Source: a virus (lineage: Duplodnaviria > Caudoviricetes). From it: a DNA stretch of 46,296 nt. The notes beneath the pieces were generated by a model that was given only the letters and a program-made list of their open reading frames with translations, did not search any database and was not told the origin of the DNA. The stretch spans positions 1-46,296 of the IMG/VR virus record IMGVR_UViG_3300012232_000187. The stretch is one strand, 5' to 3'. Positions 1 to 46,296 of the stretch are shown piece after piece; within the stretch, counting starts at the first letter, position 1; each line of letters begins with the position of its first letter. Position numbers and translations under genes: made by a program.

Positions 1-1
1 G

Positions 2-3000
2 GGGAAGACCGGCTCCCGCCCCCTGACCATCAATGTCGTCGCCTCCCAGATCGAGATCATCACCTCGACTTTAGGGTACGCGACGATAGGTCAGCCCTAC
101 GCCTTACAGGTCTCCGTCTCGGGCGGAACCGAACCCTGGTTCTACGTCAACGGACAGGGACAGTTCCCTCCGGGGATCAACCTCGACCTCTATTCAGGGT
201 GGATCACTGGTAACCCGTATGGAGCCCTGTTGGGGAATCCGACGATCAGCGTCTTTGATTCTGGTACTCCGGTTTCCATTACCACTAGAACGCTCTCGCT
301 TCGCTCGGCCACCCAGCCGACGATGATTGCCGAGACGTTAGTCACTGCTACCACGAACACCTTCTACAGTGCCGACGTTTTAGGGTCGGGTGGATTTGGA
401 ACCCTGCAGTACCGCGTCACCTCGGGGAACATTGCTCCGTTCGCAATGACCTCTGCGGGGGTTATCACGGGAGTCCCGGTTACCATTGGGAACTCCGCCT
501 TCAACGTCGTGGCGAGAGATTCCGAAGGTCGGGAGAGTGTTGCCAGACAGTATTCCATCCCCCGTGTTGCGGCTACATCTGCCGTAACCCTCGACACCAC
601 CTTTCTCCCGGACGCCACGCAGGGCCTGAATTACACCGCGCAGCTCACCGCCTCTGGTGGTAATGGATCGACGATCAACTTTGCCAAGGTCGGCACGACC
701 CCTACGTGGCTGGCGTGTTCGTCTGCGGGTGCGTTGAGCGGAATCAACAACGTGCCCGCTTCGGAGACGGTCACCTTACGGGCGTATGACACGACCACGT
801 CAGACCAGCGACCGTTGACGATTACCACGATACCGGTGGTGACCTCCACCTCACCCCTGCAGATCACGACCCAGACCATCCCGAGTGTCCCGGTTTCCAC
901 GCAGTACCCGGCGACCTACGTCCAAGCTGCTGGCGGAACGCCTCCGTACACGTTCTCCAAGCTCGCAGACTCTACCGTTTCGTGGATGACCTGCAGCACC
1001 AACGGGCTTCTTTCTGGGCTCTCTCGTTCGACGCCTACTGGCACCCCTCCGAACTATTTCGTCACCTTTCCGGGAATGCACGTCCAGGTCCAGGATGCAC
1101 AGGGGAACACCGACGACCAGCCCTTGGTCTTCGGCATCACGCCTGCGGCTTCCGTTGTAACAATCGTTACCAACTCCATCCCTGCGGTGACTGCGGGGAC
1201 GACGTATCCGATTACTTCCCTGTCAGCCTCTGGCGGAACGCCTCCGTACCAGTGGGCACGGATTGGCCTCTCGACTTCTGGTTCCGCAGCGACGTGGCTC
1301 ACCCTGACCTCTGCAGGTGTCTTAGGAGGAAACGCAGGACACGAAGGCATCTACAACATCGTCGTTCGGGTGACGGACGCCTCCGCTGTTACCGACACCG
1401 ACAACATCTCGATGGTGGTCAACACCAGCGCCATCACCCTTACTCCGACGACGCCTGCCCCAGGGACCATTGGTGTGGCGTACACCGCGACCCTTGGAGC
1501 TACAGGTGGAACGGCCCCCTACTCAGGCTGGACATCCTCTCAGGGGAGGATTCGGTTCTACGGTAAGCACGAAGGCTGGCAGGACGACTACGACGGTCCT
1601 GCGGCTACTCCGACTCCTGCCAACTACGCCGCCTACAACGCCCGCTATGAGTACATGCAGGTCTATGGAGAGACATCCACGGGAGGGACCGGGGGATATT
1701 GGGAGCTAGGCGCTCGCGCTTCGACCTATCAACGCGGGTTGTTCTACAAGGATTCGCACGGGGTCAAATCGACCTACACGAACCTCCGTGGGCCTTCGGA
1801 TGCATGGCTCCTGGTAGACGACGCTGACGGCACCGAACTCCTGCGAGTCAACTACTTGGGCTATGACCAGTACGCTGGAGATATAGGCAACCCAGCTTAC
1901 CGTGCGGCGTGGATTGCGGAACTAGCTGCGCACTTCGCCTTCGCCACTTACGCAGGCGTCTGGGTGGACGATGTCAACATGCGGCTAGACCTCGTGCGTG
2001 ATGACACTCACGTCGCCGCAGTTGCGCGCAATCCCCGCACTGGTATCGCCTATACGGAGGCCCAATGGCGCACGGACATGGCGACGTTCATGCAGGAGAT
2101 CCGTGCCGCATTCCCCACGAAGATCATCGCCCACAACGCGCTGTACTTCGTTACCAACGCTCTCACCGACACGCATATCCGCGACCAGATCCTCGCCTGT
2201 GATTACTTCAACATGGAGCGTGGGGTAACTGATACCAACATCAACAACGTCGGGGACTTCGACGCCTACTGCGCCTACATAGACTACGTCCATTCTCTGG
2301 GCCGGTCTGTCATTCAGATGGACTACACCGACAGTTCCGACGCCAACGCGGCTACGCGGATTGCCTACTCCATTGCTACTTACTTCCTGATGAACAATGG
2401 CACCGACCTCTATTCCAACGACAAAGAGGCGTATGCAGCCGTAACGACTCAGGAAGGCTTTACGTGGTACACCGGGTTCGATACGAACATGGGCTTTGCC
2501 ACGGGTGCAAGAAGCTGGAACGGCACCTCGTGGACACGCACGTTTGAAGGCGGTGGGACGGTAAGCGTCACCCCCTGGACCTCAGGGGCCTACACCAGCA
2601 GCTACGTTGCGGGGGTTCCGACTCCTCTTCCGGGAGTGCTCCATCCCGGACTCAGAGTCTCCACCAACGCCAACGGCACGGGGCTTATCTCTGGTACTCC
2701 GCGGACGGTAGCTTCAACGGCGATCAGCCTGCGGGCAGTGGACTCTCTCGCTACCTCGGACACCGAGAACTACACGATAACTATCGTCTCGGCGCCCACG
2801 ACGAGTGCGCCGTCTGGAACGAATGACTGGGCATTCAGAAGCGGGCTTCCTGGCGTCGTCATGCGCACTAGGTTTGACACCTCTGCGGAAGCGCGTGGCT
2901 ACGCTTGGCACAACCCCAGCTACAACGCCAATCCTCAGTACGTTACGCTCGTCACCTCTGCGCACTCTGACGCATCGGTTCTGATCCCCGGAAACCCCGG

Positions 3001-5329
3001 CTGCATGAGATTCACCATCCAGCATACTGGATGGAGCGGTGGCGGTACGGGCGACTCGTGCATGAACTGGGTCAGGAAGCTCAACGACAGTTGGGGCACT
3101 CCGACTGCATCCACGAGTACGTCTGCCGGATCGCTGGAAGGCTACGGTCCCGGAGATGAGTTCTGGGTTTACTACCGCGTCAGGGTTCCCCGCTACCTTG
3201 CGGAGTCTCACTGGTCTCATGCCTCTGGATCTGGCGGCTGGAAGGTCTCCATCATCAACCAGTGGTACTCGGCTAACAACCCCGGTCAGATGGTGGTCAA
3301 TAACGAGGGGTACAGGGACTTCCTCAGGGTCTATCAAGCCGACAGCGGTGGCGGATACGACTACCAGGAACTGAGTTTTGCTTCCGACTGCCGCCCCGGC
3401 GGTGACGCCCGCTACCAGCCTTATGTCGATCATGTGACCAATGGGACAACTCATCCCGCCGGTCTGAGCCTGGTGACCGGGACATCCTGCGAACGTCTGA
3501 GAAAGCGTTACGGTGGACTCTCCTCCTACGCCAGAACAGACATCACCCGTCCTCCTGCGGATGCCTATTTTCAGCCTTCCTTAGGTAATCCAAGAGGATC
3601 TGACCAGTCATCCGGCGGCTTCATGATTCGGAGAGACGGTCGGGCGAACAACGGCGCAGGAGAAGATCAGTGGATCGGCGTCCTCCAGCACGTCAAGTTG
3701 GGGTCTGCTTACGGGCAGAGCAACGGTATTCTTGAAGTCTGGGCCCACAAACAGGGAGAGAACTACCGGAAGCTCACGCAGACCAACGCCCTGCCGCTCT
3801 ACCCCGTAACCGACTCACTCAACGGGTTCACCAGTGACTACTACACTTCCGGCACCATCGTTGGCTCCGCGCTCCCCGGAGGCTCGCATCCGGTCAATGG
3901 CCTCTACCTCACCGTTGCCAACACCGGAAGACTTGAGGACGGCAACCCGACCCTGGTTACGTCAGCCAATCCTCTGGGGATCTCCAACAACCATCCTTCG
4001 GGATCATTTGACGCCTACATCTACTACGGTGAAGTGATTTGCCGTGAGGGCACGGTTGGCATCCCTGCTCCAGGATTCGTCACGCCGCCGAGTTCCGCCT
4101 ACGCAGTAGCTCCGTCCTACATCTCCGCCACTCCAAGGACGGTCGTCAGACTTACCTCGGTCACGAACGGCAGGGATGCGCTTGTTGACGCTATCCCTAC
4201 GGTATGGAGCGCGGCTGTCAACGTCCCCAACGGCGAGGGCGGGACTTTTGAGGATGAAGGGCGAGAGATATTCTTCCCGTGGTGCGGTGGGCATTGGGAC
4301 ATAGCCAACAACGTCGTCTGGTGGGCGAGAGGTGGTGGACACGCCTCTACGCTGAACGGAGGAAACTACCGCTTCGACTTCAACGGCACCACTCAGGCTG
4401 GAGGCTGGACCCTGATCGACGGCCCCACGAGCCGGGATAACGTCGGCGCAACTACTAGTCCTCTGTACCCCGCTGATTCGGGTGACGGCGTTGTCAGGTG
4501 GGCTGCGTCTCACTCATACAACGCTCAGTGCATTACGCCTGACGGGAGACTGTGGGGGTACGGCGGTGCTTCAACCATAGGTAGCGGGTCGGACATGAAC
4601 CGGCTCGTCTCGTGGAACCCATCCACGAACGTCTACACGGCTTACGGTCCTCTCGCGGGGACGAACTTCAGTTCTGACTCCTTCTACTCCCAGTTCTGCG
4701 TCTACGACCCGACATACCAGAAGATCATCGTCCACAAACCTGGACCGGCTCATTACGCAATCTTCGACCCTGTCATTAATCAGTGGGCACAGAACAGCAG
4801 ATTGAACACCGCCTCCACGGTTCAAGGTAGTGGTGGTGGTAATGCCGCAGGGGCCTACGACACGAACAGGCACCGTCTGCTGATTATGGGCTCGCTTACG
4901 GGGTCCAACTCGCAGCAGGGCGCTATCCCTGTTGTTGGTCCTTATAGGTACCAGCAGTTCAACGGGTCTACGTTAGTCCAGCAGAATGTCACCTTCACTG
5001 CTGTCAACAACATGGATGTCGTCTCAGCCTTCGCTCCCGCGATGTGCTACGACCATGAGCTTGACTGCTTCTGGGCAATGGACCTCTCCAACGGTACTCC
5101 GACAAACAGGCAGTACATCTGGCGGATCACCTGGAACACGGACATCAATCTTCTGGTGGAGCGATTCACTCTTCTCGGGACTGCGATTTCCCAGACCGAT
5201 ACGGGAGCTGACTGGCAGAGTCTTCCAAGAGGCGGGTACAACAAGATCGGTGTCCTGAGTGGCTGGAATGCCATTGGAGTCCTCAACCGTTGCGATGACT
5301 CTGTGTACGTCATCACGAAACCAGCATGA
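2..5329 (+). CDS. Giant virion fibre/adhesin-depolymerase, C-terminal portion: He_PIG-type Ig repeats, glycoside-hydrolase-like TIM barrel, polysaccharide-lyase/jelly-roll-like domain, Kelch-like beta-propeller
   Basis: Frame is open from base 2 (GKTGSRPLTINVV...), so the TTG at 230 is internal. Repeated L(T/S)A(S/T)GGxxPY..W...GxLSG Ig units; DIGNPAYRAAW..YAGVWVDDVN GH-like motif; EFWVYYRVRVP..WK..GILEVW lyase-like motif; YD/GG propeller repeats at the C-terminus. Confidence 0.75.
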   Translation, partial: GKTGSRPLTINVVASQIEIITSTLGYATIGQPYALQVSVSGGTEPWFYVNGQGQFPPGINLDLYSGWITGNPYGALLGNPTISVFDSGTPVSITTRTLSLRSATQPTMIAETLVTATTNTFYSADVLGSGGFGTLQYRVTSGNIAPFAMTSAGVITGVPVTIGNSAFNVVARDSEGRESVARQYSIPRVAATSAVTLDTTFLPDATQGLNYTAQLTASGGNGSTINFAKVGTTPTWLACSSAGALSGINNVPASETVTLRAYDTTTSDQRPLTITTIPVVTSTSPLQITTQTIPSVPVSTQYPATYVQAAGGTPPYTFSKLADSTVSWMTCSTNGLLSGLSRSTPTGTPPNYFVTFPGMHVQVQDAQGNTDDQPLVFGITPAASVVTIVTNSIPAVTAGTTYPITSLSASGGTPPYQWARIGLSTSGSAATWLTLTSAGVLGGNAGHEGIYNIVVRVTDASAVTDTDNISMVVNTSAITLTPTTPAPGTIGVAYTATLGATGGTAPYSGWTSSQGRIRFYGKHEGWQDDYDGPAATPTPANYAAYNARYEYMQVYGETSTGGTGGYWELGARASTYQRGLFYKDSHGVKSTYTNLRGPSDAWLLVDDADGTELLRVNYLGYDQYAGDIGNPAYRAAWIAELAAHFAFATYAGVWVDDVNMRLDLVRDDTHVAAVARNPRTGIAYTEAQWRTDMATFMQEIRAAFPTKIIAHNALYFVTNALTDTHIRDQILACDYFNMERGVTDTNINNVGDFDAYCAYIDYVHSLGRSVIQMDYTDSSDANAATRIAYSIATYFLMNNGTDLYSNDKEAYAAVTTQEGFTWYTGFDTNMGFATGARSWNGTSWTRTFEGGGTVSVTPWTSGAYTSSYVAGVPTPLPGVLHPGLRVSTNANGTGLISGTPRTVASTAISLRAVDSLATSDTENYTITIVSAPTTSAPSGTNDWAFRSGLPGVVMRTRFDTSAEARGYAWHNPSYNANPQYVTLVTSAHSDASVLIPGNPGCMRFTIQHTGWSGGGTGDSCMNWVRKLNDSWGTPTASTSTSAGSLEGYGPGDEFWVYYRVRVPRYLAESHWSHASGSGGWKVSIINQWYSANNPGQMVVNNEGYRDFLRVYQADSGGGYDYQELSFASDCRPGGDARYQPYVDHVTNGTTHPAGLSLVTGTSCERLRKRYGGLSSYARTDITRPPADAYFQPSLGNPRGSDQSSGGFMIRRDGRANNGAGEDQWIGVLQHVKLGSAYGQSNGILEVWAHKQGENYRKLTQTNALPLYPVTDSLNGFTSDYYTSGTIVGSALPGGSHPVNGLYLTVANTGRLEDGNPTLVTSANPLGISNNHPSGSFDAYIYYGEVICREGTVGIPAPGFVTPPSSAYAVAPSYISATPRTVVRLTSVTNGRDALVDAIPTVWSAAVNVPNGEGGTFEDEGREIFFPWCGGHWDIANNVVWWARGGGHASTLNGGNYRFDFNGTTQAGGWTLIDGPTSRDNVGATTSPLYPADSGDGVVRWAASHSYNAQCITPDGRLWGYGGASTIGSGSDMNRLVSWNPSTNVYTAYGPLAGTNFSSDSFYSQFCVYDPTYQKIIVHKPGPAHYAIFDPVINQWAQNSRLNTASTVQGSGGGNAAGAYDTNRHRLLIMGSLTGSNSQQGAIPVVGPYRYQQFNGSTLVQQNVTFTAVNNMDVVSAFAPAMCYDHELDCFWAMDLSNGTPTNRQYIWRITWNTDINLLVERFTLLGTAISQTDTGADWQSLPRGGYNKIGVLSGWNAIGVLNRCDDSVYVITKPA
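930..1249 (+). repeat. 20-bp exact direct repeat CTGGCGGAACGCCTCCGTAC (930-949, 1230-1249) marking 100-aa Ig units
   Basis: Read directly; 300-nt offset; both copies encode GGTPPY. Confidence 0.9.
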
Positions 5330-5598
5330 GCGACGAGCCCACCATCTGGCAGTCCATCGCGGCTGGCTTTTCCGCTCTGGTCTCCTCACTTCTGGTCTAC
5401 GTCTGGAGCGCGCAGTCCAAACGTATAGAGGACGTGGAGGACTCTCTGGAGGCTCACAAGGACGGCACGCACTCACGCCTTCTCGACAAACTGGAAGAGG
5501 TCGCCAGAGACAGCAGGGCGCAGTTCGCCACTCTCAGGATGGAAAACAGAGAGGACTTCGCCGCTATCCACGAGAAGATCGAAAGCTTGCGTGACTAG
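5326..5598 (+). CDS. Small membrane protein of the lysis cassette (N-terminal TM helix plus coiled coil)
   Basis: Hydrophobic IAAGFSALVSSLLVYVW followed by a charged helix; ATGA overlap with upstream gene. Confidence 0.65.
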   Translation: MSDEPTIWQSIAAGFSALVSSLLVYVWSAQSKRIEDVEDSLEAHKDGTHSRLLDKLEEVARDSRAQFATLRMENREDFAAIHEKIESLRD

Positions 5599-5627
5599 AT
5601 GTTTCAACTGCATTCTCAGGAAGATCA

Positions 5628-5831
5628 ATGAACCAACCCTCCTCAACCATTACCGCTGCCACACTTGCCGGGCTGGTGATGGCCGCCCTGTGGGCGGTGG
5701 CGAACGAGTTCTATTTCAAACCTCGTGGAATCGTACCTTCCGCCGAGATGGCGAGCCTTGTTAATGCTGCTGTGGTCGGCTTGGTCGGCTACTTCAAGAA
5801 AGAGAACGTCCTTTACTCCAATAGGCCCTAA
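5628..5831 (+). CDS. Putative holin (2 TM)
   Basis: 67 aa, two hydrophobic helices, C-terminal GYFKKE; upstream of endolysin. Confidence 0.7.
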   Translation: MNQPSSTITAATLAGLVMAALWAVANEFYFKPRGIVPSAEMASLVNAAVVGLVGYFKKENVLYSNRP

Positions 5832-5833
5832 TC

Positions 5834-6181
5834 ATGAAAGCCAGAAACTACCTCCTCTCCCTAGTCCTCCTCCTGTCGGCCTGCACGTTCTTCGGGCAAC
5901 CGACCCCTGAGACGTTCAACGAACGGGTCCTCTATGCCAAGGGAACTCTGGTCAGTGTTCTGGAGTCAGCCAACACCCTCCTGTCGGCAGGCGCGATCGA
6001 CCGGGACACCTACCTTGCTGTTCGGGAAGAGACTGACAAAGCCGCGACGACGATCAAGCTTGCGCAGCAGGTGTGGGCCACCAATCCCCAGGAAGCGGAG
6101 AACCGGCTGACCACCGCCCTGACCCTCCTGGAGGCCCTGAGAGCCTATCTCATTGACGCTCAACAGAGGGCTAGCGCATGA
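5834..6181 (+). CDS. Lipoprotein, helical (possible outer-membrane lysis component)
   Basis: Type II signal peptide MKARNYLLSLVLLLSA|C (lipobox LSAC); lies in lysis cassette. Confidence 0.7.
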   Translation: MKARNYLLSLVLLLSACTFFGQPTPETFNERVLYAKGTLVSVLESANTLLSAGAIDRDTYLAVREETDKAATTIKLAQQVWATNPQEAENRLTTALTLLEALRAYLIDAQQRASA

Positions 6182-6387
6182 ACTCCGAAACCCGTGCGTT
6201 GATCCTGACTGAACTCATCATCGCTGGATTGAAGAAGCTGGCAGAGATGGGGGCTGTACTCACCAAGTCCCGTGCTGAGGGCCGTGACGTGACCCCTGAG
6301 GAGCTGGCTGCGTTCGACGCCCAGTACGACGCCGCTAGAGCCAAGGGTGACGCGATCCTGAAGGCACTCAACGAAAGTGGCCTTTAG
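6178..6387 (+). CDS. Small helical protein coupled to the lipoprotein
   Basis: ATGA overlap; amphipathic N-terminus. Confidence 0.6.
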   Translation: MNSETRALILTELIIAGLKKLAEMGAVLTKSRAEGRDVTPEELAAFDAQYDAARAKGDAILKALNESGL

Positions 6388-6754
6388 GCTAGGCAAGAGA
6401 TCGAAAGCCAACCTCGTTGGCGTTCATCCTGACCTCGTCAAAGTCGTCGAACTCGCCATCACCTTAACACCCATTGATTTCGTCGTCTTGGAAGGCGTAC
6501 GGAGTCTGGAGCGGCAGCGATCACTTGTTCAGAGCGGTGCAAGCAGAACAATGAAGTCCCGGCATTTAACCGGCCACGCAGTCGATCTAGGGGCTCTTTT
6601 GGACGGTAAGGTGACGTGGCGTACTTCCCTGTATGCAGGGCTCGCGCCACACGTAAAGCAAGCCGCTGCCGACTTGGGGATAGAGATCGAATGGGGAGGG
6701 GATTGGAAGACATTTGTCGATATGCCTCACTGGCAGCTACCCTGGGATAGATAG
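6377..6754 (+). CDS. Endolysin, M15 family L-Ala-D-Glu peptidase
   Basis: LVGVHPDL, EGVRSLERQ, SRHLTGHAVD, WGGDW, DMPHWQL zinc-peptidase motifs. Confidence 0.93.
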   Translation: MAFRLGKRSKANLVGVHPDLVKVVELAITLTPIDFVVLEGVRSLERQRSLVQSGASRTMKSRHLTGHAVDLGALLDGKVTWRTSLYAGLAPHVKQAAADLGIEIEWGGDWKTFVDMPHWQLPWDR

Positions 6755-9700
6755 TGTACATCGCTCCGACTGAGATTCCCGGCCTCGTCATGACGACGGT
6801 GGCGAGGCTGGCAAGATGGCTCCTCTTTGAACTCCAGAAGATCCAGGTTGCTATAGACGAGGTCGCCCCTGAGATCACGCCTGATTCAGGGCTTACCCCT
6901 GGGGCCGATGATGCTGCCGCGTGGGAGGCTGCGCTTGCCTCCGGTGGGCAGATCGACATAGCAGCAGGCACCTACACCTTCACCTCTCGGGTTGACATCC
7001 CCACCAACGTCGGTGACATCGTCCTCAATCCTTTGGGGCCTGTGGTCATCAGGTGGCCGCGCAGTCACCACGCTCTCTCTTTCAACGCCACGGCGAACGT
7101 CGGTTCCGATGTCACCGTCTCAGCGATAGCAGACGACATCACCCATGTAGCTTCCTTTGCCCAGACCTCTACCCGTATTACGGGAGCGTTCTCTGGGTAC
7201 AACATTGGGGACATCTGCCAGATAAAAACCAATGAGACCTGGGGGTCCACAGGTTATTACATGGCGGAGATGTTCGAGGTTCTCTATAACGGGGGAACCT
7301 ACATCATCACCAACCGGAAACTCTTCCACACCTACACTCCGGGGAGTTTCGCTACCACCGTAAGAAGGATCACCTCCCGTCCGAAGCTGACGATAAAGAA
7401 GGGGATTACCTTCATCCCCTCTGACCCTCATACCTCGGTAGTCGTAGGAGACTTCAACTTCGCCGTTCACGTCCAGGGGGCGGTGAGGGCGGATATTGAT
7501 GTCGAGTGCGTCGGTGCCTACGCGGGAGGGATCGTAGCCAACGGCTGTTACGACAGCGACTTCCGGCTCCGGATCAGTAATTGTCGGGTTGACTACCTAA
7601 ACGATTCCTTTGGTTACGGAGTAGTCGAGTTAGGCTGTGGATACGGGAACAGGTTCTGGACCTACGGCAGGGATGCGGGACAGTTAACGAACTGTAACGG
7701 CGTCTCAAGCATGTCCTATGGGTCTCCGTGGCCCCTCCTTGGGGTTCCGCAGGAGACGAACTGGGTTGAGTCTGAAGCCATCTCCGCTAGGACCAATGCC
7801 ATAGGGTGCCACAGAGGGATCAATACTCTATTCAAGAACGTAGTGGTTCGTGGGGCGCATATCACCACGGATGACCGATCATCTCCCCTTGAGACCAATG
7901 CGATGGGGATTTCCCTCGCAGGCGTTGGGGTCAGGTTCGAGAACGTCGATATCTCCGGCGTGAATACCATGCTGAACCTTCGGGATCAGCAGGACATTCA
8001 AACAACGGTCAACTTCGGCACCGTCAACTTCAGGCCCTTCCCGAACGGCTCTACGAGTTACGGTCTGGTAAGGATCAACTCCCTGCAGACCTCCGGCGGG
8101 GCGGCCCCCCGTCCGATAGTCGTTATTGATGACGGGCGCGTAACCATTGCGGACGACTCCTACGCAATGCGCACTTCCATCGAGGACCCGACTCACGACA
8201 ACGGCTACACCCTCATCTGCAACAAGCTCTATGTGGATGGAGGGAGCGGGTTGGTTCTGTACGGGACGACCGGAGCGTCTCTCCAGAACGTCTACATAAA
8301 CCTGCATCAGGTCACTTGGCGCGCTCCCGCTGCTGCCGATGCGGTTGTCGTGGTTAGTGGGACAACGTCCATTTCAGCGGGGGAAAGGCTGCGCATCTGG
8401 GATCTGGACATCGTCAGTGACGACGGTACGAATCCTACTGGCGTAGCCCACCTGACCGGCAACTCCACGATCACGATCCCTTACGGGAAGATCACCAGCA
8501 ACGCGGAGATGACGTGGACACATGGGTCCTCCGGGGCCGGTGCGACGGTCTCCCCAGAGGCCCTTGAGACCACCGATTACCTGCGGGGTAATGTCAAGAG
8601 ATACGGTGCCGTGGGGGATGGCTCCACGGATGATACGGTTGCTATCCAGGCGGCGATTGATAACAACCAGACCGTCTACCTGCCAGAAGGCACGTATGCC
8701 ATCTCGGACACCCTCGTCCTTGACAACGCGCAGTGCATCTATGGGGATGGAAAAAATAATTCCATCATCGACTACTCCGGTGCCGACACCGCAGTCCAGT
8801 TCATCTCTGGCTCTGGAACGGGCACGAGGATCTACGGGTGCAAGGCCCACGACCTCAGAATAACCACCGTCAGTGGGGACACCGGACTTGATCTTGACAG
8901 CGTCAGCGAGGGTGATTTCGAGCGCCTGATAATAGACGGGTTCTCCGTGACTGGTGTTTACCTTCACTCCTCCACCAGTGGCGGGGCGACGTACAACCGC
9001 TTCTTCGATGTCAAGGCCCAGTCAGTCGGCGTGGGTTTCCTTCTGGAGCGGGACGGCGGAGGCACCAGCAGTTATACAAACGACAATACCTTTGTCTCCT
9101 GTCGGGCCAATATCTGCACCACCGGGGTAGAGATCAGTGGCGGAAACCACAACTCTTTCATTCACCCGCAGATAGAGCAATGCACGACCGGGTTTGCCAT
9201 CTCTGAGCCCGCTACTGCGACGTGCAACGCCAACACGATCTCCTTTGCGAGATTTGAAAGCAATACGACAACAGGGACCATCGGCTCCAGTGTCGTCAAT
9301 ACGATCCTCGACCACTATGTAATCATCTCCGGCGGCGCGATTACGGACTCCGGCACGAGAACGCAGTGGGCAGGGATGTACGGCACACAGCAGTACTACC
9401 TGCAGTCCGCCCTGCAGTCGTCAGCAGGCTCCTACAGGTTCGCCCGCACCGCTAACGGAGGCTCAGAGACTCCAGCCTTCGTTGTCTCTGACGACAGCTC
9501 CACCAATAGCCCGGTCACTCTGCAGGTGCTGAATCCGGCCTCTGGCGCGGGCAGTTCGTTCTTCCGGTCTCGCTACGGTGGGGACGCCGGAACGATCAAG
9601 TTTGACATCGAGTGTCCGTCAGGAAAGATCACCGGGCTTGGCACTACCAATGGGCCTACCGGGGCGTTTACCTGTGGAGCAGCGGCAGCGACCACGGTGA

Positions 9701-9891
9701 ACAATACCTGCGTCAGTGCCAACTCCAGAATCTTCCTTGTCGCCGCCGACCCAACAGCAGGAACCCTGACTGGTTCTACCAAGTGCCTTTATATCTCTGC
9801 CAGAACAGCAGCTACTTCTTTTCAGGTGTCCACATCTGATGGAACGGCTGCGGCAGGGACAGAGGTATTCTGGTACTGGATAGTGAACTGA
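6754..9891 (+). CDS. Tailspike/depolymerase with two beta-helix (pectate-lyase-3-like) modules
   Basis: DDAAAWEAAL..IDIAAGTY and NVKRYGAVGDGSTDDTVAIQAAID..VYLPEGTY beta-helix caps; N/G/I-rich coils. Confidence 0.8.
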   Translation: MYIAPTEIPGLVMTTVARLARWLLFELQKIQVAIDEVAPEITPDSGLTPGADDAAAWEAALASGGQIDIAAGTYTFTSRVDIPTNVGDIVLNPLGPVVIRWPRSHHALSFNATANVGSDVTVSAIADDITHVASFAQTSTRITGAFSGYNIGDICQIKTNETWGSTGYYMAEMFEVLYNGGTYIITNRKLFHTYTPGSFATTVRRITSRPKLTIKKGITFIPSDPHTSVVVGDFNFAVHVQGAVRADIDVECVGAYAGGIVANGCYDSDFRLRISNCRVDYLNDSFGYGVVELGCGYGNRFWTYGRDAGQLTNCNGVSSMSYGSPWPLLGVPQETNWVESEAISARTNAIGCHRGINTLFKNVVVRGAHITTDDRSSPLETNAMGISLAGVGVRFENVDISGVNTMLNLRDQQDIQTTVNFGTVNFRPFPNGSTSYGLVRINSLQTSGGAAPRPIVVIDDGRVTIADDSYAMRTSIEDPTHDNGYTLICNKLYVDGGSGLVLYGTTGASLQNVYINLHQVTWRAPAAADAVVVVSGTTSISAGERLRIWDLDIVSDDGTNPTGVAHLTGNSTITIPYGKITSNAEMTWTHGSSGAGATVSPEALETTDYLRGNVKRYGAVGDGSTDDTVAIQAAIDNNQTVYLPEGTYAISDTLVLDNAQCIYGDGKNNSIIDYSGADTAVQFISGSGTGTRIYGCKAHDLRITTVSGDTGLDLDSVSEGDFERLIIDGFSVTGVYLHSSTSGGATYNRFFDVKAQSVGVGFLLERDGGGTSSYTNDNTFVSCRANICTTGVEISGGNHNSFIHPQIEQCTTGFAISEPATATCNANTISFARFESNTTTGTIGSSVVNTILDHYVIISGGAITDSGTRTQWAGMYGTQQYYLQSALQSSAGSYRFARTANGGSETPAFVVSDDSSTNSPVTLQVLNPASGAGSSFFRSRYGGDAGTIKFDIECPSGKITGLGTTNGPTGAFTCGAAAATTVNNTCVSANSRIFLVAADPTAGTLTGSTKCLYISARTAATSFQVSTSDGTAAAGTEVFWYWIVN

Positions 9892-10649
9892 AGTACCGCA
9901 GGCATCTGGTAATTCCGGACACCCAGACTAAACCTGGGGTTCCTGTAGACCATATTGCCGCTGCTGGACGCTACGCTGCAGAAAAGAGACCAGAGGTCAT
10001 CGTCTTCCTAGGCGACCATTGGGACATGCCGTCCCTGTCAGCGTGGGACTCAGCCGCGAAAAAGGCCGAGAACAAAGTCACCTATGAGGCTGACATTGAA
10101 TACGGGAGGAAAGCTCTTGACGGCTTCCTCCGTCCAATACGTGCGGTCAAAGGATACAAGCCGGAACTCCATTTCTGCATCGGCAATCACGAGTTTCGGA
10201 TCTGTCGGTATGTCGATGAAAACCCGATACTCCGCTCGACTCTCTCCCTCTCCGCCCTCGGGCTCGTAGACCGTGGCTTCAAGGTCCATGTATTTCTGCG
10301 ACCTGTCGTTATCGACGGTATAGCCTATGCGCACTATTTCAACGTCTCCTCCAATGGCCGTGTAATGAACTCCAAGCACGGACAGCCATCCGCCAGGGCT
10401 CAGGTCCAGAACGTCGGTATGACTGCTATAGCCGGTCATAAGCAGGGCCTTGACACGTACATCAAGGAATGCCCGGCAGGCAGAATGAGAGGGGTCATAG
10501 CCGGCTCCTTCTATCAGCACGACGAAGAGTATCTAGGCCCACAGGGGAACGCTCATTGGCAGGGGGCGCTATTCCTGCACGAAGCCCACAACGGCGATTT
10601 CGATCTCATGGAGTTGTCTTTAGGCTTCCTACTACGAAAGTACACGTAA
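9888..10649 (+). CDS. Calcineurin-like metallophosphoesterase (probable CTG start)
   Basis: Frame upstream of ATG 10026 encodes HLVIPDTQ and FLGDHWD (motifs I and II); then GNHE, YAH, GHKQ. Confidence 0.88.
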   Translation: MKYRRHLVIPDTQTKPGVPVDHIAAAGRYAAEKRPEVIVFLGDHWDMPSLSAWDSAAKKAENKVTYEADIEYGRKALDGFLRPIRAVKGYKPELHFCIGNHEFRICRYVDENPILRSTLSLSALGLVDRGFKVHVFLRPVVIDGIAYAHYFNVSSNGRVMNSKHGQPSARAQVQNVGMTAIAGHKQGLDTYIKECPAGRMRGVIAGSFYQHDEEYLGPQGNAHWQGALFLHEAHNGDFDLMELSLGFLLRKYT

Positions 10650-10853
10650 ATGATGCCCGATGAAGTAAGACCCATGCCCTCCCTAGAGGAGGCTATCGAG
10701 ATGTATAACGCTGAGGTGTTAAAACGTCAAAACGTCGAGACACACAACGAGCTTCTGCGGACGCTGTTGACAGAACTCAGAGAGGAGAACAAGGTCATGC
10801 GTGGGCAGCTTTGCCAGTGCCGACTGGATGCTGAGATAACTGAGCTGGCGTGA
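10650..10853 (+). CDS. Hypothetical coiled-coil protein
   Basis: Abuts upstream stop; heptad pattern. Confidence 0.6.
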   Translation: MMPDEVRPMPSLEEAIEMYNAEVLKRQNVETHNELLRTLLTELREENKVMRGQLCQCRLDAEITELA

Positions 10854-10969
10854 TGGACGCCTTCCTAGACAAATACTGTCCTTGGGGCGGCGTCTGTTGG
10901 CACATCTGCGGCCTTTCCGTCATAGCGGCCATCTGTGCCTTTTGCGCATTGCCGGTGTTCTTTGGATGA
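10853..10969 (+). CDS. 38-aa Cys-rich membrane peptide (MDAFLDKYCPWGGVCWHICGLSVIAAICAFCALPVFFG)
   Basis: Translated by hand; TGATG and ATGA coupling on both sides. Confidence 0.55.
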   Translation: MDAFLDKYCPWGGVCWHICGLSVIAAICAFCALPVFFG

Positions 10970-11193
10970 AGCCGAGACCCGTCATGGTCATCTGGGACGA
11001 TGCCAGCGTAAGCCTAAACGGCGGTACGTTAGGCCCCTTAAGAACCGTGACCATCGGGTATTTAGTGTCTAACAAGAAGTCCGGTCTCCAGATCGCTACG
11101 GACTGGATCGAGGGGGTAGGGTTTGGGGAGTGTCAGCATTTTGTGACCCGTCCGATGCTGGTGGACTGGTGGCATCTGGAGATTGAGCCCTAG
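10966..11193 (+). CDS. Small phage protein of the VxWxDA type
   Basis: MKPRPVMVIWDDA..TIGYLV; ATG 10966 coupled to the previous stop (the track start at 10882 is probably too long). Confidence 0.65.
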   Translation: MKPRPVMVIWDDASVSLNGGTLGPLRTVTIGYLVSNKKSGLQIATDWIEGVGFGECQHFVTRPMLVDWWHLEIEP

Positions 11194-11494
11194 CCGCTCG
11201 CTCAAAGCAGTAATACGCTGTCTGCAACAACACGCAGCTTAGCGCCGCTAACAGTTGGCCTATCGTCAAGAAGTGCAACATAGCGATATAAAGCAATGTG
11301 GTTCTGATCTGGACCATCCCACACTGCGGGCAGCGGTAGCGCGGTCCCATTAACTCAGCCGACAGTTCGCGGATGCGGGAGGCGGCTTGTCCTGCAATGC
11401 CAACCACGAAGCCCACGCCGGTTCGCTCCAGTTCTTCGCACAGCCTCTCGTCTTCAGGTGTCATGGCTCCCTCGCTCACCATCTTCGCGAACAT
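11096..11494 (-). CDS. Hypothetical protein, last gene of the leftward operon
   Basis: DERLCEELE..AASRIRELSAEL resembles the 12990-13304 product; CPQC motif; 3' end overlaps a convergent gene. Confidence 0.5.
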   Translation of the reverse strand: MFAKMVSEGAMTPEDERLCEELERTGVGFVVGIAGQAASRIRELSAELMGPRYRCPQCGMVQIRTTLLYIAMLHFLTIGQLLAALSCVLLQTAYYCFERAARAQSPDATSPPASDGSQNADTPQTLPPRSSP

Positions 11495-11497
11495 CCC

Positions 11498-12019
11498 TCA
11501 CCTCCTGTGTGCCAATAGCAGACCAAAAGCCGACATCAGAAGCCAGCCAGCAGCGGGCAGGGGAACGGGGGTGATGGTGTAGGTACCATCAGCGCCGATT
11601 CCGTAGCCAGCGTCATAGATAAAGTACAGCCTGCCTGGGTTGTCTGGAAACCATCCTGGTCCGCCCCAGCGGATCTCCCCACCGGGAACCCATGTGATGC
11701 AGCATAGGTAGTTCAAGTCCTCGTAGTAAGCTCCAATCTGCTCCTCGATGAAGAATCGGTCAGGATCGACAACACTTGAGTCCCAGGTCGGGTCGGTCCA
11801 ATAACGCTGCAGGTACTCGCCCATCGTGTGGGACAGCATCCCCGTTGGGGTTTCAATGTTGATCTCCAGGAGCGGTGAGACCCCCTCATAGCGATTCTGC
11901 TCAAGGACGGTGAACTCTCCGGTCCACACCTGAGGAGATGGGTAAGTGACATTCAGGGTCACGGTGTAGGTTGCTGCCTCGGCAGATGAAAAGAGCAGGC
12001 AAAGGATAAGTGTCCTCAT
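11498..12019 (-). CDS. Secreted VPLPA-CTERM (PEP-CTERM-class) exosortase substrate
   Basis: Signal peptide MRTLILCLLFSSAEA|AT; C-terminus TPVPLPAAGWLLMSAFGLLLAHRR (motif, TM helix, basic tail); RBS AGGAGG. Confidence 0.88.
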   Translation of the reverse strand: MRTLILCLLFSSAEAATYTVTLNVTYPSPQVWTGEFTVLEQNRYEGVSPLLEINIETPTGMLSHTMGEYLQRYWTDPTWDSSVVDPDRFFIEEQIGAYYEDLNYLCCITWVPGGEIRWGGPGWFPDNPGRLYFIYDAGYGIGADGTYTITPVPLPAAGWLLMSAFGLLLAHRR

Positions 12020-12037
12020 GGGACCTCCTGTTTATTT

Positions 12038-12319
12038 TTATGGCACTTCCGCGGGTAACGGCACCGTCAGCTCCACAAACGTCCCAGTCCCGCCCAACGC
12101 ACAGCCATAGGCCACAATCGCCCCACCGTTCGAACCTGCCCCCGCGATGTTCGCTGTGTTATTCACCGCAGGGAACTTCCACGGCTGCGCCAGCGTCATG
12201 CACTTGGAGAAGCCTGCAGGATCGCTTGCAAGAATCTCAGGGATGACGGGACGGTATATCTCCATCGTGCCGTCACCGCCCAGCACAAGAAAAGTTATAT
12301 ACCAGAGGCTAGGATTGAT
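12038..12319 (-). CDS. Hypothetical protein (start uncertain: ATC 12319 or GTG 12286)
   Basis: Open frame; AAGGAG lies 7 nt before an in-frame ATC; ends VPLPAEVP. Confidence 0.5.
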   Translation of the reverse strand: MNPSLWYITFLVLGGDGTMEIYRPVIPEILASDPAGFSKCMTLAQPWKFPAVNNTANIAGAGSNGGAIVAYGCALGGTGTFVELTVPLPAEVP

Positions 12320-12361
12320 GACCGTTCTCCTTGATCGGCTTCCTCTTACGGGGTTTTGGTT

Positions 12362-12781
12362 TCATGGCTTGCGGTACTCATGCGTCAAGCGTCTGGCTCC
12401 GCGAAGCCGGTCGGTCAGCAGGTCAATTTCCCCCAGCGAGTTATCGCTTTCATCGGTAAGGCTTGCCTGCTGCAAGTCGTAGCTGCGCCACGCCTCTATC
12501 ACCCTATCCGCCTCCGCCAATTTGGTGCGCAGGGCGTCGCGCTCGGCTTCCAGTGCGCTGATTTCTGAGGCGGCCCGTTGCAAGGCTCTGGTGAGAAATT
12601 CCGATAAGTCATCCTCCCCGGCATCCGGGGCAGGGGCGGCGAGCGTAGAGCGCAGTGTCTCGATTTTCTCCTGCCGATATGAGGTATAGAACGAGCCTTC
12701 GTATTGAAAGGCGTCCACCACATCCTGCGCGGCCTTGCGTAGCTCCAGCAGCGGTGCCTTCGATTCCGTTCTGTCGGTCAT
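12362..12781 (-). CDS. Hypothetical early protein, paralogue of 12990-13304
   Basis: LRKAAQDVVD..GSFY..LAAPAPDAGED shared; ATGA coupling. Confidence 0.7.
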   Translation of the reverse strand: MTDRTESKAPLLELRKAAQDVVDAFQYEGSFYTSYRQEKIETLRSTLAAPAPDAGEDDLSEFLTRALQRAASEISALEAERDALRTKLAEADRVIEAWRSYDLQQASLTDESDNSLGEIDLLTDRLRGARRLTHEYRKP

Positions 12782-13289
12782 GGTTTGGCCTCCGGGAAAA
12801 TGACAGCCCGCAATGCTTTGTAGTATTCCAGCCGTGCCCGCTCTTGCGCCATGTGCGAGTCGTGGTCGGCAACTACGCCTGACACGGACAGGACTCCGCG
12901 CAGTTGAGTAATGCAGTCCATCAGCGGCTGAGCGTCATCGTCCCGCATATCCTTTTCCAGCACGACGACAAGTGAATGGAATCGGTCTGTCACGTCTGCT
13001 TCCCCTCTCGGGCCTCGCGGGTGAGGGCTTGCGCCTTGTCACGTTCGCCAAGAGCATCCTCGTAAGCTGCTTGGTAGTAGGCGAGGTCCGCACTGATGGC
13101 GCGGATACGGGCTGCTGCACGATTCTGGCCGTATAGTTCAAGCGCCACGCACAGCGCCTCATCCTCCCCGGCATCCGGGGCAGGGGCGGCGAGGGCTTCG
13201 CGTAGCGCGTTCAATTTCTCGATGCGATAGGTGACGTAGAACGAGCCTTGATACTGCTCGCAGTCCACCACATCCTGCGCGGCCTTGCG
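12609..13289. repeat. 131-bp imperfect direct repeat (12609-12739 and 13159-13289) with identical 35-bp and 27-bp ends
   Basis: Direct comparison; constant 550-bp offset. Confidence 0.9.
12778..12993 (-). CDS. Hypothetical protein
   Basis: 4-nt overlaps with both neighbours; VVLEKDMRDDDAQ..RGVLSV. Confidence 0.7.
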   Translation of the reverse strand: MTDRFHSLVVVLEKDMRDDDAQPLMDCITQLRGVLSVSGVVADHDSHMAQERARLEYYKALRAVIFPEAKP

Positions 13290-13304
13290 GAGTGCGTCGG
13301 TCAT
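12990..13304 (-). CDS. Hypothetical early protein, paralogue of 12362-12781
   Basis: Shared N-terminal 45 aa; RBS GGAAGGGA. Confidence 0.7.
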   Translation of the reverse strand: MTDALRKAAQDVVDCEQYQGSFYVTYRIEKLNALREALAAPAPDAGEDEALCVALELYGQNRAAARIRAISADLAYYQAAYEDALGERDKAQALTREAREGKQT

Positions 13305-13325
13305 GATCCCTTCCTTCGGTTTGCG

Positions 13326-13934
13326 CTAAACAACATGTTTCCACCGAAGGTTATGGCGGATCTGCGAGACAGTTGACCGAGAAAGCCCATACTCGTCTGC
13401 AAGTTCACACCCACGGCGAGGATCGCTCCTGATTTTCCGGACATCTGACTCCGTCAGTTTGGCGCTGGCATTGCGCTCTCCCTTTGGCGGATTGCCTCGG
13501 CCCTTGCGGTCACGGTCCCTGCTGTTGTCTTGGTGTGTCCCCAAGAACAGGTGCGTAGGCTCAAAGCACAGTGGGTTATCGCAATGGTGGCATACGCAAA
13601 GCCCGTCAGGGATCTCCCCGAAATTCAGAACCCACGACAATCTATGGACCGTGTAGAACTTGTACTTCCACATGGTTTGTCCGTAGCCGCGGGCGCCGAC
13701 AGTGCCATTCCATTCCAAGCATCCGCTTGGCATGCGCCGGCCTCTAAAGGCCAGACGCTCCACTGGGTCAGTGCATCCCTTCCCAGACGTTAGTCCTGTA
13801 TGCCCATGCTGCTGCCACCGCTTATAGTGCTTGTGGCACATACCTCGGCCCGGTCCTGCGTTATTACTGCAGCCGTCAACAACGCAAATCTTCACATCAG
13901 CCCCTTTTTTCTTGCGGAGTTCACGGAGCGCCAA
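13326..13934 (-). CDS. HNH homing-type endonuclease (true start probably GTG near 13895)
   Basis: HRLSW..VCHHCDNPLCFEPTHLFLGTHQDNSRD; N-terminal C-C-C-H zinc motif; C-terminal AKLTESDV..HTH. Confidence 0.9.
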   Translation of the reverse strand: MALRELRKKKGADVKICVVDGCSNNAGPGRGMCHKHYKRWQQHGHTGLTSGKGCTDPVERLAFRGRRMPSGCLEWNGTVGARGYGQTMWKYKFYTVHRLSWVLNFGEIPDGLCVCHHCDNPLCFEPTHLFLGTHQDNSRDRDRKGRGNPPKGERNASAKLTESDVRKIRSDPRRGCELADEYGLSRSTVSQIRHNLRWKHVV

Positions 13935-14212
13935 ACCTCAACAATCAATATCTGCGTGTCGCGTCGGTTTGCAACAGTGTTGAACGCTTTGATTGCCTCA
14001 ACGTGGTCATCCTGGGCCCCCTGTACGGTTTCGTGGATCTCTGCTTCGGCTTGGCGTTCTGCGACGGTCCCTGCGGACATTTTGAAGACAGTGGCCTTCA
14101 TTCGTTTCAGTTTGTATTCCTGTCGCTCTACGCTGGCCTTCAGTTCGGCGGCTTCCTCGTCCGTCTCGGAGAGGTAGCTCAGGGCTGACTCTAGTTGGGC
14201 GTCGGTAATCAT
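13892..14212 (-). CDS. Helical recombination-associated protein (UvsY-like mediator, tentative)
   Basis: GTVAERQAEA..IVEVWRSVNS motif; adjacent to SSB and Sak genes. Confidence 0.5.
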   Translation of the reverse strand: MITDAQLESALSYLSETDEEAAELKASVERQEYKLKRMKATVFKMSAGTVAERQAEAEIHETVQGAQDDHVEAIKAFNTVANRRDTQILIVEVWRSVNSARKKGLM

Positions 14213-14215
14213 TGG

Positions 14216-14458
14216 CTAAAACGGGAGGCTATCGTCAAAGTCTTCCATCTGCTTCTCGACCGCAGGCTTCCTCGCGTCCTTCGCCTTCACTGACAGGCTC
14301 ATGTACTTGCCGTTCTTCCCTTCCTTCAGCCACGCAGCGAGGTCGTATTCCGTCCCCGCGACGTTGATTGAACCCTTGTAGTCGGGGTGGGCGTCCTTCT
14401 GCTTGAAGGAGTTCTTGAAGAGGTTGCCGGTGCCGGGTTTTTGAACATAGTCGCTCAT
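14216..14458 (-). CDS. Small single-stranded DNA-binding protein (DUF736-like OB fold)
   Basis: GNLFKN..HPDYKGSI..AAWLK..YMSLSV and acidic SSB tail DDSLPF. Confidence 0.8.
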   Translation of the reverse strand: MSDYVQKPGTGNLFKNSFKQKDAHPDYKGSINVAGTEYDLAAWLKEGKNGKYMSLSVKAKDARKPAVEKQMEDFDDSLPF

Positions 14459-15117
14459 GCTGCGTTTTTCCTTCGTGTGTTAGCCGCGTCAACGTACTTC
14501 TTGATCGCCGCCCGCTCTTTGGGCATTGACTTCATCCGGTCCCACACTGCCAGGAGGATCAGTTGATTCTCGCTGGCTTCTTGTCTCAGGGCGAACATCT
14601 TGTCGGCTTTGTCTTCTTCGGTGATGTCGGCGTTGAGTAGGTCGATGAACGAGTTGTAGAAGTGCGCTACGTCCAGCTCTTCCTGTGGGGTGAGAGTTAC
14701 GGGGTCGGGCATCGCACTGATCTTCTTCGCGGTGTCCGTCTCCGGAAGGTCCTCACCCGCGTAGATGTAGAGGCCCAATCCGAACAGGGCACAGCACTTG
14801 ACGAAGCACCGCATGATCGAGGTGTTCACGTCGAAGGACGTAGGCTCCATGATGGGTTTGTTGCGGTAGTCCAGAACGGGGAAGGTGTGCTGCCTCGTCT
14901 TTCCGCAGAACGTCACTTGTACTGAAACGAAAGCTCCAGCAGCAGTGTGCAGGTATGGCTGGCCGTAGTCGCCATACTGAATCGGATTCCAATCAAACTC
15001 AGGGTCTCGTTCCGCCATCATCTGATGGGCGAACGGCCACGAGAGGTAGGTGAAACCGTTCTTTTTCTCCGTGTGCTTTGAGCAATCAATCTTTGCCAGT
15101 TCGCTGAAGGTCACCAT
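14455..15117 (-). CDS. sak: Sak-type (Rad52-like, DUF1071) single-strand annealing recombinase
   Basis: EKKNGFTYLSW, PVLDYRNK, NTSIMRCFVKCCALFGLGLYIYAGEDLP signature. Confidence 0.9.
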   Translation of the reverse strand: MVTFSELAKIDCSKHTEKKNGFTYLSWPFAHQMMAERDPEFDWNPIQYGDYGQPYLHTAAGAFVSVQVTFCGKTRQHTFPVLDYRNKPIMEPTSFDVNTSIMRCFVKCCALFGLGLYIYAGEDLPETDTAKKISAMPDPVTLTPQEELDVAHFYNSFIDLLNADITEEDKADKMFALRQEASENQLILLAVWDRMKSMPKERAAIKKYVDAANTRRKNAA

Positions 15118-15241
15118 TTTCCTTCTCCTTGTAGAACTTCTTCATCCAGTCCTCGGTTCCCCACTTCTTCGGGTCGAAGCCGAGTTCCTCTGCGAGTCTG
15201 CGGTTTTCAAGCTCGCGCTGATGCCATTCTTCGTCGGTCAT
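15086..15241 (-). CDS. 51-aa charged hypothetical protein (MTDEEWHQRELE...)
   Basis: Translated by hand; ATGA-coupled; contains the RBS of sak. Confidence 0.6.
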   Translation of the reverse strand: MTDEEWHQRELENRRLAEELGFDPKKWGTEDWMKKFYKEKENGDLQRTGKD

Positions 15242-15303
15242 GACACCATCCCCAGATAGAACATGATCGAGAAACAGGCAGCGATGAGTAACCAGTTGAT
15301 CAT
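15238..15303 (-). CDS. 21-aa hydrophobic peptide MINWLLIAACFSIMFYLGMVS
   Basis: Exactly bridges neighbours with ATGA overlaps at both ends. Confidence 0.5.
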   Translation of the reverse strand: MINWLLIAACFSIMFYLGMVS

Positions 15304-15605
15304 GGTGATTCTCTGGTTTCCTGGTACATCAGGTCTTCAATGTCTGACTGCAGGTCCATGAGATCCTGGTCCCTTCTGGCGTCCTCTAGTGCCTCGTCAT
15401 ACTCTGCCTGACACGTAGGACACCTATCACTGCAGGGGTTCATCAGGGCCCCACAGTCACAGAGATGATCGTTGGAGTCGTCTGCCATCTGAGGGTCGTT
15501 GTCCACGTACCCATCCTGTCTATCGAGCATCCTGATTCCATTGGCTTCCATTTGAACCCTCGCCATTGCGGCAGCTATAGACATTAGTTCGTCGGTGAGG
15601 CTCAC
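15300..15605 (-). CDS. Hypothetical zinc-ribbon protein
   Basis: CDCG..C..CPTC; acidic. Confidence 0.65.
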   Translation of the reverse strand: MSLTDELMSIAAAMARVQMEANGIRMLDRQDGYVDNDPQMADDSNDHLCDCGALMNPCSDRCPTCQAEYDEALEDARRDQDLMDLQSDIEDLMYQETRESP

Positions 15606-15832
15606 GGTCCACCATCCAGTATTGAGTAGATGCGCATCCAGTCGTTAGGAACGGGACCATAGTCAGAGTCGTTCACGTCGAACTTGTCCTCTGCGAAGTC
15701 CATCGCCTCTGCTGCGCGCTGTTCCAGTAAGGCGACTCTCCGACGCAGAGCGTCTAACTCTCGAGCGAGGTCAGCCTCAACGACGTAGTGCGTGAGCTGC
15801 TTTGCATGGGGGTGGTTTACGGTCGCGTTCAT
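15602..15832 (-). CDS. Hypothetical protein, paralogue of 15829-16236
   Basis: NHPHxKxLxHY..E...ARExDALR shared. Confidence 0.7.
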   Translation of the reverse strand: MNATVNHPHAKQLTHYVVEADLARELDALRRRVALLEQRAAEAMDFAEDKFDVNDSDYGPVPNDWMRIYSILDGGP

Positions 15833-16236
15833 GCCGCACCTACCTTGGCAAGGGCTGCGCGGGCGTTTAACGCGGCTTTGGCATTTTCGAACGCTTCACT
15901 TTCGTAAGTGTCGAATCTGTCTGCCGTGCCTGACTCACCAAGCGCGTTCACGAGTTCCCGCAATGCGCGGGCGCAAGCTGCGAGCGTGGGATTCTCAAGC
16001 GCGTCGTCGCGGACTATCCGCAGCGCCGCAGCCAGTTCGTCGCGCTGGGCTGCGAGCCGGCTGATGGTCTCGCCATTCTTTTGCGCGACCTCGGTATTCA
16101 GGGCTGACTGTGCGTCGGCGTGTTTGGTGAGCGCATTAACCTGGGCGCGGAGTGCGTCGATCTCTCGAGCGACGGCACCCTCGGCCGTGTAATGCTCAAG
16201 TGGCTTGGAGTGCGGGTGGTTAATGCTTGCTTCCAT
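15829..16236 (-). CDS. Hypothetical coiled-coil protein
   Basis: RBS AAGGGG; ends ARAALAKV as many phage early proteins do. Confidence 0.7.
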   Translation of the reverse strand: MEASINHPHSKPLEHYTAEGAVAREIDALRAQVNALTKHADAQSALNTEVAQKNGETISRLAAQRDELAAALRIVRDDALENPTLAACARALRELVNALGESGTADRFDTYESEAFENAKAALNARAALAKVGAA

Positions 16237-16345
16237 CTAAATCCCCTTTTTCACAGTTTCCGTGGAGAACCATCAGTATTGCAATCGCAAACCCTAGGAC
16301 AAACCCGAAGAAAACACCGAGTAGCCAAAGGATCAGGAAGTCCAT
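16220..16345 (-). CDS. 41-aa single-TM protein, first (leaderless) gene of the leftward operon
   Basis: MDFLILWLLGVFFGFVLGFAIAILMVLHGNCEKGDLDGSKH; ATG is 6 nt after the -10 box. Confidence 0.6.
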   Translation of the reverse strand: MDFLILWLLGVFFGFVLGFAIAILMVLHGNCEKGDLDGSKH

Positions 16346-16351
16346 GTGCCT

Positions 16352-16379
16352 ACTATAAAGCATTGCTTGTGGCTGTCAA
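16352..16379 (-). promoter_or_regulatory. Leftward sigma70 promoter (pL-like)
   Basis: TTGACA (16379-16374), 16 nt, TATAGT (16357-16352). Confidence 0.75.
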
Positions 16380-16393
16380 GCGGTAATTTAGAC

Positions 16394-16422
16394 TTGACAA
16401 CCAACAAGGGTTCCTTTATGGT
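16394..16422 (+). promoter_or_regulatory. Rightward sigma70 promoter (pR-like)
   Basis: TTGACA (16394-16399), 17 nt, TATGGT (16417-16422). Confidence 0.8.
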
Positions 16423-16429
16423 GGCAGCC

Positions 16430-16633
16430 ATGAGTGTATTGAATGAAGTTCTCAAAGAGGTGCCCCAAGGCGAACTTGCCCGGAGACTCGGTATAACGTC
16501 GCAGGCGATCACCGGGTGGGTAAGGGCGGGCAGGGTACCGGTTCAGCGAGTTCTGGCCGTAGAGGCCATTACAGGCGTCTCTAGACACAAGCTACGTCCT
16601 GATGTATACCCCGAGGAGACTCGGGCTCACTAG
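16430..16633 (+). CDS. cro: Cro-like (YdaS-type) HTH repressor
   Basis: QGELARRLGITSQAITGW..VP..RVLAVE..TGVSRHKLRPDVY; first gene after the rightward promoter. Confidence 0.88.
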   Translation: MSVLNEVLKEVPQGELARRLGITSQAITGWVRAGRVPVQRVLAVEAITGVSRHKLRPDVYPEETRAH

Positions 16634-16650
16634 CAGAGGGGTGGGGTGGG

Positions 16651-16935
16651 ATGAAATCTCGTAAGAATCCGCTTCCAGCGGAGCGACCCGCGCAACCTGA
16701 TTCTGTTGCGCTGCCTCAAATCTCCTATTTCGATGTCCTGTTAGGCCGGTACACCCGCTATCAGGATGACATCGAGGCCGACGGCGCTGGCCCCTTGTCG
16801 GTTATGGAATACCGCAACCGGGTCAATATGGCCAATTGGCAGAACAAGTTTCGCGAAGTGCGTTCAAGGGCTCCCACTGTCGTATCACCTTCCTCCCCTG
16901 GTGTGATCCGATGGCTGGGAGCCCGCTTTTCTTGA
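16651..16935 (+). CDS. Hypothetical protein in the cII position
   Basis: G-rich RBS; follows cro; no recognisable motif. Confidence 0.5.
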   Translation: MKSRKNPLPAERPAQPDSVALPQISYFDVLLGRYTRYQDDIEADGAGPLSVMEYRNRVNMANWQNKFREVRSRAPTVVSPSSPGVIRWLGARFS

Positions 16936-16944
16936 ACCCCATAA

Positions 16945-17028
16945 CGACAAAACCCTCCGAGACAGTCGTCTTAGGGAGGGTCTTGCGGCGACACAGTTGC
17001 TGTGCCACAATGCAGTTGTTGACGCTGC
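16945..17028 (-). ncRNA. Putative ~80-nt OOP-like antisense RNA
   Basis: Own promoter (17063-17035) and terminal hairpin followed by UUUUGU. Confidence 0.55.
16947..16984 (-). terminator. Intrinsic terminator hairpin ACCCTCC..GGAGGGT
   Basis: Inverted repeat 16952-16981 with U-tract on the - strand. Confidence 0.65.
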
Positions 17029-17034
17029 AGGGTT

Positions 17035-17063
17035 ATTCTACCCGATTCAATTTCACCCTGCAA
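17035..17063 (-). promoter_or_regulatory. Antisense sigma70 promoter (pO-like)
   Basis: TTGCAG, 17 nt, TAGAAT on the - strand. Confidence 0.65.
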
Positions 17064-17367
17064 CCGAACGCTGCCAGAGGCAGTCATATGCGGTCGTTGA
17101 GGTGCCGTCCTCTGGGAAAGCTTCAATGAGGCAAATCCAGGCTCTGTCGTGCCCTGACAACTTGGTGGGTGAGGTAGACCAAAAGTCTATCAGTCATACC
17201 GGAACACTGAGTACGGACGCCGAAAGGCGGGACATCTAATGTCACCCGGAAAAGGGCCTTGCTTTAACGAGAATATGTCAAACCGCAACTCCGTGAGGAC
17301 TATTAGACTCTTTTGGCGCAGCAATTCAAGTCAGTCATACCTTAACGACGTGTAGGAATGGATAACC

Positions 17368-17847
17368 ATGTCTTTCGCAGAGTTCTGGACTTTGTACCCT
17401 CGGAAAGTAGCGCGCCTCAACGCAGAGAAGGCTTGGACTAAGGCGAAAGGAGACCAGATTGGCGACAGAATCCTTGCCGGACTCAAGCGACAACTACCCG
17501 GATGGACTGACCCTCGATTCATTCCCCACCCTGCTTCATGGCTCAACGCAGGACGCTGGGATGACCAACTCCATGTTGATGTTCGACCAGGCACTGAAAA
17601 GGCTGCTCCACGACCCGCAGAAGCAGACTGGAAACAACCATGCGCATGGAAAGCCATGATGAATGTCTGGATGTTCCGGATTCACTGGCAGAAGAAGGAT
17701 TTAACCCTCGACCAGCTAAGAGCAATGGCAAAGGAACGTGATCGCCTTGCCAAACAATGCTTGGAGATGTGGGGGCCTGAGATACCTCAGGAGAGGGACA
17801 TCGAGGTACTAGGCGGAATGTTCGACCGCTTGAGGGCGATGGCATGA
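17368..17847 (+). CDS. Replication-associated protein (C-terminal domain type of phage replisome organisers)
   Basis: FAEFWTLYPRKV....AEKAW and FIPHPASWLNAGRWDD motifs; no N-terminal HTH. Confidence 0.7.
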   Translation: MSFAEFWTLYPRKVARLNAEKAWTKAKGDQIGDRILAGLKRQLPGWTDPRFIPHPASWLNAGRWDDQLHVDVRPGTEKAAPRPAEADWKQPCAWKAMMNVWMFRIHWQKKDLTLDQLRAMAKERDRLAKQCLEMWGPEIPQERDIEVLGGMFDRLRAMA

Positions 17848-18236
17848 AGATCCGCCGCTCAAAGGCTGACGACCTCTTCTCCCGCTACATCAGGACACGG
17901 GACAACTGGACCTGTAGACGGTGCGAGAAGCGGTTTGAGAAGGGCGCTCAAGGGCTTCACGCCGCGCATCTGTATAGCCGAAGGCACTGGTCCACTCGCC
18001 ATTGGACCGGCAGCCCAGACGTACCCTCCAATGCGCTCGCTTTATGTTTCCACTGCCATCAATACACCGGGGAAAACCCTGTTGTATTCGCTAAGTGGCT
18101 TGACGACCTCTTTGGCGAAGAGGCAATGGACAGGCTCTATCACATGTCGCACACGGTCCAGAAGAAAACCGAATACGAAGAGCGGTTAAGGGTCGTGGCA
18201 CTGGGGGAAATGCTTGCCAGACTGGAGGCTGTATGA
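17844..18236 (+). CDS. ninG: NinG/Rap-like HNH-fold junction endonuclease
   Basis: DDLFSRYIRTRD..CRRC..HAAHLYSR...STR..NALALCFHCH. Confidence 0.8.
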   Translation: MKIRRSKADDLFSRYIRTRDNWTCRRCEKRFEKGAQGLHAAHLYSRRHWSTRHWTGSPDVPSNALALCFHCHQYTGENPVVFAKWLDDLFGEEAMDRLYHMSHTVQKKTEYEERLRVVALGEMLARLEAV

Positions 18237-18460
18237 GGTCAGGTCCCTATCATCGTAAAGAAGCGAAGTTCCACAAAATCTGCGCGATGTGCCGTAAGCC
18301 TTTTGATGCCATCAGAGACATTGCCACCTACTGCTCAGACACCTGTAGGTACAAAGCCAGATACAGGGTTGGCTGTGGCCCCGCGACCCCTGATGTAAAC
18401 CCAACCCAGCATCCACGAGACCATCGGGAGATCCACAAGATCCTGGGAGGCTGGCGATGA
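18233..18460 (+). CDS. Small zinc-finger protein
   Basis: CAMCRKPF..YCSDTCR. Confidence 0.7.
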   Translation: MRSGPYHRKEAKFHKICAMCRKPFDAIRDIATYCSDTCRYKARYRVGCGPATPDVNPTQHPRDHREIHKILGGWR

Positions 18461-18675
18461 GGCTGGATATGAAGCAGCCCCACGGCAGACCTGTATCAAT
18501 CACCCAGGAGATGTTTGACGAGCTGCAAAGGCGCTATCGGGTATGGAAAGCAAACAGGCCAAAGACAATAGCTCGTGACCTTGGAATACCCATAGGGATG
18601 TTCTGGCACTACACCCACTCCGGTCCGGTGCAGTTTGGCGGCCCTGGCAAGAAGCCAAAGAAGGGAACGAAATGA
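18457..18675 (+). CDS. Small basic, possibly HTH protein
   Basis: KTIARDLGIP; ATGA coupling. Confidence 0.6.
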   Translation: MRLDMKQPHGRPVSITQEMFDELQRRYRVWKANRPKTIARDLGIPIGMFWHYTHSGPVQFGGPGKKPKKGTK

Positions 18676-19025
18676 AAGACGCAATGGGACTCTCACTAAT
18701 CGCCCTGCTGGCGCTTGTATTCACAGTCCTTGGGTTGGCTAAGTGTGCCTACGGAGACTCACTGCCCCCTTGTAGGGCTGTGTACATAACGCCGCTGACT
18801 CCCAAGGCCAATGCAAAGCTCATCTACGGCTGTGACCTGGGAGCCACTAAGACAGTCCTGGCGGTGTCCATAACGCAGGCCACCCGACAGAAGCTTGTGC
18901 AGATGTTAAACAGCACAGGGGCTGTTGCATGGCCTCTGGCGCCACCTCCGCAGACACAAGTGACAGTTTGTGACTTAAACAGGCTGTGGTTCCGCACCGA
19001 TCCGGTGAAGATGAGGAACTGTTAG
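18672..19025 (+). CDS. Hypothetical exported/membrane-anchored protein
   Basis: N-terminal hydrophobic helix; Cys-containing remainder. Confidence 0.6.
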   Translation: MKDAMGLSLIALLALVFTVLGLAKCAYGDSLPPCRAVYITPLTPKANAKLIYGCDLGATKTVLAVSITQATRQKLVQMLNSTGAVAWPLAPPPQTQVTVCDLNRLWFRTDPVKMRNC

Positions 19026-19421
19026 GTGCGCGATGAGCTGGAAACACTCCTCACCCAATGGGGTAATTACCATGCTCGCCGTTGGTTTGACCGTGGCTAC
19101 CCAACCCGCTCTGTCTTTGCTTCTCTTACCGATCCCCACTACTTCAACCCAGGGCATAGAGTCTTGTACGATAGACCTCCCTGGCTGGCACCCATCGACC
19201 GCATGGTCTCCCGGATACCGAAGCCCGACAGGGATGCCCTGACTATTCGATACTGCCTGCCACCAATAGACGGCAAGCTATTGTCGGAGCGCCAAATAGC
19301 GGGTTATCTGGGCATTAGCCGATCTTGTTACAGGCAACGATTATATCGTGCGCGCAGGGTATTGACAGACGCGCCCAAAGTATGTTACAAGACTCTAGCG
19401 TGGGTTTCTGTCCCTGCATAA
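19026..19421 (+). CDS. Late-gene regulator, antitermination Q / sigma region-4-like
   Basis: LLTQWG..IDRMVSRIP...ALTIRY..ERQIAGYLGISR..Y..RLYRAR; last middle gene. Confidence 0.75.
   Translation: MRDELETLLTQWGNYHARRWFDRGYPTRSVFASLTDPHYFNPGHRVLYDRPPWLAPIDRMVSRIPKPDRDALTIRYCLPPIDGKLLSERQIAGYLGISRSCYRQRLYRARRVLTDAPKVCYKTLAWVSVPA
19362..19391 (+). promoter_or_regulatory. Possible late promoter (pR'-like)
   Basis: TTGACA at 19362 at the end of the Q-like gene; -10 is weak (TGTTACAAG). Confidence 0.35.
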
Positions 19422-19425
19422 TCCT

Positions 19426-19878
19426 ATAGACATCAACACCCTTCCGGCTCTCCAGCCCGGCGATCCCGCCCGATATCCTGCTCTAGCCAACGCCGACAAG
19501 GCGTCCAAGCGCACGCTCACGAAGTTCCTGACCAGTCTCCAGAAGGGATTGGGCCTGCAGACTGCGTGTTCTTTGGCTGGCATCAGTCCCGAGACCATGA
19601 ACCGCTGGAGGGATGCTGACGAAGCATTTGCAGGGGACATAGAAGAGGCTGCTGCGAGCTTCATCCAGGCCAATGTAGAGGCAATACAGGCCGAACCTGA
19701 TTGGAAGGCTAAAGCATGGCTACTCAAGTCTTCACCAGTAAGCAAAGGACAATGGGGCGAACAGAAGAGCCAGGGCGGAACACAGGTCAACATCATGCTG
19801 GGGATAAGCAGAGACGACGGCATCACCCTGGAGAACGATGCACCATCAATACAGACGAGTACGCTGAGGCCATTGTGA
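19426..19878 (+). CDS. Terminase small subunit-like HTH protein (start uncertain: ATA 19426 or TTG 19549)
   Basis: FLTSLQKG..TACSLAGISPETMNRWRDADEAF..IEEA, DWKAKAWLL, QVNIML; first late gene. Confidence 0.65.
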   Translation: MDINTLPALQPGDPARYPALANADKASKRTLTKFLTSLQKGLGLQTACSLAGISPETMNRWRDADEAFAGDIEEAAASFIQANVEAIQAEPDWKAKAWLLKSSPVSKGQWGEQKSQGGTQVNIMLGISRDDGITLENDAPSIQTSTLRPL

Positions 19879-19935
19879 CCAAGGATAAGGTCATCACCTT
19901 TGGAGTCTGCGAAGTGTGCAGAAAGCGCGTCAGGT

Positions 19936-20037
19936 ATGGCTGAGTACGAGCTAGAGACCGAGATCAAAGGACTATGGCTAGTGGAATGCCTGCTAGCCAT
20001 CATTGCGGTAGGACTATGGATACTGGTGATGCGATGA
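19936..20037 (+). CDS. 33-aa membrane peptide
   Basis: MAEYELETEIKGLWLVECLLAIIAVGLWILVMR; ATGA-coupled to next gene. Confidence 0.5.
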   Translation: MAEYELETEIKGLWLVECLLAIIAVGLWILVMR

Positions 20038-20162
20038 AGTGTGCAGTCTGCGGGGTAAGCCTAGGCCACTATGCTTCGAAGTGGGTCAAGGGCTTAGTGG
20101 CTCTGTGTTTCAAGCATCCGCCAAAGGACGAGTCAGAGTGGACTTACTACACAGATGGCTAA
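20034..20162 (+). CDS. Small Cys/His protein
   Basis: MKCAVC..CFKH. Confidence 0.5.
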   Translation: MKCAVCGVSLGHYASKWVKGLVALCFKHPPKDESEWTYYTDG

Positions 20163-20478
20163 TGCGATGACACTCGACGAACTCAATGAGAGCGCACACA
20201 AAGCCCTTGAGGACTGGGAGAGAGCCAGGAAGGGCGTAGAGACGCCAGAGCAGGCAAAGCAAGCTATGGAGCATGTAGAGCGTTACATAGCCTTGCATGA
20301 CCGCATGACCATAGCCAAGCTGAACAAGGGCCTGAAGGCGTTAGGCGGCAATACAGTGGCTCTCGTCCTAAGCGTGAGTGCATCACCGCTAGAGCAAGGG
20401 AGTATGCAATCTCCCCCGATTGTTCCACGTGAAACATGGGAGGACAGTGCTGAAGCGGGTGAGAGGCCTGAGGCATGA
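20155..20478 (+). CDS. Hypothetical protein (contains parS in its 3' end)
   Basis: Open frame in operon; IVPRET is the translation of the parS palindrome. Confidence 0.6.
   Translation: MANAMTLDELNESAHKALEDWERARKGVETPEQAKQAMEHVERYIALHDRMTIAKLNKGLKALGGNTVALVLSVSASPLEQGSMQSPPIVPRETWEDSAEAGERPEA
20421..20436. promoter_or_regulatory. parS: parS centromere site (ParB binding)
   Basis: TGTTCCACGTGAAACA, 15/16 to the canonical TGTTTCACGTGAAACA. Confidence 0.8.
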
Positions 20479-20506
20479 TGCACTGCACTCTCAGGAATGG
20501 TCACGT

Positions 20507-20519
20507 TAAGCCCTTGATT
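20507..20519 (-). promoter_or_regulatory. IHF consensus site
   Basis: AATCAAGGGCTTA fits WATCAANNNNTTR. Confidence 0.6.
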
Positions 20520-20544
20520 CGCAAGGCAATGACGCTGCTAGACC

Positions 20545-20572
20545 ATGCGACATAATAGCGGTTATGCGCAAT
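20545..20572 (-). other. dif: dif-like XerC/XerD recombination site
   Basis: ATTGCGCATAA-CCGCTA-TTATGTCGCAT versus E. coli dif GGTGCGCATAA-TGTATA-TTATGTTAAAT (9/11 and 8/11 arms, 6-bp spacer); intergenic. Confidence 0.75.
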
Positions 20573-20588
20573 CCACAGGTTATCCACA
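20569..20588 (+). promoter_or_regulatory. DnaA box TTATCCACA (20580-20588) with a degenerate tandem copy 11 bp upstream
   Basis: CAATCCACAGG-TTATCCACAGG. Confidence 0.55.
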
Positions 20589-20636
20589 GGGAGAAACCGA
20601 CGGGTCCCATCGGGTCGAGGGTGGTCGCGAAGGCGC

Positions 20637-20864
20637 ATGCCTCCCCGCCGACAGATGACTGAAAAAATTAAAACCCTCCGCGAAGAGCTTGAGGCCAACT
20701 GGGGCAACGCCACTCCAGTCCCTACGGTCTGGTGGGCTCCCATGGGAAGGGCATGGATCAAGGCTAAGTACTTGTTTTGGCGGGCAAGATTCAGGTATTT
20801 CCCGTATCGTCCTACTCATTGGGATCACTGGGAAGAACCGGACCTTTCCAGGCTGGAAAAATGA
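20637..20864 (+). CDS. Hypothetical Trp/Arg-rich protein
   Basis: Open frame only. Confidence 0.45.
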   Translation: MPPRRQMTEKIKTLREELEANWGNATPVPTVWWAPMGRAWIKAKYLFWRARFRYFPYRPTHWDHWEEPDLSRLEK

Positions 20865-20917
20865 AAAGTAAAAACCCCAATGAAATCAACATACACACCC
20901 CGTAAAACCGGAGACTT

Positions 20918-21094
20918 GTGTTGATCGAGAATCAAGGACTTAACGCGGGTTCCCTGACCCTGAAGACCTCCTCAGGTCGGGTGATTACCTTAGCGGTGGA
21001 GGTTGAAGAGGATGATGGGCTTGCCGTCTACATCGACAACGGAGAACTCTTGTTCCGGATTCATGAGAATCGAGGCAGCGATCGGCCCCTCTGA
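20918..21094 (+). CDS. 58-aa hypothetical protein
   Basis: GGAGA RBS plus GTG; MLIENQGLNAGSLTLKTSSGRVITLAVEVEEDDGLAVYIDNGELLFRIH... Confidence 0.5.
   Translation: MLIENQGLNAGSLTLKTSSGRVITLAVEVEEDDGLAVYIDNGELLFRIHENRGSDRPL
20930..20942 (+). promoter_or_regulatory. IHF consensus site, inverted partner of 20507-20519
   Basis: AATCAAGGACTTA fits WATCAANNNNTTR. Confidence 0.6.
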
Positions 21095-21281
21095 GGCCAT
21101 CGTCCTTACCGAGTTAGAGGCCTTCTCGGATGACCTGGAGCTCGCTGGGAGTTCAGTCGAGGCCCTGGAGGAGGCTCTGGGGATCTCGCTCTCCGAAGGA
21201 ATCCAGAGAGCCCACAAGGCTTATCTGGAGTTATTGTTGAAACTTAAAGATGGGCGTCATGAAATTGACGTTCCGGTATAG
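21063..21281 (+). CDS. Hypothetical acidic protein
   Basis: Part of track ORF 21003-21281; ATG 21063 is the likelier start. Confidence 0.5.
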   Translation: MRIEAAIGPSEAIVLTELEAFSDDLELAGSSVEALEEALGISLSEGIQRAHKAYLELLLKLKDGRHEIDVPV

Positions 21282-21288
21282 GTGATCT

Positions 21289-21411
21289 ATGGCTTACGTT
21301 GCTGCACGACCGAAGACGAAAGGAAAGTACCGAGGAAGGGGGTTTATCCGCCCTGCCGAAACGGCTACGGAATCTGACTTTCCCAGACATACCCGAGGCC
21401 AGGGCAACTAG
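21289..21411 (+). CDS. 40-aa basic peptide (MAYVAARPKTKGKYRGRG...)
   Basis: AGGTGA RBS; TAG abuts the next TTG. Confidence 0.5.
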   Translation: MAYVAARPKTKGKYRGRGFIRPAETATESDFPRHTRGQGN

Positions 21412-23232
21412 TTGGGAGCCCTTGCGAGACAGCAAGCCCACCCTCTGACGAGGGCGCTAGCGAGGGGTCCTGCAACAGGATTGTCGGGAAGTGTAGGAGG
21501 GTCTGAGAGCCAATTCGCCTTCCTTCAGTACGGGACCTCGGACTCCTCGGTTGTCTTCCGCCATGCCTTAACGACTACTCCCTCCTACACGGGCTACACC
21601 GTTGCCATAGCCGACGGTCCCGGCGGTCCTGAACATGGTGTCTTGGGAATGAGGGGAGCCGAGGCAGGGGGTACCACAGCCTCTTGTTATCAGATTACCC
21701 GTGACGCCGATCCCACTCTCTTTGCGGTGGGATTGGGCACTCAAGGACAAATGTCCTTTGAGGTGACAACCAATTGGCTGGTTCAAACTTCGACCGTCCA
21801 GTATGGGAGTACGGGGGATACCCTTCCGGGGAACCAGTGTTGTATTTCCTTCTGTAACTGGTCTAACGCCGGTACGGGTGGAATCGGTGTTTACAAGAGT
21901 TCCACCGCCTCTGGGTTGATGGGGATACTTCGCCAGGGGGTCTCGATCATAGATGGGGAGTTCTTGGGGTGGTCCTCACGAACCGCCAACGCTGGAAGGT
22001 TCCACTCCTACGCCAAACCCACGATGGTCACCGTGAACGTCGGCTGGTACACCGATGGCGCGGACGCTCGGGTAGTCGTTGCTGTTGACGGCGTCACCCT
22101 GATGACCACTATCAGGTCGGGTTCCGATGAGTTCGGGATTCTCACTTTGGGCGCGAGGGGTAACGCCTTCAATGGTGGCCTGGGTGGTTTAGTCCCCATG
22201 ATCGGCGCGGGTCATTGGATTCGTAACGTCCAGGTTTCTACTAAGGCTCCTACGGTTCCTGCCCTGACCTCGGGGTCGAACGAGTCCATTGCGATTCTCT
22301 CCGATTCAATCATCGGATCGGATAACTGGGAGGCTCATTCCTACTACGATTGCAACTACGACGCGCAGATCCTTCGTAGGCTAGAACTGAACAACATCCG
22401 GCCGACGCATTTCTACCGCATGACCGCTGGTGGGCATCTGCTCACTGAGCTGGCAGACGGGAACACCACCTACAGCTTCAGGGTTGGTAATACAGCTACC
22501 CAACAGGCGAACCTTGACGACACGGTAAGTACCTCGGTCCCTCAGGTGGATGCCGACGTACGAGGTCTTGTCAAAGCCCTGGGATACAAGACCATCGTCA
22601 TCAACGGTGGATCGAACGACATCGGTACGGCAGCGGTGACGGTTGAGTTGTTCACCGCTGCGCTAAAGGAATACATCGAGTACTTTTGTGGTTTGAACGG
22701 CCAGACCGCTCCATCTGTAGTCCCCTCAAGAATCCTCATCACCAACATCGCAGATAGAGGTTACGGGTGGAACGCCTCCTCTGCGGTTACGGGGACGTTG
22801 AACGGGACCACGACGGTATCGAGCGTTTCCGTTCCTGCTACTTTCGCTGACGGGGACAGGATTGGCGGGTACAGTACGGGGTCCTTGCAGATCCCTGAAG
22901 ACACCACGGTAGTCTCCGGAGGGGGCACGGCTACCCTGGTCCTCTCCCGTGCGGCGGTAGGGTCTGGGTCGGTAACTCTCTACAACCTTGCCGAACAGGG
23001 CTCCTCGACCGCGAGAGTAAAAGCCGCCACGTTCAGGACCGCGATCAACACAATCCCCGCATGGTTCACGGCGAACTACCCGAGTTCACCCACGCAGATC
23101 GTCGTAGCGGACATCTTCACCGTCTCTGGTGGGACCGCGCTCTACAACGGCAAGACCCACGCTGATGGAGTTCATCCGGGGTACGCGCAGACGTTGTTGA
23201 TCGGTAGCTGCATAGGGTACGCGCTACTTTAG
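21412..23232 (+). CDS. Virion (probably head) fibre with lectin/LamG-like domain and SGNH esterase domain
   Basis: AILSDSI (block I), GGSNDI (block III), DGVHP (block V); beta-sandwich N-half; short basic N-terminal docking peptide. Confidence 0.7.
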   Translation: MGALARQQAHPLTRALARGPATGLSGSVGGSESQFAFLQYGTSDSSVVFRHALTTTPSYTGYTVAIADGPGGPEHGVLGMRGAEAGGTTASCYQITRDADPTLFAVGLGTQGQMSFEVTTNWLVQTSTVQYGSTGDTLPGNQCCISFCNWSNAGTGGIGVYKSSTASGLMGILRQGVSIIDGEFLGWSSRTANAGRFHSYAKPTMVTVNVGWYTDGADARVVVAVDGVTLMTTIRSGSDEFGILTLGARGNAFNGGLGGLVPMIGAGHWIRNVQVSTKAPTVPALTSGSNESIAILSDSIIGSDNWEAHSYYDCNYDAQILRRLELNNIRPTHFYRMTAGGHLLTELADGNTTYSFRVGNTATQQANLDDTVSTSVPQVDADVRGLVKALGYKTIVINGGSNDIGTAAVTVELFTAALKEYIEYFCGLNGQTAPSVVPSRILITNIADRGYGWNASSAVTGTLNGTTTVSSVSVPATFADGDRIGGYSTGSLQIPEDTTVVSGGGTATLVLSRAAVGSGSVTLYNLAEQGSSTARVKAATFRTAINTIPAWFTANYPSSPTQIVVADIFTVSGGTALYNGKTHADGVHPGYAQTLLIGSCIGYALL

Positions 23233-23241
23233 AAAGGACAT

Positions 23242-24141
23242 GTGAGAGCACTGATAACCGGAGTCTGTGGTCAGGATGGGTACTACCTCGCACAGACTCT
23301 CATCGAGAAAGGCTACAAGGTTTACGGTGGCTACAGAGGGAGGATCCCCGACTTTGGGGTTGATCCTGTTCCGATCGAGATGTCGGACTTTGAGAGCGTT
23401 TCAAGAGCCGTAAGATCCTGTCAGGTAGATGAAGTCTATAACTTGGCAGGAGCATCATCAGTAGGGCGAAGCTTCAACTCTCCCTACTACACCCAATCCG
23501 TAAACGGCGACGGGTGCGTCAGAATCCTTGAGGTCTTACGGGGGTCGAGGATAAGACTGTTCCAGGCATCTTCTTCGGAGATGTTTGGATCAGCAACTCT
23601 CCCCCAAAACGAGCGTACTCCCTTCGCTCCGCGGTCTCCTTATGGAGCTTCCAAAGTCTACGCTCACCAGATGAGCCAGATGTACCGCGAAGCCTACGGA
23701 GTAAGAGTCTCCTGCGGGATCATGTTCAGCCATGAATCCCCAAGAAGAGGCACGGAGTTCGTTACCAGGAAGATCACCTACGGTCTGGCGAACTACGGGA
23801 AGGTGACTCTGGAGAACCTTGACGCTCAGAGAGACTGGGGCCACGCGAGAGACTACATGGAAGCCGCCTGGATGATGCTCCAGAGAGATCCAGATGACTT
23901 TGTCATAGGGACTGGGGAAACCCATTCGGTTGGTGATTTTCTGACGGAGGCTATGATTCATCTTGGCGGCGAAGCGGTGGTCAATGAACGTCACCGTCCG
24001 CTGGAGGTCTCCGAGTCGCGGGCGGACATTACTAAAGCGTTAATCCACCTCGACTGGAAGCCCACGGTGGGATTCCGAGAGCTGGTCAGAGAGATGTGTG
24101 AAGCAGACCAAGCGCAAGCAAGCTCTTCTCGGGCTGCCTGA
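23242..24141 (+). CDS. gmd: GDP-mannose 4,6-dehydratase
   Basis: ALITGVCGQDGYYL, EVYNLA, QASSSEMFG, PRSPYGASK, HESPRRG.EFVTRKI, RDWGHA.DY. Confidence 0.93.
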   Translation: MRALITGVCGQDGYYLAQTLIEKGYKVYGGYRGRIPDFGVDPVPIEMSDFESVSRAVRSCQVDEVYNLAGASSVGRSFNSPYYTQSVNGDGCVRILEVLRGSRIRLFQASSSEMFGSATLPQNERTPFAPRSPYGASKVYAHQMSQMYREAYGVRVSCGIMFSHESPRRGTEFVTRKITYGLANYGKVTLENLDAQRDWGHARDYMEAAWMMLQRDPDDFVIGTGETHSVGDFLTEAMIHLGGEAVVNERHRPLEVSESRADITKALIHLDWKPTVGFRELVREMCEADQAQASSSRAA

Positions 24142-24733
24142 CATTGAATGGGAGTGGCCCCACGACGACAGCGTTCTCTGGAAAGCCGCTCCCCAGGTTT
24201 CCTTCGTTGCTGAAGTCCTCACTCACGTCCCCGGTAGACGGCTTGCCATCCAAGCGGGATCTGGAGGCGGGGTCTACCCCGTCCGTCTCGCACTGGAGTT
24301 TGAGCGGGTGTTCACCTTTGAGGTTGAGCAGAGAAACATTACTGCCTGCAAAGAGAACTTCCGCGAGTACCCGAACATCACCCTGATCGAAGCGGCGGTA
24401 GGTAAAGACCACCGCAAGAGAAAATTCATCAGCGGTGGCGCTAACTCAGGGGCTGGTTACCTTGATGGGCTCGGTGAAATCCCCACGGTGAGGATAGACG
24501 ACTACGGGCTCAATCCAGATTTGATCTGGCTGGACATCCAGGGCCACGAGCCAGAAGCCATCGAAGGGGCGATGGACACCATCAGACGGTGCCACCCCGC
24601 GGTGGTTCTTGAGCAAGAAATGATCGCCTACATGAAAAACTGGGGTTTCAATGCGGATACAGCCGGGCAGATGCTGGTCCAGGAGGGTTACACCCAGAAA
24701 GCCAAGGGCGGGCACGATGTCCTATGGACATAA
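24098..24733 (+). CDS. FkbM-family SAM methyltransferase
   Basis: IQAGSGGGVY..VFTFE, DLIWLDIQGHE..AIEGA..TI..HPAVVLE. Confidence 0.85.
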   Translation: MKQTKRKQALLGLPDIEWEWPHDDSVLWKAAPQVSFVAEVLTHVPGRRLAIQAGSGGGVYPVRLALEFERVFTFEVEQRNITACKENFREYPNITLIEAAVGKDHRKRKFISGGANSGAGYLDGLGEIPTVRIDDYGLNPDLIWLDIQGHEPEAIEGAMDTIRRCHPAVVLEQEMIAYMKNWGFNADTAGQMLVQEGYTQKAKGGHDVLWT

Positions 24734-26175
24734 TCCTTCCCTACACGGCGCAACCCCGTCAGCAGGTCTTACATCGTGCCAAGGCGGGAAACATCCTCTA
24801 CGGCGGTGCCGCGGGCGGTGGGAAATCTATTGGAGTCCGGTGGGACTTAATAGATTTCTGCCTTAACTGCCCGAACCTGTTTGCTCTGCTGCTGCGGCGA
24901 CAATACCAGCAGTTGAGAAACAATCACATCGTCCAGATGCAACAGCAACTCCCTAAAGAGCTTGCAACCTGGAACGAGTCGAACTCCGAGTTCCGCTTCT
25001 ACAACGGGGCACGGATGATCTGCAGACATCTTGAGCATGAAAAGGATGTTGAGGACATCCAGGGATGGGAAGTTCATATCTGTGGAGTGGATGAGGCTGC
25101 TCAGTTCACTCCCTACCAGTTGAACTACATCCAATCCCGAATGAGATTGGGTGACTACAGAAACTTCCTTGAGAAGGAAGCGGCGAAGAATCCAAAGATT
25201 CTGCCCTTCCTGAAGAGACTCCCCCGTCTGGTGATGGGATCTAACCCTGGTGGTGAGTCTCACAACTACCTCAAGGACAACTATGTAACAGCAGCACCTC
25301 CCGAGGAAGAGTTCACTGACGACGATGGGCGAAGTTATATTTTTATCCCTGCCACCATGCGGGATAACAAGTACATCGACAAGAACTACGAGGCTCAATT
25401 CAGAGACCTCCCAGAGTTCCAGAGGAAGCAACTTGTCGAAGGGGATTGGAACACAGTCGCAGGAGCCTACTTCGACTGCTTCTCCACGCTGGAGCACGTT
25501 ATCCCTCCCCTCCACCTGCCGTCGCACTGGACCCGATTCCGCTCTATGGACTGGGGCTACCGACAGCCGTTCGCGATCTATTGGTACGCCGTGGCGGACG
25601 AAACGCCAGTCCTTGCGAAGGATGGCTCTACGTATAAGTTCGATGAAGGCACTCTCATCCTCTACCGAGAGTGGTACGGAGTCCAGCCAGCCGAGAAACG
25701 CGGATGGACTATGAAGGGCTTGAGGATCGACCCTGAAGAGGTGGCACGAGGTGTTCTGGAACGAGAGATCGGAGAACAAGTGGCGTACGGCGTTGCAGAC
25801 CCTTCGTGTTGGAGGTCCGACGGAAGCCCTTCAGTTGCTCAAAAGATGGCCGAAGAAGGGGTTCACTGGCAGAGGGCGTCAAACGAAAGAGCCCTTGGCT
25901 CGACCATCCTCTACCAACGAATCGCGGCCAACAAGTTCTTCGTTTCTGCTAACTGCGAGCATCTCATCCGAACCCTACCCATAGTGGAGACGGACGAGAA
26001 GAAACCGGAAGAATATTTGAAATGTGGTTACGACCACGGGGTTGACTCTGTGAGATACGGAGCAGCCTCGCGACCGAAGGTGAACATCACCCCGATCAAA
26101 GAGAAGGGGATGAAGATGCCTTCCCTGAATGACCTGATGAAACCCGTATATCGAGACACAAGGAATTGGATCTAG
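24724..26175 (+). CDS. terL: Terminase large subunit
   Basis: Walker A YGGAAGGGKS, Walker B GVDEA, SNPGG, nuclease SMDWGY, ADPS, DHGVDSVRY. Confidence 0.95.
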   Translation: MDIILPYTAQPRQQVLHRAKAGNILYGGAAGGGKSIGVRWDLIDFCLNCPNLFALLLRRQYQQLRNNHIVQMQQQLPKELATWNESNSEFRFYNGARMICRHLEHEKDVEDIQGWEVHICGVDEAAQFTPYQLNYIQSRMRLGDYRNFLEKEAAKNPKILPFLKRLPRLVMGSNPGGESHNYLKDNYVTAAPPEEEFTDDDGRSYIFIPATMRDNKYIDKNYEAQFRDLPEFQRKQLVEGDWNTVAGAYFDCFSTLEHVIPPLHLPSHWTRFRSMDWGYRQPFAIYWYAVADETPVLAKDGSTYKFDEGTLILYREWYGVQPAEKRGWTMKGLRIDPEEVARGVLEREIGEQVAYGVADPSCWRSDGSPSVAQKMAEEGVHWQRASNERALGSTILYQRIAANKFFVSANCEHLIRTLPIVETDEKKPEEYLKCGYDHGVDSVRYGAASRPKVNITPIKEKGMKMPSLNDLMKPVYRDTRNWI

Positions 26176-28058
26176 AAACCAAGGCTGAAACATGGTCTAA
26201 ACGACTAGACGCTGCTGAAAAGCACGAGGAAGCCTACCGGGCACGGGTCAAGAAGGTCATCAAGACCTATCGGGACGATGAACGACGTGCGGGGAAATCA
26301 TCCCCGAAGATGAACCTCCTCTGGTCGAACACCGAAACCCAACGACCGTCTCTCTACTCGGCTACACCCGTACCCGTAGTCACACCGAAAGTAGAGGGGC
26401 AGACCAAGGCTCTTGCAAGGGCGGCGTCAGATGTACTTGAAAAGACGATCTCGTTCTCTGTGGATAACGGTCTGGACGACTTTGATAATTTCGCTAAGTC
26501 CATTGTTACAGACTTCCTTCTTCCGGGACGCTCCGTTGACCGCGTTCTCTACGAACCTGTCGGAGAAGGGGATGGCGATAACTACGAAGTCATCTTTGAG
26601 CAGGTCCGGTATCACCACGTTCCCTGGGAGTGTTTCAGATACGACCCCCAGGATCGCTGGGAAGACGTTTGCTGGGTAGCCTACGGGGACCACTTCTTCA
26701 CCAAGGACGAGCTGAAGAAGGAGTTTGGTCTTACCGAGAAGGACTTGAAGGACATCCCCTTCAAGAAAGACAAGGACAAGAGCGAGGAAACCACTCAGGT
26801 CTGGGAGTGCTGGGACAAAGACGAGGATACAGTCGTCTGGCACTGCAACGGCGCTCCCGAAGTCCTCCGTGAAGGCCCGCCCCCGGTCAAGTTGAGAGGC
26901 TTCTTCGACTGCGCGAGACCGTGTTACGCCGTTTCTGCTAACGATTGCCTGATTCCGATCCCTGAATACACGATGTACCAGTATCAGGCAGAGGAAGTAA
27001 ACGACTTAACGAAGCGAATCGACAAGATCACCAACGCTATCAGGGCGAACTTCGCCTACGCGGGTGATTCAAAGAACACCTTAGGCCCCTTGCTGACCGC
27101 TGATGACTCCACAGGCATCCCGGTAGCCGACTGGACCGGGTTTCTGGAGAGGACAGGGATCGATGGACTCATCGCATGGGTGCCTGTTGAGCCCTACGCG
27201 AAGGTTCTGTCGATACTTTCGCAGCAGAGACAGGTTCTGATCCAGCAGATTTTTGAAATCACTGGCATCGCCGACATCATGAGGGGCGCATCAGACCCCC
27301 GCGAGACCGCCAAGGCCCAGGGAATCAAGGCGCAGTTCGGTTCTCGCAGATTTCTACCAAAACAGCAGGAAATCCAGCGCTATTTCCGTGATTTGTTCCG
27401 GATTGCTGGCGAAATCGTCGTGGAGAACTTCTCCAGAGAGACGATTGAAGACATTGTCGACGCCCAGGTCCCGGATGAGGTCTTACAACTCCTCCGTGAC
27501 GACTCCATGAGGGCTTTCACGGTCGATATGGAGACCGATTCGACCATCCAGCCCGAAGCGGGCGACCAGAAGGCCGAAATGGCCGAGTTTGTCAGTGCCC
27601 TGTCGCAGTTTTCACAATCTGTGGGCATGTTGACCCAGATGTACGGCACTTCCGGGCAGGAAGTCGGCAAGGGGATGCTGACCTGGTTCACGCAAGTCTT
27701 CAAAGGACCCCGGAGCGTCGAGGACGCGATCGAACTCCTTGGTACAACCCCTCCGCCGCCGCAGCCTGATCCAAATATGGTCAAGGCGCAGACGGACATG
27801 CAGGTTGCCCAAGCAGAATTGCAACTGAAGCAGCAGGAAATGCAGGCAAAACTGCAGATGATGGAGAAGGAGTTCCAGCTGAAGGTTCAGGAGATGCAGG
27901 TCGAGCTTGAGATGAAGCGCATGGAGTCTCAAGCGAACATCCAGAACAAGCAGATGGAATCCCAAGCAGGGATAGCAAACAAGGCAATGGAATCACAGGC
28001 ACGGGCAGCACAAATCGAGAGGGACGCAAACCGTCCTGGGAGTACGAATGGCACTTAG
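26166..28058 (+). CDS. Portal protein
   Basis: 630 aa after terL; IPIPEY, EITGIADIMRG..ETAKAQ; Q/M-rich C-terminal barrel helix. Confidence 0.9.
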   Translation: MDLETKAETWSKRLDAAEKHEEAYRARVKKVIKTYRDDERRAGKSSPKMNLLWSNTETQRPSLYSATPVPVVTPKVEGQTKALARAASDVLEKTISFSVDNGLDDFDNFAKSIVTDFLLPGRSVDRVLYEPVGEGDGDNYEVIFEQVRYHHVPWECFRYDPQDRWEDVCWVAYGDHFFTKDELKKEFGLTEKDLKDIPFKKDKDKSEETTQVWECWDKDEDTVVWHCNGAPEVLREGPPPVKLRGFFDCARPCYAVSANDCLIPIPEYTMYQYQAEEVNDLTKRIDKITNAIRANFAYAGDSKNTLGPLLTADDSTGIPVADWTGFLERTGIDGLIAWVPVEPYAKVLSILSQQRQVLIQQIFEITGIADIMRGASDPRETAKAQGIKAQFGSRRFLPKQQEIQRYFRDLFRIAGEIVVENFSRETIEDIVDAQVPDEVLQLLRDDSMRAFTVDMETDSTIQPEAGDQKAEMAEFVSALSQFSQSVGMLTQMYGTSGQEVGKGMLTWFTQVFKGPRSVEDAIELLGTTPPPPQPDPNMVKAQTDMQVAQAELQLKQQEMQAKLQMMEKEFQLKVQEMQVELEMKRMESQANIQNKQMESQAGIANKAMESQARAAQIERDANRPGSTNGT

Positions 28059-28383
28059 ACAAGTTTACGCCGCAGGCTCGGCTTCAACGAGCGCGGCCAC
28101 GAGTTTCCCGATCTACCTTGGGAGGTCGGTTGCATCCAACGGGGTGAACATCGTCACCCTCGCGGTAGCGGGCCAGATGGCCGGCGCACAGGTCAAATTA
28201 CAGCTCGCCCCCTCAACGGCAGGTCCGTGGTTTGACATCGCCTCAACGACGGTCTCCACCTCCGCCGTAATCAACATCGAGATCGCTGACGGCTTCTACA
28301 TCCGCCCTCATCTTTATTCCGTGTCCGCTGGGGTGACCTCAGTCGATGCGTGGATCGGGATTGGTTCGTACAGCCGCCGATGA
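28048..28383 (+). CDS. Small beta-sandwich virion protein (head-spike-base-like)
   Basis: GQMAGAQVKLQ..STAGPWFDI..YIRP pattern; Ser/Thr/Ala-rich; between portal and scaffold. Confidence 0.55.
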   Translation: MALRQVYAAGSASTSAATSFPIYLGRSVASNGVNIVTLAVAGQMAGAQVKLQLAPSTAGPWFDIASTTVSTSAVINIEIADGFYIRPHLYSVSAGVTSVDAWIGIGSYSRR

Positions 28384-28727
28384 AGTACGTATCGGGCCCA
28401 GGGGGCAAGTGGGTAGAGGCTAACGACCGGCGAGCGCGTGAGCGCGTCTCCCCGATGGTCTGGGACGACCTCAAGGACTACCGACCTATCGCAGGACCGG
28501 AAGCGGAGAAGTTCATCCGCAAGTCCAAGGAAGCCAGGGAGATCTCTGGCAGAAAGCAACACCGGGAATACCTGAAGCGCAACGGCCTTCAGGAAGTCGG
28601 CAATGAGTTGAAGCACTGCATGGGGAAGACCCCCGACAACCCCACGAAAGACTGGTTGCAACACGGCGCGGGCGGGCAGTGGGCTCGTCCGAACCTTGAA
28701 AGGCTGATGCGTGGAAAACGAAGATAA
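28380..28727 (+). CDS. Conserved head-module hypothetical protein
   Basis: ISGRKQHREYLKRNGLQEVGNE; ATGA coupling. Confidence 0.65.
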   Translation: MKYVSGPGGKWVEANDRRARERVSPMVWDDLKDYRPIAGPEAEKFIRKSKEAREISGRKQHREYLKRNGLQEVGNELKHCMGKTPDNPTKDWLQHGAGGQWARPNLERLMRGKRR

Positions 28728-29724
28728 GGTCCCCTCGCTCCGGGATTCACTCGCGAGCGGATGGGATACCCAATCTGGTGTTGAACCAGAAGAACCCGTT
28801 CTTACAGAAGAGGTAACTCCTGATGACGGTCAGGAAGCTTCGGCTGTAGAGCAAACCGAAGTGGTGGCGGAACCCACCACCGAGGAGATCGAGCCTGAAA
28901 AGGTAACCGAGGCCCCCTCGACGTGGTCGAAAGATGACCGCGATGCTTTCAATGCTCTTGATGACAAGGGGAAGGAAACCCTTCTCGCTATTCACAAGAA
29001 CATGGAAAGCGGCCTGAACAGGAAGATGGAGGAACTGGCAGAGCAGCGCAAGCGTTACTCGGGCTTCGACACTCTTACTGAGACCGCACAGAGTTTCTTT
29101 CCGAACGCGACGAAGGAACAAGTCACCTCGGCATTGGCGCAAGCCGTGCCTAACTGGCTTAGAACCTACGTCTCACTTCAGAACGACCCTGTGTCGGAGC
29201 TTCGTAAGATTGCCGACGCCTATAACGTCAGCGATAAGCTCAGTGAGGCCCTTCTAGGTCAGGACAACGATGAAAGCGCCCGGAGAACCCGGCTACGCGA
29301 AATGGAACTTGAGCAGGAAAACTTAAGGCTACGACAGGCGCAGGAACAAATTGCCCGCCAGAAAGCCGAGAGTGCGATTGCTGAGTTCAGGGACGCGAAC
29401 GGACCAGACGGCAAAGCGCTGCGACCGTATTTCAAAGAACTGGAACCTGTAATGGCGAGACTTATCGCTGCCGAACCTTCTATGACTCTTGAAAAGGCTT
29501 ATCAGACTGCCATGCGGACTGAGAAGTTTGAAGAGTTGCAGGAACAGGAACGGAACAAGGTGAAGGCGGAATTGGAAGCGGCGAGACGGAAGAAGGCCAA
29601 CACCCGCACGGTGACTAAACCCACCATCGGGCGCTCCAACGGCGCTTCCGTCCCAGTGGCGAAACCGAAGTCCTTGCGAGAGACGCTAGCCGAGAACTGG
29701 GATGACCAAGCAAATCGACAGTGA
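28711..29724 (+). CDS. Capsid scaffolding protein
   Basis: Acidic N-terminus, APSTW, coiled coil, SLRDSL/SLRETL terminal motifs; directly before capsid gene. Confidence 0.85.
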   Translation: MENEDKVPSLRDSLASGWDTQSGVEPEEPVLTEEVTPDDGQEASAVEQTEVVAEPTTEEIEPEKVTEAPSTWSKDDRDAFNALDDKGKETLLAIHKNMESGLNRKMEELAEQRKRYSGFDTLTETAQSFFPNATKEQVTSALAQAVPNWLRTYVSLQNDPVSELRKIADAYNVSDKLSEALLGQDNDESARRTRLREMELEQENLRLRQAQEQIARQKAESAIAEFRDANGPDGKALRPYFKELEPVMARLIAAEPSMTLEKAYQTAMRTEKFEELQEQERNKVKAELEAARRKKANTRTVTKPTIGRSNGASVPVAKPKSLRETLAENWDDQANRQ

Positions 29725-29735
29725 GGTAACGATAA

Positions 29736-30713
29736 GTGGCTGATGTAAACATCGGTGAACTGGTCGCCACCACCCTGCGAAATCGTAGTCCGATTACTGC
29801 AGACAACGTGAGCCGCAACAACGCGGTTCTCTCGCGCCTGCAGTCCAAGGGCAACATTCGCACGGCGGACGGTGGCCGGGTTATCACCCAACCGTTGATC
29901 TATTCAGAGATCAACAACTTCCAGTGGTACTCGGGTGCCGAAGTCCTGAACACGTCTCCGAATGACGTGGTGGACGCGGCTGAGTTCGCGTGGAAGCAGG
30001 CGGCAGTCAATGTCACCTGGAACGGCCTTGAGATCCGCGTGCAGAACGCTGGCAAAGAGCAGCAGATTGACCTGCTTGAAGCCCGCATGAAGGCTGCGGA
30101 AATCACCATGGCTAACCAGATGGCGATTGCCATGTACGGCGCTGGCGCTGGCAAGACCTTGACGGGTCTGCAGGCGGCGATTGCCGATGATCCGACTGCT
30201 GCCGGTGTCTACGGTGGTATCAACCAGGTGACCTATTCGTGGTGGAGGAATAAGACCTCGACCGACATAGCGAACCTTGCTGCGTCCGCGGCTCTGCTTG
30301 AGTCTGAGATGCAGGACATGTGGTTGGAATGTACGGTGGGCAACCAGAAACCGGACCTGATAGTTGCAGATCAGGGTCTATACCGGAGCTTCTGGTCGCG
30401 TCTGTCGGACATCCAGCGTGTCACCTCCTCGGATACGGCGGTGTTCGGGTACTCGTCCCTCAAGTTTGTCACGGCTGACGTCGTTTATGACGGCGACACC
30501 ATGACGGCTGGTGGGCTTACGTCTTCGGCCTCGGCGGGCCACATGTATTTCATCAATACAGACTCGCTGTTCTTCCGGCCGCACACGAGTACGAACTTCA
30601 CTGCGCTGGACGAGCGGTCGTCACTTAACCAGGACGCTTCTGTTATCCCGATGGTCTTTGCAGGCAACCTTTGCTGCAACAACCGTCGTCTTAACGGCGT
30701 CCTGTTCACGTAA
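29736..30713 (+). CDS. Major capsid protein
   Basis: TTLRNRS..ADNV..NNAVL.RL..KG, AEFAWKQ, YGGIN...WWRN, PDLIV, MYFINT; follows scaffold. Confidence 0.92.
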   Translation: MADVNIGELVATTLRNRSPITADNVSRNNAVLSRLQSKGNIRTADGGRVITQPLIYSEINNFQWYSGAEVLNTSPNDVVDAAEFAWKQAAVNVTWNGLEIRVQNAGKEQQIDLLEARMKAAEITMANQMAIAMYGAGAGKTLTGLQAAIADDPTAAGVYGGINQVTYSWWRNKTSTDIANLAASAALLESEMQDMWLECTVGNQKPDLIVADQGLYRSFWSRLSDIQRVTSSDTAVFGYSSLKFVTADVVYDGDTMTAGGLTSSASAGHMYFINTDSLFFRPHTSTNFTALDERSSLNQDASVIPMVFAGNLCCNNRRLNGVLFT

Positions 30714-30722
30714 GGGGGACTT

Positions 30723-31025
30723 ATGGCTACTTCAGCAGGTTCCTACTACGCGACCGAACCCACCCTCATCGACTTCACCAAGATCGACCCCGCTCCTGGG
30801 GTCTTTCCGGTGAAGATGCGGGTGAAACTCAACAACGGCAAGATCGCGGTCTACGCAATTGCCGGTGGGGCTATCGGCCCCGGCGTCTCTGGTTCAGCGG
30901 GCGCACTCGACGTGAGCGGTACGACTTCGGCTTCGGCAGGTCCTTACCTGTCGATGGCTGCGGTCACTACCTCTGCGGGCGAGTACTTCTGGGTCAGAAG
31001 CTCGGCGGATGAGGTATATCCGTAA
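30723..31025 (+). CDS. Capsid decoration/cement protein, paralogue 1
   Basis: 100 aa after MCP; MRVKLNNGKIAVYAIAGGA, SAGEYFWVR. Confidence 0.75.
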   Translation: MATSAGSYYATEPTLIDFTKIDPAPGVFPVKMRVKLNNGKIAVYAIAGGAIGPGVSGSAGALDVSGTTSASAGPYLSMAAVTTSAGEYFWVRSSADEVYP

Positions 31026-31032
31026 CTTGATT

Positions 31033-31058
31033 GGGGCCCGAAAGGGCCCCTTTCTTTT
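31033..31058 (+). terminator. Rho-independent terminator
   Basis: GGGGCCC-GAAA-GGGCCCC-TTTCTTTT. Confidence 0.92.
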
Positions 31059-31068
31059 GAGGTAAATC

Positions 31069-31380
31069 ATGGCTACAAGCGCGACCGTCTACTACTGCCT
31101 GGAAGCGACAATCGTTGACCTGACAAAGGTCGCGCCTGCTCCTGGTATTCACCCCTTAGAAATGAGGGTCAAGTTAAACAACGGGAAGATAGCGATCTAC
31201 GCCATTGCTGGCGGCGCGCTACCTCCCTCGACAAGCACCCTGGCTCTGGGTACTTCGGGCACGGCCTCTGCCGGCGCTTCCGCAGGTACTGCAGGCCCCT
31301 GGGTCTCGATGAACGGAGTCAGCGCATCGGCAGGTGAGTACATCTGGATGCGTAGCTCTGCGGATGAAGCCTACCCGTAA
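31069..31380 (+). CDS. Capsid decoration/cement protein, paralogue 2
   Basis: Colinear with paralogue 1 (MATSA, MRVKLNNGKIA, SAGEY.W.RSSADE.YP). Confidence 0.75.
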   Translation: MATSATVYYCLEATIVDLTKVAPAPGIHPLEMRVKLNNGKIAIYAIAGGALPPSTSTLALGTSGTASAGASAGTAGPWVSMNGVSASAGEYIWMRSSADEAYP

Positions 31381-31392
31381 GAAAGGGTTTTT

Positions 31393-32325
31393 GTGATTCG
31401 CGATTCGGAAGGTAACGAAGTAGCGGTAAACAAGGTTCAGAAGTTCGGGGCCAAGTGCGTAAAGGGTCCTTCAGAACTGATCCGACACATGAGGTACGCC
31501 TTTTCCAAAGGCTATCTCACCTTACAGAAGATCCCTGCGCACGACGGGGAAGCGATTCTCTGCGGTGCGGGACCATCCCTCGCAGACAATCTCGACACGA
31601 TAAGGGAGTTACAGAGTAAGGGTCACCTGGTCTGCGCTATCAAGAGCGCCCATGACTTCCTGATGGAGAACGGTATCCGTCCACATATGGCGGTAGCTGT
31701 AGATCCTCAGGAGAAGATCGCTGACCTTTACAAGAAGCCGGGGTATGGAATCAGGTACTTCATGGCGACTCAGTGTCATCCAGCAGTCTTTGACGCGCTG
31801 AAAGGCTACAAGGTCGTCACCTGGAACATCTATACCAAGTCGGTGAAAGAGTACTGGGAAAAGCACTTCAAGAAGAAGGGACAAAACCGCACATTATTTT
31901 TTGTAAACGGCGGGTCTACGTCCGGCTTGAGGTGCATTTCTCTGGCGTGGATCATGGGCTATCGAAGGCTTCACCTATTCGGGTATGACTCGTGCCTGAA
32001 GACGCCCGAAGGCGAGGACATCACGGTAGAGCAGATGGAGGGTGCCGATCTGAAGATTGGCGGCGTGAAGAACAAGAAAGAAGTTATGGCGATTGATGCA
32101 GACGAGAGACGGTTCTACTGCGACCCCGCGATGGCTTTGCAGGCCAATGAGTTCCTGCCGCAGGTAGAACACATGCCTGACATCAGGATCAAGGCCTACG
32201 GGAAGGGGTTGATCCCGTGGATAGTCGAGCGGGCAGCACTGCGGAACATGGATCAGTGCCGGATGATAGATGAGGACTGGGATGTTGACTCGCCACGTCG
32301 CGGGTCTCTTGACCTAATCAAATGA
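31393..32325 (+). CDS. Maf/DUF115 (MptE-like) family putative glycosyltransferase
   Basis: AILCGAGPSL, VAVDP, ATQCHP, GGSTSGLRCISLAWIMGYRRLHLFGYDS. Confidence 0.8.
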   Translation: MIRDSEGNEVAVNKVQKFGAKCVKGPSELIRHMRYAFSKGYLTLQKIPAHDGEAILCGAGPSLADNLDTIRELQSKGHLVCAIKSAHDFLMENGIRPHMAVAVDPQEKIADLYKKPGYGIRYFMATQCHPAVFDALKGYKVVTWNIYTKSVKEYWEKHFKKKGQNRTLFFVNGGSTSGLRCISLAWIMGYRRLHLFGYDSCLKTPEGEDITVEQMEGADLKIGGVKNKKEVMAIDADERRFYCDPAMALQANEFLPQVEHMPDIRIKAYGKGLIPWIVERAALRNMDQCRMIDEDWDVDSPRRGSLDLIK

Positions 32326-33002
32326 TCGTAGTCACCACCTTCCCGGATAACGCCTGGGAAGTGTACGCGAAGAGGTTCCTTGAGACTTACACAGAGTTCT
32401 GGCAGTACCCACTCCATGCCTTTGTGGATAAGGTGCCTGACTTCAGTCATCCGCTTGTTACTTTCCATACTGATTTTAGCGCGCATCCTGACGTGGCTTG
32501 GTTCCGAAAGACTGCGCCAAGGGATGAACTGGACTACCGGAAAGACGCCCAGCGATGGGTCTTCAAGGTCATCGCCCAGTGCGAGGGAATCAAGTTTGAC
32601 AAGCAGATGATCTGGCTGGACGCAGACGTAGTTACGTTTGCCAAACCCGACCACGAGTGGCTGGAGCGAACCTGCAGAGAACACCCCATCACCTATCTCG
32701 GTAGGAAGGGTGGACATTCCGAGACAGGCTTCATCATGTACAACGCCTCTTACCCTGCAGTTGTGGATTTCTTTACCAACTTCAGGGAGGAGTACACGAA
32801 GAAGAAACTCTACGGCTACAACCACTGGACTGACTGTCACGTCTTCGACAGGTTACGCCAGGGGATTGAGTGCCTGAACCTCTCGCCCTACGGGAGGAGT
32901 GTGAACCACGTCTGGCCGTCTACCAAGCTAGGCGACTGGATGGATCATCTGAAGGGGAACCGCAAGTTCATTGGGGAGTCCCCTGAAAGAATAGCGATGT
33001 GA
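32322..33002 (+). CDS. GT-A fold glycosyltransferase
   Basis: DAQRWVFKV, IWLDAD (DxD), SETGF, WTDCHVFD, HLKGNRK. Confidence 0.82.
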   Translation: MIVVTTFPDNAWEVYAKRFLETYTEFWQYPLHAFVDKVPDFSHPLVTFHTDFSAHPDVAWFRKTAPRDELDYRKDAQRWVFKVIAQCEGIKFDKQMIWLDADVVTFAKPDHEWLERTCREHPITYLGRKGGHSETGFIMYNASYPAVVDFFTNFREEYTKKKLYGYNHWTDCHVFDRLRQGIECLNLSPYGRSVNHVWPSTKLGDWMDHLKGNRKFIGESPERIAM

Positions 33003-33592
33003 GCAAGCACTGCCAGTTCAACGAAGAACAACACATCCTGGAGTTCTTTGAGAAGTACGGGTGGGGCAACAGGATTCTCTGCGACATCGGGGCGAGGCTG
33101 GAGTATTCCAACACTGCCAGACTGATTGAGGAGTACCAGTTCAACGGGGTTCTCGTTGACATGAACGACAAGCACTGTCGGGTCCTCAAGCATCACCTCC
33201 CCAGAGCGAACGTCATCACGGCCAAGGTGGGTGTTGACAACATCAATGCCATCGTTCCTTCCCCGTGTGACTTACTTTCGATAGACATCGACAGCAACGA
33301 TGCGTGGATATTCCTGAACCTGCTGTCAAGGCCGCGGTTGGTCATCATTGAAGCCCTGGACTTCGATGAGCTGTTCATGGCTCCTTACTCCCTGAGTGAG
33401 ACCAAGGGAAGCTGGGGCACCTCAGAGAAGGCGATTACCGAGTTCGCGAGGATGAAGGGCTACCGCGTAGCCGGGAAGACGGGAGTCAACCTCTTCCTGG
33501 TGGACGAGTCCTGCGACTTCTCCTTTGAGAGCGACTGCGTCAGACCGGCCCTGATACCTGACAGAAGCCTCAACGTCCTGAGGTCCAAGTGA
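32999..33592 (+). CDS. SAM-dependent methyltransferase (FkbM-like)
   Basis: QFNEE, CDIGA..SNT, DLLSIDIDSND, PRLVIIE, KGY..TGVNLFLV. Confidence 0.8.
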   Translation: MSKHCQFNEEQHILEFFEKYGWGNRILCDIGARLEYSNTARLIEEYQFNGVLVDMNDKHCRVLKHHLPRANVITAKVGVDNINAIVPSPCDLLSIDIDSNDAWIFLNLLSRPRLVIIEALDFDELFMAPYSLSETKGSWGTSEKAITEFARMKGYRVAGKTGVNLFLVDESCDFSFESDCVRPALIPDRSLNVLRSK

Positions 33593-34179
33593 GTACGACA
33601 GATCGGTACCTGCCGCTGTTCGCTCTGTGCGAGAAGTTAGACCCCCAGTCGATTCTTGAGATAGGCACGAACATGGGGTTTTCAGCGGTCAACATGATCC
33701 TGAACTCCAACGCCACGCGGTATGTTGGGTTTGACCTCTTTGAAGACGCGACAGATGAGACCGATGACAAGGAGATGAACGCCAAGCCTCGTCCGGTCAT
33801 GGACGATGTCGAGGCACTGTTGAAGTCGTACACCAAGGCTAGCGTCCTGTTGGTGAAGGGCGACACGAACCTGACTCTCCCCCAGTTCCTGAAGACCGGA
33901 GAGAAGTTCGACTTCGCCTTCATTGACGGTGGTCATTCGGTCGAGACGATACGGAACGACTGGCACTACGTCAGGAAGATGATGAAGCCCGATGGGAGCG
34001 TGGTGTTCGATGACTACTACCACAACCGCGAAGGGGTGGGGTGCAAGGAGGTTATCCGGGACCTCCCGTTTACGCTGTCCCCGGTGGGATTCAAAGTCAA
34101 GAAGACCGGGATGATTATTTCGATGGCTGTGGTCCAGATGAAGGACCTGAAAGAGATTGAGTGCTTAGGGTATTTATAG
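33589..34179 (+). CDS. Class I SAM methyltransferase (Methyltransf_24-like)
   Basis: ILEIGTNMGFSA, GFDLF, DFAFIDGGHS..DW, VVFDDY. Confidence 0.88.
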   Translation: MSTTDRYLPLFALCEKLDPQSILEIGTNMGFSAVNMILNSNATRYVGFDLFEDATDETDDKEMNAKPRPVMDDVEALLKSYTKASVLLVKGDTNLTLPQFLKTGEKFDFAFIDGGHSVETIRNDWHYVRKMMKPDGSVVFDDYYHNREGVGCKEVIRDLPFTLSPVGFKVKKTGMIISMAVVQMKDLKEIECLGYL

Positions 34180-34817
34180 GTTGGGATGAGAATGAGATTG
34201 AGGCGTACCACGTCCTGTCTCACTCCATCATCAGGCATGCGTCCGCTCCGGTATCAATAACCCCGCTGAAGCTCTCCCAAGAGCCCATGTGGCGGGACAG
34301 AGACCCGAAGCAGTCTACGGAGTTCTCGTTCTCCAGGTTCCTCGTTCCCTCTCTATGCAACTACGAGGGCCACGCCTTATTCATGGACTGCGACATGATG
34401 GTCACGAGAGACATCGTGGAGTTGTTCCAGTGCGCCAACGAGCGGTACGCGCTCCAGTGCGTTAGACACCAGTACATCCCGAGGACTTTAACCAAGTTCT
34501 TAGGGCAACAGCAGTCGGTGTACGAACGCAAGAACTGGTCGGCGGTGATGTTGTTCAACAACACCCGCTGTCGTCAGTTGACACCGCAGTACGTCAATAC
34601 CGCTTCGGGAAGGGACCTGCACCAGTTCAAGTGGTTGCACGATTCTGAGATCGGATTCATACCGGGAACGTGGAACTTCCTTGTCGGAGAGTACGACAAG
34701 CCCCCATCGGTCCCGGCGAATATCCACTGGACCATCGGTGGTCCGTGGTTCCCTGACTACAAAGACACAGACTATGCGGACCTCTGGTTCGCAGAAAGGA
34801 AGATGATTCATGGCTGA
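34161..34817 (+). CDS. GT-A (GT8-like) glycosyltransferase
   Basis: VFIGWD, STEFSFSRFLVP, ALFMDCDM (DxD), RKNWSAVMLFN, WNFLVG, HWTIGGPW. Confidence 0.88.
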   Translation: MLRVFIGWDENEIEAYHVLSHSIIRHASAPVSITPLKLSQEPMWRDRDPKQSTEFSFSRFLVPSLCNYEGHALFMDCDMMVTRDIVELFQCANERYALQCVRHQYIPRTLTKFLGQQQSVYERKNWSAVMLFNNTRCRQLTPQYVNTASGRDLHQFKWLHDSEIGFIPGTWNFLVGEYDKPPSVPANIHWTIGGPWFPDYKDTDYADLWFAERKMIHG

Positions 34818-35397
34818 CCAAATGTTTGACATCGGTGCTTACCGGGAACAGAAGGACACGACGATTCCTCGGTTCTACGTCAAAACGGCGATAGACGAGC
34901 GCGCATCACGGAAGGAAGGCAAGCAGATATTCATCGACGTGGAGATGGTGGAGATCATCACTCCGGGGGACAAGCTGAACGTCCCGCACGTCCCTGTAAC
35001 TGAGTACTACATGCAGCGCTACTCCCGTCAGTACGATGCCTTCAAGAAGGGCATGGAGAACGTCCCTGACGGCTTCCGTCTGGAGGCGTGGCCGCATATC
35101 TCCGCTGCTGCTGTCGCTACCCTGAAAGCGTCTAACTGTCACACCGTTGAGCAGTTGTCGGAGTTCGCTGAAGGCAACCGTCCTCGGCTTCCTGATTTCT
35201 TCAAGCTGCAGCAGAAGGCGAAGGAGTTCCTGGAGGCGCAGAAGGACTCGTCCGTAGTGATTTCATTGCAGACCAAGGCCGAGGATCAGTCCAAAGAGAT
35301 TCAGCACCTGATGAACACCGTTGACGCCCTGAAGAAGAAACTCGCTGAAGGTTCTGACGAACCCAAGCGACGGGGGAGGCCACCTAAAGTCGCATGA
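34810..35397 (+). CDS. Conserved hypothetical morphogenesis protein
   Basis: PRFY..EGKQIFIDVEMVEI..PGD, TVEQLS, KRRGRPPK tail. Confidence 0.65.
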   Translation: MADQMFDIGAYREQKDTTIPRFYVKTAIDERASRKEGKQIFIDVEMVEIITPGDKLNVPHVPVTEYYMQRYSRQYDAFKKGMENVPDGFRLEAWPHISAAAVATLKASNCHTVEQLSEFAEGNRPRLPDFFKLQQKAKEFLEAQKDSSVVISLQTKAEDQSKEIQHLMNTVDALKKKLAEGSDEPKRRGRPPKVA

Positions 35398-36086
35398 CTG
35401 CCTTAACGACCGCTCAAAGCATCGCCCGTTCCATCGGGTTGCCGGAACCTACGACCCTTGTTTCCAATCCGAACCAGGACGCCCGGAGGATGCTACAGGC
35501 GATCAACGATGCTGGGCGATTCCTTTCCCGGTTTGAATGGCAGTCCCAGGTTATCGAGGTCACCGCGTCGATCTCGACTACGGACTATATAACTCCCCCT
35601 GCGGACTTCCGCTCCATCGTCCCCATGTCGTCATGGCAGGTGGGGTTGAGCGAGCCCGTACAGGGTCCGGTGAGGAACGTCGAGTGGCAAGCACAGCGGT
35701 ACGGGACGATTGGGACGACAGTAGTTAACTCCATGTTCCACCTCCGGTGGAACGCGACCTCCCAAAGGATCTACGTCAGTCCAGCTCCTGCGAATGGGGA
35801 CCAGTTCGTCTATCTCTACCGGAGTACTGGATGGGTGTCTTCTGGGGGTGTCATAGCCTCGGTTTCTGCCGATTCGGACAACTTCCTCCTTGAGGGCTAT
35901 CTCCTTGAGTGCGAGGCCAAGTGGCGGTTCCTGAAATCCATAGGCCAATCCTACGGTGAAGAGAAGGACGAGGCCGAGAGACTGCGGAGGATTGCCATGG
36001 CTGAGGACGGTGGGATGGAGGAGATCACCGCTGGCATGGGGATTACTAATATACGGTGGAACTACCCTGACGGTGACTTCGGTTGA
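35394..36086 (+). CDS. Head-tail adaptor (tail tubular A-like)
   Basis: IGLPEP..LQAIN, PADF, KWRFLKSIGQSY; position before nozzle. Confidence 0.75.
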   Translation: MTALTTAQSIARSIGLPEPTTLVSNPNQDARRMLQAINDAGRFLSRFEWQSQVIEVTASISTTDYITPPADFRSIVPMSSWQVGLSEPVQGPVRNVEWQAQRYGTIGTTVVNSMFHLRWNATSQRIYVSPAPANGDQFVYLYRSTGWVSSGGVIASVSADSDNFLLEGYLLECEAKWRFLKSIGQSYGEEKDEAERLRRIAMAEDGGMEEITAGMGITNIRWNYPDGDFG

Positions 36087-37615
36087 GCATCTATGACGCT
36101 GCTGTAAGACAGGCGGCGATCCGTAGGCAGAACCTCACCAGAGGTCAACGTAGGTCAACGAGACTCACCCTCCCGCCCCCGTTGAAGGGCTTGAATACCC
36201 GCTCGCCCATCAACCAACTCGGTCCCGATGAGGCGTATGAGTTAACCAACTTCATCCCCGATGCGGGGTATCTCAGACTCCGGGAAGGTTCGACCCTCGT
36301 CACCGTAGGCGTTCCCTCCACGGAGATCGGGAAACTCATGACCTGGAGTTACCAGGGGGCAGACCGACTCCTCTGGTCCTTTGGGTACACGGGTGGGTAC
36401 ATCCTCATGACGACGGATGGGTTAACTACAGACCCCCGCATCCTGAATGGTACCGACTGGGCCTGCGCGATGATGAACGGCCTCCTGGGGATGGTGAACG
36501 GTCAGGACCAACCCACGATCTTCGACGGGACTGACTTCTTCCTGATGACCACCACGGGGCCGGCTAATCCTTCGACGTTAAGTGGCATCAAGATATTCAA
36601 GTCCCGTTCCTACTTCTGGGCGAATGGAGAACTGGGCTTCTGGTACTCCGCTGTGAATGCTCTCGGAGGGACGCTGACCCGATTCCCTCTGGAGACCGTC
36701 TCCCAGAAGGGCGGGGCGGTGATGTCGATCAACGCATGGTCCAGAGACTCTGGAAGTGGTCCGGATGACTTCCTGGTCATCACAACTACGAAAGGCGAGG
36801 TCTTAGTCTACCAAGGGTCCAATCCGAGTGACCCGAACGACTGGGCCATCGTTGGGCGATTCCAGATCGGTGTTCCTATTGACCGGAATGCGTTCCTTGA
36901 GCTGGACGGGAGAATCTTCGTCCTGACTCAAACTGACTTGGAGATGATTCCGGATAACTTCGTCAGACAGCAACCTCTTTCAAGACTGTCAGGTGCGATC
37001 AGGGCGAACTACCAGGATTACGGGTCTACTGGACGGTACACCCTCTTCTACGATCAGGTAAGGGACCGGATTCTCCTCAACATCCCCATGGGTCAGGGCA
37101 GGTTCGATCAACTGGTGAAGACCACGTTTGGATATACGCGGTTCACCGGGATCAACGCTGTCCACTATGTGATGTACAACAACGAAGTCCACTTCGTTAC
37201 TCCGACAGCGTTGTTCAAGTGGGGTGGAGCTAAGGACCGATTAGGCGCGGAGACCGTAGCCGACATTACCTTCTCTGCCAAGACGGGTTATGGGATGCTG
37301 GGTGGGAACAGCGAGAAACGAGTCTCCATGTACCGTCCCAACATGAAGTCATCAGGATCGGTGACTCTGACCACTGCGCTGGACTTCGACCATAAGGGCA
37401 GGTACCTCCCTGTTCAAACCACCGGCCAGAACCAGAGTACCGCGTGGGGGTCGCCGTGGGGCAGTCCGTGGTCCAACTCCACCTCCGATAGGGGAGACTG
37501 GTTGGTTGGGTGCGGTACCGGACAGACGATCTCCCTGAGCCTTTCGGGGTCGTGTCCCATCTCTCTGGAGTGGATGGGGACTGATTATGAATTGGTCCCC
37601 GGAGGGCTCTATTGA
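36083..37615 (+). CDS. Tail nozzle/stabilisation protein (P22 gp10-like beta-propeller)
   Basis: PPLKGLNTR, NGQD, FKSRSYF, WYS, GEVLVYQGSNP; size and position. Confidence 0.8.
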   Translation: MSIYDAAVRQAAIRRQNLTRGQRRSTRLTLPPPLKGLNTRSPINQLGPDEAYELTNFIPDAGYLRLREGSTLVTVGVPSTEIGKLMTWSYQGADRLLWSFGYTGGYILMTTDGLTTDPRILNGTDWACAMMNGLLGMVNGQDQPTIFDGTDFFLMTTTGPANPSTLSGIKIFKSRSYFWANGELGFWYSAVNALGGTLTRFPLETVSQKGGAVMSINAWSRDSGSGPDDFLVITTTKGEVLVYQGSNPSDPNDWAIVGRFQIGVPIDRNAFLELDGRIFVLTQTDLEMIPDNFVRQQPLSRLSGAIRANYQDYGSTGRYTLFYDQVRDRILLNIPMGQGRFDQLVKTTFGYTRFTGINAVHYVMYNNEVHFVTPTALFKWGGAKDRLGAETVADITFSAKTGYGMLGGNSEKRVSMYRPNMKSSGSVTLTTALDFDHKGRYLPVQTTGQNQSTAWGSPWGSPWSNSTSDRGDWLVGCGTGQTISLSLSGSCPISLEWMGTDYELVPGGLY

Positions 37616-38091
37616 CCACTAGGGTCTACATCCCTCGGGATGATAACGAGCATCTGTTCTTTGCGACGTGGTTGAAAGCGCGATTACCCAGATTCAACCC
37701 GATTGGGGTGAAGACCATAGCGTGTTACCGCAACGAGAAGATCGGCGCTGTGTTGGGTTTGTCCAATCGCTACTTCGGCAGAGTCGAACTCACTTTATGC
37801 GCTGATGACCCTAGGTGTTTTACCAAGGGAAACATTCTCACCATGTTGGCCCCCTCGTTCATGCCCCCGATGGACTGCACAGGGTTGACAGCGGTGGTTT
37901 ACAAGGCAAACAAACGAGTCAGGAAATTTCTTGAAGGCATGGGATTTGTGAATGAAGGGACGTTGAGACAAGCAGGGCCGAATGGAGAGAACCTGATTAT
38001 CTACGGGTTACTGAAATCCGAATACCTGGAATTGGTCAAGAGGTTCCGTCCGGAAGTGATGGAACAGGCCAAGGAGATGGTGAATGGCTAG
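37612..38091 (+). CDS. GNAT-fold virion assembly protein
   Basis: NKRVRKFLEGMGFVNEGTLRQ..IYGLLKSE; usual position between nozzle and ejection genes. Confidence 0.75.
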   Translation: MTTRVYIPRDDNEHLFFATWLKARLPRFNPIGVKTIACYRNEKIGAVLGLSNRYFGRVELTLCADDPRCFTKGNILTMLAPSFMPPMDCTGLTAVVYKANKRVRKFLEGMGFVNEGTLRQAGPNGENLIIYGLLKSEYLELVKRFRPEVMEQAKEMVNG

Positions 38092-39406
38092 TGGTGGTGG
38101 TTCAGCTCCTACGGTCAATCCGTATCAGGCTGCTCAAGCGGACTGGTTATTCAACCGAACGAATCAGAGCACTCCCTTTGGGCAGACGATCAATACCTTC
38201 CCCGGCCAACAGGCCCCGATTGCTCCCACAGTAGGCTTCATCCCCGGAGGTCTGTCTTCGACCGCTCAGGGGATGTACTCGCCTCAGGCGACACCGGGCA
38301 AAGGTGGCAATCCCACGACCCAGCCCATGCCTCCGGGCGCGCAGACCAATGCCGCCCCTTCCGGGAAGGGCGGTAGCCCGCAGACTACACGCATGCAGGC
38401 GGCAAGTGCGAGCGGTCTCGGCGGGCTATTGGGCGGAGTTGTAGACCAATCCATTACGCCTACCAGCACCTCTCCGGGGACCATCATCGACCCCACGGCT
38501 AACAAGCGAACCGGCGGGGTGTTCCCGACCGGCATTCCCAATACTCCCGGAACCACCACGCAGATCATGGACCCCCAACTTCTTGCTCTGGAGAGCGGGA
38601 AGCTCACGACCCAAGCTAATACCCTTGCCGACGTGATGCAGCGCCAGCAGGGAATGGCTAACGGTGGACAACCGAATCTCGTCTCGAGATTGAACACACA
38701 AGGTCTCCCCTCAGGTCAGGCAGGGTTCTCCGGTCTGCCTTCGGGTCAGGCCCTCGACGGTAATGCGATGGCGGCGACCTACAAGCCGTTCAACCAGAAC
38801 ATTGCCAACACGATGTTCCAGATGGGTGCGCAACCTCTACAGAGGGAGTTCGGGAGGAACCTAGACACCATTGAGCAATCGCTGGCGAACAAAGGTCTTG
38901 CTCTGGGTGGAGATGCGGCCTCAAGAACTATAGGCGACTTCGGCAGAGAGCAGAGTCAGGCGCTTTCAGACCTTGCCTCCCGGTCGGTCCTCGCCGGTGG
39001 ACAGGAGTCCTCACGCGCCATTGCCGACCTGCTTGGTATTCAAGGACAGGGCTTCAGTCAGGGTGAAATGCAGAGAGGGGCGCGGGTCGGAGAACAACAG
39101 TCTGTCTTCGGACAGAACGAGGCACTGCGTAACGCCAGAATAGGCGAACAGCAGACCAATGCCCAACTAGCTTCAGCGTCTCGTGGACAGCAGTTCAGCG
39201 AACTCGCCACGCTCCTTGGATTGAACCAGGGTGCAGGTGGCGGGATGCAGGCGGGTCAACAGAACCCCATGGACATGATGGGTGCCTTTGGACTCAACCA
39301 GCAGGGCCAGATGGCTAATGCTGCCAACAGAACCGCCCAAGCAGGGGGGACCAACTCAGCCCTCGCCTCTCTCGCTGGGATGGGGATGATGGCGGCGAAG
39401 ATGTGA
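38084..39406 (+). CDS. DNA ejection/pilot protein 1
   Basis: G/Q/A-rich, NRTNQSTPFG, LANKGL, hydrophobic Gly/Met C-terminus. Confidence 0.7.
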   Translation: MASGGGSAPTVNPYQAAQADWLFNRTNQSTPFGQTINTFPGQQAPIAPTVGFIPGGLSSTAQGMYSPQATPGKGGNPTTQPMPPGAQTNAAPSGKGGSPQTTRMQAASASGLGGLLGGVVDQSITPTSTSPGTIIDPTANKRTGGVFPTGIPNTPGTTTQIMDPQLLALESGKLTTQANTLADVMQRQQGMANGGQPNLVSRLNTQGLPSGQAGFSGLPSGQALDGNAMAATYKPFNQNIANTMFQMGAQPLQREFGRNLDTIEQSLANKGLALGGDAASRTIGDFGREQSQALSDLASRSVLAGGQESSRAIADLLGIQGQGFSQGEMQRGARVGEQQSVFGQNEALRNARIGEQQTNAQLASASRGQQFSELATLLGLNQGAGGGMQAGQQNPMDMMGAFGLNQQGQMANAANRTAQAGGTNSALASLAGMGMMAAKM

Positions 39407-39419
39407 TGGAGATTATCTG

Positions 39420-40715
39420 ATGCCACAGCAACGCTCAGACCTGCTGAAGGTCATGCTCGCGCAGAACCTCGCTCAACCCGGAGCCTCTACGCGCACGGGT
39501 GGATTAGCCCAGATCCTCGCCTCACTGGTCGGTGGACTCGCCTACACCCAGGCTGGAAAGAACGAGAGAGCCGACGCCGCCAAGAAGTCCGGTGGTCTTG
39601 CGTTGGAACTCGCCAAAGGAATGCAGCCGAGACAACCCGTCATGCTGGAGAACCCCGAGACTCCCATGGGGGCACCTCCTGAACTCGCTGGCTCGGTCGC
39701 CAAGGCTCCTGCCGCCCAGACACCGCAGTACGGCGCTTTGAGTCAGATGTCGCCTGAGGCGCTTGAACAGGTTCTGGCGAAGCAGATGTTTGAGCCGCCG
39801 AAAGGCCCGGAATTCGACTTCGCCACAATAACCGACAAAGACGGGAATCAGGCCCGCATTCGGACTGACAAGGCTACCGCGAAGACGGATACGGTTTACA
39901 CGGGCGGACGCCCGCCAGAAGGACCGCTTTCGTCCACGGCCAAGATACTGGCAGATTACGATGCCGGTCGCTTGGGCGGCCCAGCCGGCACCCCAGCGGC
40001 AATAGCCCGAAGAGACGCCGCTTTGGATGCTGATGCCGGTCGTGGCAGTACCACGGTTAATAACATCATGCCGAACGGCAACTCTGAGATCACCGCCGCC
40101 AACCGGACCTCGTTCAACGAGAAGGTTCTTGGCATCGAAGACCGTCTCGCGACGCTCCGCGTGATGAAGGCCAGCTATGACCCGACGTTTCTAACCCTTA
40201 GGGGGAAGTTCGACATCGGCAAACTGAAGGCTCGCGATATCACGCAAGGCATCCCGGTTGTTGAGGGCGTTCTGGGCGGGAAGCTGGATGAAGACGAAAA
40301 GACGAAGCTGAAGCAGTGGTCCCGTTGGTCGCAATCCGCATACCAGAACATGAACGAAACCATTCGTGAAGTGACTGGAGCGACAGTTGGTCAGGGTGAC
40401 GAGACAACGCGCCTGAAAGGCCAGATACCCGATCCTCGTGCCGATGGTCCGACGGAGTTCGTTGAGAAGGCCAACGCTTTCACGGAGTCAATTTCCTTGG
40501 CGCAGATTCGCTACAAGATGGCGCTCAAGGACGGAATACCAGTTGCCACGACTGACGACCTTGTCCGCTATTCAAGCCTTGATGGAGTCAAGGAGCGCAT
40601 CAATGACGAAGCGAGTCAGATGGTTGGAAAGTTGACTGAACAGGGAATGCCGAAAGACCAGGCAATCCAGAAAGCCATAGAGATGATTCAGGCGCAGTAC
40701 GGTATCAAATTGTGA
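39420..40715 (+). CDS. DNA ejection protein 2
   Basis: GGLAQILASLVGGL membrane-like helix, TGATVGQGDE..IP; position. Confidence 0.65.
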   Translation: MPQQRSDLLKVMLAQNLAQPGASTRTGGLAQILASLVGGLAYTQAGKNERADAAKKSGGLALELAKGMQPRQPVMLENPETPMGAPPELAGSVAKAPAAQTPQYGALSQMSPEALEQVLAKQMFEPPKGPEFDFATITDKDGNQARIRTDKATAKTDTVYTGGRPPEGPLSSTAKILADYDAGRLGGPAGTPAAIARRDAALDADAGRGSTTVNNIMPNGNSEITAANRTSFNEKVLGIEDRLATLRVMKASYDPTFLTLRGKFDIGKLKARDITQGIPVVEGVLGGKLDEDEKTKLKQWSRWSQSAYQNMNETIREVTGATVGQGDETTRLKGQIPDPRADGPTEFVEKANAFTESISLAQIRYKMALKDGIPVATTDDLVRYSSLDGVKERINDEASQMVGKLTEQGMPKDQAIQKAIEMIQAQYGIKL

Positions 40716-42670
40716 GTATCGACATCTTCGCGGAAGCAGCGAAGAACACCCCGCAAGCTACCCGCCTGGACTTGGCAGATCAGATCCTCAACGGCGCTAA
40801 AGGCGCACCGCAGAAAGTCACGCCCGCCGACGCAGGGTTCATGACCAACATGAAGGTTGGGTTTGCGGTTGAACCGTCCAGTGACATCTCCATCCTCGCG
40901 AAGAAGTTCTTCCCCAACGAGGACCCGAAGAAAGCCGCAGGAAGATTCGGCATCAAGGATGGTAACTACATCTTTGTAGATGACGCGGGCGAGCTGAAGG
41001 ACGCATCAGATTCCGGTGGCGCAGCGCGGTTCCTTGGCGAGGCTGGGCCGGGTATCGGAGTCGGGACTGTTGGCGCACTCGGCGGTCCAGTAGGTGCAGG
41101 TATCGGCGCGGGGGCGGGCGAACTGTGGCGGCGCAATTTGTCCCGCCTCCTGTTCGATGAACATAAACGCTCTGGCTTGACCGACATTGGAGCCGGCGCT
41201 ACCGAAGGCGTGATCGACTTCGCGGGTGGGAAACTCTTCACCCTCGCTGGGAAGGCTATTCGCGGAGCCAAGGGACTGCCGATAGCCGATGAGTTCGACG
41301 CCAAGAAGATCAAGCAAGTTCAGGATGAGGTCTTCAAGAAGACTGGTATTCAGATAGACGCCGCTCAAGCGTCCGATGACGCTGCTCTTCAGCAGTTGCG
41401 TGATTGGGCGAACAGACAGCCTGCCAAAGCCTCGTCTGTCATCAAGACTCTTGGGCAGATGCAGAACGAGCAGTCAGAACAGTCGGTCAGGCAGTTGCTT
41501 GAAGCCATCGCAGGAGACGTTCCTGAGGGTGCTGTAGTCAAGGGCATCTCTGGTTCGTCATCTGCCGCCATAAAGACTGCCCGAAACATCGTGCAGACAG
41601 AAACCCGCCCCTTCTACGAGGCGGCGGTTGACGGTGCTGAAGCTTCCGGAATCAAGGTTGATGTCAGTCCTGTCCTACAGCAACTGGACGACCTCATATC
41701 CGGCTCAAAGGGCGGTGTCAGGAAGGCGCTCACGGGCGCGCAGGAACTGTTCAAGGTTTCTGACGGTGGGGCGTGGGATACCTCCATGAAGGGCCTGCAG
41801 GGCACCAAGATTGCTCTGGATGCGCTCATCAACGGGAAGGGAACAGAGGAGACCGTAGACCGCGTAACCAGGGCTCGGTTGATCGAGGTGAAGGCGGCGC
41901 TTGAGTCCCAGATGGAAGCCGCCTCCCCGATGTACAAGAAAGCCAACCAGATGTACGCACAGATGAGCCAGCGTCTGGTCAATCCTCTTCAGGACGGGCT
42001 TGTCGGGGCTCTTGCAGACCTTGAGGACCAGGGTCTTCGTGGGGCTGCGCAAACTGCGGCGCGCATCGTCACTGATCCGTCAGTTCCGCTCACTGAGGTT
42101 GCCAGAACCCGTGAAGCCATCCTGAAGACCAGGGGCGGGAAGTCTGCGTGGAACGGTGTTTCCCGCATGTGGCTTTCCGGTGCCCTTGAGCGCGCCGCCA
42201 AGGAAACTCAAGGCGGGGATGTCGTGAACTTCGCCGGCAAGTTCCGTCAAGCGGTGTACGCCACCCCGAAGCAGAGAGTCCTTGCCAAGCAAATGCTCGG
42301 GGAGAACTCGGCGCAGTTTGAAGACCTGATGGGCGCGTTTGAGATGCTGGCGAAGACTCCGATACGGGGGTCGAACACTCAAGCCGATCAGCTCATTACC
42401 CGCAACGCCGGGAGTTCTGTCGCTCAGGGAGCGCGGTTTCTCCGCAATGTCGGTGGGAACGTACTTGACCGGATGGATGACAGGGCTGCGCTGAAGTTCG
42501 CCAATGACATAGCAGAGGCAATGACCAACCCGGAAAAACTTAGCCAACTGAAGATTCTTCGGAAGCTTCCGGTTGGCGTCGATAGGGCGCTCCTGATGAC
42601 GGGAGTCGTAACAAACAACGTGGCTTTGCCGGGTGACACACCACCCGATCAGCAGGTGGGTGCGCAATGA
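40712..42670 (+). CDS. DNA ejection protein 3
   Basis: Glycine-zipper GALGGPVGAGIGAGAGE; long helical body; GSNT near C-terminus. Confidence 0.7.
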   Translation: MSIDIFAEAAKNTPQATRLDLADQILNGAKGAPQKVTPADAGFMTNMKVGFAVEPSSDISILAKKFFPNEDPKKAAGRFGIKDGNYIFVDDAGELKDASDSGGAARFLGEAGPGIGVGTVGALGGPVGAGIGAGAGELWRRNLSRLLFDEHKRSGLTDIGAGATEGVIDFAGGKLFTLAGKAIRGAKGLPIADEFDAKKIKQVQDEVFKKTGIQIDAAQASDDAALQQLRDWANRQPAKASSVIKTLGQMQNEQSEQSVRQLLEAIAGDVPEGAVVKGISGSSSAAIKTARNIVQTETRPFYEAAVDGAEASGIKVDVSPVLQQLDDLISGSKGGVRKALTGAQELFKVSDGGAWDTSMKGLQGTKIALDALINGKGTEETVDRVTRARLIEVKAALESQMEAASPMYKKANQMYAQMSQRLVNPLQDGLVGALADLEDQGLRGAAQTAARIVTDPSVPLTEVARTREAILKTRGGKSAWNGVSRMWLSGALERAAKETQGGDVVNFAGKFRQAVYATPKQRVLAKQMLGENSAQFEDLMGAFEMLAKTPIRGSNTQADQLITRNAGSSVAQGARFLRNVGGNVLDRMDDRAALKFANDIAEAMTNPEKLSQLKILRKLPVGVDRALLMTGVVTNNVALPGDTPPDQQVGAQ

Positions 42671-43599
42671 GTGACGGGTGGAGTGGAGGTAGTTTCTCTG
42701 TCTCTGTAGACATGTCCGCTAACGCGGCTGCAGGGATAGACATCGTAGCTTCGGCGTTCTCCAATCAGATGGACGTTGTTGTCACAGGGATAAACAACTG
42801 CGTAGCCAAGGACGGCCAGAACGCCGCTACTGGCAACCTCCCGATGGGAGGATTCAGACATACGGGGACCGGCAAGGCGGCGGCTGTAGATTCGTACTCC
42901 AGGGTGAATGAATTCATCCACCTGTCGCCGCTGTACATGCTCGATAACGAGGCTGCCGGTTCCATAACGGTCTCCTGTACGGCTACCCCTTGGGCTACGG
43001 GGTTATCAGCAGGGATGCACGTCTACGTCCGTGCAGCGGGGAACAAGCCCTTCTCCACGGGCGGAAACGTCGTCATCAAGATCAACGGGCTTTCAGCCAA
43101 CTGCTCTGCCAACGACGGTTCCCAGTTATGGCCGGGTGCATTCACTTCAGGGCAGATCCACGAACTCGTCTATGACGGGTCCAACTTCAAGCTGCTGAAC
43201 CCTGGTTACCGAGTAGTAACGGGGACGTTCAAGGTTGAAGCCAGGGAAGCCGGTGGAGGCGTGACGACCGCCTCTGTGACAACGTCGATGTCCTGTGAGA
43301 TGTACCGGGATAACAACATCGCGTACTTAACGATGGCTGAATCTGGCAGGCACCGGACGACATGGCAGACCTCTGCAGCGAACACGATCTACTTATCCGC
43401 CCTGCCTTCGTGGATGCGCCCTGCCACGGTGACCAAGTTTGGCCCTGGTATTTTCTATTGTTCTGCATCAACAGAGCGGTTTGGATCAATCAACGTCTCC
43501 GCAGATGGCAGGGTTCTATTCAGGACTGCTGGAAACGGTGGCAACTTTGACACTGACGCGACGATTTTCCCCTTCCAGATCACGTATTCGGTGAAGTAA
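42667..43599 (+). CDS. Proximal tail fibre/adaptor
   Basis: GINNCVAKDGQNAATGNLPMGGFRHTG tail-attachment motif; LVYDGSNF; LPSWMRP. Confidence 0.75.
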   Translation: MSDGWSGGSFSVSVDMSANAAAGIDIVASAFSNQMDVVVTGINNCVAKDGQNAATGNLPMGGFRHTGTGKAAAVDSYSRVNEFIHLSPLYMLDNEAAGSITVSCTATPWATGLSAGMHVYVRAAGNKPFSTGGNVVIKINGLSANCSANDGSQLWPGAFTSGQIHELVYDGSNFKLLNPGYRVVTGTFKVEAREAGGGVTTASVTTSMSCEMYRDNNIAYLTMAESGRHRTTWQTSAANTIYLSALPSWMRPATVTKFGPGIFYCSASTERFGSINVSADGRVLFRTAGNGGNFDTDATIFPFQITYSVK

Positions 43600-45521
43600 T
43601 GGCAACAGGCATAAGCAATATCAGGAAGGGCTGGAGAGGGATCTGGAAGGAGTTCCCGGTTGAGGCCGCGGAACTATCCGACCGTGTCTTAACGGTTACC
43701 GACTACGGGGCTTTGTCGGACGATGGGACGACTGACAATACGATCCCAATCCAGAACTGCGTCAACGACATTGGCACCACGGGCGGAACGATCATCTTTC
43801 CTCCTGCGGGGCTGACCTATGGAATAACCGACCCTATCGTCCTGCTGAACAAGAAGGCCCTGGTCATCGAGGGGTTTGGACAGCACTCCGTAAACGCCAC
43901 ATCAGGTTACGGCTTCTCCGCTTGCGTGAAGGTTGATCCTTCGTGGGGCACCACGGATGCAATGTTCCACATCACCGCCAATACAGACGCCTACGCCAAT
44001 GCCAAGGGCGGCATCCTGTTCTCAGGGATGTACCTGTGGGCCGGTATCGGTGTCGCCGCAGGTGGTTACGCAATTCACCTTGATAAAGGAACCTTAAACA
44101 CCGACTTCTGGGGGGACATAACCCTTAACAACTCCGCCATCATCAACGCCAACATCGGGCTTTTCATTGACGACTCTGCCGGTGGTGGTAGCGGGTTTGG
44201 CTGGATAAAGCTCTTTCAATCCAGAATCCAGGGCTGTGTTTACGGCATACGAGCAAACTGCACCGTCAATGACTTCAACGTCATCGACTGCATCATCCGC
44301 CAGAACCAGCAGGCTTCAAACAGCAACTACACCATTCGCACTGGTGGTGGCATCGTCCTCAACGGCGGCACCAAGGTTCTTATCCTCGGCAACACCCTTG
44401 AAGGTCAGCAGGTCGGTGTTCACGCGGTTGCCATCACCGGACTCGACATTCGGAACAACTACCTTGAGGTGATGTACGACGCTGCTTACGTCATACGGTA
44501 CTGCAAGGATGTCGTCATCGAGGCGAACTACCACACCAGTCATAACAATGGCAGACATATCTTTGTTGAGAACAGCGCCCGAGTAAGGCAGGAAAAGAAC
44601 TCCCAATCCTACTTCATCTGTGCGCAGATGAATCGCGACCTCGTTACCGACACCCCGAAACTGACCCGCTTCACCACCGAGAACAACGGTAACGGTTCTG
44701 TAGGAACGCAAACCCTTGACGACTACGGATGGTGGGTGCAGTCGATCCCCGCCCATCAACCCTCGCAGGATGTCCCCCGTTCGTCCAATGTCGCCATGCA
44801 GACCTTCGCTGCGACCAACGCGACACTTGCGGCTCACGCAGGCTCTGGACCGGATGGGGTCATTGGCAAGTGCCTTGAGGTTACCGCAGGAGCTGCGCTG
44901 GGCCACATTGATCTTCGCTGGCTGTCATCGGGCATCACCATTGCCGAAGGGCAGTGGGTTGTTATTTCGGTACGCCTGAAGGCACCGACTACCAATGTTG
45001 GAACCAACTGCCTGTACTTCCAGGCACACGAGAACATCAACGGTGGCGGCACCAACCTGATGTGCGAAAACACCCTCGACGCATCTCTGGAGACGATGGT
45101 CAAAGGCGAGTGGGTGACGTTCCAGTGGTTCCACAAGGTTCTCGCGGGAGAGACCACTTATCTTGCCGCGCTGAATCTATACATCCCCACCAATGGCGAC
45201 AAGCTCATCTTCGGTGGGGCTGCTCTTAACGTGGTCGATCAGCCGGCCATCAAGCCCATGTACGGGCTCATCAGTTGCGAGTCCGATGCTACGGAATTCC
45301 AGTACTTCCTCAACGATGGAACGGGCAACTACTACAGCGCGGCAGCGTTCGCCTCCGCCAAGCCTACGGGGAGTTTGATTACCTGGCAGGACGGGGAGAA
45401 GATCTGGACCACCGCGCCAGTCACCGTGACTCAGCCCGGGTATGTGTGCACAACCACGGGTACTGGCGGCGGTACGGCACGGTTCGCCGCGATGGTCGCC
45501 GTGGAAGCCGAGGCCGCCTAG
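43599..45521 (+). CDS. Tailspike, beta-helix depolymerase with C-terminal CBM-like domain
   Basis: VTDYGALSDD.TTDNTIPIQN..GGTIIFPP; ILGNTLE, IRNNYLE coils; GYVCTTTGT C-terminal motif. Confidence 0.8.
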   Translation: MATGISNIRKGWRGIWKEFPVEAAELSDRVLTVTDYGALSDDGTTDNTIPIQNCVNDIGTTGGTIIFPPAGLTYGITDPIVLLNKKALVIEGFGQHSVNATSGYGFSACVKVDPSWGTTDAMFHITANTDAYANAKGGILFSGMYLWAGIGVAAGGYAIHLDKGTLNTDFWGDITLNNSAIINANIGLFIDDSAGGGSGFGWIKLFQSRIQGCVYGIRANCTVNDFNVIDCIIRQNQQASNSNYTIRTGGGIVLNGGTKVLILGNTLEGQQVGVHAVAITGLDIRNNYLEVMYDAAYVIRYCKDVVIEANYHTSHNNGRHIFVENSARVRQEKNSQSYFICAQMNRDLVTDTPKLTRFTTENNGNGSVGTQTLDDYGWWVQSIPAHQPSQDVPRSSNVAMQTFAATNATLAAHAGSGPDGVIGKCLEVTAGAALGHIDLRWLSSGITIAEGQWVVISVRLKAPTTNVGTNCLYFQAHENINGGGTNLMCENTLDASLETMVKGEWVTFQWFHKVLAGETTYLAALNLYIPTNGDKLIFGGAALNVVDQPAIKPMYGLISCESDATEFQYFLNDGTGNYYSAAAFASAKPTGSLITWQDGEKIWTTAPVTVTQPGYVCTTTGTGGGTARFAAMVAVEAEAA

Positions 45522-46296
45522 TTGTCACGAACTATTCTCGCGTACCTCTTCGGTCGCAGACACAAGCCAAGAGAATTCCCACCGAACATCTCCGTCTCCG
45601 TCTCCGCGCCCTACATTCCTCCGGTCTACGCCAACCCCCAGAACTTCCCTGCCGGGACGATAGGGGTCAACTACGGCTACTACCCGCTTTCAGCCTCGAT
45701 GGGGACGGCTCCGTTTACCTGGAGCATGTTGTCCGGGTCCGCCGGAGGGCTGCAGTTAAGCGCACAGGGAGTTCTTACCGGGGCTCCCAACAACGGCGGT
45801 TCCTTCAGCTTCATAGCTCAAGTTGAAGACGCCAACGGGATGGTGGATTCGGAGACCTACACCATCCGCCACGCTGCTGCCGTTGGGTTAGCCACCACTC
45901 CCGTCCCTCCTCCGGGGATCAGGGGGACTCCGTACCTGTACGACTTCCAAGCCAATGTCTTTGGCGGAGTAGCGCAGTTCACATTCACTGACAACAACAA
46001 CCGCCCATCGGGGTTGACGCTATTCTCAGATGGGAGGTTAGCCGGAGTGCCAAATACGCTACAGACCGTGACCATTGGTATTACGGTGACAGACGCAGAC
46101 GGAAGGACGGGATTTCAGTCCTTTCCCATCACCATTGGGGCCGGAGTCGGGATAACCACGGGGGAACTCCCCCAGGTTCTGACCGCTACGGCTTACGGAG
46201 TGACCCCACCAGTCGTCCTACAAGCCTCTGGGGGCACCGGTACCTACACCTGGTCCATGACAGGGGCTCCGTCGTGGCTCGTCTTAACCGCCACTA
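45522..46296 (+). CDS. N-terminal part of the giant Ig-repeat fibre (runs off window end)
   Basis: TTG after GAGG; open for 258 codons: MSRTILAYLFGRRHKP..LSASMGTAPFTW..GVLTGAP..LQASGGTGTYTWSMTGAPSWL; not in ORF track. Confidence 0.85.
   Translation, partial: MSRTILAYLFGRRHKPREFPPNISVSVSAPYIPPVYANPQNFPAGTIGVNYGYYPLSASMGTAPFTWSMLSGSAGGLQLSAQGVLTGAPNNGGSFSFIAQVEDANGMVDSETYTIRHAAAVGLATTPVPPPGIRGTPYLYDFQANVFGGVAQFTFTDNNNRPSGLTLFSDGRLAGVPNTLQTVTIGITVTDADGRTGFQSFPITIGAGVGITTGELPQVLTATAYGVTPPVVLQASGGTGTYTWSMTGAPSWLVLTAT

What the first reader, a model, noticed from the sequence alone, without database searches (positions are those of the whole stretch)
20421..20944. Cluster of host chromosome-maintenance sites (parS + dif + DnaA + IHF) in an integrase-less phage
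Seen: within about 520 bp between terS and terL lie a parS palindrome, a dif-like site, a perfect DnaA box with a tandem degenerate copy and two inverted IHF consensus sites; the first four elements fall within 170 bp. Seen: no integrase, CI, ParA/ParB, helicase or primase gene was recognised. Established: ParB, XerCD, DnaA and IHF are host segregation, dimer-resolution, initiation and bending factors. Inference: the phage may use a protein-free cis cassette mimicking a mini-chromosome, to be localised, replicated, monomerised or integrated by host machinery, or to titrate those factors near the packaging origin.
Basis: partly seen in the sequence, partly recalled or inferred. Interest (0 to 1): 0.88.

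Follow-up and report, generated by a model that had tools for sequence, protein, structure and literature searches.

The report
Host chromosome signals at phage end
Between its two DNA-packaging genes this phage carries close matches to four bacterial chromosome-handling signals, and the core pair (a site like the chromosome-untangling site dif plus a DNA-bending site) recurs just upstream of the packaging motor gene in many unrelated tailed phages, which likely borrow the host's XerC/XerD enzyme to close or untangle their own genome at its predicted end.

Summary
The motifs are real. parS, an IHF site, a 28-bp dif-like site and a DnaA box lie within 168 bp between terS and terL, far beyond chance.

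The conserved core is IHF + dif next to a GC-rich/A-tract patch; in phage phiM5 such a patch marks the annotated end of the terminal repeat. Exact dif matches in viral contigs had terL nearby in 38 of 78 loci, always downstream of the site, and rarely carried the chromosomal centre (1/38 against 16/40 elsewhere). parS and DnaA boxes recur in the same zone as optional extras.

The phage has its own replication initiator and a Cro/CI-like repressor, so the 'mini-chromosome origin' reading fails; integration at host dif is unlikely.

Best reading (about 0.4): host XerCD, aided by IHF, recombines the two end-repeated dif copies to circularise or monomerise the genome, like Cre/loxP without a phage recombinase. 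Host proteins shaping or shielding the end are close rivals.

No binding, genome end or phenotype is shown, and this phage's XerD arm is degenerate. Ten literature searches found no report. This scan noted similar DnaA/IHF/dif clusters before in other phages.

The parts
19549..19878 (+). terminase small subunit (open frame from 19399; true start not fixed)
   Evidence: phrog_4102/4044, E 1e-6; homologues upstream of terL in relatives
20155..20478 (+). orphan 107-aa ORF whose 3' end contains parS
   Evidence: no homologue other than itself
20421..20436 (.). parS palindrome (host ParB site; optional element of the end zone)
   Evidence: exact match to recalled consensus, unique; 5e-5 expected; parS upstream of terL in 15 of 80 random viral parS loci, downstream in 1
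20507..20519 (-). IHF consensus site 1, 32 bp from the dif core, about one helical turn beyond the commonest spacing (21) of this orientation class
20545..20572 (-). dif-like site: XerC arm 20562-20572 (near canonical), centre CCGCTA 20556-20561, degenerate XerD arm 20545-20555 (lacks conserved A25)
20569..20577 (+). degenerate DnaA box (7 of 9), overlapping the outer XerC arm
   Evidence: a similar degenerate-plus-perfect pair follows a dif with the same centre in L151/L180
20580..20588 (+). perfect DnaA box (optional element)
20611..20669 (+). GC-rich patch (78% over 40 bp) followed by an A-tract: predicted packaging-end zone (inferred by analogy with phiM5; lacks the C6 run seen in most relatives)
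20930..20942 (+). IHF consensus site 2, inverted to site 1, 358 bp beyond dif; less certain member
   Evidence: 0.45 expected per genome; further IHF matches follow dif in L215, L450, L461, L469
24724..26175 (+). terminase large subunit
   Evidence: phrog_979/phrog_2, Pfam Terminase_3/6N
17368..17847 (+). phage replication initiation protein (context: argues against the cassette being the origin)
   Evidence: phrog_9474/270, E 1e-15
16346..16633 (+).
   Evidence: PF01381 E 3e-5, below the family cut-off; phrog_35 E 1.5e-13

Best explanation
This stretch carries parS, IHF, dif-like and DnaA motifs in the zone predicted to be the phage's packaging end, and its conserved core, a phased IHF site plus a dif-like site, likely lets host XerC/XerD recombine the two copies that would sit in the virion's end repeat, so closing the injected DNA into a circle or cutting replicative multimers back to monomers. 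Step 1 (shown): the motifs exist, and the IHF-dif pair recurs upstream of terL in many phages, with preferred spacings. Step 2 (inferred from phiM5): packaging ends just past the GC-rich/A-tract patch, so a terminal repeat or redundancy of 250 bp or more would duplicate the cassette at both ends. Step 3 (inferred): XerCD binds both copies, and IHF bending stands in for the accessory proteins of cer/psi or for FtsK; the centre need only match itself, which fits its variability. The result would be a Cre/loxP equivalent without a phage recombinase. Step 4 (inferred, weaker): parS and the DnaA box are interchangeable add-ons that would load ParB or DnaA on the circle or on the entering end, to position or segregate it. 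I put 0.85 on a genuine host-protein docking zone at the packaging end and about 0.4 on Xer self-recombination as its main job.
For: Exact dif pattern, no IHF asked: 38 of 78 unique flanked viral loci have terL within 4 kb, all 38 with the site upstream of terL. IHF-like sites lie within 70 bp in 17 of 38, against 0 of 38 in windows 220-290 bp away. The centre is TGTATA in 1 of 38, against 16 of 40 loci without terL. IHF+dif pattern: about 620 stretches against about 260 for the reversed pattern; 38 of 73 unique loci have terL, all with the element upstream, against 1 of 64 controls. Xer-arm letters outside the searched pattern are conserved. Spacers peak at 21 (20 of 33 D-C sites) and at 20, 26-28 and 37 (C-D); the control is flat. 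terL relatives chosen by protein alone: dif score >=14 in 8 loci upstream (499 kb) and 0 downstream (536 kb) among 174. A C6/G6 run lies within 400 bp in 30 of 37 loci. phiM5's annotated 357-bp terminal repeat holds the 3' part of the ORF upstream of terL (terS by position), an IHF-like site and the C-run, and ends about 35 bp after it. GenBank phage C72C1 has terS-IHF-dif-C-run-terL. Tyrosine integrase: 1 of 9 near-complete element-bearing records against 6 of 9 terL relatives picked as lacking a strong dif. Precedent: Cre circularises P1-packaged linear DNA that carries two lox sites (PMC2841073, passages).
Against: No phage with mapped ends and a dif inside the repeat was found: phiM5 has the IHF-like site but no dif; T5 4400-10600, the phiEco32 right end and the LUZ24 left end have none; only 1 of 17 GenBank regions had a dif upstream of terL. 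This phage's end is unmapped: a source-run contig runs through the cassette, and the window lacks the C6 run. Its XerD arm lacks A25, which is highly conserved in proteobacterial dif (PMC2731167) and present in 35 of 36 phage sites. Related phages carry parS alone, DnaA alone or an IHF-like site alone in this zone, which fits 'any tight host binder' better than recombination. Only 8 of 174 terL relatives show a dif, though many are short or have terS abutting terL. dif centres also differ between bacterial species, so variable centres do not exclude host matching. The Xer review has no mention of IHF (0 occurrences).
Confidence: 0.42

Rival explanations
1. Packaging architecture: IHF, XerCD, ParB and DnaA serve only as tight, sequence-specific binders that bend or delimit the DNA where terminase cuts or where the terminal repeat is copied; no recombination takes place.
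For: The binders are interchangeable at one position: parS upstream of terL in 15 of 80 viral parS loci against 1 downstream; IHF-like only in phiM5; DnaA only in HTVC010P; parS only in vB_OspP_OH. A satellite-like island with its own integrase carries IHF-dif-G-run far from the likely chromosomal dif. IHF's role at lambda cos and P1 pac is recalled, not checked here.
Against: Both Xer arms, the 6-bp centre and its terminal A (33 of 36) are kept, and dif-bearing phages mostly lack an integrase; cooperative binding alone could explain the first point but not obviously the second.
Confidence: 0.25
2. Entry or end protection: the cassette lies on the last-packaged, first-ejected end, and host proteins binding there anchor or ratchet the DNA in, or mask the end from nucleases and end-sensing defences.
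For: The position is just upstream of the predicted end. DnaA boxes in T5's first-entering repeat, with an anchoring model, are described in 10.1101/866236 (abstract and section 15; three perfect boxes seen). Ejection order is recalled from lambda.
Against: It does not explain the phased IHF-dif spacing or the avoidance of the chromosomal centre; the T5 model is itself untested.
Confidence: 0.15
3. IMEX-type lysogeny: the dif-like site is an attP that host XerCD inserts at the chromosomal dif, replacing an integrase.
For: No recombinase in the window but a repressor-like HTH. The good XerC arm with a degenerate XerD arm resembles TLC and GGI attP (PMC5357621). Integrase is scarce in dif-bearing phages.
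Against: TLC and GGI keep a centre homologous to host dif, whereas terminase-linked sites rarely have TGTATA (1 of 38 against 16 of 40). The IHF+dif pattern occurred in 7 of 802 bacterial genomes; the one convincing case is in an integrase-coding island 2.6 Mb from the likely chromosomal dif, and no split attL/attR form was seen. The host, and so its dif centre, is unknown.
Confidence: 0.1
4. Mini-chromosome origin or titration sink: the cassette replicates the phage through DnaA and IHF, or soaks up host factors.
For: A perfect and a degenerate DnaA box 11 bp apart beside IHF sites.
Against: There is one perfect box and no AT-rich unwinding stretch (it is followed by a 78% GC patch); the phage has its own initiator; DnaA boxes are rare beside terminase-linked dif (3 of 38); each site is single-copy.
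Confidence: 0.05
5. Chance, or a phage repressor operator that only resembles dif.
For: Short motifs; the XerD arm is degenerate; a repressor is encoded.
Against: Score 23.4 against a maximum of 15.0 in 60 resampled genomes, and parS expected at 5e-5; same position and phasing as in many other phages; the site is not repeated near the repressor gene.
Confidence: 0.03

Closest known systems
Plasmid Xer resolution sites cer (ColE1) and psi (pSC101)
   Same: An extrachromosomal element carries a site for host XerCD, with neighbouring DNA for host accessory proteins, predicted to act on its own copies (PMC5357621, passages).
   Different: Here it sits on a tailed phage at the predicted packaging end; the adjacent site is IHF-like rather than about 180 bp of PepA/ArgR or ArcA DNA; both orientations of dif occur relative to IHF.
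Phage P1 loxP/Cre circularisation of packaged DNA
   Same: A tyrosine-recombinase site present twice on the packaged linear DNA allows circularisation on entry (PMC2841073, passages on P1-packaged BAC DNA; the native P1 role is recalled).
   Different: No phage recombinase here; the predicted enzyme is host XerCD; duplication of the site is inferred, not shown.
IMEX (CTX, VGJ, TLC, gonococcal genetic island)
   Same: A dif-like site on an element without integrase; a degenerate XerD arm as in TLC and GGI.
   Different: The IMEX named there are filamentous phages, satellites or islands that insert at host dif and keep centre homology; the terminase-linked sites mostly do not, and no integrated form was found.
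parS sites of Bacillus phage phi29
   Same: Host-type parS on a phage without par genes, used with host Spo0J/ParB (PMC2731898, abstract and passages).
   Different: phi29 has five dispersed sites serving spore entrapment; here one site lies beside the predicted end, next to IHF, dif and DnaA.
DnaA boxes of the T5 injection-stop region
   Same: Host DnaA boxes in a terminal repeat, thought not to be an origin (10.1101/866236).
   Different: T5 has paired arrays in a 10-kb repeat with no dif, IHF consensus or parS in the stretch scanned; that paper mentions neither Xer nor parS.

Membership tests
dif (XerC/XerD) site | two 11-bp arms in partial dyad symmetry around a 6-bp centre | tested here: met
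   20545-20572; 5 mismatches to recalled E. coli arms; matrix score 23.4
dif (XerC/XerD) site | well-conserved XerD arm including A25 | tested here: not met
   position 25 is G in the window; A in 35 of 36 other phage sites
dif (XerC/XerD) site | non-coding location | tested here: met
   between ORF 20155-20478 and ORF 20637-20864 on the coding strand
dif (XerC/XerD) site | binding and recombination by XerC/XerD | not testable with these tools
   needs EMSA and a resolution assay
IMEX | no element-encoded recombinase | tested here: met
   PF00589 and PF00239 absent in six frames; record 86% complete
IMEX | attP centre homologous to host dif | tested here: inconclusive
   host unknown; as a class, 1 of 38 terminase-linked sites has TGTATA
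IMEX | integrated copies at chromosomal dif | tested here: inconclusive
   none found in 802 genomes searched with the IHF+dif pattern; the sample may not include the host group
cer/psi-type plasmid resolution site | core Xer site plus about 180 bp of PepA/ArgR or ArcA accessory DNA | not tested
   no ArgR/ArcA scan made; the adjacent conserved site is IHF-like
parABS partition system | parS consensus palindrome | tested here: met
parABS partition system | element-encoded ParA and ParB | tested here: not met
   no ParB_N in six frames; no ParA among 70 ORFs scanned; so it can only use host ParB
oriC-like DnaA-dependent origin | several DnaA boxes plus an AT-rich unwinding element | tested here: not met
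   one perfect and one 7/9 box, followed by a 78% GC patch
direct terminal repeat / pac region | virion DNA ends map here | tested here: inconclusive
   only contigs were available; one runs through the cassette; analogy with phiM5

The most novel reading that the evidence does not exclude
Hundreds of mostly integrase-less tailed phages have put a host dif site, activated by a phased IHF site, into their terminal repeat, so that host XerCD circularises the incoming genome without RecA or any phage protein; parS and DnaA boxes are plug-in extras that hand the new circle to the host's segregation and origin machinery, and satellites copy the same end module.
Probability: 0.33. Interest if true: 0.9.

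Novelty: new variant of a known kind. Interest (0 to 1): 0.72.

Why it matters
How phages with short terminal repeats and no recombinase close or monomerise their DNA after entry is poorly known. A dif site at the predicted end gives a one-mutant test (xerC, xerD or ihf hosts). It would extend Xer exploitation from filamentous phages, islands and plasmids to the lytic cycle of common aquatic tailed phages: about 730 viral stretches hold the exact dif pattern, and about half of the sampled ones lie upstream of terL. Even under the rival readings, the IHF-dif-C-run module would be a sequence marker for genome ends in uncultured phages, and its arms and parS could help to assign hosts.

Tried and rejected
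Co-occurrence around random viral parS sites: no enrichment of dif, DnaA or IHF (124 near windows against 109 controls). parS+IHF at the window's spacing: 2 hits, neither with terL or dif. Close relatives covering the cassette: none; the 74% terL relative starts downstream of it, and terS and the parS-bearing ORF have no close homologues. blastn of the cassette and of one related element against GenBank phages gave only short chance-level or parS-only matches. Terminus mapping: only contigs were available; no break at the cassette; depth falls from 10.8 (contig over about 13-29 kb) to 7.5 and then 3.8-6.2 (40-46 kb), a per-contig figure too weak to use. Runs X2 and X3 hold only small shares and give no evidence. 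Contig ends near the element: 13 of 111 against 4 of 98 controls (p 0.07), and C-runs can break assemblies; not used. The 55-bp repeat holding parS in vB_OspP_OH may be an assembly overlap (SPAdes; the passages seen report no end mapping); not counted as a mapped end. dif was not found in T5 4400-10600, the phiEco32 right end or the LUZ24 left end. Promoter/terminator scan: at chance level. A separate ParA family search, structure predictions and an RNA family search were not run.

Full report
What is there. The window is a viral record of 46,296 bases, 86% complete. It encodes terS (19549-19878), terL (24724-26175), portal, major head protein and an SU10-type adaptor, plus Sak, SSB, a NinG-like nuclease and a replication initiation protein at 17368-17847. 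A Cro/CI-like HTH repressor lies at 16346-16633. No tyrosine recombinase, resolvase or ParB_N domain was found in six frames. Both contig ends fall in open frames of a repetitive virion-type protein on the same strand, so the missing part likely lies within one gene. The motif consensuses used (parS, DnaA, IHF, dif) are recalled.

parS is at 20421-20436, IHF at 20507-20519, the dif-like site at 20545-20572, a 7/9 and a perfect DnaA box at 20569 and 20580, and a second IHF match at 20930. parS and dif are unique in the genome and the two IHF matches are the only ones. In 60 Markov-resampled genomes parS never appeared and the best dif score was 15.0, against 23.4 here; IHF (0.45 per genome) and DnaA (0.27) are common enough that only their position matters. 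The XerC arm is near canonical. The XerD arm lacks A25, which PMC2731167 (passages) calls highly conserved and which 35 of 36 other phage sites keep.

The four sites are not conserved as one unit. Around 134 random viral parS loci, dif, DnaA and IHF were no commoner than in control windows. parS plus IHF at the window's spacing gave 2 hits, without terL or dif. No close relative covers the cassette.

The conserved core is IHF + dif upstream of terL; three tests show this. First, terL relatives chosen by protein alone: among 174 loci, 8 had a dif score of 14 or more within 5 kb upstream of terL (499 kb examined) and none downstream (536 kb). At a cut-off of 12 the counts are 9 and 1; one locus without a terL hit was left out. 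In L215, L238 and L274 the site directly follows the stop of terS or of the ORF at that position.

Second, an IHF+dif pattern matched about 620 viral stretches, against about 260 for the reversed pattern. Of 73 unique flanked loci, 38 had terL within 4 kb, always with the element upstream (30 IHF-dif-terL, 8 dif-IHF-terL); the control gave 1 of 64. PHROGs called about 24 of 42 first large downstream ORFs terminases and showed at least three terS families upstream. Xer-arm letters outside the pattern are conserved. Spacers peak at 21 in the XerD-first class (20 of 33) and at 20, 26-28 and 37 in the other class. The window is XerD-first with 32, about one turn beyond 21.

Third, an exact dif pattern without IHF matched about 730 stretches. 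Of 78 unique flanked loci, 38 had terL, all downstream of the site. IHF-like sites lay within 70 bp in 17 of 38, against 0 of 38 farther out. The centre TGTATA occurred in 1 of these 38 but in 16 of the 40 loci without terL. Caveats for all three tests: the loci are related, about 12 contigs are shared between the second and third sets, terL queries came partly from the second set, and the control loci are AT-richer. The one-sided position (upstream only) does not depend on those biases.

parS and DnaA are optional tenants of the same zone. Of 80 random viral parS loci, 15 lay upstream of terL, 1 downstream and 2 inside, often beside C/G runs. Near terminase-linked dif sites, parS was found in 0 of 37 and 0 of 38 loci, and a perfect DnaA box in 3 of 37 and 3 of 38. 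Of 42 dif+DnaA loci, 5 were upstream of terL, 1 downstream and 1 inside. Among 17 GenBank phage regions, C72C1 (host not given) had terS-IHF-dif-C-run-terL; phiM5 had an IHF-like site only; vB_OspP_OH had parS only; HTVC010P, HTVC106P and Venkman had a DnaA box; P26218 and VA-RY-3 had a distant IHF match; 9 had nothing upstream. I saw no other phage with all four exact motifs; L215 has dif, IHF and a 2-mismatch parS-like site.

Where the zone lies. A C6/G6 run occurs within 400 bp of the element in 30 of 37 loci (one distant, AT-rich locus of the 38 was dropped), and an A/T tract follows the GC peak in 27 of 37. In phiM5 the annotated 357-bp terminal repeat contains the 3' part of the ORF upstream of terL, an IHF-like site and such a C-run, and ends about 35 bp later. 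The window has a 78% GC patch at 20611-20650 and an A-tract at 20662, but no C6 run. I infer that the cassette lies just inside the right end or terminal repeat. This is not shown: only contigs were available and one runs through the cassette. No phage with mapped ends and a dif in its repeat was found.

Mechanism. A recombination site in a terminal repeat is present twice in the virion. Cre closes P1-packaged linear DNA that carries two lox sites (PMC2841073, passages). XerCD acts on plasmid cer/psi with accessory benders and on some IMEX without FtsK (PMC5357621, passages; that review does not mention IHF). I therefore think it most likely (0.42) that host XerCD, with IHF as accessory, recombines the phage's own two copies to circularise or monomerise the genome. 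A self-matching centre fits the variability seen. Tyrosine integrase was present in 1 of 9 near-complete element-bearing records against 6 of 9 terL relatives picked as lacking a strong dif (2 of 22 against 8 of 20 virus records overall; hand-picked sets; p about 0.05; one record of each set was not held). No large serine recombinase was found in 20 element-bearing records.

Rivals. Host proteins may only shape or delimit the packaging end (0.25). This is favoured by the interchangeability of binders, and by a satellite-like island in G767 that has its own integrase yet carries IHF-dif-G-run 2.6 Mb from the likely chromosomal dif. Entry aid or end shielding, as proposed for T5's DnaA boxes (10.1101/866236; abstract, section 15 and passages), gets 0.15. 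IMEX-type integration gets 0.10: the degenerate XerD arm recalls TLC and GGI, but those keep centre homology, and the pattern was in only 7 of 802 bacterial genomes (controls 2), one convincing, none split. dif centres vary between species and the host is unknown, so this stays open. An origin or titration role gets 0.05, chance or an operator 0.03.

Novelty. Each ingredient has a precedent: Xer use by plasmids and IMEX, parS in phi29 (PMC2731898; abstract and passages), and DnaA boxes in T5. Ten full-text searches gave no report of dif at the packaging end of tailed phages. Of the papers listed I read passages only of PMC7139368, PMC5357621, PMC2731167, PMC2841073 and PMC10783043; the rest I saw as listings. 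Subscription journals are largely missing from the library, and the supplements of the T5 preprint were closed and may bear on T5. IHF at lambda cos and P1 pac, and ejection order, are recalled. Earlier notes of this scan describe DnaA/IHF/dif clusters in giant phages and parS at a phage end; they are leads, not support.

Verdict. A real, recurrent host-protein docking module at the predicted packaging end, of which this phage has an unusually full set. It is a new variant of Xer exploitation; its function is untested. Interest 0.72.

Noticed in passing
G767:C1:399405-399470 (L627, L631, L632): IHF-dif-G-run module inside a chromosomal island with integrase, Prim-Pol/DUF3987 primase and restriction-modification-like cargo, far from the likely chromosomal dif: possibly a phage satellite copying the helper's end module.
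   Followed up: partly
window 23242-24733 and 31393-34817: Sugar-modification genes within the virion module: GDP-mannose dehydratase, FkbM-type and other methyltransferases, a family-8 glycosyltransferase and an MptE-like protein; suggests virion glycosylation.
   Followed up: no
window 45522-46296 and 1-5329: Both contig ends are in open frames with Ig-like-looking repeats (my reading, no family hit), the left one continuing into a 1699-aa ORF with a GHL15 domain; probably one giant virion protein broken by assembly.
   Followed up: partly
window 12609-12742 and 13159-13292: 134-bp direct repeat, 78% identical, 550 bp apart in the leftward early region.
   Followed up: no
window 19026-19421: 131-aa protein with a sigma-70 region 4 HTH directly upstream of terS; looks like a Q-type late regulator (the resemblance is recalled).
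   Followed up: no
L151/L180 and L149/L190: Larger phages without terL nearby: L151 has a dif with the same CCGCTA centre and the same degenerate-plus-perfect DnaA pair as the window; L149 has several dif-like sites with many DnaA boxes and IHF sites.
   Followed up: partly
L613:14-29 (vB_OspP_OH) and L610, L619 (HTVC010P, HTVC106P): Cultured phages suited to tests: a parS-like site about 190 bp before the C-run in an Ochrobactrum phage; DnaA boxes upstream of terL in two pelagiphages.
   Followed up: partly
Viral-contig collection: About 7,900 viral stretches hold an exact parS; roughly a fifth of those sampled lie upstream of terL.
   Followed up: partly
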